Shown here: positions 1 through 12,384 of the stretch, piece by piece | Position numbering within the stretch: position 1 is the stretch's first letter | Layout: every line of letters begins with the position of its first letter | Program-made: the position numbers and the translations under genes | Origin: a virus | Lineage: Duplodnaviria > Heunggongvirae > Uroviricota > Caudoviricetes | DNA length: 12,384 nt | Reading direction: 5' to 3' (one strand) | IMG/VR virus record: IMGVR_UViG_2713896773_000005 | Notes under the pieces: model-generated | What the model saw: the letters and a program-made list of their open reading frames with translations, nothing else | The model's database searches: none | What the model was told of the DNA's origin: nothing

Positions 1-104
1 ACCTGCTCATAGCCATCACCGAACTGCGCAGCGCGCACCGTTTGACTATATTCAATCGCCCCAGCACCGAGCTGCGAGCGCCAGCTGTATGTTTCAACTG
101 CCAT
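1..104 (-). CDS. Hypothetical protein, N-terminal fragment (gene runs off the left edge); possibly the next tail gene
   Basis: ATG at 104..102 preceded by GGAG (113..110) with 5-nt spacing, directly downstream of the terminator at 116..139. Frame is open to the window edge (MAVETYSWRSQLGAGAIEYSQTVRAAQFGDGYEQ...). GC content returns to the level of the structural genes. Only 34 codons visible and a second minus-strand frame is also open, so this is weak. Confidence 0.3.
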   Translation of the reverse strand, partial: MAVETYSWRSQLGAGAIEYSQTVRAAQFGDGYEQ

Positions 105-115
105 ATTTGCTCCAT

Positions 116-139
116 AAAAAAAGCCACCCGAAGGTGGCT
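116..139 (-). terminator. Rho-independent terminator (minus-strand orientation)
   Basis: Perfect 7-bp stem agccacc (122..128) / ggtggct (133..139) with loop cgaa, which is a UUCG tetraloop on the minus-strand RNA. It is followed on the minus strand by a T7 run (plus-strand A7 at 116..122). No T-run on the plus side. Confidence 0.6.
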
Positions 140-267
140 ACTGTCTGAATATCAGGATGTTACAAATCAAAATACCTGGTTATGTTGTGGATTCAGCCCG
201 CCAGTGGTGGGCACTGGCGCATTAATTGCCGACGGTGCGGCTGATGGCCTCGGTATAACAGGAGTTT

Positions 268-498
268 ATGATGAGCTTTAACAAAGAAGACCAGCAGGAT
301 GAAGCCTTAGCGTTTTTATTAGCTGTTGCCACTGTCGAATCAGGTGATGCTGGAGCTTTTCGCAAGCGCGTTACTGAGTATATGACGAAGGCCTACGGTG
401 GAGATACATCAAAAATGACGATGCAAGAGCAAGGTCGTGCCGAGGCGGTATCCAAATTGTACGCCAGGGCTGATAACATCTACCATCGCATCAAATAA
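268..498 (+). CDS. Hypothetical small acidic protein, 76 aa (75 aa if the second ATG is used)
   Basis: Strong SD AGGAG at 259..263 upstream of ATGATG at 268..273; stop TAA at 496..498, followed by a plus-strand terminator. The only convincing plus-strand gene in the window. No family recognised. Confidence 0.5.
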   Translation: MMSFNKEDQQDEALAFLLAVATVESGDAGAFRKRVTEYMTKAYGGDTSKMTMQEQGRAEAVSKLYARADNIYHRIK

Positions 499-504
499 TG
501 CTTT

Positions 505-527
505 GCCCCGGTTAAGCCGGGGTTTTC
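505..527 (+). terminator. Rho-independent terminator for the 268..498 gene, overlapping the 3' end of the convergent minus-strand gene
   Basis: Stem ccccgg (506..511) / ccgggg (517..522), loop ttaag, then TTTT (523..526). In the minus orientation the hairpin is not followed by a T-run, so it is unidirectional. Confidence 0.55.
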
Positions 528-769
528 AATCCGGCAATTGCCTTACTGGCATATTCTTTGGCGCGTGCTTCGACTTCGGCAAAAGAGCTGCCTGGATTGA
601 AATCCTCCTGATAGATAAACACCAGTTCATGAGGCGCATTGATTTGCTCAAGCTTGCAAACTGTAATTTTGGTTCTGACAGTCTTTATCATTTTAATTTC
701 TAAATCTGGATCGAAGCTTACAGATTCAAATCGCGAACCCATTTCAGGGAATCCTACAGTCATTTCCAT
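512..769 (-). CDS. Hypothetical protein, 85 aa
   Basis: ATG at 769..767 with SD AGGAGA (plus-strand tctcct at 774..779). Stop TAA at 514..512 lies inside the convergent terminator hairpin. Low-GC composition. No family recognised. Confidence 0.55.
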   Translation of the reverse strand: MEMTVGFPEMGSRFESVSFDPDLEIKMIKTVRTKITVCKLEQINAPHELVFIYQEDFNPGSSFAEVEARAKEYASKAIAGLKTPA

Positions 770-800
770 AACGTTCTCCTGCCTCTCGGCTACAGATATA

Positions 801-823
801 AAAAAGCCCCGCGTATGCGAGGC
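801..823 (-). terminator. Putative intrinsic terminator after the 855..1376 gene
   Basis: Hairpin gcccc-gcg / cgc-a-gggc (806..823) with one bulged base and a 4-nt loop, followed on the minus strand by T5 (plus-strand aaaaa at 801..805). Lies 31 nt downstream of the stop at 855. Confidence 0.45.
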
Positions 824-854
824 TCGTGTTCGGGTGGGGTAGATTGTGCTGGAC

Positions 855-1376
855 CTAACATCCGCGAATAATCTCGGTGTAATATTTCAAAAACTCGACT
901 CTAACCTGAGGTGGTAATCCTTTGGCTATCGCCTGTATCTGATTATCATGTTTTTTGATTAACTCATCTCCTTCAAGGCCATTAGCTGAAGAAAAAATTC
1001 TGCAAGCCAGATCTGCAACAGCGCCACGATTTAACTCCAGTGCGCCGTCCTCAATGGTGTAATAGCTGGAAGGAATCAGCGATTCAGACGGCAAAGACTG
1101 GATTTTATTCAAATCGCTACCGCAGTGCTTACATTTTATCGCCTCTTTCTTTACAAGCTCAGCGCAGTATGGGCATCGTCTCATGTCATTTTCGGTGATC
1201 TGCCTTTCTTCAATATCCCGCGCGTTACCACTTATTAAAAGAACGTGTATGATGGCAACTATAAACAACAAGCAGCCATACAACCACCAAGCGCCGAATG
1301 ATCGGCCCTTGCTTTTAGCGATGGCGGCAGGTATCAGCCCCAGAAATGCAGCTATGATGAAAAATTCCACTATCAT
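855..1376 (-). CDS. Membrane-anchored zinc-ribbon protein, 173 aa, function unknown
   Basis: Translation shows two hydrophobic helices at the N-terminus (IVEFFIIAAFLGLIPAAIA and WWLYGCLLFIVAIIHVLLISG) separated by a basic loop KSKGRS. A C-P-Y-C ... C-K-H-C four-cysteine zinc-ribbon motif follows, then a soluble domain of about 90 aa. ATG at 1376 with GAGGGG just upstream; stop TAG at 857..855. About 40% GC. Confidence 0.6.
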   Translation of the reverse strand: MIVEFFIIAAFLGLIPAAIAKSKGRSFGAWWLYGCLLFIVAIIHVLLISGNARDIEERQITENDMRRCPYCAELVKKEAIKCKHCGSDLNKIQSLPSESLIPSSYYTIEDGALELNRGAVADLACRIFSSANGLEGDELIKKHDNQIQAIAKGLPPQVRVEFLKYYTEIIRGC

Positions 1377-1431
1377 CCCCTCATTTATTATGGTGTTACC
1401 ATGATAACTAGGGGATGTCCGAATGTAACGC

Positions 1432-1656
1432 TCAAAAGGTGTTGGCGACTGCCTTTAGCGTACCCTTCGCAGTGGCAATGGCAAGCTCTTCAACTTGCTT
1501 AAGGGTCAGGTCTAGCTGATATGGCAGGTTAACAGGGACACTTGCAATGCGAGTGCAATCGTCTGGGCCATAGAAAGTCACGAAGGCACTGATCGCCTTT
1601 CCATTTTCGTTGGCATCCCAAACAACATCAGAGACCTTTACTTCTGCAATTTTCAT
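1432..1656 (-). CDS. Hypothetical protein, 74 aa, translationally coupled to the tape measure gene
   Basis: ATG at 1656..1654 overlaps the tape measure stop codon by 1 nt (TAATG). Frame open to stop at 1432. No family recognised. Confidence 0.55.
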   Translation of the reverse strand: MKIAEVKVSDVVWDANENGKAISAFVTFYGPDDCTRIASVPVNLPYQLDLTLKQVEELAIATAKGTLKAVANTF

Positions 1657-4600
1657 TAGTATTTCCCTCTAACGGCATTCCACAGCGGAGTGCCTGGTTT
1701 TCTTACTTGAGTATTAATGGTGTCAATCATTGCATCGTTGAGTTGCCTGCCAATAGCTGCAGCATTTGCTGAGCCACCTGTATTGGCCTGTCCACCTGAA
1801 CCAATGTTTATGTCACCAAAACTGACGCTGATAATTGGCACACCAGAGTCTGCCGCCCCAGCCTGATTTCCCCCAACAAGCCCACCAGAAGCGTAACGGC
1901 CTAAATTACCGTTGTTCATTAGACGATATAGGTTATCTACGCCGATCCGCCTAGTGGCTTCTTTGGTGAAAACGAACTCATCTTTATGCACGATGCCTGC
2001 GGGTTCATATTTACCGCCCGCACCTGTGTAACCACCGGAATCAAACAGGCTAACTCCAGAGTTTGCAGCGCTGGCATATGCTCCGCCTGGCGTGTTGCCA
2101 CCAGCACTACCGCTAATCCACCCCATCGCAGCCTGAACTGCATAGGCGACCAGTAACCGGTTTGTCACCTCTGCGATCATCTTTAACATGGATTTGGTGA
2201 ATTCTTTGAGGCTAGCCGTCCCAGTTGTAACCAAACTAGTCAACATGTCGGAAAGGCCACTGAACGTTGACCCCGCCACATTGCGCATTGCTTCAAATGT
2301 GTTTGTTGCGGAGTCGGCATAATCAGCCCATCCGCGTTTTGCACCAGCCTGCCAGTTACTGCGAAGTTCGTCTTCCTTCCGGTATGTCTCTTCCTGCTGA
2401 GCCAAAACTTTTTTTTGCGCGTCAGGATTGAAGGCATAGGTCTCAGACAAACGCTGACGTGTTGCCGCCCGCTCAGCCTCCCTGGTTGAAGTCCCTGCAG
2501 CTGCCGCATCAATTTCTGCTTGCTTAGCTGCCTGCTGCTGAGCAAATTTGGTCGCCTGATCGGCAAGAGAATTCAGTTTCTGCTGCCTTGCAATCTGATC
2601 GCCCAATGCTGCATTAATATCAGCCTGCGCGAGAAGTTTATCCTTATTGGCGAGCAGTGACTTCTCATCAATGGTAAGCGCACGGCCTTTTGGATCATTT
2701 GCCGTTGCCTCGAGAATACTGATTTTGGATATCAGTTCCCATTGCTGCTTACGTTGCTGACTGATTACATCGTTAATATCACGATGTTCTTGAAGCGTTT
2801 TTAGCTGCGCTTGCAGAGCTAAAGTCTCAGCATTGTAAGTGTCGGTTGAGCGATCACCTGCAGACACCTTAACGGCTGGGGTTTTGGGCGTTTTATTTGG
2901 GTGAAACTGCTTGTTTATCGCGTCAACTGCCTGTTGGCGTTGTTGCTCACTCCATTTATCAGGAGCGAGTGCGACATTTTTCCATAGCTCAGACAGAGCT
3001 TTAGTGCGTTTCTCCTGCCAGGTCGCTGACTGTTCAAGGATACGATTCCGATAAATCAGTGCATCGGTACGTTTATTGTCGGCATCGGCCGCCTGTTTTT
3101 CTGACTCATTAATTTCCTTTTGAGTGGATACTTCTTTTTGCTTTAGGCCGATCTGCTCCTTCAGGGATGCTATAGCCGCCAACTGAGCCTTGCGTCGTGA
3201 GTCATACTCCTGATCGCTACTGCTCGTATCATAGCTGTAGCCATACCCCATCCGTTGTCTTTCTGGTAGGAGAGCCTTCTCATACTCAGCAAGCTGCGCC
3301 TGCATCTTCTTAAGCATATCGGCAGGCGCTTCTGGACGACCGATATCAAGAAGGCTGTCCCACATCCCCTTGATGGCGTCACCAGTCGCTTTAGCCGCTT
3401 TCTCGATAAAGCCCATATTGTCGAGGATTTGCTGGCTGCGCTTCTGCTCAGCCTCGCTATAGGCTTTGGCTGCCGCCTCTGCCGCGCCCTCTTTATCACC
3501 CCGCCGTTCCAGCGCCGAAATATAGTCGTATTGGGATGAGGTGAGGAAATGGAGCGTCGAATTAAGATCTTCCGCTGCCTTGGTTGGGCTTGCATACAGT
3601 TTTTGGAAGTTCTTAATGGTGCTATCAACAGATTGGCCAGTGGCCTCCTGCATCGCCAGTGCTGCCCGGGTAACTGTTTCGAGCTGCTCCGTTTTAAATG
3701 TACCTGCTCCAACCACCTCTGCGAGTGTTCGAGCGGCAGCCGCAACCTTTCCACTGGAGCCGCCAATTTTTTGAGCCATGTCCGACAACTGGCTCGCAGA
3801 ACTTGCCGAATAATTACCCGTGAGTATCAGCTGCTTATTAAACTCACTGGCTTCCTGGCTGCCTTTGTACCAGGCAACAGCCATAGCACCAAGACCAACC
3901 ACTAAGCCGCCAATCCCTACTGTCACCGGATTAATGAAACCAATCAGGGTGCGTAAATAATCGCCTACACCAGTCAGCGCGCCCTTGACCCCACCGAACT
4001 GGTCTTTAATCTGCCCGCCCTGTTGCAGAAGGATCAGGAACGGCGACTGACCGCCAGCCAGCTGCGTGGCGATATCGGTGAATTGCGCCGGAAGCGTGCG
4101 CATTGCTGCGCTGTACTGACCAACGGAGATTCCAGCGCGCCGGGCAGCAGCTTCCTGCCGGGATAGCGCCTCTGGTAGTACGTCAGCGACACCAGAGAGG
4201 CGCTCACGCGTCTGGTTAAGGATTGTGTTGAAGTGCTCGAACTGAGCACCGTTAATGCGCCCAGCTTCGAAATGTTCCACCAGCTGTGCGTGCTGTTCAT
4301 CCAACGAATTGAACGCGCGGATAGTCGGGTCGATGGATCCAAGAAGGTTCTTTAACGCTGCGGACTGCTTTTCTGCCGCCTGGGTAGCGGCTAATTCAGC
4401 CTGAGCGCGCGCCGCGGCTTCTCCGGTGTCGGTCAGCTTGAGGCGGGTGTCATCCAGGATTTTGTTGTATGCCTGAAAGGTATCGGTATCCAGGAAACCT
4501 TTGGCCTGGAATTTCCGCAGCGATTCTTGCTGCTCATCCAGGCGGTTTAAGGCCTTGGTAACCGGGTCGATATTCTCCAGCAGCCCTTTGAGCGCGTTCT

Positions 4601-4787
4601 GCTGCTCCTTGAGTCCTTCGCTGCCTTGCTTCGCAGATTCAGCGCCAGCGCGAAACACGCTATTCAGATCATCTGCTTTATCTACAGCACCGGCCGCCGC
4701 CTGGCCGAGTTTATCCAGTTCGTTGCTGGCTGTTTTCAGGTCAGAAACATCGGCCCGCAAAGTAATCGAGGCGATCTGGTCTGTCAT
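1656..4787 (-). CDS. Tail tape measure protein, 1043 aa
   Basis: Longest ORF in the window, immediately downstream of the chaperone G/GT pair. N-terminal part is Ala/Gln/Glu/Leu-rich with a duplicated motif of about 55 aa. A central hydrophobic glycine-rich segment (LIGFINPVTVGIGGLVVGLGAMAVAWY) and a Gly/Ser/Ala-rich C-terminus follow. Start ATG at 4787..4785 overlaps the stop of the upstream T frame (TAATG). Confidence 0.9.
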   Translation of the reverse strand: MTDQIASITLRADVSDLKTASNELDKLGQAAAGAVDKADDLNSVFRAGAESAKQGSEGLKEQQNALKGLLENIDPVTKALNRLDEQQESLRKFQAKGFLDTDTFQAYNKILDDTRLKLTDTGEAAARAQAELAATQAAEKQSAALKNLLGSIDPTIRAFNSLDEQHAQLVEHFEAGRINGAQFEHFNTILNQTRERLSGVADVLPEALSRQEAAARRAGISVGQYSAAMRTLPAQFTDIATQLAGGQSPFLILLQQGGQIKDQFGGVKGALTGVGDYLRTLIGFINPVTVGIGGLVVGLGAMAVAWYKGSQEASEFNKQLILTGNYSASSASQLSDMAQKIGGSSGKVAAAARTLAEVVGAGTFKTEQLETVTRAALAMQEATGQSVDSTIKNFQKLYASPTKAAEDLNSTLHFLTSSQYDYISALERRGDKEGAAEAAAKAYSEAEQKRSQQILDNMGFIEKAAKATGDAIKGMWDSLLDIGRPEAPADMLKKMQAQLAEYEKALLPERQRMGYGYSYDTSSSDQEYDSRRKAQLAAIASLKEQIGLKQKEVSTQKEINESEKQAADADNKRTDALIYRNRILEQSATWQEKRTKALSELWKNVALAPDKWSEQQRQQAVDAINKQFHPNKTPKTPAVKVSAGDRSTDTYNAETLALQAQLKTLQEHRDINDVISQQRKQQWELISKISILEATANDPKGRALTIDEKSLLANKDKLLAQADINAALGDQIARQQKLNSLADQATKFAQQQAAKQAEIDAAAAGTSTREAERAATRQRLSETYAFNPDAQKKVLAQQEETYRKEDELRSNWQAGAKRGWADYADSATNTFEAMRNVAGSTFSGLSDMLTSLVTTGTASLKEFTKSMLKMIAEVTNRLLVAYAVQAAMGWISGSAGGNTPGGAYASAANSGVSLFDSGGYTGAGGKYEPAGIVHKDEFVFTKEATRRIGVDNLYRLMNNGNLGRYASGGLVGGNQAGAADSGVPIISVSFGDINIGSGGQANTGGSANAAAIGRQLNDAMIDTINTQVRKPGTPLWNAVRGKY

Positions 4788-5101
4788 TATTTCGTCTCCT
4801 TATGCATTACCTTGAGAGCCTCGCTTTCCATAATTTGAAGGTCAGCCATGCAGGCCGCCGCATCCTCAACCCCGTGTAACTCGAACATCCAGGGGAGAAC
4901 GTTGTAATCAAGGCCGGTCGCCCCGCTCGCGCCGACGCGCCACTGGGTTGCCAGGGCAGAGAAGATGGTGAAAGACTTCCACACAGAGGGCAGGATACCC
5001 ACCTCTTCCTCCACGTCCTCAGGCGTCAAACCAAAAGCGGCTAACTCCGCGAGAGTCGGTCCCGGCGTGTACAACGCTGCGGCGACCTGCCTTAGTTTTT
5101 T
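4787..5101 (-). CDS. Tail assembly chaperone GT, C-terminal (T) extension reached by a -1 frameshift from G
   Basis: The -1 frame relative to G is open from the slippery site at 5101..5095 through to the stop at 4789..4787. It has no credible start of its own: the listed start at 5074 is a TTG with no SD. Position between G and the tape measure gene matches the conserved G/GT arrangement. Confidence 0.7.
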   Translation of the reverse strand, partial: KKLRQVAAALYTPGPTLAELAAFGLTPEDVEEEVGILPSVWKSFTIFSALATQWRVGASGATGLDYNVLPWMFELHGVEDAAACMADLQIMESEALKVMHKETK

Positions 5102-5430
5102 TCGCGGATACCCATCAGCTCTTTGGTGTAGGCCAGACCGATGCTGTCGAACGCGCGCGGGTAGTTCTGAAGAAGGACAATAACGTTGTCGCGGGTGAAC
5201 TCGTCAGGTAGTGCCCACCCCTCGACAATTTCCATGAGGTAGTCGGCCTGCGGCTCGATAGCAGCCTTTTTACCTTCAGCCGACTTTTGCAGCTTTTCAT
5301 CCATAGAGCGCAGCTCTTCCAGTGTCTTGTGGCGGAAGGTAAAGGTCAGCTTGCCGTCTTCAGCACCAGCGCGCGGGATGCTGGCGGTAACGGAGAAGGT
5401 CGGGTTCGGGATCAGGGAGAATTTGGTCAT
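5092..5430 (-). CDS. Tail assembly chaperone G-like, 112 aa
   Basis: ATG at 5430..5428 with SD AAGGA upstream. Small acidic protein immediately upstream of the tape measure gene, ending at the slippery site. Assigned by position and architecture, not by sequence similarity. Confidence 0.75.
   Translation of the reverse strand: MTKFSLIPNPTFSVTASIPRAGAEDGKLTFTFRHKTLEELRSMDEKLQKSAEGKKAAIEPQADYLMEIVEGWALPDEFTRDNVIVLLQNYPRAFDSIGLAYTKELMGIREKN
5095..5101 (-). other. Programmed -1 ribosomal frameshift site (slippery heptamer A AAA AAC)
   Basis: On the minus strand the G gene ends ...CGC GAA AAA AAC TAA. The heptamer A-AAA-AAC fits the X XXY YYZ pattern three codons before the G stop, and a -1 slip enters the open T frame (...K/N-L-R-Q-V-A-A-A-L-Y-T-P...). 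Confidence 0.7.
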
Positions 5431-5443
5431 TTCGGTTCCTTAG

Positions 5444-5468
5444 AAAAACGAAACCCGCCGTAGCGGGT
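5444..5468 (-). terminator. Putative intrinsic terminator after the KilA-N-like gene
   Basis: Stem acccgc (5453..5458) / gcgggt (5463..5468), loop cgta, followed on the minus strand by TTTCGTTTTTC (plus 5444..5452). Sits 1 nt after the stop at 5470 and just upstream of the G-gene SD. Confidence 0.5.
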
Positions 5469-5469
5469 A

Positions 5470-6000
5470 TTAGTTAATGCCGGGCAGATACATCTGGACT
5501 TCGTCGGCGACGCGATCCCGGGCTGCATGTAATAGCTGCTTGCGACCACCAACACCCCACTTGGCCATTTGGCTGGCACACTGGCTAATTGCCTTGGTTT
5601 CAGTGTTGATGATGTGGTCGATTTTGTTCAGGCGGGACATGGCACTGATACCAAGACGCACCACTGTTCTAAATACTTCGTACACTTCAATCTCAAACTC
5701 TGGCTTTATCCAGGCGGCATAGCGGATTGCCAGAAGTTCAATGCCCCATGCACCACTTTGATCACCGCCTTTTATAACCTTAAGTGGTTGATTTTGTTCC
5801 GAAGCACTTTTTAGTGCTTTGGATTTTAGCGCTTTAACGAAGCGTTTGATCTGCGCGCTACGCAGGAAGACGCTGGGCCTTTGTGACTCAGTAGCCTCTC
5901 CGTTAGCTACCGCTGCCGCATGAAGATCGTTAAGACTGTACCGGCCTTCGTCATCAACGCGGACGGAGACCCCATTCACTGAGACGGTTGGGTGATTCAT
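5470..6000 (-). CDS. KilA-N domain-like protein (putative DNA-binding or antirepressor-like insert), 176 aa
   Basis: Translation contains ...GGDQSGAWGIELLAIRYAAWIKPEFEIEVYEVF..., which matches my recollection of the conserved KilA-N/APSES core (G-x-W ... LA ... A-W-I-x-P-E-F). ATG at 6000..5998 with an AAGG-type SD. Flanked by terminator hairpins on both sides. Confidence 0.55.
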   Translation of the reverse strand: MNHPTVSVNGVSVRVDDEGRYSLNDLHAAAVANGEATESQRPSVFLRSAQIKRFVKALKSKALKSASEQNQPLKVIKGGDQSGAWGIELLAIRYAAWIKPEFEIEVYEVFRTVVRLGISAMSRLNKIDHIINTETKAISQCASQMAKWGVGGRKQLLHAARDRVADEVQMYLPGIN

Positions 6001-6185
6001 GGTGTGTACCTTTTAAAAAGCGAACCTGTTCACACAGAAAAGCCGCCCCAAGAGGCCCACCGGCACTAACGGCAGTTCTCAGGAACGCTTTCTGAAAGGT
6101 TCTTGGTTAGAGAGCGCGTGTGAAGGCGCAGTTTGAAAAGATGGGTAATGCGAATACAGAAAATTCGCCAGCGGTACTCATTGCG

Positions 6186-6208
6186 AAATAAAGCCCGGCG
6201 AACCGGGC
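6186..6208 (-). terminator. Rho-independent terminator after the tail tube gene
   Basis: Stem gcccgg (6193..6198) / ccgggc (6203..6208), loop cgaa (UUCG on the RNA), followed on the minus strand by TTTATTTCG (plus 6186..6192). Confidence 0.55.
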
Positions 6209-6216
6209 CTGATTGG

Positions 6217-7149
6217 TTAGCTGACAGTAACGGTGCATGCCGCCGACGTTAGGGTCTTGCCTGCGGCGTCAGTGACTTCGCAGGTATAAACGCCAGCATC
6301 ACCGGATGAGACAGACGAAATGTTGAACGTCGAGGCGGTTTTGCCCGGAATTGCGGAGCTTCCTTTCTTCCACACGTAGGTGTAAGGGGCTGAGCCGCCT
6401 TGCATAACGACGGCTAAATCGAGCGCATCTCCAACACTAACTGCTTTGGTTGATGGCAGATCAGTCAGGAACGCCAGCGGCGTAACGGATGAATCGGCGA
6501 TCGGGTAAATCTGCATATCCGATTCGAAGTTCATGCGCGCTTCGTTGCTTTCCACGGCGTTGATTTCGGTCTTAGGCACCTTCTGGAAAGACACTTTGGC
6601 AGAGTAATAACGGTCCGCTTTGCCGCGCGGGTTATGGAACCACACAGCAGTGGTGTCGCTGGATTCGTCAAGTTCACTCAGACGCTTGTAAATTGCCAGC
6701 AGCGGATCGTGCGCGAAGGTGTAGACCTGCACCACGGCGTTTTTGAAGGTCGGGATGGTACGGGCCTTATCGTCTTCAAGGAACTGCACGCTGATGGTCT
6801 GCTGGTCACCACCCTCTGTGGAGAGGGTCATCACCTGCGGCATCGTGATCCACGTGTCGATTTTACGCAGCGTGCCCGCGCCAGTGCCTGCCGGGAATTT
6901 GGTGGTGTCAGAGGTATCGAACGAATCCAGCACGATTTTGGTACCGGCTACGGATTTAACGCGCAGCACCATATTATCGAGTTTTAGCCAGCCGGAGCTC
7001 ACCTGCACTACGTCGCCCGCCAGGATGCCAGCGGCAGATGCAACAGTCAGTTCGCATTCAGTAGCGTTAGAGGCAGCGGTAAAGGTGATGGGAGCCTGAT
7101 AGGCCTTGGCCACGTTAACACGCGAGCCGTTAGGGATTGCGAATGCCAT
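6217..7149 (-). CDS. Major tail (tube) protein with C-terminal Ig-like domain, 310 aa
   Basis: Sits between the tail-terminator-like gene and the G/GT chaperones, the canonical position. SD AGGAG upstream of ATG at 7149..7147. C-terminal ~80 aa (...PYTYVWKKGSSAIPGKTASTFNISSVSSGDAGVYTCEVTDAAGKTLTSAACTVTVS) has an immunoglobulin-like pattern (W ... DAGVYTC ...). Confidence 0.75.
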   Translation of the reverse strand: MAFAIPNGSRVNVAKAYQAPITFTAASNATECELTVASAAGILAGDVVQVSSGWLKLDNMVLRVKSVAGTKIVLDSFDTSDTTKFPAGTGAGTLRKIDTWITMPQVMTLSTEGGDQQTISVQFLEDDKARTIPTFKNAVVQVYTFAHDPLLAIYKRLSELDESSDTTAVWFHNPRGKADRYYSAKVSFQKVPKTEINAVESNEARMNFESDMQIYPIADSSVTPLAFLTDLPSTKAVSVGDALDLAVVMQGGSAPYTYVWKKGSSAIPGKTASTFNISSVSSGDAGVYTCEVTDAAGKTLTSAACTVTVS

Positions 7150-7170
7150 AGCACTCTCCTGAATTTAGGT

Positions 7171-7195
7171 AATAAAAAACCCGCCATCTGGCGGG
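7171..7195 (-). terminator. Rho-independent terminator immediately upstream of the tail tube gene
   Basis: Perfect stem cccgcc (7180..7185) / ggcggg (7190..7195), loop atct, followed on the minus strand by TTTTTTATT (plus 7171..7179). Starts directly after the stop of the 7196..7645 gene. Confidence 0.6.
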
Positions 7196-7645
7196 TCAGT
7201 AGTCAGCGCGGTACTGCATGCTGACGGGAATGGTGTAGGTTATGGAGCCACTGGACCCGTTGGACGCCGAGGTTGGCCGGTCCTGGATGGGTTGTCTCAC
7301 CTGCGGCGGCCCATTGATATAAACAGTCAGGTCACCATCCACCAGCGCAAGCCCTTCAGGAAATGCATCAGCGACAGATTTAGCCAGCCCTCTGGCCTGC
7401 GTCACGCCGCTGCCTGCTGGCGCAATGATGTTGAGCTGCAGGATGCCCTGATAGGTTCGCAATTGACCTTCCAGGTCTTGCCCCACCGTCTGTGCCGGCA
7501 GAACATAAACACGCCCGTATGGTGAGCTATCCGGGGGAGTAAACGGTATGTTCGGCCAGGCTACGGGCAGCCCAAGCGATAAGCAGATAACCGCAATGCG
7601 GCTCTCCAGTAGTTCAGCAATTCGCATTGACTGGTCACTGGCCAT
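7196..7645 (-). CDS. Putative tail terminator / tail completion protein, 149 aa
   Basis: ATG at 7645..7643 with SD GAGGTG. Located immediately upstream of the tube gene. Sequence pattern (...PYGRVYVLP...G..Q..I.AP.G.G...) resembles tail-terminator-type proteins; assignment is mainly positional. Confidence 0.45.
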   Translation of the reverse strand: MASDQSMRIAELLESRIAVICLSLGLPVAWPNIPFTPPDSSPYGRVYVLPAQTVGQDLEGQLRTYQGILQLNIIAPAGSGVTQARGLAKSVADAFPEGLALVDGDLTVYINGPPQVRQPIQDRPTSASNGSSGSITYTIPVSMQYRADY

Positions 7646-8234
7646 TGCGCACCTCGCTCATTGCCTCACGGAACAACTGCGCGGCATCCAGCGCAGTGAT
7701 GCCCACCATGCCGCCGGGTGCCTGGCCGGAATGCCCGTTCTCCAGTGCTGCCGCATATGGCAGATTATTGGTGAAGAAAATCGAGCTGACCTGCCCTACC
7801 CGGAACACCTCGAGCACTGCCAGACCGCGGGAGTTGGAACCCTGGCCGGAAGCGTCGGGGGTGTCGTTGGATTGGCTTGGCTGGCTGTCAAAGCCCACAT
7901 ACCAGTTGTTTTTAAACCGCCCGCCGACATAGCCCTCAGGCTTTTTGATGTCCATCGAGTCGTTGACGCGCAGGCCGCGCTTAAGTCGTCCTGATTTGGT
8001 CAGATTAGCCGGGTCATCACGCAGGGTCGCGTTATGCTCCCGCACCGCAGTGTTGTACGCCGTCGCGGTCTGGTTGACCTGCCAGATATCCGGTTGGCCC
8101 ACCGGGGACATCTCAACCAGTTGAGCGAGGATTTTAATACCCGTCCGGCGCACCACCTCGTCCATCTCCTGCTTCGAGCCATCCACGAACAGCTGAATGG
8201 CAGCCAGGAACGGCTGATTAACAGACCCCACCAT
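7635..8234 (-). CDS. Putative tail completion / head-tail joining protein (HK97 gp10-like), 199 aa
   Basis: ATG at 8234..8232 with SD GAGGG; overlaps the next gene by 11 nt. The C-terminal motif ENGHSGQAPGGMV recalls the HK97 gp10 family signature; position is consistent. Confidence 0.45.
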   Translation of the reverse strand: MVGSVNQPFLAAIQLFVDGSKQEMDEVVRRTGIKILAQLVEMSPVGQPDIWQVNQTATAYNTAVREHNATLRDDPANLTKSGRLKRGLRVNDSMDIKKPEGYVGGRFKNNWYVGFDSQPSQSNDTPDASGQGSNSRGLAVLEVFRVGQVSSIFFTNNLPYAAALENGHSGQAPGGMVGITALDAAQLFREAMSEVRNGQ

Positions 8235-8236
8235 AG

Positions 8237-8590
8237 TTACGCCCTCAGCTGGATGTTGTAGGAGATCAGCACATCGGCAGGCTTAACCGGATTCGGCTGT
8301 ACCACGCGCCACTTTTTGCTGTCGATTTCGATGCGGTCATCGATGCGCACTTCCGTCTCGAAAGTGGCCGCCAGCTTCTTGTCGCCGGTGGCGATCAGGG
8401 AACCGTCGATTTCGCGGGAGGAGTATTCGGTGATAACACCGGTTACGGTCGCGGTAATGGCCGGGGTGGTGACCTCTTTGCCGAACTGGTCACGGATGGT
8501 GCCGCCGCCGCGGGTAAGCTGATATGCCTTCCCGTTCTCGGTCAGCAGTCGGGTCGCGGTCGCGCGCATGCGGCGATAGTCGATTGCCAT
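8237..8590 (-). CDS. Putative head-closure / head-tail joining protein, 117 aa
   Basis: Tightly packed ORF (ATG at 8590, 1-nt gap from the preceding stop) between the adaptor-like and gp10-like genes. Assignment by gene order only. Confidence 0.4.
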   Translation of the reverse strand: MAIDYRRMRATATRLLTENGKAYQLTRGGGTIRDQFGKEVTTPAITATVTGVITEYSSREIDGSLIATGDKKLAATFETEVRIDDRIEIDSKKWRVVQPNPVKPADVLISYNIQLRA

Positions 8591-8591
8591 G

Positions 8592-9074
8592 CTACCCCCT
8601 TTCGACCCGGACCTGGTTGCCGCCCACTACAAGCCCGCGCAGTGCGGAATAGAACCATGGGAATGACGGAGAAGCTTTATTCGTTCCCGGCTCATACTGG
8701 ACTGTTACCGCACCCTCGACGCGCTCCATCGTAACCGCCCCACCGCCAGCGACCGACGGGGTGAGGTCAATCTCCTGCGATTCGATGGCCAGGCGACATT
8801 GAGCATCAATCAGGCGCTGTGGAATCGCATCATTCGACAGGTCAACACCATCGAAGCGCACGCCGGAACGCGGCCAGGATAGAGGCTGTGATGCGCTGGA
8901 ACGCTGACCGCGCCAGGCCTTCCCTTCCAGAAAGTCCATTGCCTGCATCAGCATCTGGCTGCATTCGCCATCTTCAGCAGGGATGGTGTATCCGCGCCCC
9001 GCAGCGAACGCGCGCAGATCACCAACGCTGGCATAGCTGTTGAAGTCAGACGAATGGGGATCGGCATTAATCAT
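8592..9074 (-). CDS. Putative head-tail adaptor (gp6-like / DnaT-like domain), 160 aa
   Basis: ATG at 9074..9072 with SD GAGGAG. The motif ...AWRGQRSSASQPLSWPRSGV... resembles the conserved core of phage head-tail connector proteins. Position downstream of the capsid gene fits. Confidence 0.45.
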   Translation of the reverse strand: MINADPHSSDFNSYASVGDLRAFAAGRGYTIPAEDGECSQMLMQAMDFLEGKAWRGQRSSASQPLSWPRSGVRFDGVDLSNDAIPQRLIDAQCRLAIESQEIDLTPSVAGGGAVTMERVEGAVTVQYEPGTNKASPSFPWFYSALRGLVVGGNQVRVERG

Positions 9075-9087
9075 CTCAGAGCTCCTC

Positions 9088-9399
9088 TCAGGCTTCGAAA
9101 AGCTTCTGCTTTAACGCATATCCCATCAACGCCCACAACTCGCTTTCGGCGTTCTCAATAGCAATTTTCTCGCCAATTTCAGCGTTGTCGTTAGCGGAGG
9201 AAACTGAGCACGACGGATTCCCTGTTACTGCGAATCCGTTTTGAGTGGTGATGACCGCCCAGCGAAGCACCTGCCCGGTGACGGATACGTGCTTCACGAT
9301 CTCGGCATGCTTAATATTCGCCTTCAACTCGCCCAGCGTAACGCGCGGCGCGTTCAAGCCTTTGGCCTGAATTTCCTGCTCAATATCTTTATCGCTCAC
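9088..9399 (-). CDS. Gp49-like (Phage_gp49_66-type) protein of unknown function, 103 aa
   Basis: GTG start at 9399..9397 with SD GGAGG at 6-nt spacing. Translation (...NGFAVTGNPSCSVSSANDNAEIGEKIAIENAESELWALMGYAL...) resembles this widespread phage family as I recall it. Confidence 0.45.
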   Translation of the reverse strand: MSDKDIEQEIQAKGLNAPRVTLGELKANIKHAEIVKHVSVTGQVLRWAVITTQNGFAVTGNPSCSVSSANDNAEIGEKIAIENAESELWALMGYALKQKLFEA

Positions 9400-9401
9400 A
9401 G

Positions 9402-9602
9402 TTACTCCTCCAGTCGCCAGTCCAGCGCCAGCCAGTTATCGACTTCGTCAGGGTGAACCTCAGCGCTCAGCGGACCGCCGGGGAACTCCGGGGTATCTCG
9501 CATCATAGCCACCAGCTCAATACCTGTTTGTTCAGCGCCGTTCTGCGCGGCAAGCTTTTCAGCCTCACGCTGCGCGCTCTGCTCTTTGGTTAATCCGGCC
9601 AT
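9402..9602 (-). CDS. Hypothetical protein, 67 aa
   Basis: ATG at 9602..9600 preceded by SD AGGAGG (plus 9607..9612) with 4-nt spacing. The longer ORF-track version (to 9692) would overlap the capsid gene 3' end and its terminator, so it was trimmed. Confidence 0.5.
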   Translation of the reverse strand: MAGLTKEQSAQREAEKLAAQNGAEQTGIELVAMMRDTPEFPGGPLSAEVHPDEVDNWLALDWRLEE

Positions 9603-9610
9603 TGGGCCTC

Positions 9611-9635
9611 CTGAAAACAAAGGGGCCGAAGCCCC
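9611..9635 (-). terminator. Rho-independent terminator after the major capsid gene
   Basis: Stem ggggc (9622..9626) / gcccc (9631..9635), loop cgaa (UUCG on the RNA), followed on the minus strand by TTTGTTTTC (plus 9611..9620). Lies 5 nt downstream of the capsid stop at 9641. Confidence 0.55.
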
Positions 9636-9640
9636 CTGGG

Positions 9641-10780
9641 TTAACCCATGATGATGGCGGAATGACGTGGCGCCACAGCAGCCACACCCCATGCCAGGCC
9701 CACTTCATAACGCACCTGACGGTACTGGCGGTACAGCGCCACCTGGAAGGTGATGCCAGATACCGGGTCGGTCACATTCATGACGTCATCAGCAGTATCG
9801 CCACCTTCAGGCATCGCCGGGGTACGGCTGGCCAGCAGGAATGCCCCGCGGTCAAACGCCATGTTCGGTACAAATTCGCTCAACACAGTGACATCAGCCT
9901 GGTCTGCCAGATCCTGACGGAGGCCCGGCGCGCTAATAGTGATAGTGGAAGACGTAGCCGCAACGACCAGATACTGATTGTCATCACCGGCGAACTTCAC
10001 CGCAGTACCTGCAGCAATACCGCCGGTGCCAGCAGAGATAGCGATGATGATATCGCCCTCTTTCTTCGCGCCATTGACCTTATAGCCAGCAGCAGCGCTT
10101 TTCGCGGTACGCTTGATGCTGAAGGATTCGTGGAGGTTGAAGCCCATGATGCGACCGATAACACCTTCACGCAGCAGTTGGTCGGTTCCCGCTTCGTTCG
10201 CTTTGAAGAGTACAGCCTGTTTACCACGGATGGATGCCATCGCTTCGCCACCCAGCACCATACGCAAATCAGTAGTCGGCGCACCGTTATCGGTCAGGAT
10301 TTGACGCGCCAACGCAGCATCAGTCAGATCGTCTTTGATGCTGAACGGGGTATTCTTTGGCGCGCCAACAGCGCGGGAGGAGTTGAGGTACAGCGCAGCG
10401 AGATCCGCATCCACTTCGTTCGCCAGCGCACGGAAAGCCTGCTTGAACTGGTCAGCCAGGATGGTGTTGTAGGTACCAGCCGGGCCCAGAGCCAATTGCT
10501 CTTCACCATTCCATTTCACCGGGGCCATTTTGGATTTGGTGATTTTGACATCCACACCACCGATGGTCTGGTCGCCAGAATTAGGCGCTGAAGGTCCAGG
10601 GACAATATCTTCAGTGGTGGCTGCAGGTGCGACTGGCGCACGTACGGTCTGGTCTTTTGCAGCAGCATCCGCTTTCGCGTCACGCGCCACCGCAGGAATA
10701 AAACCAGTTTGCTCGCGGGACACTACGTACAGCGCGGTATAGATGGTCGGGATCAGACCAGTAAGGGTATTGCCTGCCAT
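9641..10780 (-). CDS. Major capsid protein (HK97-fold type), 379 aa
   Basis: Large ORF with SD AGGAGC upstream of ATG at 10780..10778, directly after a scaffold-like gene and before the head-tail joining genes. Composition and length are typical of siphovirus major capsid proteins. High GC (about 60%). Confidence 0.8.
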   Translation of the reverse strand: MAGNTLTGLIPTIYTALYVVSREQTGFIPAVARDAKADAAAKDQTVRAPVAPAATTEDIVPGPSAPNSGDQTIGGVDVKITKSKMAPVKWNGEEQLALGPAGTYNTILADQFKQAFRALANEVDADLAALYLNSSRAVGAPKNTPFSIKDDLTDAALARQILTDNGAPTTDLRMVLGGEAMASIRGKQAVLFKANEAGTDQLLREGVIGRIMGFNLHESFSIKRTAKSAAAGYKVNGAKKEGDIIIAISAGTGGIAAGTAVKFAGDDNQYLVVAATSSTITISAPGLRQDLADQADVTVLSEFVPNMAFDRGAFLLASRTPAMPEGGDTADDVMNVTDPVSGITFQVALYRQYRQVRYEVGLAWGVAAVAPRHSAIIMG

Positions 10781-10797
10781 TTATGGCTCCTTTCGAT

Positions 10798-11550
10798 TTA
10801 ATCGACGATGCTGACGCCGTCTTTCAGCGCTGCTTGCTTGCCAGCGTTATCCAGGGAATCAAACGCATCGCGTTTCATGGTTTTTTGCCCGGCCTGGTGC
10901 TGCGACTGGTGAGAACCGCCGCCGCTGTTACCGGACGCTTTGAGGATGTAATCTTTCTGCGGATGCGACTCGACCAGAGACTCCAGGGCCTCATCAAAGC
11001 TGGCTAACTCGCCTGGCTTGGTGCGAGAGAACACCTTGTTGCCCTGCCCGTCGTACGCCACGACTTTGCCGTCTTCGATTTTGAAGTTCTGACCGAAGTG
11101 GGAACGCACGAACTCAGCCGGGATCGCCATCTTCTCTGAAATGAATTTGGAGCCACCGAAGCGCCCGCCGATCATCTCGTCGTAGAGCTGGCTTTCGAGC
11201 TGTTTGGTCTTGCCGTTCGCTTCATCCAGCTGCTGCTGGAATACCTTGGTAATCTCAGCCTTAACCTGGTCAACAGCGCCAGCGTCGATCAGTTTTTTCT
11301 GGTCGATTTTGGTCATCATCTCCAGGGCTTCGAGCGCCTTGGTCGGATCGGTGATGCCAGAGAATTTCGCGAGACTGGCTTCCGCCGCCTCCTTCGCTTC
11401 ACGGTGAGTTTTAGCTTCACCATTCAGGGAGGTGATTTTGGTCATCGCTGCGGCTGCGTCGAACGGGATTTCTTTGCCATCATCATGGATGTACACAGGC
11501 ATACCGTTTTCAACGACCACATTTCCGTTAGCATCAAGTTTCAGTTTCAT
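10798..11550 (-). CDS. Putative capsid scaffolding protein, 250 aa
   Basis: ATG at 11550 with SD GGAG. Charged, Ala/Lys/Glu-rich, largely helical-looking protein immediately upstream of the capsid gene. Assigned by position and composition. Confidence 0.5.
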   Translation of the reverse strand: MKLKLDANGNVVVENGMPVYIHDDGKEIPFDAAAAMTKITSLNGEAKTHREAKEAAEASLAKFSGITDPTKALEALEMMTKIDQKKLIDAGAVDQVKAEITKVFQQQLDEANGKTKQLESQLYDEMIGGRFGGSKFISEKMAIPAEFVRSHFGQNFKIEDGKVVAYDGQGNKVFSRTKPGELASFDEALESLVESHPQKDYILKASGNSGGGSHQSQHQAGQKTMKRDAFDSLDNAGKQAALKDGVSIVD

Positions 11551-11631
11551 TGTTTTTGCTCCAGCCTTCCGGCCATTGGTAATAGGTCATCCGACCCGGT
11601 CACCGCGTCGCATCCGCTCAGCGGCAGGCAT

Positions 11632-11655
11632 AAAAAAGGCCACCCGAAGGCAGCC
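11632..11655 (-). terminator. Rho-independent terminator separating the two-gene accessory unit from the head genes
   Basis: Stem ggccacc (11638..11644) / ggcagcc (11649..11655), which forms 7 pairs on the minus-strand RNA including two G-U wobbles. Loop cgaa (UUCG on the RNA), followed on the minus strand by T6 (plus A6 at 11632..11637). Nearly identical in sequence to the terminator at 116..139. Confidence 0.6.
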
Positions 11656-11657
11656 TG

Positions 11658-11867
11658 TTAGATAAATTCGACGGTTATTACGCCGCGCAGTTTGCGGGTA
11701 TAGACTTCATCGCGCTTTCGCTTATGGACCCGAATGGGGTATGGGTAGAAGCATGCTATTCCTCGCTTAACATCCGCCCATACGCAGCGCTTGACCTCGT
11801 TGCCGTTAACGAACACTCGGCGCTTACCGCGGCCATCGCCCACATGGTGAAAATCGTCATCTCGCAT
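11658..11867 (-). CDS. Hypothetical small basic protein, 69 aa
   Basis: ATG at 11867..11865 preceded by a G-rich SD (GGGGGGTGG), 23 nt downstream of the DUF2829-like gene stop. Stop at 11658 abuts the terminator. The ORF-track start at 11885 is a TTG without SD, so the ATG was preferred. No family recognised. Confidence 0.5.
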   Translation of the reverse strand: MRDDDFHHVGDGRGKRRVFVNGNEVKRCVWADVKRGIACFYPYPIRVHKRKRDEVYTRKLRGVITVEFI

Positions 11868-11890
11868 AGACCACCCCCCAAGCAACTGGT

Positions 11891-12355
11891 TTAGAGAATT
11901 TGCCAGTCATCAGCCAAGACGTCGGTTTGGCTTGGTGCCCAAGGCACGCGAGCGCCATTTGGGTATGGCATAGCACCATTGCCCGGCACAGGATAAATTA
12001 AACGAATGTACGGCAGGTCCACAGATGGCGACTGCTGGACCAGCTCAAGCCACAGGCCCTTGCCGTTCCAGCCTGCGCGGGTGACACGCTTGCCTGATTT
12101 CAGGGCTTCGACAGCCAGTCCGAAGCTAAGCCCCGCCACTGGTCGGTAGGCTTTGTCGAACACATCTTTCGGACTCCAGCTCACATACCCGTTGAAGCGA
12201 TCGGTGTTTGGCTTTCCGCCATCCAGATACTCGACGAGATAACCTTCATCACTTCCGTTTTCGTCACTTGGTAACTCCCAACCACGAAAGTCGTTATATG
12301 CCAGACGGGTCATCGGGTAAGCATTGATGAGCTTCACGCCAATATGTTGAGTCAT
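11891..12355 (-). CDS. DUF2829 / Tad2-like domain protein with an N-terminal extension, 154 aa
   Basis: C-terminal half (...FGLAVEALKSGKRVTRAGWNGKGLWLEL ... ARVPWAPSQTDVLADDWQIL) carries both motifs I recall as diagnostic of DUF2829, the family that includes Thoeris anti-defence protein Tad2. The N-terminal ~77 aa is unrecognised. ATG at 12355 with a weak AAGG SD. Confidence 0.6.
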   Translation of the reverse strand: MTQHIGVKLINAYPMTRLAYNDFRGWELPSDENGSDEGYLVEYLDGGKPNTDRFNGYVSWSPKDVFDKAYRPVAGLSFGLAVEALKSGKRVTRAGWNGKGLWLELVQQSPSVDLPYIRLIYPVPGNGAMPYPNGARVPWAPSQTDVLADDWQIL

Positions 12356-12384
12356 TGTTTTATTACCTTATTCAGTTATTCAAA

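What the first reader, a model, noticed from the sequence alone, without database searches (positions are those of the whole stretch)
140..1431. AT-rich accessory island between the tape measure region and the next downstream gene
Hand counts over 60-nt samples give about 38-42% GC here, against about 47% in the tape measure gene and 53-63% in the capsid, KilA-N and DUF2829 regions. The island carries three small genes of no recognisable family (173-aa membrane zinc-ribbon protein, 85-aa protein, convergent 76-aa protein) and is bounded by terminators (116..139, 505..527, 801..823). A low-GC, self-terminated insert inside a tail operon is the classic signature of a moron, and such positions frequently hold superinfection-exclusion, defence or anti-defence cargo. 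This is the best place in the window for an undescribed system.
Basis: partly seen in the sequence, partly recalled or inferred. Interest (0 to 1): 0.7.

Follow-up and report, generated by a model that had tools for sequence, protein, structure and literature searches.

The report
Composite moron cluster beside tape-measure gene
The low-GC stretch between the tape-measure gene and the next tail gene of this lambda-like prophage is a real, dispensable "moron" patch made of at least two independently acquired cassettes: one is the phage HK97 gene 22/23 moron already annotated as such in the HK97 genome record, and the other is an unstudied membrane zinc-ribbon protein that recurs next to tail genes in many prophages, so it is a typical example of a known kind with unknown cargo function.

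Summary
GC is 45.6% for 140-1431, against 52.3% for the tape-measure gene (TMP) and 55.9% for the head and tail genes.

All three ORFs and all three hairpin terminators are at the stated coordinates. Two of the "unrecognisable" genes are orthologues of HK97 Gp22 and Gp23 (93% and 95% amino-acid identity). The HK97 record annotates these as "moron product" and "reverse moron product". Here they lie between H and M rather than between I and J.

Sister prophages show an empty site. The roughly 680-bp module sits between two 9-bp AAAAAAGCC repeats formed by two terminators.

The 173-aa (probably 171-aa) protein has two transmembrane helices, a Zn ribbon and a helical C-terminal domain. It has its own promoter-like site and its own terminator. 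In sister prophages it is replaced by a 128-aa membrane-anchored protein or a 137-aa lipoprotein.

Relatives of the zinc-ribbon protein sit at T|H, H|M, L|K and K|I tail junctions in other prophages. Its function is untested. My best guess is inner-membrane superinfection exclusion or defence at genome entry. It matches no known defence family.

The parts
1..104 (-). 5' end of the minor tail protein M gene (lambda gpM family). This is the conserved downstream border of the island.
   Evidence: Annotated 'phage tail protein' in the identical E. coli stretch. Equivalent genes in related loci carry PF05939 Phage_min_tail. Positions 1-125 are 99% identical in prophages that lack the island.
116..139 (-). 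Intrinsic terminator T1, of the HK97 type. It forms the left end of the 22/23 module and stands immediately upstream of the gpM start.
   Evidence: Found by the terminator scan. Fold energy -12.7 kcal/mol, z -2.75. It aligns with the terminator annotated before gene J in HK97.
126..799 (.). Inserted HK97 22/23 moron module. It is bounded by 9-bp direct repeats AAAAAAGCC (117-125 and 800-808) that are the U-run and stem starts of terminators T1 and T2.
   Evidence: Window 100-792 is 90.3% identical in DNA to HK97 14452-15145. The empty site is seen in E. coli ABWA45, where the gpM start abuts T2 directly. The repeat is family D2.
195..267 (+). Conserved leader upstream of the gp23-like gene. 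It contains the stem-loop GCCCGCCAGTGGTGGGC and the RBS AGGAG.
   Evidence: 97% identical to HK97 (2 differences in 73 nt). The adjacent 140-194 is 67% identical, and the coding region has pS 0.36. No sigma-70 consensus was detected. The fold is not better than shuffles (z -0.6), so its role is unknown.
268..498 (+). Orthologue of HK97 Gp23 ('reverse moron product'), 76 aa, or 75 aa from the second ATG at 271. It is transcribed against the tail operon.
   Evidence: 95% identical to HK97 Gp23 over 75 aa. pN/pS is 0.08 against HK97 in this frame. The exact 75-aa protein is indexed in 958 collection blocks. No family or structure match.
505..527 (+). Hairpin terminator between the convergent genes. 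It is effective mainly for the gp23-like transcript. The stop codon of the gp22-like gene lies in its loop.
   Evidence: Fold energy -14.7 kcal/mol followed by UUUUCAAU on the plus strand; there is no U-run on the minus strand. It corresponds to the terminator annotated in HK97.
512..769 (-). Orthologue of HK97 Gp22 ('moron product'), 85 aa. It is soluble, with predicted beta strands followed by a C-terminal helix.
   Evidence: 93% identical to HK97 Gp22 over 85 aa. pN/pS is 0.15. Only 12 relatives were found in 5.8 billion proteins. The AlphaFold model is unusable (pLDDT 48). The only conserved upstream sequence is about 23 nt carrying the RBS, so there is no evident promoter of its own.
801..825 (-). 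Intrinsic terminator T2. It is the conserved downstream border of the variable cargo slot.
   Evidence: Found by the terminator scan. Fold energy -15.5 kcal/mol, z -4.31. The same terminator follows the 128-aa, 137-aa and zinc-ribbon cargo genes in sister prophages, and the sequences diverge right after the stem.
855..1376 (-). Membrane zinc-ribbon protein (ZnR). It has two TM helices (about residues 2-20 and 29-50), a C4 zinc ribbon (residues 65-89) and a helical C-terminal domain (about 97-173). The likely true start is GTG at 1370, giving 171 aa.
   Evidence: Pfam Zn_ribbon_3, 34.8 bits against a cut-off of 27. phrog_8436 matches the N-terminal half and phrog_1788 the ribbon plus C-terminal domain. 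Hydropathy supports the two TM helices. AlphaFold pLDDT is 84.7. pN/pS is 0.15 against the Citrobacter copy. The RBS GAGGGG abuts the ATG but lies 6 nt from the GTG; PGAP aa, and homologues start 'ME..'.
1401..1429 (-). Promoter-like site for the ZnR gene (GTTACA, 17-nt spacer, TATCAT), in the 55-nt spacer 1377-1431.
   Evidence: The consensus scan scores 9 of 12. The spacer is 55/55 identical between the window and Citrobacter braakii, while the flanking genes show pS 0.24-0.33. Function as a promoter has not been shown.
1432..1656 (-). orf74, a 74-aa soluble protein. Its ATG overlaps the TMP stop codon (TAATG), so it is translationally coupled to the tape-measure gene. It always accompanies ZnR in this prophage lineage.
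   Evidence: ORF list and sequence. phrog_2891, E 1.4e-19, function unknown. It is found with ZnR in all 8 places shown, and the protein is indexed in 211 collection blocks. pN/pS is 0.39. It is absent from sister prophages. There is only one close cluster among 1.84 billion representatives.
1656..2064 (-). Mosaic 3' end of the tape-measure gene (about the last 135 codons). It belongs to the same variable block as orf74 and ZnR.
   Evidence: There is no nucleotide match to sister prophages between 830 and 2064, while 2065 onwards is 91% identical to L011. The C-terminal 150 aa are 24-36% identical in the 10 loci with other cargo and 89-100% identical in the 9 loci with orf74+ZnR. GC is 48.4% against 52.9% for the rest of the TMP.

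Best explanation
The region is a composite cluster of morons: dispensable cassettes dropped into the tail operon of a lambda-like prophage, at the junction between the tape-measure gene (H) and the minor tail gene M.

It has two layers.
1. A cargo slot directly after the TMP. Its upstream border lies inside the TMP gene at about position 2064, and its downstream border is terminator T2. Here the slot holds orf74 plus the membrane zinc-ribbon protein ZnR. Sister prophages hold a 128-aa N-anchored protein or a 137-aa lipoprotein instead.
2. The HK97 gene 22/23 module. It was inserted between T2 and gene M by recombination at the AAAAAAGCC shared by two terminators.

That anatomy is shown, with confidence about 0.9.

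The function is inferred, with confidence about 0.35-0.4. I propose that ZnR is made in the lysogen from its own promoter and sits in the inner membrane. There it would interfere with genome entry of incoming siphophages at the site where their tape-measure protein opens the inner membrane. That would be superinfection exclusion or entry-stage defence, in the manner of HK97 gp15, T4 Imm, P22 SieA or SNIPE. In this model the Zn-ribbon plus helical domain is the recognition head and the TM hairpin is an exchangeable anchor.

Gp22-like and orf74 have no evident promoter of their own, so they are probably expressed with the late operon. Gp23-like is transcribed in the opposite direction, so if expressed it needs a promoter of its own, which was not identified. 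The roles of these three proteins are unknown.
For: Dispensability and modularity:
- E. coli H6 has TMP, a 128-aa gene, 22, 23, then M.
- ABWA45 has TMP, the 128-aa gene, then M, with no 22/23 module.
- Ten further loci show three alternative cargos in the same slot.
- Nucleotide breakpoints lie at about 825 and about 2065.

Coding reality: pN/pS is 0.08, 0.15, 0.15 and 0.39 for the four genes.

Composition: 45.6% GC in the island against 55.9% in the head and tail genes.

Autonomy of ZnR: it has a promoter-like site and a terminator, and its spacer is fully conserved.

Identity with the HK97 moron.

All three alternative cargos are predicted envelope proteins. ZnR has two TM helices. The 137-aa protein has a lipobox, LVGC. 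The 128-aa protein has an N-terminal anchor.

ZnR relatives recur at tail junctions in unrelated prophage lineages:
- H|M in Cronobacter phage phiES15. The ribbon and C-terminal domain are homologous (hhalign 99.4%), with a different TM hairpin.
- T|H, which is the HK97 gene 15 slot, in Salmonella phage FSL SP-016.
- Directly upstream of a 960-aa 'tail protein' that I take to be the TMP, so a T|H-like position, in Klebsiella phage ST974-OXA48phi18.2.
- L|K in Edwardsiella.
- K|I in Atlantibacter and Serratia.
- In a myovirus baseplate cluster.

A Pseudomonas phage protein in the T|H slot joins a PF14373 Imm_superinfect TM hairpin to a homologous Zn ribbon (hhalign 97.4%).

Precedents: HK97 gp15 is a tail-operon moron that blocks superinfection from the inner membrane (PMC3594210). 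SNIPE is a membrane-anchored defence protein that acts at injection sites together with tape-measure proteins (PMC13190303).
Against: - There are no experimental data for any of the four proteins. Literature searches found nothing on zinc-ribbon morons.
- The 2TM plus Zn-ribbon module also occurs as a lone small gene in many distant phyla. There its neighbours are ordinary metabolic genes and show no phage hallmarks. The module is therefore not intrinsically an anti-phage device.
- Topology is unresolved. The conserved positive loop KSKGR argues for a periplasmic C-terminal head. Zinc-ribbon chemistry and the phiES15 homologue (N-terminal MKK) argue for a cytoplasmic head.
- The linkage of ZnR with the TMP C-terminal type may reflect nothing more than physical adjacency in one acquired block.
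- No promoter was detected for the gp23-like gene.
Confidence: 0.45

Rival explanations
1. ZnR is an abortive-infection type sensor-effector. The cytoplasmic Zn-ribbon and helical head would sense a phage product or the injected DNA. The TM hairpin would then oligomerise and depolarise the membrane, killing the infected lysogen.
For: The architecture is small: a two-TM hairpin plus a cytoplasm-compatible Zn ribbon. The head domain is conserved while the TM hairpins are exchangeable. It is an autonomous promoter/terminator unit in a prophage.
Against: There is no match to any PADLOC Abi or defence model. The module is widespread as a lone housekeeping-context gene in other phyla, which fits a toxic effector poorly. 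No toxicity data exist.
Confidence: 0.15
2. The cargo proteins are lysogenic-conversion or host-physiology factors unrelated to phage defence, for example small membrane regulators of envelope stress, transport or colonisation. Tail-operon junctions would simply be permissive landing sites.
For: The 2TM plus Zn-ribbon module is an ancient, widespread bacterial small membrane protein found among metabolic genes in many phyla. The moron concept explicitly includes host-benefit genes of many kinds (PMC3594210). No defence family was matched.
Against: ZnR relatives are repeatedly placed right beside or inside the tape-measure and tail-tip gene set, in every one of the roughly 10 enterobacterial and Pseudomonas phage or prophage lineages examined. 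A related protein is fused to an Imm_superinfect hairpin.
Confidence: 0.2
3. Some island genes, especially orf74 and gp22-like, are non-essential virion or tail-assembly accessories expressed with the late operon. For example, orf74 could be a partner of the type-A TMP C-terminus. On this view they are not lysogen-expressed cargo.
For: The orf74 start overlaps the TMP stop (TAATG), and no terminator or promoter lies between them. orf74 co-occurs with the type-A TMP C-terminus in 9 of 9 loci. gp22-like has only an RBS conserved upstream and no evident promoter of its own. orf74 shows weak similarity to repeats of giant surface proteins, which hints at an Ig-like fold.
Against: Sister prophages with otherwise near-identical tail genes lack orf74. 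The gp22 module sits at I|J in HK97 and at H|M here, which is hard to square with a position-specific assembly role. In Citrobacter the gp22-like gene is missing and an IS200/IS605-type transposase gene occupies its place, without loss of the neighbouring genes. Phages with about 50% identical TMP C-termini (phi80, mEp043) have no orf74 homologue detectable by tblastn.
Confidence: 0.15
4. There is no real feature. The low GC would be sampling noise and the small ORFs chance reading frames.
For: Single 60-nt samples vary from 33 to 62% GC.
Against: This is the lowest-GC 1.3-kb stretch in the window, and GC3 drops by 15-30 points. All four ORFs show purifying selection. The insertion and empty-site pairs are precise.
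Confidence: 0.02

Closest known systems
HK97 gene 22 / gene 23 moron ('moron product' Gp22 and 'reverse moron product' Gp23, annotated in the HK97 genome record NC_002167)
   Same: Window 100-792 is 90% identical in DNA. The proteins are 93% and 95% identical. Both share the convergent gene pair, the hairpin between the genes and the terminator T1 in front of the next tail gene.
   Different: The module is inserted between I and J in HK97 and between H and M here. The HK97 ORFs are annotated longer (120 and 86 aa) because of a loop substitution (TTAA to TCAA) and a 2-bp indel. No function is known for either protein.
HK97 gene 15 moron (gp15, an inner-membrane superinfection-exclusion protein beside the tape-measure gene)
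   Same: A small membrane protein encoded by a self-contained cassette directly flanking the tape-measure gene of a lambdoid phage. A short ZnR relative occupies exactly the gene 15 slot in the HK97-like Salmonella phage FSL SP-016.
   Different: There is no sequence relationship (hhalign probability 0.3%). gp15 is 62 aa with one TM helix and no Zn ribbon. Here the cassette lies downstream of the TMP, not upstream.
T4 Imm / Pfam PF14373 Imm_superinfect two-TM proteins
   Same: A two-helix membrane hairpin with a short positively charged loop. Pseudomonas phage YMC11/02/R656 gp065 joins a PF14373 hairpin to a Zn ribbon homologous to the one here, and it lies in the T|H slot.
   Different: The hairpin of the window protein does not match PF14373; 0 of 27 family members match at E up to 10. 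Only the Zn ribbon is demonstrably homologous.
Cronobacter phage phiES15 gp43 and PHROG 1788 / 8436 'zinc ribbon domain-containing' phage proteins
   Same: The same H|M junction. The Zn ribbon and the helical C-terminal domain are homologous (hhalign 99.4% over 110 columns).
   Different: The N-terminal TM hairpin is different, with a longer loop. All of these proteins are uncharacterised, so the comparison names a family and not a function.
SNIPE (membrane-anchored nuclease that cleaves phage DNA during injection; PMC13190303)
   Same: Conceptual only. An inner-membrane-anchored protein acts at the injection site, and its specificity is tied to siphophage tape-measure proteins.
   Different: ZnR has no DUF4041 or GIY-YIG domain and is far smaller. 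SNIPE is not a tail-operon moron.

Membership tests
Moron (as defined in PMC3594210, which follows the original HK97/HK022 work) | Extra DNA lies between genes that are adjacent in related phages | tested here: met
   ABWA45 has T2 abutting the gpM start, with no 22/23 module. H6, L011 and L012 lack orf74 and ZnR.
Moron (as defined in PMC3594210, which follows the original HK97/HK022 work) | [quoted passage not shown] | tested here: met
   45.6% against 52.3% (TMP) and 55.9% (head and tail genes). GC3 is 40-48% against 57-78%.
Moron (as defined in PMC3594210, which follows the original HK97/HK022 work) | Own terminator | tested here: met
   T1 (139..122), T2 (825..804) and the 505..527 hairpin.
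Moron (as defined in PMC3594210, which follows the original HK97/HK022 work) | Own promoter | tested here: inconclusive
   ZnR has a 9/12 consensus site in a fully conserved 55-nt spacer. gp23-like has a conserved leader but no recognisable sigma-70 site. gp22-like and orf74 have no evident promoter.
Moron (as defined in PMC3594210, which follows the original HK97/HK022 work) | Expression from the repressed prophage | not testable with these tools
   Needs RNA-seq or 5' RACE of an uninduced lysogen.
HK97 Gp22 / Gp23 | Sequence orthology over the full length of the proteins | tested here: met
   79/85 and 71/75 identical residues. The DNA is 90.3% identical.
HK97 Gp22 / Gp23 | Same genomic position (between I and J) | tested here: not met
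   Here the module lies between the tape-measure block and gene M.
Pfam PF13248 Zn_ribbon_3 | Score above the gathering threshold, with four Cys in CPxC...CxxC spacing | tested here: met
   34.8 bits against 27. C68, C71, C82 and C85 are invariant in 27 homologues.
Pfam PF14373 Imm_superinfect (T4 Imm-like) | Profile match of the two-TM hairpin | tested here: not met
   No member of alignment A2 matches at E up to 10. hhalign to a genuine PF14373 plus Zn-ribbon protein aligns only the ribbon.
HK97 gp15 superinfection-exclusion protein | Sequence or profile homology | tested here: not met
   hhalign probability 0.3%.
HK97 gp15 superinfection-exclusion protein | Blocks phage DNA entry when expressed from the prophage | not testable with these tools
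   Needs plating and DNA-entry assays.
Known anti-phage defence systems (PADLOC-DB 2.0) | Match to any defence protein model | tested here: not met
   The only hits are noise at E 0.01 or weaker, for the four window proteins and the 128-aa alternative cargo.
SNIPE | [quoted passage not shown] | tested here: not met
   Pfam finds only zinc-ribbon models in ZnR.

The most novel reading that the evidence does not exclude
The Zn-ribbon plus helical-domain proteins (PHROG 1788 / 8436 type) would be a widespread, so far unrecognised class of prophage-encoded entry-stage exclusion or defence proteins. They are anchored by interchangeable TM hairpins. Phages place them beside their own tape-measure gene. 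Their specificity would be matched to the tape-measure C-terminus, which here has been swapped together with the cargo. On this reading the H|M and T|H junctions of lambdoid tails are dedicated hot-spots for envelope-located immunity genes.
Probability: 0.3. Interest if true: 0.6.

Novelty: new member of a known kind. Interest (0 to 1): 0.35.

Why it matters
Morons in tail operons are a well-known phenomenon, and half of this island is the HK97 22/23 moron, annotated as such in the HK97 genome record. The island as such is therefore ordinary.

Three things add some value.
1. It gives a clean, base-pair-resolved example of how such cassettes are exchanged. The 22/23 module is inserted at a 9-bp microhomology between two intrinsic terminators. 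The variable slot has one border inside the tape-measure gene.
2. A family of membrane zinc-ribbon proteins recurs at T|H, H|M, L|K and K|I junctions in prophages of Enterobacterales and Pseudomonas. I found no study of it.
3. All three alternative cargos of this slot are predicted envelope proteins.

If the family proves to block genome entry, it would add a common prophage-borne immunity class. It would also give a handle on the still poorly understood inner-membrane step of siphophage DNA injection. That remains untested.

Tried and rejected
- Structure route for gp22-like. The model had pLDDT 48 with a 10-sequence alignment, so no fold search was attempted.
- Sequence searches against the PDB found nothing for the three small proteins and only noise for the ZnR family profile.
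- NCBIfam, Pfam and PADLOC gave no functional family beyond Zn_ribbon_3.
- Rfam found no RNA family in 1-2200.
- The conserved gp23 leader does not fold better than shuffled sequence.
- orf74: tblastn against 50,697 phage records gave no hit. The scan of 1.84 billion representatives gave one close cluster, plus weak multi-repeat hits to giant surface proteins with SprB or Ig-like repeats. I treat this only as a hint of a beta-sandwich fold.
- Rejected idea: that ZnR is a gp15 or Imm homologue.
- Rejected idea: that the island is a single insert.
- Rejected idea: that the 2TM plus Zn-ribbon module is phage-specific.
- Literature searches for zinc-ribbon morons, exclusion proteins or tail-operon hotspots returned nothing specific.
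Full report
**Source and layout.** Window 1-1700 is 100% identical to a prophage of E. coli NZ_LR536430.1 that lies next to tonB/yciI. The genes run on the minus strand in this order:
- capsid and tail genes;
- tail assembly chaperones;
- tape-measure protein (TMP), 1656..4787;
- orf74, 1432..1656;
- the 173-aa zinc-ribbon protein (ZnR), 855..1376;
- the 85-aa gene, 512..769;
- the 76-aa gene on the plus strand, 268..498;
- minor tail protein M, starting at position 104.

**Check of the observation.**
- The terminator scan finds the minus-strand sites 139..122 and 825..804.
- The hairpins fold at -12.7 and -15.5 kcal/mol, better than all 200 shuffles.
- The 505..527 hairpin has a usable U-run only on the plus strand, so it mainly serves the 76-aa gene.

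- 4788-12384 is 55.9% GC.

The stretch is nevertheless the lowest-GC 1.3 kb of the window. Third-position GC is 40-48% in the island genes against 57-78% in most head and tail genes. The compositional step is real but about 10 points deep, not 15-20.

**The four genes are real.**
- Against HK97, the 76-aa frame has 17 synonymous and 5 non-synonymous changes (pN/pS 0.08).
- Against HK97, the 85-aa frame has 11.5 synonymous and 6.5 non-synonymous changes (pN/pS 0.15).
- Against a Citrobacter braakii copy, ZnR has pN/pS 0.15. This splits into 0.07 for the TM and ribbon half and 0.21 for the C-terminal domain.
- Against the same copy, orf74 has pN/pS 0.39.

**Half of the island is already known.** Window 100-792 is 90.3% identical to HK97 14452-15145. 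The HK97 record annotates that stretch as Gp22 'moron product', Gp23 'reverse moron product' and two putative terminators. It lies between tail genes I and J. The proteins are 93% and 95% identical to the window's. So the 85-aa and 76-aa genes are not family-less. They are the HK97 22/23 moron in a different tail junction.

The alignment also explains why the HK97 ORFs are annotated longer. A TTAA to TCAA change in the hairpin loop removes the gp22 stop codon, and a 2-bp indel shifts the end of gp23. The 73 nt upstream of gp23 (195-267) are 97% conserved, more than the coding sequence, while 140-194 is only 67% identical. I found no sigma-70 consensus there, no Rfam match and no significant fold. 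How gp23 is transcribed stays open.

**The island is dispensable and composite.**
- E. coli H6 matches window 1-824 at 99.8% and then diverges. A 128-aa gene stands between T2 and the TMP.
- E. coli ABWA45 matches only 1-125 and the T2 terminator (800-829). There the gpM start ...CCATAAAAAAAGCC runs straight into the T2 stem CCGCGTATGCGAGGCT.

The 22/23 module (about 126-799) is therefore an insertion flanked by the 9-bp repeat AAAAAAGCC. That repeat is the U-run and first stem bases of two different terminators.

Ten further loci carrying the identical gp23-like protein show three alternative cargos between T2 and the TMP:
- orf74 plus ZnR;
- a 128-aa protein with an N-terminal membrane anchor;
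- a 137-aa protein with a lipoprotein signal...LVGC.

The upstream border of this slot lies inside the TMP. Nucleotide similarity to sister prophages resumes only at about 2065. The last 150 residues of the TMP are 24-36% identical in the 10 loci with other cargo, and 89-100% identical in the 9 loci with orf74+ZnR. The N-terminal 300 residues are 89-100% identical in all full-length TMPs compared; the H6 TMP gene is fragmented and was not comparable. Because the pieces are physically adjacent, this linkage may only mean that they were acquired as one block.

**orf74.** Its start overlaps the TMP stop (TAATG). It was found with ZnR in every place examined in this lineage.

**ZnR.**
- It has two hydrophobic helices, at about residues 2-20 and 29-50.
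- It has a C4 ribbon that passes Pfam Zn_ribbon_3.
- It has a helical C-terminal domain. The AlphaFold model has pLDDT 84.7.
- The likely start is the GTG at 1370. The RBS lies 6 nt upstream of it, PGAP aa, and homologues begin 'ME...'.
- The 55-nt spacer upstream carries GTTACA-17-TATCAT. The spacer is 55/55 identical in Citrobacter, although the flanking genes have pS 0.24-0.33. T2 follows the gene.

ZnR is thus the one cassette here with the full promoter-gene-terminator anatomy of a moron.

Homologues at 37-49% identity over the full length occur across Enterobacterales. Every phage or prophage context I opened lies in a late or tail region:

| Host or phage | Position |
|---|---|
| Edwardsiella | L\|K |
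| Atlantibacter | K\|I |
| Serratia | K\|I |
| Klebsiella myovirus | baseplate cluster |
| Enterobacter prophages | after the tailspike |
| HK97-like Salmonella phage FSL SP-016 | T\|H (the HK97 gene 15 slot) |
| Klebsiella phage ST974-OXA48phi18.2 | just upstream of a 960-aa 'tail protein', probably the TMP |
| Cronobacter phage phiES15 | H\|M |

phiES15 gp43 shares the ribbon and the C-terminal domain (hhalign 99.4%) but has a different TM hairpin. Pseudomonas phage YMC11/02/R656 gp065, in the T|H slot, joins a genuine PF14373 Imm_superinfect hairpin to a homologous ribbon (hhalign 97.4%). The ribbon-plus-head part therefore looks like the conserved working part, and the membrane anchor looks interchangeable.

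**Limits on the inference.**
- ZnR is not related to HK97 gp15.
- It does not match PF14373 or any PADLOC model.
- It has no informative structural neighbour.
- A scan of one genome per species found the 2TM-plus-ribbon module (residues 3-90, 35-56% identity) in Bryobacteraceae, Planctomycetota, Chloroflexota, Cyanobacteria, Latescibacterota and others.
- The 111 neighbouring proteins of 27 such loci are ordinary metabolic, transport and signalling proteins. No phage hallmark is among the most frequent families.

The module is thus an old bacterial small membrane protein that phages have borrowed. PMC3594210 describes HK97 gp15 as a small inner-membrane protein. That gp15 resembles the host protein YebO is my own recollection and was not checked here.

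Topology is unresolved. The invariant positive loop (K23-G24-R25) predicts a periplasmic head. Zinc-ribbon chemistry and the MKK N-terminus of the phiES15 relative predict a cytoplasmic head.

**Most likely mechanism.**

Shown:
- The cluster is a dispensable, modular, low-GC patch with terminators.
- One cassette looks autonomous.
- All alternative cargos of the slot are predicted envelope proteins.
- ZnR relatives recur next to tape-measure and tail-tip genes.

Inferred:
- ZnR is made in the lysogen and sits in the inner membrane.
- It interferes with genome entry of incoming siphophages at the step where the TMP opens the inner membrane.

The inference rests on analogy to gp15 (PMC3594210) and on the SNIPE precedent for membrane-anchored proteins acting with tape-measure proteins at injection sites (PMC13190303). 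I put this at about 0.35-0.4. The rivals are abortive infection (0.15), a host-physiology factor (0.2), and late-expressed accessory roles for orf74 and gp22 (0.15). gp22-like and orf74 lack evident promoters and are probably read with the late operon. gp23-like is transcribed against the late operon, so if expressed it needs a promoter of its own, which I could not identify.

**Verdict.** The finding is a correct call of a moron region, with inaccurate GC figures and an incomplete gene list. It is a new member of a known kind. The 22/23 half is already annotated in HK97, and the ZnR half belongs to an uncharacterised but common prophage protein family. Interest is moderate to low (0.35). It would rise if ZnR proved to be an entry-stage immunity protein tied to the tape-measure C-terminus.

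Noticed in passing
window 5470-6000 (-): A 176-aa ORF lies between the tail tube gene and the tail assembly chaperone. The equivalent 176-aa gene in related loci carries PF04383 KilA-N. It has lower GC (50.7%, GC3 51%) than its neighbours. In NZ_LR536430.1 and several sister prophages the same slot instead holds a 290-aa 'tail tip fiber' gene plus a 111-aa gene. This is a second variable, moron-like slot in the tail operon. It also shows that the window is not NZ_LR536430.1 throughout.
   Followed up: partly
window 1656-2064 (-): The last ~135 codons of the tape-measure gene are mosaic. They are 24-36% identical in protein to sister prophages whose TMPs are otherwise at least 89% identical, and about 50% identical to the TMP C-termini of phi80, mEp043 and mEp213.
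   Followed up: yes
L001 (HK97) 6309-6671 and 6171-6431, against window 505-527: The HK97 annotations of Gp22 (120 aa) and Gp23 (86 aa) overlap each other and run through the hairpin. In the window, and in most relatives, the genes end at 85 and 76 aa. The difference comes from one loop substitution and a 2-bp indel. The HK97 extensions may not be meaningful.
   Followed up: partly
L042 (Citrobacter braakii) 5693-6433: An IS200/IS605-type Y1 transposase gene sits where the gp22-like gene should be, and only a 10-codon ORF is called in the remaining gap. gp23-like, ZnR and orf74 are intact.
   Followed up: no
L002 12135-12884 and L004 4135-4884 (outside the window): A 249-aa hypothetical gene lies between minor tail genes L and K in some sister prophages and is absent in others. 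This is another variable tail junction.
   Followed up: no
L002 4692-4925 and 9553-10673 (outside the window): In NZ_LR536430.1 the same prophage carries a cor exclusion lipoprotein gene downstream of J. It also has an IS3-family ISSen4 element between the tail assembly gene I and J.
   Followed up: no
L049-L123 (genome-contig hits): The 2TM plus zinc-ribbon module (ZnR residues 3-90) occurs at 35-56% identity as a lone small gene in many distant phyla, among housekeeping genes and with no conserved neighbourhood.
   Followed up: partly
window 1432-1656 (-), orf74: A single-sequence search of 1.84 billion representatives gave weak multi-stretch hits (E 1.7e-7 to 1e-4) to repeats in giant surface proteins, two of which I scanned and found to carry SprB or Ig-like repeats. 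This hints that orf74 may be a small beta-sandwich domain. The evidence is not robust.
   Followed up: partly
E. coli NZ_LR536431.1 and MB06232 (hits H15, H16): Only window 100-217 (T1 plus the start of the gp23 leader) matches, at 92.5%, next to a J gene. A fragment of the module's left end is thus kept in front of J in HK97-like prophages that seem to lack the two genes.
   Followed up: no

Follow-up and report, generated by a model that had tools for sequence, protein, structure and literature searches.

A moron, in the sense of Hendrix and Juhala, is an independent transcription unit that has been inserted into a phage operon (PMC3594210). Accessory genes can also be embedded antisense within phage operons; in lysogens such genes are expressed from a promoter of their own, and they are coupled to the phage life cycle (PMC7067206, PMC11087260). 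Another element of relevance here is the put RNA of phage HK022, a nascent two-stem RNA that modifies RNA polymerase (PMC9378689). The closest described relative of the locus that we analyse is found in phage HK97, whose GenBank record (AF069529 / NC_002167) names Gp22 a 'moron product' and Gp23 a 'reverse moron product', and marks two putative terminators at the same two places as in the locus presented here. We found no functional data on HK97 gp22/gp23, on HK022 'srb' or on transcription in HK97 lysogens in the searchable literature.

The DNA under study, hereafter the window, is a stretch of 12,384 nucleotides from a tailed phage (IMG/VR record IMGVR_UViG_2713896773_000005). It covers the late structural region of a lambdoid prophage, in which all structural genes lie on the minus strand. 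The major capsid protein, head-tail connectors and a DUF1799 protein are encoded on this strand, and Pfam matches to the tail genes confirm the late-operon context. The features that surround the locus are:

6217-7149, minus strand: tail tube protein with an Ig domain
5470-6000, minus strand: KilA-N insert
5092-5430, minus strand: tail assembly chaperone
1656-4787, minus strand: tape-measure protein, 1043 aa
855-1376, minus strand: a neighbouring, independent moron encoding a 173-aa membrane zinc-ribbon protein, with a promoter-like site at 1429..1401
804..825, minus strand: intrinsic terminator of the zinc-ribbon moron (-15.5 kcal/mol, z = -4.3; called by the terminator scan)
1..104, minus strand: 5' part of the next late tail gene, whose ATG is the complement of 102-104

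The locus lies between the tape-measure gene, a 74-aa ORF and the zinc-ribbon moron on one side and M/L-like tail genes on the other. A prophage in an E. coli chromosome (L002, next to tonB/yciI) is 100% identical to the window over positions 100-800. Its CDS 19655-20005, the counterpart of the window gene that starts at 104, is annotated 'phage tail protein' and is followed by minor tail protein L; M/L/K/I/J-type tail genes lie downstream in this prophage, and a Q-type antiterminator is encoded upstream on the same strand as all structural genes.

The facing genes and the hairpin between them

We name the two genes of the locus F (forward gene, 85 aa, minus strand) and R (reverse gene, 75/76 aa, plus strand). 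The features of the pair are:

271..498, plus strand: R, homologue of HK97 gp23 ('reverse moron product'), 75 aa, with an alternative ATG at 268
505..527, plus strand: R terminator, a hairpin followed by UUUU (stem 506-511/517-522, loop 512-516, U residues 523-526)
512..769, minus strand: F, homologue of HK97 gp22 ('moron product'), 85 aa
770..795, minus strand: left junction of the cassette, conserved, reading AGCCGAGAGGCAGGAGAACGTT on the minus strand and holding the Shine-Dalgarno (SD) sequence of F

The first-pass annotation had described two small ORFs that face each other (plus strand 268-498 and minus strand 512-769) and share a single terminator, and this anatomy is indeed present. It was right that the middle hairpin can serve the plus strand only, as its minus-strand side continues CAAAGC, without a U-tract, and that the hairpin overlaps the 3' end of F, with the T-P-A codons in the stem and the TAA stop (complement of 512-514) in the loop. 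It is also the case that the next minus-strand terminator past 512 is the hairpin at 122-139.

Window positions 100-792 share 90% nucleotide identity with HK97 14452-15145, comprising both genes and both flanks, and at the protein level F and R are 93% and 95% identical to their HK97 counterparts. Orientation and middle hairpin are the same, and in both phages the late-strand terminator downstream abuts the next tail gene. Judged by this homology, the facing pair is a copy of the HK97 gene 22/23 two-gene moron cassette, located in the late tail operon of a lambdoid prophage. This layout was annotated in HK97 in 2000, so that the finding as first described is a rediscovery and in itself matters little. 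The cassette does occupy a different site, which is between I and J in HK97 and after the tape-measure side, before M/L-like genes, in the window. Altogether, the pair is found at three sites. It lies between I and J in HK97, L003 and L007, after H or on the tape-measure side in the window and L002, and within a P22-like ant/arc region in L004. The presence of the same pair at three different genome positions indicates that the cassette is mobile, and since it is mobile, sharing the site of HK97 is not essential to membership.

The convergent pair and its hairpin were present in all seven contexts examined (window, HK97, L003, L004, L005/6, L007 and L002); since L002 and the window are identical over 100-800, L002 does not count as independent. 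In HK97 alone, the gp23 stop is preceded by a 2-bp insertion and the TAA in the hairpin loop is changed to CAA, so that the two ORFs are longer, at 86 aa (gp23) and 120 aa (gp22), and overlap by 123 nt; all other relatives have short forms as in the window. Both ORFs are genuine protein-coding genes under purifying selection, because their dN/dS values against five relatives are low (0.02-0.05 for R and 0.13-0.27 for F).

For R, the SD sequence GGAG at 261-264 is placed 6 nt before the ATG at 271 and only 3 nt before that at 268, and HK97 and all other relatives carry only the second ATG (window 271). On account of this spacing and of the homologues, the start of R is more likely to be at 271, which would give a protein of 75 aa, than at 268, which would give 76 aa. 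The AlphaFold2 model of R is a predicted three-helix bundle (pLDDT 80) that has no significant fold match in PDB or BFVD, and it contains neither a membrane segment nor a recognisable enzymatic fold. The protein has no match in Pfam, PHROGs, NCBIfam or PADLOC. An exhaustive phmmer search of 1.8 billion representatives returned only seven relatives, all of them small.

F has no match in Pfam, NCBIfam or PADLOC, and PHROGs gave only a weak match, to phrog_11851. Its superfamily, which is equivalent to phrog_11851, comprises 179 clusters, each annotated 'hypothetical', from Enterobacter, Citrobacter, Salmonella, E. coli and Kluyvera. AlphaFold2 gives a poor model of F (pLDDT 59), confident for the C-terminal helix alone; in this low-confidence model no membrane segment or recognisable enzymatic fold is seen. 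DUF1327 proteins, such as ES18 gp24, resemble F in occupying the same forward position, facing a reverse gene preceded by the same leader, in having a similar length and in sharing a similar C-terminal 'Y-E-x-E-A-x-x-x-A' helix. The profile-profile match between the two is, however, weak (probability 55%), and the F protein of the window has no match to the Pfam DUF1327 model PF07041.

F has no promoter of its own. Homology among the copies reaches no further than about 25 nt upstream of the F ATG, to the conserved junction AGCCGAGAGGCAGGAGA, which leaves no room for a promoter, and the promoter scan detected no promoter-like site on the minus strand at 770-860. The same left junction, read as 'AERQE.V', precedes other cargo ORFs. 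Directly upstream, the strong terminator at 825..804 separates F from transcription that is not antiterminated. For these reasons F is part of the late tail operon and is a late gene.

The R terminator combines a strong hairpin, which folds at -16.2 kcal/mol with a modest z-score (-2.1) and may be extended by an optional G505.U523 pair, with only four U residues. The simple terminator scan does not call it: the stem is extended by the G.U pair, and then only 4 T are left. The GenBank record of HK97 marks the homologous site as a putative terminator, and the hairpin and its U-tract are kept in relatives. Given the four U residues and the modest z-score, some read-through of this terminator is possible. 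Across the whole F superfamily the R terminator lies inside the F coding sequence. In the large branch of the superfamily, the conserved AAQxQAA motif of F is encoded by the terminator palindrome GCGGCC...GGCCGC, and in the branch of the window the hairpin CCCCGG...CCGGGG encodes KTPA-stop at the homologous position. Because the terminator of one gene is written into the coding sequence of the other throughout the superfamily, these observations point to an old co-residence of the F superfamily and the reverse genes.

The module and leader RNA upstream of R

Positions 115-267 constitute a conserved module, in which a terminator for the late strand and a promoter-like region are followed by a leader of 78 nt. 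Its features are:

115..139, minus strand: late-strand intrinsic terminator (stem 122-128/133-139, UUCG loop, U7 at 115-121)
150..162, plus strand: IHF-like core, conserved TATCAGGATGTTA (block TATCAGGNTGTTR), an exact match to the IHF core consensus WATCARNNNNTTR
174..186, plus strand: presumed -10 region of the R promoter, conserved CCTGGT plus TATGTT (TAnnnT), with the -10 at 181-186
191..267, plus strand: 5' leader RNA, 78 nt, conserved, with helices P2 and P3, a possible P1, and the SD sequence GGAG at 261-264

The terminator has all the attributes of an intrinsic terminator: a 7-bp GC-rich stem (122-139; -14.7 kcal/mol, z = -2.8) and a U-tract. The scan calls it, the HK97 and ES18 annotations list a putative terminator at this site, and the alignment shows that it is conserved. 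The CCTGGT and TAnnnT block is kept in all copies. A simple sigma-70 scan calls no promoter upstream of R, and the -35 is poor. The IHF-like core overlies the -35 position of the presumed promoter; IHF may bind at 150-162, and transcription of R would start at about 192-194. A LexA box at CTGTCTGAATATCAG was considered and rejected, the spacing being CTG-N9-CAG and not CTG-N10-CAG.

The module, of about 150 nt, is far more widespread than R. BLAST detected it in HK022, ES18, HK633, mEp213, mEp506 and SPN3UB, all of which lack genes 22/23, and the cargo behind it includes HK022 gp23 'srb', ES18 gp25, HK633 gp65 and a DUF2594 protein. Each of two motif scans of IMG/VR returned at least 120 viral contigs with the module motif, which among the matches listed precedes about 20 unrelated families of small ORFs; the ATG of the cargo is always about 74-78 nt past the motif. 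In the scan of genome contigs only about 17 loci are real, all of them in Enterobacteriaceae, and the remaining matches are mostly chance hits of the 18-mer in unrelated GC-rich genomes. Of 5426 complete E. coli genomes, no more than 75 contain a BLAST match to the module. We also considered whether the reverse cargo proteins share an ancestor; hhalign shows no relation between them apart from one weak match (probability 31%).

An alignment of 100 distinct leaders was used to analyse covariation. P2 pairs 199-206 with 212-219 around the loop GUGGG, and P3 pairs 229-235 with 248-253, with C233 bulged. The exchanges in P2 comprise U-A to C-G, A-U to G-C, G-C to A-U and U.G to A-U, as well as one swap of the whole helix; P3 covaries too. 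Paired cells amount to 95.5%, compared with 30-48% in slid controls. G.U pairs are far more common than A.C pairs (79:1 for P2, 54:12 for P3), and hence the structure belongs to the plus-strand RNA, which is the R mRNA. The same strand test disposes of a minus-strand small RNA ending at the 122-139 terminator, as the helices tolerate G.U but not A.C. A pseudoknot, P1, is possible between 193-198 (UCAGCC) and 239-244 (GGCUGA) inside the P3 loop; this pairing varies through G.U-compatible changes only.

A covariance model, R1, identifies one copy each in the window and in the HK97, HK022, HK633, ES18 and mEp506 loci. The window copy (191-267) scores 66.7 bits, a value that is partly so by construction since the window and its closest relatives are in the seed, and the independent copies in HK022, HK633, ES18 and mEp506 score 59-93 bits. 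The leader of the window has both helices, the conserved loops and an ATG about 75 nt downstream, as the R1 family does. Between positions 1 and 1700 no Rfam 15 family matches with E up to 1, and over the whole window the sole match, to the fluoride riboswitch (E = 0.79), lies far from the region, does not reach the gathering score and is attributable to chance. The leader is also distinct from the ynaE/ydfK cold-shock leader, as there is no copy in the Rac or Qin prophages of K-12, including by covariance model.

Judging by Rfam and the literature that could be searched, neither this leader nor the terminator-promoter-leader unit with interchangeable cargo has been described. We tentatively suggest that the leader could be a structured cis-regulatory RNA, which together with the IHF-like promoter and the late-strand terminator might form a portable module for antisense expression, placing about 20 kinds of cargo (among the matches listed) under one common control signal within the late operons of Enterobacteriaceae prophages. 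The leader and the modular unit, being more interesting than the gene pair, are the part worth pursuing. If the leader is a regulatory RNA, it would offer a single handle on the timing of many lysogenic-conversion or exclusion proteins in prophages of Enterobacter, Citrobacter, Salmonella and E. coli.

Expression of the pair and alternative readings

In lambdoid phages, Q-mediated antitermination is expected to carry the late transcript past the hairpins at 804-825, 505-523 and 122-139 into the tail genes. We lean, with some confidence, towards a model in which R is a unit expressed in the lysogen, F is made late only, and late transcription running antisense through R silences it. R would be a separate unit, switched on in the quiescent prophage from the conserved weak promoter (-10 TATGTT, 181-186) and preceded by the 78-nt leader, and its transcript would end at the hairpin and U4 tract (505-527) that is built into the last codons and stop of F. 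The F protein would be made solely as part of the late transcript, in lytic growth. Antiterminated late transcription would then run head-on and antisense through R and shut it down during lytic growth, while in the lysogen the terminator at 122-139 would keep minus-strand transcription that is not antiterminated out of the tail genes. We infer the activity of the promoter, the expression of R in the lysogen and the interference by late transcription; the absence of a promoter for F, the coding nature of both ORFs and the structure of the plus-strand leader are shown, as are the anatomy and the homologies.

This model retains part of the antisense read-through that had been proposed at the outset. 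The geometry holds, as any minus-strand RNA extending beyond 512 is antisense to the whole of R. The source does not, as the transcript had been attributed to the 85-aa gene, which has no promoter. Because F lies in the late tail operon without a promoter of its own, the antisense RNA over R should be a by-product of antiterminated late read-through and not an F-specific message that ends at 116-139. The analysis thereby adds a testable logic to the known layout, with R on in the lysogen, F produced only in lytic growth and head-on late transcription as the switch; it further adds that the R terminator is written into the F coding sequence across a protein superfamily, and that a conserved structured 5' leader is common to many unrelated prophage cargo genes.

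A rival reading is that the two genes form a functionally coupled pair, be it an effector and its inhibitor, as in the 'noncontiguous operon' of Tha/Ith, or a pair resembling a toxin and antitoxin, in which the late protein neutralises the lysogen protein and antisense transcription reinforces the switch. The families of F and R do occur together in 7/7 contexts and at three genome positions, the convergent overlap with its shared hairpin is conserved, and a precedent exists in the S. aureus phage 80alpha (PMC11087260). Nevertheless, we regard such coupling as improbable. The window and L004 have a nearly identical R (dN 0.006) and F proteins that are far apart (dN 0.285), which argues that the two genes are not a co-evolving pair and recombine independently. 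The F superfamily is found opposite at least eight unrelated R families in other prophages, and some R cargos have no F partner, for instance that of HK633 and those beside a 254-aa gene. No type II toxin or antitoxin domain family, and no defence family, was matched by F or R in Pfam, NCBIfam or PADLOC, R has no fold match, and both proteins lack a membrane segment and any recognisable enzymatic fold. The arrangement differs from that of type II toxin-antitoxin systems in that the genes are convergent, F is without a promoter and there is no co-directional, autoregulated operon, and a type I system is at variance with F and R being conserved, soluble-looking proteins of 75-85 aa under purifying selection. 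The regulator/effector or toxin/antitoxin reading of the first-pass annotation is accordingly not sustained by the family searches, by the divergence of the two genes or by the variety of reverse genes that F faces.

It may also be asked whether the R transcript acts mainly as an antisense RNA, reading through its U4 terminator into F and the upstream late genes and excluding superinfecting relatives in the manner of STnc6030 of prophage BTP1. Its terminator is weak, having four U residues, the convergent 3' ends overlap by 4-70 nt in many sister cassettes, and the STnc6030 precedent is documented (PMC7067206). Against this stands the very strong purifying selection on the R protein (dN/dS 0.02-0.05), together with homologues that keep their full length at 43-50% identity, from which it follows that the protein is the selected product; moreover, the conservation of hairpin and U-tract suggests that termination matters. 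We therefore consider this role very unlikely. Less remote, albeit still unlikely, is that there is no regulatory interplay at all and that two unrelated accessory genes have been joined by recombination at conserved junctions, the hairpin serving only as the terminator of R and its overlap with the stop codon of F reflecting compaction. The clear recombination between F and R is in keeping with this, as is the exchange of cargo between two conserved cassette ends, and mosaicism is the rule in lambdoid phages. The embedding of the R terminator in the F coding sequence superfamily-wide nonetheless speaks for long co-residence and not for an accident, and head-on late transcription across R is unavoidable from the geometry. 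We thus retain, as the reading that we favour, R as a lysogen-expressed unit silenced by late transcription.

Comparison with described systems

The cassette shares several properties with morons. Like these, it is an extra block of DNA separating genes that lie side by side in relatives, it has terminators on its flanks, and its G+C content is lower (0.44-0.49 versus 0.50-0.54). Terminators of its own are present, at 505-527 for R and at 115-139 for the late strand. With respect to an own promoter the two genes differ, as R has the conserved TAnnnT block at 181-186, which the sigma-70 scan does not call, and none was found for F. The full definition of a moron would consequently fit R only, F having no promoter of its own. 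The same site is filled differently in HK022, mEp506 and ES18, which have other cargo behind the same module.

The put RNA of HK022 and the leader are alike in being RNAs of about 70-78 nt with two stem-loops at the 5' end of a lambdoid phage transcript. No sequence similarity was seen between them, however: in HK022 the element of the window has its only match at 14019-14141, which is upstream of gene 23, and none at PL/PR. It should also be noted that an antiterminator would be ill-suited to a unit in which a terminator follows a single small ORF. The likeness to put is a formal resemblance only.

Tha/Ith of phage 80alpha (PMC11087260) resembles the cassette in that a gene with its own promoter is nested antisense in a phage operon and its expression is tied to lysogeny and lysis. 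In 80alpha, however, it is the cI operon that contains the antisense gene, and this gene is a proven inhibitor, whereas the cassette has no sequence or fold relation to Tha/Ith and its two genes do not co-evolve. STnc6030 and the antisense-encoded accessory loci of Salmonella prophages (PMC7067206) likewise have their own promoters, are antisense to structural genes and are expressed in lysogens. In contrast to STnc6030, R is transcribed into the message for a strongly conserved protein, and a terminator follows after 230 nt. By analogy, the logic that we propose for R matches that shown experimentally for antisense-embedded prophage loci (PMC7067206, PMC11087260).

Conserved leader and presumed promoter

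The reverse gene (R, HK97 gp23-like; window 271-498, +) lies downstream of a conserved module with these elements:

150-162, +, TATCAGGATGTTA, putative IHF core, an exact match to the consensus
191-267, +, 5' leader of 78 nt with two covarying hairpins

Copies of the leader occur in HK97 (L001, 4091-4167) and in four phage loci with other cargo (L008, 1591-1666; L009, 1592-1669; L010, 1579-1656; L011, 1344-1420). The leader is conserved, its structure belongs to the plus strand, as judged from the counts of G.U versus A.C, and it possibly contains a pseudoknot. It has no match in Rfam; motif scans revealed it in at least 120 viral contigs, and about 20 unrelated families of small ORFs are found downstream of it. 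The putative IHF core, which equals the consensus WATCARNNNNTTR, is kept throughout the module family and overlaps the place where the presumed promoter of R would have its -35 element; the sigma-70 scan did not call this promoter.

A fluoride riboswitch model gave a weak match elsewhere in the window (11905-11983, -; 17.1 bits, with the gathering score at 34; E = 0.79); it falls within a DUF2829-type ORF and is almost certainly due to chance.

Probable cargo exchange, and mosaicism

The left side of the cassette and the adjoining genes contain the following features:

770-795, -, AGCCGAGAGGCAGGAGAnnnTTATG, left end of the cassette, also present in many of the loci L012-L131 (viral contigs from motif scans)
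804-1429, -, separate classical moron directly upstream of the cassette
1429..1401, -, promoter-like site of this moron
825..804, -, its strong terminator

The 173-aa product of the moron has a hydrophobic N-terminal region as well as a zinc ribbon (PF13248; phrog_8436). Cassettes carrying different cargo have AGCCGAGAGGCAGGAGAnnnTTATG in common, and the forward-side ORFs of many of the L012-L131 loci share MTLEQRVEALE as their first 11 residues and are unrelated beyond that point. Since this junction and start are kept while the remainder is unrelated, the sequences suggest that cargo is exchanged by recombination between conserved flanks. Compared with L004 (4001-4517), a P22-like ant/arc copy, R is almost identical (dN 0.006, dS 0.31), whereas the adjacent forward gene (F, HK97 gp22-like; window 512-769, -) is highly divergent (dN 0.285, dS saturated), which indicates that a recombination breakpoint lies at the hairpin common to both genes.

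Farther along the window, an inserted ORF with a KilA-N domain (5470-6000, -) separates the tail tube gene from that of the tail assembly chaperone; the E. coli prophage L002, which is similar in other respects, has an annotated "tail tip fiber protein" and a hypothetical protein at this site. Because gene content differs at this position, the window prophage is a distinct prophage, a mosaic relative of L002.

The embedded terminator and the HK97 reference

505-523, terminator hairpin of R within the F coding sequence, also in L103, L107, L062 and other viral contigs
496-530, segment compared with HK97 (L001, 4309-4431)

This embedding is found in the whole F superfamily. In the large F branch, the palindrome GCGGCC..GGCCGC encodes the conserved AAQxQAA motif, past which F continues antisense across the reverse gene's 3' end for 4-70 nt. 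Two changes mark the HK97 reference: 2 bp are inserted (ATCAAAGTTAAT versus ATCAAATAAT), and the hairpin loop has CAA in place of TAA. In consequence, gp23 is annotated there at 86 aa and gp22 at 120 aa, both longer than in any other relative, with an overlap of 123 nt. These long HK97 forms are either a derived state or an artefact of sequencing or annotation.

Follow-up and report, generated by a model that had tools for sequence, protein, structure and literature searches.

The site at 5101..5095 on the minus strand of the viral DNA analyzed here, a stretch of 12,384 nucleotides that we call the window, is very probably (we put the probability at about 0.9) a programmed -1 ribosomal frameshift through which two tail assembly chaperones are made from one message. 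The initial annotation had read the locus as the conserved G/GT frameshift of tailed phages, and that reading holds: gene order, protein families, reading frame, slippery phase, and deep conservation all fit. The frameshift is confirmed and ordinary, a widely conserved textbook feature. Its kind is well known and its motif is already annotated in phage TLS; what is new is this instance, together with its HK639-like relatives, in which the feature is unannotated.

The slippery heptamer ends the chaperone gene

On the minus strand, the window carries the gene order tail tube, G, T in the -1 frame, and tape measure, with the following features:

6217..7149, minus strand: major tail (tube) protein, with an Ig-like domain at its C terminus (Pfam Phage_tail_3, 152.6 bits, and Ig domains; phrog_584)
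5092..5430, minus strand: gene G, tail assembly chaperone of 112 aa, the zero-frame product, ending REKN* (open reading frame and translation)
5095..5101, minus strand: slippery heptamer A AAA AAC (X XXY YYZ, in zero-frame phase), within an A7 run at 5102..5096
5092..5094, minus strand: G stop codon TAA, directly 3' of the heptamer (sequence)
5058..5087, minus strand: candidate stimulatory hairpin, 7 nt 3' of the heptamer (RNAfold)
4787..5095, minus strand: T extension, 102 codons in the -1 frame (5095..4790) plus TAA at 4789..4787 (translation, Pfam)
1656..4787, minus strand: tape measure gene, 1043 aa (Pfam TMP_2 and Tape_meas_lam_C; phrog_24)

The tail tube gene (7149..6217) is the upstream landmark of the chaperone locus, and the Pfam scan also places a tail terminator gene upstream of G. 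The ATG of G is preceded, 6 nt on its 5' side, by the Shine-Dalgarno (SD) sequence AGGA, and its product matches Pfam PF08748 (Phage_TAC_4) at 96 bits against a gathering score of 21.1. The REKN at its C terminus is invariant in homologues down to 52% identity. The T extension matches Pfam PF08809 (DUF1799) at 61.7 bits against a gathering score of 26, over residues 21-97, so that the domain spans about 5035..4805, and it also matches the PHROG profile phrog_680. Another profile, phrog_17368, has 213 positions, of which 13-107 match G and 115-213 match T; since it covers first one and then the other, full-length fused entries of this chaperone family exist.

The end of G reads ...ATC CGC GAA AAA AAC TAA on the minus strand. 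The initial annotation gave the correct coordinates for A AAA AAC, and we confirmed that the heptamer lies in the slippery phase of the open reading frame 5430..5092. It had been placed three codons before the G stop, whereas its codons are the final three sense codons of G and the TAA adjoins them. The -1 frame is free of stops from about 35 codons 5' of the site to the TAA at 4789..4787, which overlaps the tape measure ATG at 4787..4785 (TAATG); the earlier claim that it runs open to the tape measure start is thus borne out. A fusion of about 213 aa had been predicted, and the prediction of a fusion stands, with the length of the conceptual product corrected to 214 aa (112 + 102).

The bare count of AAAAAAC in the window, five copies against 2.3 expected, is without significance. 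Only the copy at 5101..5095 lies in slippery phase in a real open reading frame that continues in the -1 frame for 100 codons or more, and the reading frame of G contains no other canonical X XXY YYZ heptamer. We found no conserved SD-like element 5' of the heptamer; the GGG at -13..-10 is a Gly codon of the clade and is missing in the Serratia group.

The arrangement is conserved across distant relatives

We compared the site with about 150 related loci, among them HK639-like, Serratia, and Erwinia prophages and phages T1, TLS, EK99P-1, and eiAU. Across this set the slippery site adjoins the stop codon and the -1 frame is open for 101-106 codons. G could be located in 80 of 81 IMG/VR loci sampled at 93-100% G identity (and in one it was not found), and in all 80 the A7 run lies directly before the stop. 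The heptamer is A AAA AAC in 79 of these and A AAA AAT in one, where the downstream sequence is quite different. It is also kept in all 25 loci taken from genomes of Enterobacter, Pseudescherichia, Leclercia, Atlantibacter, Siccibacter, Serratia, Erwinia, and Leminorella, at G identities down to 46%; in these loci the -1 extension is 101-104 codons long, against 4-24 codons before a stop in the +1 frame. The zero-frame stop itself varies among relatives between TAA, TGA, and TAG. At one locus (L102, Enterobacter quasihormaechei, around 2837..2848) the stop has become TCA, so that G is one codon longer (AAC TCA TAG), and this is the only relative inspected in which the stop does not adjoin the heptamer.

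Further afield, T1, TLS, JLBYU09, SG01, EK99P-1, and eiAU, at 33-41% identity, all have A AAA AAC followed by a stop. A tblastn search with the conceptual fusion returned 1121 phage records with G and T as two adjacent pieces, and T was in the -1 frame in every one of those records that we inspected. At the corresponding position a Ralstonia-type, high-GC clade of 21 loci reads CGG GGA AAC TGA, and hence has the heptamer G GGA AAC, and the -1 extension there is 103 codons long; the viral contigs with G GGA AAC TGA are L126 and L133-L152. Several of these (L143-L152) have very stable GC-rich hairpins after G GGA AAC, down to about -35 kcal/mol over 50 nt. Two groups keep T in the -1 frame with no canonical heptamer: Webervirus (L107, L131, and L154), with GCA AAA GTY TAA, and phage KPAJ1 (L129), with CAA AAG CGC TAA. 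Judged by their sequence, these sites imply slippage of a single tRNA on A AAA or A AAG. It is through this conservation in relatives that the site in the window is beyond chance.

Several records departed from this layout or appeared to. A T1-like IMG/VR contig (L125, 1400..1860) has an interrupted G, with T in the +1 frame relative to the shortened reading frame, and this looks like indel errors or a degraded copy. A single-piece tblastn match that resembled an in-frame fusion (H72) proved to have the normal two-frame layout. A homologous-protein search with the conceptual fusion gave 17 matches, none of them full length, and so no naturally fused GT among them. A 214-aa protein from a Logan assembly (P0001) is 93% identical to G in its first half and then continues into Pfam PF05100 and not DUF1799; it is probably a chimera of assembly or gene calling.

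The coding frame changes at the heptamer

Three relatives (L091, L094, and EK99P-1) have a -1-frame stop immediately 5' of the heptamer, and in them, therefore, a shift into the T frame is possible only on the heptamer itself. Among 71 unique HK639-like sequences, 101 of 110 third positions of the G frame are variable upstream of the site, and none of the heptamer's three synonymous positions (in GAA, AAA, and AAC) varies. At roughly 0.08 per site, with sites treated as independent, such invariance has a probability of about 5e-4. Over the first 20 codons 3' of the site, variable positions number 13 at the third position of the -1 frame against 5 and 2 at the others. The phase of variation thus switches directly after the site, which argues that T is under protein-coding selection from its first codon. 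The synonymous invariance of the first T codons is suggestive, and by a rough count it is without significance on its own. In many relatives the first ATG, GTG, or TTG of T comes only at codon 17-44, at the edge of DUF1799 or inside it. By this pattern of variation, protein-coding selection on T begins upstream of any possible T start.

A probable stimulatory hairpin follows the site in some clades

The RNA downstream of the G stop can fold into an interrupted hairpin of 11 bp (GGUC-G-CCG-CA-GCGU / loop UGUAC / ACGC-CGG-GACC). When T codons 2-14 were synonymously recoded with the stop kept, the native fold, at -15.0 kcal/mol, was more stable than the 95 recodings (-9.0 +/- 2.7 kcal/mol; z -2.25). 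Against dinucleotide shuffles the downstream fold showed no excess stability (z 0.18 and -0.46). The same recoding control gave z values of -3.4 to -3.8 in T1-type phages, -2.4 to -2.7 in two high-GC loci, -2.3 in eiAU, and about 0 in Serratia/Erwinia-type prophages. These Serratia/Erwinia-type relatives are without the hairpin, which is therefore not essential to the chaperone family.

The stem falls in the same alignment columns in every clade that has the hairpin. When 30 sequences were aligned without gaps and balanced by clade, an alignment in which independent events are few, 80% of cells were paired, compared with 33-52% when the partners were slid, and the covariation score was 0.42 against at most 0.26. 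Exchanges within the stem include GC:15 / CG:6 / UA:6 and CG:10 / GC:10 / UA:5. About 10% of close relatives have the outermost pairs of the hairpin broken by synonymous changes. A search of 4700..5500 with Rfam cmscan at E <= 10 found no frameshift element, only three chance-level matches to unrelated families. We conclude that the hairpin at 5087..5058 is a probable, non-universal stimulator.

Alternative routes to the T protein

A run of seven A's raises the question of whether the polymerase, and not the ribosome, slips. In transcriptional slippage, RNA polymerase would add an extra A on the A7 run, giving a minority of mRNAs with G and T in one frame. One inserted A has the same frame effect as a -1 shift, a homopolymer of this length could permit slight slippage of the polymerase, and slippage on A or T runs is productive elsewhere (PMC5009743). 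Efficient slippage in bacteria, however, is on record for runs of nine A or T, and a productive site is expected to have a run of about nine or more, or a shorter one with a specific upstream RNA hairpin (PMC5009743), of which the A7 run here falls short. A run of eight or nine was never seen in about 130 loci, and a hairpin spaced 7 nt from the site is in keeping with a ribosomal stimulator. The Ralstonia-type sites, with only A3 at the same position, and those of Webervirus and KPAJ1, with only A4, fit ribosomal but not polymerase slippage, so that ribosomal slippage is favored and a transcriptional origin is very improbable. Homopolymers are also error-prone in sequencing, and the two frames could in principle reflect an indel artefact or the decay of a single GT gene into a split pseudogene. 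We consider the chance of this practically negligible: the two-frame layout recurs in more than 1100 phage records and in more than 100 independent loci that differ in stop codon and flanking sequence, synonymous-type variation is retained in both G and T, and so many independent records exclude a sequencing artefact.

Another way to do without a programmed shift is for T to be a separate protein with a start of its own, TTG at 5074..5072 or a later GTG, which is the start given in RefSeq, the heptamer being a coincidence. In E. coli prophages the gene caller PGAP does list a DUF1799 protein of 72 aa as a gene of its own, a TTG-initiated reading frame of 95 aa at 5074..4787 is in the list of open reading frames, T codon 8 is TTG, ATG, or GTG in the HK639-like clade, and an AGG lies 11 nt upstream of the TTG. 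That TTG is inside the hairpin, though, with poor SD spacing, and the pattern L..A....Y..P and the codon periodicity of the -1 frame both start directly at the heptamer, upstream of it. Moreover, many relatives offer no T start codon until codon 17-44, translation from the PGAP start would leave out the first third of a Pfam domain that opens at residue 21, and fused profiles and joined coding sequences exist, all of which makes an independent start scarcely credible. A different matter is whether a ribosomal shift at this site need involve both tRNAs. Slippage of a single P-site tRNA could occur with AAC in the P site while UAA awaits release factor, or while tRNA-Lys occupies the P site and the A site is empty. 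The stop adjoins the slippery site in nearly all relatives, whichever heptamer they have, Webervirus and KPAJ1 have only a tetranucleotide (A AAA or A AAG) suited to one-tRNA slippage, and codons that are decoded slowly in the A site promote shifting (PMC5009743). Both halves of the heptamer are nevertheless conserved, and in two versions, which favors a tandem slip, and L102 keeps the arrangement with its stop moved one codon away. We regard the one-tRNA route as unlikely in the window and return below to tandem slippage on A AAA AAC.

The locus resembles lambda G/GT in layout and T1-type phages in sequence

The -1 frameshift that yields gpG and gpGT is best known from phage lambda (Levin, Hendrix & Casjens 1993; Xu, Hendrix & Duda 2004, 2013, 2014; cited in PMC5009743). 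As in lambda, the locus here lies between the tail tube and tape measure genes, T is in the -1 frame without a start of its own, an X XXY YYZ heptamer is found near the end of G, and a low-level fusion product is expected; the presumed roles, with G on the tape measure and T on the tube protein, are alike by analogy. The features that mark the G/GT class (Xu et al. 2004) are found in the window, namely position, -1 frame, an in-phase heptamer in the overlap, and conservation. The second reading frame has no conserved start or ribosome-binding site, the HK639-like clade having TTG, ATG, or GTG at codon 8 with poor SD spacing. A member of the class would also be expected to make its fusion at a few per cent of the level of G and to need both proteins for building tails. 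The two systems differ in that lambda uses G GGA AAG where the window has A AAA AAC, in that the stop here directly adjoins the heptamer, and in that a KilA-N gene with its own terminator separates the tube gene from G.

The proteins themselves are of another family. A Pfam scan (E <= 0.01) returned Phage_TAC_4 and DUF1799 only, with no match to the lambda G or T families, which we take to be Phage_TAC_2 and Phage_tail_T. The AlphaFold model of G has a pLDDT of 63.8, and a Foldseek search of the PDB with this low-confidence model gave nothing below E = 1.9; we also found no NCBIfam family and no sequence relative in the PDB. On these comparisons the window's pair is a functional analogue of lambda G/GT and not a demonstrable sequence homologue. 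The G/GT reading in the initial annotation stands for the class of frameshift, with the qualification that the proteins belong to the T1-type family and not to lambda's own G and T families.

That assignment follows from PF08748 and PF08809, both of which score above their gathering thresholds. The same Pfam pair is found in T1-type phages (Drexlerviridae), including TLS tfmA/tfmS and gp39/gp40 of Klebsiella phage Shelby, and a joined frameshift coding sequence is already deposited for TLS (tfmS) and for Shelby. T1, TLS, JLBYU09, and SG01 also share A AAA AAC plus the stop and a hairpin in the same columns 7 nt downstream. The T1-type hairpin differs in sequence (GGCGGUUU...AAACCGCC), protein identity to the window's chaperones is 32-37% in the T1, TLS, SG01, and Webervirus records, and Webervirus, Shelby included, has GCA AAA GUY instead of a canonical heptamer. 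The closest sequenced phage is HK639 (HK639_14 and the unannotated reading frame before HK639_15), which is 89.7% identical in nucleotides across G-T and 93.6% identical in the protein sequence of the conceptual fusion. Its heptamer and hairpin are identical to those in the window, and the site differs in having the stop TGA for TAA, with a synonymous CTG for CTA in the T frame.

The heptamer also turns up outside this family. IS1 insAB' uses A AAA AAC as a -1 site too, with a transposase and not a chaperone as its product. In Acinetobacter phage Loki, gp12/13 has AAAAAAC immediately adjoining the chaperone stop (PMC5313236), and the g-t genes of the haloarchaeal virus HCTV-2 have an A AAA AAC -1 site (PMC5009743); the likeness is to the heptamer and adjoining chaperone stop in Loki and to the heptamer in HCTV-2, and in both it is a likeness of the site.

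Genes around the chaperone locus

The Ig-like domain of the tail tube protein (residues ~230-310) is encoded in frame, with no frameshift adding it. Between the tube gene and G, the window carries a KilA-N gene of 176 aa (5470..6000, minus strand) with its own intrinsic terminator (5468..5453), in a segment that shares 83% identity with a portion of Salmonella phage 29485. In HK639 this slot upstream of G is taken by an unrelated hypothetical gene of 226 aa with terminators on both sides, and in E. coli ABWA45 by a "phage tail tip fiber protein." Since it is occupied differently among relatives, the slot looks like a hot spot for accessory genes ("morons") inserted in the late operon.

On the 3' side of the tape measure gene lie a 74-aa reading frame without a family and a 173-aa zinc-ribbon protein (1432..1656 and 855..1376, minus strand), and the genes that follow the tape measure differ from lambda-like minor tail genes. 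At the end of the window, about 100..792 matches the HK97 gp22/gp23 region at 90% identity. The non-lambda-like genes after the tape measure and the HK97-like end together indicate a mosaic structure for the window.

A model for chaperone synthesis

The arrangement of the site leads us to infer that the phage in the window produces a GT fusion. Most ribosomes would make G (112 aa) and terminate at the UAA at 5094..5092. A minority would slip back by one nucleotide on A AAA AAC (5101..5095), tRNA-Lys re-pairing from AAA to AAA and tRNA-Asn from AAC to AAA. Shifted ribosomes would then read CUA AGG CAG... in the -1 frame for 102 further codons, giving a GT fusion of 214 aa (...GIREKN-LRQVAAALYTPGP...) that would end at the tape measure start codon. 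After Glu-C digestion, the predicted junction peptide would be KNLRQVAAALYTPGPTLAE if both tRNAs slip in tandem after Asn is incorporated, and KKLRQ... if the slip precedes the decoding of Asn. The adjoining stop and the hairpin probably slow the ribosome over the heptamer and may set a low shift frequency. In E. coli, A_AAA_AAC is less shifty than A_AAA_AAG (PMC5009743), which would suit a low GT fraction, and other g-t frameshifts use A_AAA_AAC as well (PMC5009743).

In the lambda model, the binding partner of G is the tape measure and that of T is the tube protein, the ratio of G to GT is about 30:1, and neither chaperone is found in the virion (PMC5009743). On the lambda analogy, the tape measure protein would be coated both by G and by the G portion of GT, the T domain (DUF1799) would recruit the tail tube protein, and neither chaperone would end up in the virion; the G and T of the window's phage may thus bind the same partners as those of lambda.

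For the T1-type family as a whole, we tentatively suggest a compact, conserved recoding cassette, composed of the heptamer, an obligatory adjacent stop, a 7-nt spacer, and a stem-loop over T codons 3-13. Stop and hairpin together would set the ratio of G to GT, and the Serratia and Erwinia clades would have lost the hairpin and would use heptamer and stop. We hold this suggestion as possible and somewhat doubtful.

Annotation and significance

The main value of the finding lies in annotation, since the feature is overlooked by current genome annotation. In the HK639 record, the T extension (L001, 4378..4681) is unannotated. E. coli prophages that are 92-96% identical have two separate entries in RefSeq, one named "phage tail assembly chaperone" and the other "DUF1799 domain-containing protein"; the reading frame of the latter, 72 aa long (L132, 2967..3182), starts 90 nt past the G stop, within the Pfam domain. 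As a consequence, protein databases lack the 214-aa GT chaperone for this whole group of prophages. A literature search turned up no paper about chaperones of the HK639 type.

The frameshift site opens no new biological question. If the recoding cassette suggested above is real, the ratio of G to GT might be coupled to the availability of release factor late in infection. The comparative data, for their part, provide a clean natural series for the tuning of weak bacterial slippery sites.

Follow-up and report, generated by a model that had tools for sequence, protein, structure and literature searches.

A covarying, pseudoknotted RNA leader precedes a KilA-N cargo gene in a terminator-bounded slot of a phage late operon

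In the late operon of an HK639-like prophage, a KilA-N gene inserted between the genes for the tail tube and the tail assembly chaperone G is preceded by a conserved, structured RNA leader of about 135 nt. The leader contains a covarying pseudoknot as well as a long hairpin whose base is predicted, on thermodynamic grounds, to sequester the Shine-Dalgarno (SD) sequence, and it is common to several types of cargo genes. These genes bring along no detectable promoter; the common leader that appears to hide the ribosome-binding site comes instead. We consider the proposal as a whole moderately probable: a cargo slot accommodates a cassette consisting of the leader and the KilA-N gene, the cassette is transcribed within the late operon, and its translation is gated by the leader. 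What sets the locus apart is the leader that several cargos share; the KilA-N insert alone is routine phage mosaicism, and its gene is a moron-like cargo of the usual kind.

The window (the whole stretch of DNA that was analyzed, 12,384 nucleotides in length) belongs to this late operon, and the coordinates of its features are collected in Table 1. The tube gene is identified by matches to Pfam Phage_tail_3 (E=9.6e-45) and Ig_3 (E=1.3e-8) and belongs to phrog_584. Its stop codon lies 216 nt from the ATG of the cargo gene, and 185 nt of these are 3' of the tube-gene hairpin, the same length of untranslated gap that a sequence-only reading of the window had reported. The SD of the cargo gene, AAAGG, is located 8 nt 5' of the ATG. 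The GC content, which that reading called intermediate, is 0.46-0.51 inside the insert (minimum 0.46 at 5551-5850) vs 0.53-0.58 in the flanks.

Table 1. Coordinates of the slot, its neighbours and the elements of the leader in the window
Feature	Position	Strand	Description
Tail tube (major tail) gene	7149..6217	minus	C-terminal Ig-like domain; upstream neighbour of the slot
Tube-gene terminator	6210..6186	minus	hairpin 6210..6191, then UAUUU to 6186; left edge of the slot
H0, extra small hairpin	6168..6150	minus	GCGAAU-UUUCUGU-AUUCGC; read from sequence
Full leader motif, H1 to ATG+3	6129..5995	minus	covariance models R1 and R2
H1, small hairpin	6129..6114	minus	GCGC-CUUCACAC-GCGC
Pseudoknot, 5' strand	6124..6118	minus	H1 loop UUCACAC
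Long leader hairpin	6100..6008	minus	P0, P1 and P2; apical part variable
Pseudoknot, 3' strand	6035..6029	minus	internal loop GUGUGAA between P2 and P1
KilA-N cargo gene	6000..5470	minus	176 aa, ATG start
G-side terminator	5468..5444	minus	stem 5468..5453, U-run to 5444; right edge of the slot
Tail assembly chaperone gene G	5430..5092	minus	Pfam Phage_TAC_4, E=2.5e-27; downstream neighbour of the slot
T gene	5074..4787		DUF1799
Tape measure gene	4787..1656		

The KilA-N gene is an insert and not a virion gene, as the sequence-only reading had held. Comparison with relatives that lack it bears this out: in E. coli ET729, the tube gene is next to G, with 65 bp and a single hairpin between them, and the same junction holds gp13 in HK639 and genes containing Phage_Tail_Tip fragments in other E. 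coli prophages. The tube|chaperone junction is a defined slot for cargo exchange that terminators delimit on both sides, and it occurs in at least 4 cargo states. Close homologues of the KilA-N gene occupy at least 7 distinct late-operon positions, including the tube|chaperone junction of siphoviruses and of a sheath-tube myovirus, tail terminator|tube, between the K and I tip genes, 3' of the tape measure gene, 5' of a 497-aa ORF inferred to encode the tail sheath, and Rz|terminase.

The terminators said to flank the gene are found on both sides. On the downstream side, the G-side element (ACCCGC-UACG-GCGGGU, then UUCGUUUUU) is called by the terminator scan and folds at -12.8 kcal/mol (z=-2.7); it is an annotated terminator in HK639, and its hairpin is identical across the cargo types of the slot. 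On the upstream side, the tube-gene hairpin (AGGCCCGG-UUCG-CCGGGCUU, then UAUUU) is not called by the scan and has a fold of -14.1 kcal/mol that is weak relative to shuffles (z=-1.2), and the assignment comes from conservation and annotation: the element is kept in all relatives, the empty site included, and the HK639 depositors annotate a terminator. Both terminators belong to the backbone slot and not to the insert.

The KilA-N assignment is confirmed by a profile match well above threshold (PF04383, 56.1 bits vs a cut-off of 23.8, E=3.8e-15, residues 9-113) and by an APSES-like alpha/beta fold; DNA binding itself is predicted. The protein consists of an N-terminal KilA-N/APSES-fold domain (approximately residues 5-98) and a single long C-terminal helix (approximately 100-171) that probably mediates oligomerisation. 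The AF2 model used here has a mean pLDDT of 80.5 and was built from a 49-sequence alignment; it replaces a first model built from 26 close homologues that was too poor (pLDDT 58.7). A sequence search of solved structures with the cargo protein yielded only a marginal match to TcaR (E=0.0035). All 120 listed homologues carry generic names only, and NCBIfam has no match for either the KilA-N protein or the alternative cargos. An antirepressor role of the Ant/Rha/AntA class may be considered for the cargo protein through guilt by association, the common leader being the only link.

A further possibility is anti-phage defence or exclusion of the BstA kind, in which the DNA of an incoming phage would be recognised by the KilA-N domain, with abortive infection or a replication block as the outcome. 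The phi80 Rha protein, which is encoded behind the common leader, is annotated as a DNA synthesis inhibitor ('DNA synthesis inhibition in IHF- hosts'), in keeping with this possibility. However, the window protein has 176 aa vs 307 for BstA and contains only the helical tail, with no second domain; where proteins of the BstA family combine a KilA-N-like N-terminus with the BstA C-terminal domain, the C-terminus here is one helix of approximately 70 residues. PADLOC has no model matching the KilA-N protein (E<=0.01) or the alternative cargos, and the gene lies within the late operon and shows no indication of being expressed in the lysogen. We consider defence of this kind quite improbable.

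The leader itself fills the gap between the tube-gene terminator and the cargo gene. The two covariance models match it in the window with 130.8 bits (R1, E=1.1e-24) and 126.1 bits (R2). These models were built, and the leaders re-aligned, after a plain MAFFT alignment had proved unusable: the leader types differ by indels, and RNAalifold derived from that alignment a meaningless 9-pair structure. The long hairpin, an architecture common to 56 distinct leaders, is composed of three helices. In P0, ACCUUU (6100..6095) pairs with AAAGGU (6013..6008), which includes the SD; in P1, AGAAAGCG..CCUG pairs with CAGG..CGCUUUUU; and in P2, AGAA..GCCG pairs with CGGC..UUCU. The minimum free energy (MFE) fold of the window leader, at -45.1 kcal/mol, has the SD paired, and the GG of the SD is paired in the MFE folds of 62 of the 73 distinct leaders. 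The z-scores of the MFE relative to shuffles are moderate (-2.2 for the window, median -2.4). The additional hairpin H0 occurs only where the terminator and H1 are separated by the window-type spacer and is identical in the window-type relatives, so that it is uninformative with regard to covariation.

Several other identities of this structure were considered and rejected. A topology like that of the Pistol ribozyme was considered, but the pseudoknot partner belongs to the internal loop's opposite strand, and Rfam gives no match. The long hairpin is followed by a U-run in the window type, a feature that is missing in the other types, so it does not represent a conserved attenuator or intrinsic terminator. 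A CUGU-GUGA-ACAG motif that could be taken for a LexA box has the wrong spacing and is part of the P2/internal loop/P1 region; no CTGT-N8-ACAG box that would indicate LexA control was seen by eye upstream of the gene.

The structure is supported by strong covariation. Among 76 distinct sequences, both sides change in 34 of the 37 pairs, and none of 500 shuffles reaches the observed values; in the same set, 85.2% of cells are paired vs 73.1% in shuffles, with slid controls at 36-52%, and the H1 stem is 97.7% paired. The SD/anti-SD pairing is conserved with covariation: P0 columns 51-151 contain UA (44), AU (14) and CG (10), and columns 50-153 contain UA (72) and CG (3). The pseudoknot helix, which is absent from the structure of the covariance models, is 82-84% paired, with compensatory changes in 6 of its 7 pairs. 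Complementarity between the H1 loop and the internal loop of the same leader holds in 24 of 25 distinct combinations, and the longest Watson-Crick run between the two averages 5.84 vs 3.13 for mismatched partners (permutation test). Because the H1 loop covaries with the downstream internal loop, H1 must be transcribed.

The same observations bear on the possibility that the upstream element is not a translational leader but a DNA operator, a site at which cassettes are exchanged by recombination, or an RNA that acts in trans or as an antiterminator. H1 is a palindrome at the DNA level and, in some types, lies beside a possible -10 element; the cassette is clearly mobile, with edges that coincide with hairpins; and the element is always situated between two terminators, which makes an effect on termination conceivable. 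Nevertheless, G-U pairs are abundant where other sequences have G-C (e.g., CG:44 vs UG:31), positions at which the antisense strand would hold A-C mismatches, and these frequent G-U pairs are consistent with a leader that acts as RNA of the cargo-sense strand. The model matches are strand-specific, with the register fixed to the ATG, and the H1 loop occurs in at least 12 sequence variants that preserve the complementarity, which fits base pairing and not recognition by a protein. No tandem repeats and no put-like double hairpin were seen in the leader, and a search of Rfam 15 with the window and 12 loci spanning all leader types gave no match at the gathering threshold, with noise only at E<=10. 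We assign little probability to these alternatives and continue with the leader as a translational element.

The distribution of the leader extends well beyond the tail slot. The covariance models find 89 matches in 1.01 Mb, all of them full length, and every match examined, a set comprising the KilA-N leaders and each of the listed non-KilA matches, is on the same strand as the following ORF and ends at the ATG of that ORF. One leader type on its own is carried by ~17% of complete E. coli genomes (946 of 5,426), where it lacks any annotation. In HK639, the leader precedes both gp13 and a Rha-like gene; additionally, it precedes rha of P22 (E=2.2e-14) and of phi80 (E=1.9e-21), phi80 ORF x171.28, ST64B sb54, and a 242-aa KilA-N-P63C ORF of HK022 that is 99% identical to HK97 gp73. 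An AntA gene (E=1.9e-22), Ant-like genes, an HNH endonuclease gene and genes whose products contain a fragment of J, the tail-fibre protein, are also found behind it. We regard the KilA-N, KilA-N-P63C, Rha, AntA/Ant-like, HNH endonuclease and J-fragment genes as a guild of interchangeable late-operon accessory genes that have this leader in common. Identification of the HK022 ORF as Roi is not supported; the records denote it as hypothetical or, in HK97, as Gp73.

The sequence-only reading took the gap to be long enough for a private promoter and suggested a regulator expressed from the prophage. In its full form, this is a classical autonomous moron: a promoter in the gap, transcription in the prophage, a regulator expressed in the lysogen and a terminator that blocks read-through into the tail genes. 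The insert does resemble a moron in the sense of Juhala et al. 2000, being an extra gene of lower GC content between genes that adjoin in a relative, followed by a terminator, and in leader types L005, L006 and L011, a perfect TATAAT is located between H1 and the long hairpin, directly 5' of the latter. This sequence could drive a shorter transcript without H1. However, the promoter immediately upstream that a moron would possess is not apparent: a crude consensus scan for sigma-70 promoters covering 4700-7300 on both strands found 0 promoter-like sites, the structured leader fills the gap, and the window has UCUAAC where the relatives have TATAAT. Candidates picked by eye near TTCACA and UCUAAC have the wrong spacing or poor hexamers.

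Further observations weigh against autonomous transcription. A terminator-like hairpin with a T-run lies within 70 nt upstream of H1 in 63 of 74 distinct leaders, and the T-run is followed by H1 after just 2 nt ('AU') in both HK639 copies. Given that H1, which is upstream of the TATAAT position, must be part of the RNA by virtue of the pseudoknot covariation, this 2-nt spacer leaves no room for a dedicated promoter in these relatives; a weak or atypical promoter, a promoter that overlaps the upstream terminator, or a non-sigma-70 promoter is conceivable. P22 rha, which has a homologous arrangement, is reported to belong to the late operon and to be detrimental when the host is deficient in IHF (PMC4936722). 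In view of the lack of a detected promoter, the transcribed leader, the late-operon location of P22 rha and the assignment of both terminators to the backbone, expression of the KilA-N gene from the repressed prophage is not indicated, and we regard the autonomous moron as unlikely.

Under the late-operon proposal, transcription would not start at a private promoter but would reach the cassette as part of the late operon, the tube-gene terminator being passed by read-through or antitermination. The leader would keep the translation of a potentially harmful DNA-binding protein low or gated, with repression by SD pairing until the structure is opened, and the downstream terminator together with the leader would insulate the cassette from the tail genes. 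The insertion of the gene, the fold of its protein, the covarying RNA structure and the occurrence of the leader across cargo types are shown, whereas the route of transcription, repression through SD pairing, the opening of the structure and target binding by the protein are inferred.

A more ambitious version, which we put forward only tentatively, is that the leader represents an undescribed class of pseudoknotted cis-regulatory RNAs, a cue-responsive switch, as opposed to a passive damper, that gates harmful Rha, KilA-N and Ant proteins in phages of Enterobacterales, with a specificity code in the kissing loop. The cue might come from the host or from the phage, for example, RNase III processing or an IHF-dependent state that would underlie the 40-year-old Rha phenotype. 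This phenotype was reportedly described by Mozola and Friedman in 1985 and by Henthorn and Friedman in 1995. The freely varying kissing-loop pair could serve as the specificity code, such that co-resident copies stay orthogonal. The IHF consensus WATCARNNNNTTR is not conserved, with a single occurrence among 82 extended leaders.

The common leader precedes genes of textbook phages, namely rha of P22 and of phi80 as well as the HK022 ORF, the regulation of which is not known to have been explained. If the leader is indeed a regulator, it would provide a mutable handle on how phages restrain proteins of the Rha, KilA-N and Ant types and on what makes these proteins toxic when the host is deficient in IHF. 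The known bacterial cis-regulatory RNAs would then also gain a widespread family. Several annotated start codons are corrected by the leader.

Among the known systems, BstA differs from the cargo protein in its C-terminal domain and in gene location, the BstA gene being downstream of the repressor (PMC8585504) and the cargo gene in the late operon. The APSES/Mbp1 DNA-binding domains and the baculovirus Bro/KilA-N proteins share 10-15% sequence identity with the cargo protein and belong to an unrelated eukaryotic or baculoviral context.

The closest parallels to the leader are offered by IsrK-orf45-anrP of Gifsy-1 (PMC4825925), c4/ant of P1, sar/ant of P22 and com/mom of Mu, in all of which an RNA structure sequesters the ribosome-binding site and the silenced gene is an antirepressor-type or toxic phage accessory gene. 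Unlike the window leader, at which no trans-acting factor is evident, these systems employ a trans-acting RNA or protein, and they show no sequence or Rfam relationship to the leader. In particular, the leader is not IsrK: the Rfam isrK model does not match it, and the 'orf45' of that system is a 45-codon upstream ORF unrelated to ORF45 of ST104.

Morons, as outlined for HK97 and HK022 (Juhala et al. 2000; Cumby et al. 2012, as cited in PMC8585504) and exemplified by HK97 gene 15, are likewise extra genes in the tail cluster, of deviant composition, with neighbours that are adjacent in relatives and a terminator that follows. The present cassette differs in that no private promoter is found, a predicted translational leader takes its place, and the terminators belong to the slot.

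The rha genes of P22 (orf201) and phi80 also encode late-operon accessory DNA-binding proteins, with a terminator upstream, the common leader motif, and a similar size of 172-178 aa when counted from the leader's ATG. Their products, which are reported to be harmful to phage growth without host IHF (PMC4936722; phi80 annotation), contain a Phage_pRha domain instead of KilA-N, and the genes are located between the lysis and packaging genes and not in the tail cluster; their leaders, like the others, are without a conserved IHF consensus. The HK022 242-aa ORF, ST64B Sb54 and ST104 ORF45 are late-operon KilA-N proteins encoded behind the common leader, in these cases between the Rz and terminase genes or cos. 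In the HK022 protein, a P63C C-terminal domain replaces the single long helix and the KilA-N part is ~39% identical to that of the window protein, whereas Sb54 and ORF45 are 79-82% identical to it.

The window genes all lie on the minus strand and make up a siphovirus prophage's late operon. Among sequenced phages, E. coli phage HK639 comes closest, with 88% nucleotide identity across the tail genes, and identical or 96-97% identical copies of the window ORF protein are found in IMG/VR prophage contigs and in Kluyvera. The sequence-only reading of this DNA had described a KilA-N-like gene inserted between the tail tube and chaperone genes, and the comparison of relatives bears this out. In 13 complete E. 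coli genomes and HK639, the flanks match and the insert does not; in E. coli ET729, the tube gene is followed directly by G, with 65 bp and one hairpin between them. HK639 carries gp13 in this slot, and other prophages carry one or two different genes, with only a Phage_Tail_Tip (J) domain fragment represented. Because the slot is empty or holds other cargos in relatives, the KilA-N gene is accessory and not a conserved virion component.

Features of the window, of relatives' loci (L-handles) and of rha gene starts
Feature	Position	Strand	Remarks
Scaffold and major capsid, then head-tail connector genes		-	first in operon order
Tail terminator gene	7645..7196	-	
Intrinsic terminator	7178..7197	-	GACCCGCC-AGAU-GGCGGGUU, then U6; -15.1 kcal/mol, z=-4.6
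Tail tube gene	7149..6217	-	C-terminal Ig domain
Gap, tube gene to KilA-N ORF			216 nt
Upstream slot terminator	6210..6191		followed by UAUUU
24-codon ORF	6181..6107	-	ATG 6181..6179, TAA 6109..6107
Spacer hairpin	6150..6168	-	GCGAAU-UUUCUGU-AUUCGC
H1 loop	6124..6118		UUCACAC, 7 nt
Partner of Shine-Dalgarno (SD)	6100..6095		ACCUUU
Long-hairpin 5' strand	6094..6089		CAGAAA
3' internal loop between P2 and P1	6035..6029		GUGUGAA
SD	6013..6008		AAAGGU
KilA-N ORF	6000..5470	-	176 aa
Downstream slot terminator	5468..5453		followed by U-run
Chaperone G	5430..5092	-	
Chaperone T	5074..4787	-	
Tape measure gene	4787..1656	-	
Region 3' of tape measure	855..1656	-	74-aa ORF (phrog_2891); 173-aa membrane protein, zinc ribbon (Pfam Zn_ribbon_3)
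Second small cargo gene, L003	3290..3625	-	111 aa, phrog_17483
Second small cargo gene, L007	3285..3620	-	111 aa, phrog_17483
tRNA gene, L025	4178..4251		Rfam tRNA, 45.8 bits
Leader, L034	5866..6006		Arsenophonus endosymbiont
P22 rha (L121), annotated start vs leader-ATG	3076 vs 3145		
phi80 rha (L123), annotated start vs leader-ATG	4240 vs 4276		
HK639 gp73 (L119), annotated start vs leader-ATG	47343 vs 47379		

In junction alignments, the variable part begins a few bases past the tube-side terminator and its other boundary coincides exactly with a second hairpin, ACCCGC-UACG-GCGGGU, identical for every cargo; therefore, both terminators are features of the backbone. Both hairpins named in the earlier reading exist: the terminator scan picks up the downstream one, which also folds more stably than shuffled sequences, and the upstream one is thermodynamically unremarkable alone (z=-1.2 vs shuffles) but is kept in all relatives and annotated as a terminator by the HK639 depositors. 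The second hairpin is similar to the lone hairpin of the empty site, suggesting that cargos might be exchanged by recombination at these hairpins. The deviant GC content is also real, dipping to 0.46 within the KilA-N ORF.

Some neighboring features merit mention. The strong intrinsic terminator preceding the tube gene overlaps the stop of the tail terminator gene and is annotated at the equivalent site in HK639, so the tube gene, too, is bracketed by terminators. The second small cargo gene of two relatives, with a weak RecX-like match, is placed after the tube terminator and before the leader of a Tail_Tip-fragment gene. At the place that corresponds to the region 3' of the tape measure gene, HK639 has genes for a YafO-family toxin and a lipoprotein; the region probably serves as another accessory slot, and it yielded no leader motif.

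The window protein matches Pfam PF04383 (KilA-N) over residues 9-113 with 56 bits (cut-off 23.8) and phrog_129 with E=4.6e-58, in line with the original assignment. The first AlphaFold model, based on close homologues only, was unusable (pLDDT 58.7); with distant KilA-N-P63C relatives added to the alignment, pLDDT rose to 80.5, with a pTM of 0.63. In the resulting prediction, a beta-beta-alpha-alpha-alpha-beta-beta-alpha domain spans residues ~5-98, residues 100-171 make up a single long helix, and Foldseek ranks Mbp1 at the top (probability 0.97). The predicted N-terminal domain is an APSES fold, which has a known relationship to KilA-N. The best 120 of 506 database relatives bear generic names only, such as 'KilA-N domain-containing protein'. 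PADLOC and NCBIfam yield no match for the window protein, and a defence role similar to that of BstA is unsupported. We infer a DNA-binding protein of the Rha/Ant/KilA-N guild, dimeric or oligomeric, that would act during the lytic phase, with DNA or repressors of the host or of co-resident phages as its targets.

Close homologues of this gene (70-95% protein identity) occupy at least 7 further sites in late operons whose virion modules are unrelated: downstream of the major tail protein gene and a phrog_791 gene in phage 29485-like siphoviruses; between tube and chaperone in a sheath-tube myovirus module; between tail terminator and major tail protein; between K-like and I-like tip genes; downstream of a tape measure gene; ahead of an ORF of 497 aa, probably encoding a tail sheath to judge from its size and position; and between Rz and the small terminase in ST64B (sb54) and the P22-like phages ST104 and SE1. 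In a Serratia fonticola prophage (L025), a tRNA gene is located ~1.8 kb upstream of the KilA-N gene.

Over all contexts, the spacing 5' of the gene is nearly constant (~160-235 nt), and the leader sequence is conserved even beside unrelated flanking genes. The window leader folds into one long hairpin (-45.1 kcal/mol) in which the SD is paired; the small hairpin H1 precedes it. Independent folding of 56 distinct leaders of about 6 sequence types gives the same architecture. RNAalifold failed on a plain MAFFT alignment; the sequences were re-aligned with a covariance model built from the window fold, and again after rebuilding with H1 added. Among 76 distinct sequences, standard pairs fill 85.2% of the cells vs 73.1% in shuffles, and 34 of 37 pairs have changed at both partners. 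No shuffle out of 500 reaches the observed values on any of 5 measures, and sliding the partners by 1-3 columns reduces pairing to 36-52%. These numbers are biased toward the structure, since its nested helices guided the alignment.

The pseudoknot helix, absent from both covariance models, joins the H1 loop to the complementary 3' internal loop. This kissing pair covaries, with at least a dozen variants, including CUCGCAC/GUGCGA, UUCGCGU/ACGCGAA, CCACAU/AUGUGG, CUCACC/GGUGAG, UGCCCA/UGGGCA, UUCUCGU/ACGAGAA, CCGAAA/UUUCGG, UCUCAC/GUGAGA and UUCGUAC/GUACGAA; the helix is 84% paired and compensatory at 6 of 7 pairs. A permutation test gives a mean longest Watson-Crick run of 5.84 for a leader's own loop pair vs 3.13 with the internal loops of other leaders, with at least 5 in 24 of 25 own pairs. 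G-U pairs are common where other leaders have G-C (e.g., CG:44/UG:31, GC:36/GU:31), indicating an RNA of the cargo-sense strand. The alternative that the conserved upstream element acts purely at the DNA level fits poorly, given that this pattern is strand-specific and that the kissing loops vary freely.

The only leader with noncomplementary loops (H1 CCUUACC, internal GUGUGAG) is the Arsenophonus endosymbiont copy, which may be decaying. Where one phage or locus contains two leader copies (HK639, phi80, L086, L011 and L024), the kissing loops differ, as in AUCGCAC vs AUCUCAC for HK639 and phi80; these 5 cases are indistinguishable from chance. A 24-codon ORF crossing the spacer and H1 is probably fortuitous because it lacks an SD and is restricted to the window-type leader. 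The spacer of this type also contains a perfect 6-bp hairpin, invariant in relatives, with the loop UUUCUG complementary to CAGAAA in the long hairpin.

The leader is not KilA-N-specific. The covariance models also match just 5' of other cargos of the same slot (HK639 gp13, Tail_Tip-fragment genes), of rha-type genes (HK639 Rha-like gp73, a second HK639 gene; P22 rha; phi80 rha), of phi80 ORF x171.28, ST64B sb54 and the HK022 KilA-N-P63C gene (99% identical to HK97 gp73), and of genes for an AntA antirepressor, an Ant-like protein and an HNH endonuclease. There are 89 matches in 1.01 Mb, all full length, and every match examined is in the sense orientation, with its end at an ORF start; lambda has no match to these models. 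The phi80-rha-type leader (128 nt) is present in 946 of 5,426 complete E. coli genomes, in up to 4 copies per genome, with 11 matches on plasmids; among the matches listed, 0 of 12 whole-leader matches overlap an annotated feature. Rfam 15 has no matching family for the window and twelve representative loci, and no description of the motif was found in the searchable literature, the coverage of which is incomplete. The annotated starts of three rha genes fall inside the leader hairpin, 12-23 codons upstream of the SD-served ATG and in frame, and are probably too long. The pre-leader terminator is itself conserved, AGCCUCGC-NNNN-GCGGGGCU6, in phages whose upstream genes are unrelated (L005, L006, L009, L011, L023, L024, L028 and classic phages), often followed by AU(G/A)YCYGCAGUAAAC, so that the mobile unit may include its own upstream terminator.

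Several lines of evidence suggest that transcription enters from upstream: H1 must be in the RNA; a terminator-like hairpin precedes 63 of 74 distinct leaders by no more than 70 nt; in both HK639 copies, H1 begins just two bases after the T-run; no promoter-like site was found upstream of the window gene; and P22 rha is described as belonging to the late operon (PMC4936722). The sequence-only reading was accurate in its observations and half correct in its inferences: it had taken the untranslated gap to be long enough for the gene's own promoter, and the gap instead holds a structured leader RNA. An autonomous moron expressed in lysogens is unlikely: TATAAT does occur just before the long hairpin in some leader types, but the window has UCUAAC there, and a start at this position would leave out H1.

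If the late operon is Q-antiterminated, polymerase entering from upstream would pass the flanking terminators, leaving the leader as the sole gene-specific control. The stable, pseudoknot-braced hairpin would occlude the SD, limiting or gating translation. Such a limit would make sense for proteins that are reported to do harm when too active: phi80 rha carries the annotation 'DNA synthesis inhibition in IHF- hosts', and P22 rha is reported to be detrimental without IHF (PMC4936722). The leader might be opened by RNase III, through a cut in the ~28-bp interrupted helix, by a host factor tied to the IHF phenotype (no IHF consensus is conserved in the leaders), or by simple breathing of the A-U-rich P0 helix. 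Cleavage by RNase III is known from the lambda N leader.

The KilA-N insert, then, is a moron-like cargo in a hotspot, an ordinary case of an already known kind. The unexpected part is the 'gap', a widespread, unannotated, pseudoknotted leader RNA common to a guild of late-operon accessory genes that includes classic ones.

Follow-up and report, generated by a model that had tools for sequence, protein, structure and literature searches.

A predicted Tad2-family sponge with a widespread N-terminal module, carried as accessory cargo among the head genes of an HK639-like prophage

Introduction

The Tad2 sponges of phages are catholic in their targets, their homologues collectively inhibiting CBASS, Pycsar and Thoeris types I, II and IV (PMC12393519). 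SPO1 Tad2 (Gp34.65; PF11195/DUF2829; PDB 8sme, 8smf and 8smg) is a single domain of 89 aa, in which W25, N26, W73 and D79, plus T78 and S76, contact gcADPR (Yirmiya et al., bioRxiv 10.1101/2023.05.01.538930). HgmTad2 and SptTad2 (AcrIIA7-type; PDB 8kbi and 8wjd) have the same gcADPR pocket and also bind the cyclic dinucleotides cGG/cGAMP, via a 35-41-residue insertion between beta2 and beta5 (PMC10680739). In HgmTad2, the mutants W21A/N22A and S90A/T92A/D93A lose binding, and the gcADPR site is kept in ~99% of Tad2 proteins (PMC10680739). A further Tad2-like protein, Kapi1_043 of Escherichia phage vB_EcoP_Kapi1, has been proposed in print (PMC12922286).

Sponge domains are also joined to one another. 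The 3'cADPR sponge Sequestin (PF21825) was found through its fusion to known sponges, and PF13876 is identified with the CBASS sponge Acb4 (Tal et al., PMC12265669); fusions such as Tad2-Acb4 of phage Pm86, Acb4-Sequestin of Ab09 gp59 and Sequestin-Tad2 are modular assemblies of small oligomeric sponge domains encoded in phage accessory regions (PMC12265669). A different pairing occurs in gp68, the 'RyR Tad' of Pectobacterium phage vB_PatP_CB1 described by Fedorova et al. (bioRxiv 10.64898/2026.06.04.730250), where the gcADPR sponge is an RyR-like C-domain and the N-domain (gp68_N, aa 1-86) is inactive against type I Thoeris. In the crystal gp68 N-domains pair by domain swapping, beta1 of one protomer completing a five-stranded sheet of the other; in the same work, which also annotates Tad3 at these loci, the domain is described as a fold of unknown function (bioRxiv 10.64898/2026.06.04.730250). 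Here we describe a prophage protein of 154 aa in which a module homologous, as judged by sequence, to the gp68 N-domain precedes a Tad2-like domain, and consider what each part may contribute to the whole. Throughout, the window is the entire stretch of 12,384 nucleotides that was analysed.

Genomic setting

Every gene in the window is on the minus strand, and together the genes make up the morphogenesis module of an HK639-like lambdoid prophage. The 154-aa protein is encoded at 11891..12355 (minus strand, stop codon included) and is followed by the gene of a 69-aa basic protein (11658..11867, minus strand, ATG start), an intrinsic terminator identified by a terminator scan (11627..11656, minus strand; hairpin 11656-11637 plus T-run), the DUF6651 scaffold gene (10798-11550), the P22-type major capsid gene (9641-10780) and, ~2.5 kb downstream of the 154-aa gene, an Acb4-family gene (9088-9399), these last three again on the minus strand. 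In a 97% identical E. coli prophage (NZ_LR536430) RefSeq annotates the product of the 154-aa gene as 'DUF2829 domain-containing protein', and the gene order runs from small and large terminase through DUF4055 portal, Mu-F-like minor head protein, the DUF2829 gene, the 69-aa gene and the terminator to scaffold and major capsid. The two small genes, which the initial annotation had placed ahead of the head module, are by this order inside it. PADLOC models returned 0 matches for eight window proteins.

By the CDS coordinates of NZ_LR536430, the 154-aa gene starts 20 bp past the end of the minor head gene, and no sigma-70-like promoter for it was found in the window or in the 700 bp upstream in the near-identical prophage. 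Co-transcription with the late operon is the simplest reading of these two observations; the gene is thus probably transcribed with the late head operon and its product made alongside the structural proteins.

A Tad2-like domain with a conserved pocket

A short linker and the Tad2-like (DUF2829) sponge domain make up aa 74-154 of the protein (11894..12136, minus strand). The Pfam profile PF11195 'Tad2-like' matches aa 77-154 over profile positions 2-73 of 73, with E=4.6e-20 and a score of 72.4 bits where the cut-off is 25, and a phmmer search of PDB chains recovered SPO1 Tad2 (8sme, E=5.4e-11), ModTad2 (9eib, 6.5e-10), SptTad2 (1e-9) and HgmTad2/AcrIIA7 (8kbi, 8e-8). The predicted structure of the domain contains the Tad2 fold, an N-terminal helix with an antiparallel sheet. 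The DUF2829 motifs that had been read by eye in the C-terminal half are borne out on every count: the profile match on which that reading had been staked is clear, the PDB sequence matches agree with it, comparison with Tad2 structures places the predicted fold in the Tad2 type, and the pocket is conserved.

The contact positions published for SPO1 Tad2 and HgmTad2 align by phmmer to W96, N97, W139, S142, T144 and D145 of the 154-aa protein. Across 39 homologues W96, N97, W139 and D145 never vary, and conservation of S142 and T144 is at least 90%, so that the gcADPR pocket, as far as alignment can tell, is canonical and common to this protein, SPO1 Tad2 and HgmTad2/SptTad2. Around this core the domain is far less constant. 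The segment from beta2 to the WxPSQTD motif is hypervariable among homologues in both length and sequence, and the secondary, adenine-side and water-coordinating contacts of SPO1 Tad2 (I63, T65, D67 and H71) are not matched in the 154-aa protein, in the same stretch where model confidence is lowest (aa 121-140, block-mean pLDDT ~60 in AF2). Given this loss of the secondary contacts, the low model confidence there and the widely differing specificities of Tad2 homologues, the ligands named below are candidates. The protein resembles SPO1 Tad2 in domain, predicted fold, core gcADPR contacts and a short beta2-beta3 insertion, which by our count on the SPO1 alignment is ~19 residues against 24 in SPO1. 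That is well below the 35-41 residues of the cyclic-dinucleotide-binding subclass represented by HgmTad2 and SptTad2, a comparison of length rather than of individually aligned HgmTad2 CDN-contact residues. Taken together, the canonical gcADPR pocket and the short insertion suggest that the domain would bind an ADPR-derived TIR signal, and cyclic-dinucleotide binding of the HgmTad2 type is not expected.

Whereas SPO1 Tad2 consists of the one domain, the 154-aa protein has a 73-aa module ahead of it, and this arrangement is anything but rare. The full-length protein belongs to phrog_872 (E=2e-60), and a word-indexed search found 4932 homologues of the two-module protein, the best 120 of which are all full-length and of the same architecture. 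Among complete E. coli genomes the two-module gene occurs in 57 of 5426 (~1%), and the family is also present in strictly lytic N4-like and G7C-like phages. Kapi1_043 is itself a full-length two-module homologue, 62% identical to the 154-aa protein, and differs in its length (173 aa), in a longer insertion in its Tad2 domain and in the position of its gene between lysis and terminase genes. The suggestion that the protein might be a one-off variant fusion does not survive these numbers: the N-module with Tad2 is a large, established architecture, and the module recurs on many sponge families. On the sequence evidence the 154-aa protein is, as a Tad2-family sponge, an ordinary member of an already-known large family annotated DUF2829.

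The N-terminal module and its partners

The N-terminal module (aa 1-73; 12137..12355, minus strand) is acidic (pI 4.9) and carries the motifs IGxK..A.PMtR..YN..RGW.LP..ENG.DEGYLVEY.DGG..N....GYvSWSPK.VF..AY. Searched as aa 1-76, it has no Pfam match at E<=1, yet it matches phrog_9467 (E=4e-15) and phrog_32732 and recovers 1514 of 1.84 billion cluster representatives at E<=1e-3, 849 of them at E<=1e-10. The initial annotation, which described the N-terminal ~77 aa as an unrecognised extra domain, was right about an extra domain without a Pfam match, but the domain is no orphan. Identity to the query is 57-100% in the best 150 of the 1514 representatives, although each of them stands for its own 50%-identity cluster; this implies that the module is far more conserved than the parts attached to it. 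Its near-invariant residues are aromatic and charged (K8, R17, Y20, R24, W26, E42, Y43, Y57, W60 and Y70).

The company that this module keeps is dominated by sponges. Of the best 149 representatives, 9 have it on its own, 108 at the N-terminus, 14 at the C-terminus and 18 at an internal position. Pfam partners in the 123 representatives scanned are Tad2-like (46), Sequestin PF21825 (35), Acb4 PF13876 (19) and the Acb2/Tad1 hairpin (1), with WDGH, AP2 and HNH found once each. Phage inbricus encodes a triple fusion of N-module, Acb4 and Sequestin, and in Vibrio phage 1.205.O a Sequestin-Tad2 gene adjoins an N-module gene. The module is thus found in the same combinations as the published sponge-sponge fusions, with the difference that in those fusions both parts are proven sponges. 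Lockin was considered as an identity for the module and set aside on distribution and description, being reported absent from the INPHARED phages, in which the N-module is common.

By sequence comparison the module is homologous to the N-domain of gp68, its only characterised relative. The two are 32% identical by blastp (E=6e-6), and when the N-module family HMM was run against 1612 background ORFs it recovered gp68 at E=4e-6, all remaining matches being N-module proteins. The two families are bridged by one representative (P0159), which has a canonical N-module and an RyR-like C-domain and aligns end to end with gp68 (E=2e-27). The RyR Tad and the 154-aa protein thus follow the same two-part logic, a homologous N-module and then a gcADPR sponge domain, and differ in the sponge, which in gp68 is an all-helical RyR Repeat12-like fold (PF02026) in place of Tad2. 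The gp68 N-domain is also divergent in sequence, without the GW.LP..ENG loop of the N-module.

Searching PDB structures with the N-module found no solved relative resembling it. The AF2 monomer model is confident across aa 11-70 (block-mean pLDDT 87-95), while the conserved IGxK segment at aa 1-9 is modelled as coil with no strand (block-mean pLDDT 75). A coil at this position in the model is compatible with strand swapping, though no proof of it.

An accessory gene and an independent neighbour

Comparison with related prophages shows how the 154-aa gene comes and goes. Phage HK639 has the scaffold gene and its upstream flank in common with the window at 98% identity, but its minor head gene runs to the terminator without the 154-aa and 69-aa genes, with an unannotated ORF (~38 aa by our reading) in their stead. 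The absence of the 154-aa gene from this same head module in HK639 marks it as accessory cargo. E. coli ET729 and a Salmonella contig, both with the same head module, carry just the 69-aa gene, which there follows the Mu-F gene directly, and the Salmonella cluster of this protein holds 107 sequences; both genes are present in the window and in 11 complete E. coli genomes. The insertion site therefore has at least three states (neither gene, the 69-aa gene only, or both), and the 154-aa gene entered between the Mu-F gene and a 69-aa gene that was already in place.

The 69-aa protein is indeed encoded immediately downstream and is basic, as first described (pI 10.1, 17 K+R). The ORF list gives a 75-aa, TTG-start version at 11658-11885, and we follow RefSeq, which uses the 69-aa form in the 97%-identical prophage. 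The ORF is conserved as a coding sequence and its product is predicted to be all-beta; neither Pfam at E<=1 nor a fold search with the predicted protein found a relative. Its family comprises 12 clusters, all from Enterobacteriaceae, against the 4932 homologues of the 154-aa protein, and it is absent as a neighbour in the 154-aa-family contexts examined (Kapi1 and Klebsiella/Raoultella prophages). The proposed two-gene unit fails in both directions, the 69-aa gene standing alone in ET729 and Salmonella and the 154-aa homologues doing without it; we regard the 69-aa gene as a small gene in its own right, bound to this head-module lineage, rather than as a partner.

A similar distinction holds for the terminator. 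A hairpin with an 8-bp stem, a TTCG loop and a T-run does lie directly 3' of the 69-aa gene, as claimed; a terminator is annotated at the same position in HK639 and its flank is conserved in HK639, ET729 and LR536430, which makes it a feature of the backbone and not part of a cargo cassette. The layout of an anti-defence cargo locus was hence half correctly read: the 154-aa gene is accessory cargo, absent from HK639, but no promoter of its own was found and the terminator is not its own. Clustering with anti-defence genes is seen for the homologues, and in the window itself there is the Acb4-family gene. In Klebsiella/Raoultella prophages whose head module is unrelated (PF12236 head-tail connector, PF19821 capsid), the homologue sits between a likely scaffold gene and the capsid gene, and the gene after it encodes Acb4 or an Acb4-Sequestin fusion.

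What the protein may do

We consider the 154-aa protein likely to be a Tad2-family sponge that acts for the phage against immune signalling, with the N-module as a dimerising accessory and the gene as cargo in the late head operon. Oligomerisation, ligand and phenotype are here inferred from the characterised homologues. By analogy with them, the C-domain (aa 77-154) would most likely assemble into a homo-oligomer of the Tad2 type, in that family a homotetramer, and sequester, in pockets between protomers, a TIR-made ADP-ribose-derived signal (3'cADPR/2'cADPR, possibly His-ADPR or N7-cADPR), in which case the Thoeris effector would never be activated. The N-module would most likely form a beta1-swapped dimer that staples sponge protomers together, as suggested by the RyR Tad N-domain; alternatively it may, as a second activity, bind a ligand or target. 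Service as a dimerisation clamp alone would not fully account for a module that is both so strongly conserved and also found stand-alone.

That second activity is the substance of the strongest rival account, in which the N-module is itself an anti-defence effector, acting either as a new type of sponge for small molecules or by binding a defence protein, and the protein has two targets. The breadth of fusion argues for it, spanning four Pfam-defined sponge families and RyR Tad and extending to the triple fusion in inbricus, as do the 9 of 149 best representatives in which the module has no partner domain and the very strong conservation of its aromatic and charged residues. There is also precedent, since Sequestin itself was discovered by following fusions to known sponges, with the Tad2-Acb4 and Acb4-Sequestin fusions as parallels (PMC12265669). 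Against this, the homologous gp68_N is inactive against type I Thoeris and no ligand has been reported in it, and the acidity of the module sits poorly with the positively charged pockets of known sponges (PMC12265669). On balance we regard a dual inhibitor as possible but rather unlikely.

A sponge with a dimerising accessory is also preferred to a role in lysogeny, in which protein made by the prophage would alter host nucleotide signalling or NAD-derived metabolites to the benefit of the lysogen. This idea draws on Kapi1_043, the Kapi1 gene with the highest expression in the lysogen under every condition, in a host (MP1) without Thoeris (PMC12922286). Such expression is not predicted by a purely lytic-cycle counter-defence role. 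The 154-aa gene, however, lies 20 bp after the minor head gene in a late operon with no promoter-like site found, Kapi1_043 is located elsewhere in its genome, and the family has members in strictly lytic N4-like and G7C-like phages, so that we think a lysogeny-phase function improbable.

The first reports on DUF2829 proteins described them as inhibitors of type II CRISPR, and an anti-CRISPR of the AcrIIA7 type would account for the similarity of the 154-aa protein to chains deposited as 'Inhibitor of Type II CRISPR-Cas system'/AcrIIA7 (8kbi, E=8e-8; 9kzr, E=1e-6) and for the annotation of the phage Louie homologue as 'anti-CRISPR protein'. To our knowledge, type II-A CRISPR is absent from the Enterobacteriaceae hosts, which we count against this reading. 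Moreover, 8kbi is HgmTad2, shown to be a sponge of gcADPR and cyclic dinucleotides (PMC10680739), and Cas9 binding was never demonstrated, according to Yirmiya et al.; we hold an anti-CRISPR function to be very improbable. No better placed is a structural or assembly protein of the head with the 69-aa basic protein as co-factor, for although the gene lies inside the head operon and homologues elsewhere also adjoin scaffold and capsid genes, HK639 and the ET729/Salmonella prophages have the same head genes without it, Kapi1 and N4-like phages carry it outside their structural modules, the conserved ligand pocket is that of a soluble sponge, and the 69-aa gene is not co-inherited with it.

Implications

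The 154-aa gene is one more example of a prophage-borne Tad2-family gene in Enterobacteriaceae. Its position fits a wider pattern, in that sponge genes have been inserted repeatedly beside scaffold and capsid genes in unrelated head modules, and in our interpretation sponges may in this way be co-expressed with structural proteins, which often trigger signalling defences. The greater interest lies in the N-module, which is among the most conserved and most promiscuous of the modules joined to phage sponge domains, lacks a Pfam entry and was noted only in passing by a 2026 preprint; the breadth of its association with sponge families is new relative to the literature that we searched. Both the fusion and the neighbourhood statistics point to an anti-signalling role for it. 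If the module is a new anti-defence unit, the 154-aa protein would be a dual-target inhibitor, and the ~1500 clusters that contain the module would mark an undescribed anti-signalling family.

Possible recombination within the sponge domain

The insertion region of the Tad2 domain, spanning columns of about 135-200 in A1 (an alignment of homologues of the 154-aa protein) and residues 101-138 of the protein itself, is hypervariable and mosaic. In this alignment the window protein and its homologue P0020 do not differ across the N-module or where the Tad2 domain begins, but from there P0020 changes over to an insertion of unrelated sequence. In 45 E. coli genomes the DNA match covers only the N-module and the ~30 residues with which the Tad2 domain opens. 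Together, the switch in P0020 and these partial matches suggest that the specificity-determining part of the domain is swapped by recombination.

Variable cargo in the head and tail modules

The site occupied in the window by the genes for the 154-aa and 69-aa proteins is filled differently in the related phage HK639, where a reading of the sequence finds an ORF that carries no annotation (about 38 aa; 5154-5272 of the HK639 locus) between gene 04 and the terminator; the product of this ORF, MPQIMVGLVSIALGLAAIVISSRSIYEMWRFMREQKNK, looks like a small membrane peptide. The head operon of the window also carries a second sponge-family gene (9088-9399, minus strand), flanked by the capsid gene and head-completion genes and encoding a 103-aa product that matches the Pfam profile of the Acb4 anti-CBASS sponge family (PF13876, Phage_gp49_66; E=6e-15). 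This gene, too, appears to be inserted cargo, because HK639, ET729 and the Salmonella relative carry only a small ORF of 61-81 aa in its place.

Within the tail region, a gene for a 176-aa KilA-N domain protein (5470-6000, minus strand; PF04383, E=4e-15) is inserted between the tail tube and tail assembly chaperone genes; at this position the 97%-identical E. coli prophage LR536430 has other genes, one for a 'tail tip fiber protein' and one for a hypothetical protein. The position is a further variable cargo site. The same prophage carries ISSen4, an IS3-family element (4553-5673 of its locus), between its tail assembly and host-specificity genes, at a position beyond the window. Past the tape-measure gene lies a cluster of four small accessory ORFs, three on the minus strand (512-769, 855-1376 and 1432-1656) and a single member on the opposite strand (268-498). 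The product of one is a zinc-ribbon protein with a membrane anchor (PF13248, E=1e-8); profile searches matched the other three to no family, and PADLOC models gave no match to any of the four.

Sponge genes in unrelated head modules

In unrelated head modules, sponge genes are recurrently grouped directly upstream of scaffold or major capsid genes, as in two Raoultella/Klebsiella prophage loci (L010, 4001-4573; L011, 4001-4408) and Vibrio phage 1.205.O (L012, 2261-3252). The types so grouped comprise N-module-Tad2, Acb4, Acb4-Sequestin and Sequestin-Tad2. Such groups near scaffold and capsid genes may constitute an 'anti-signalling island' within late operons.
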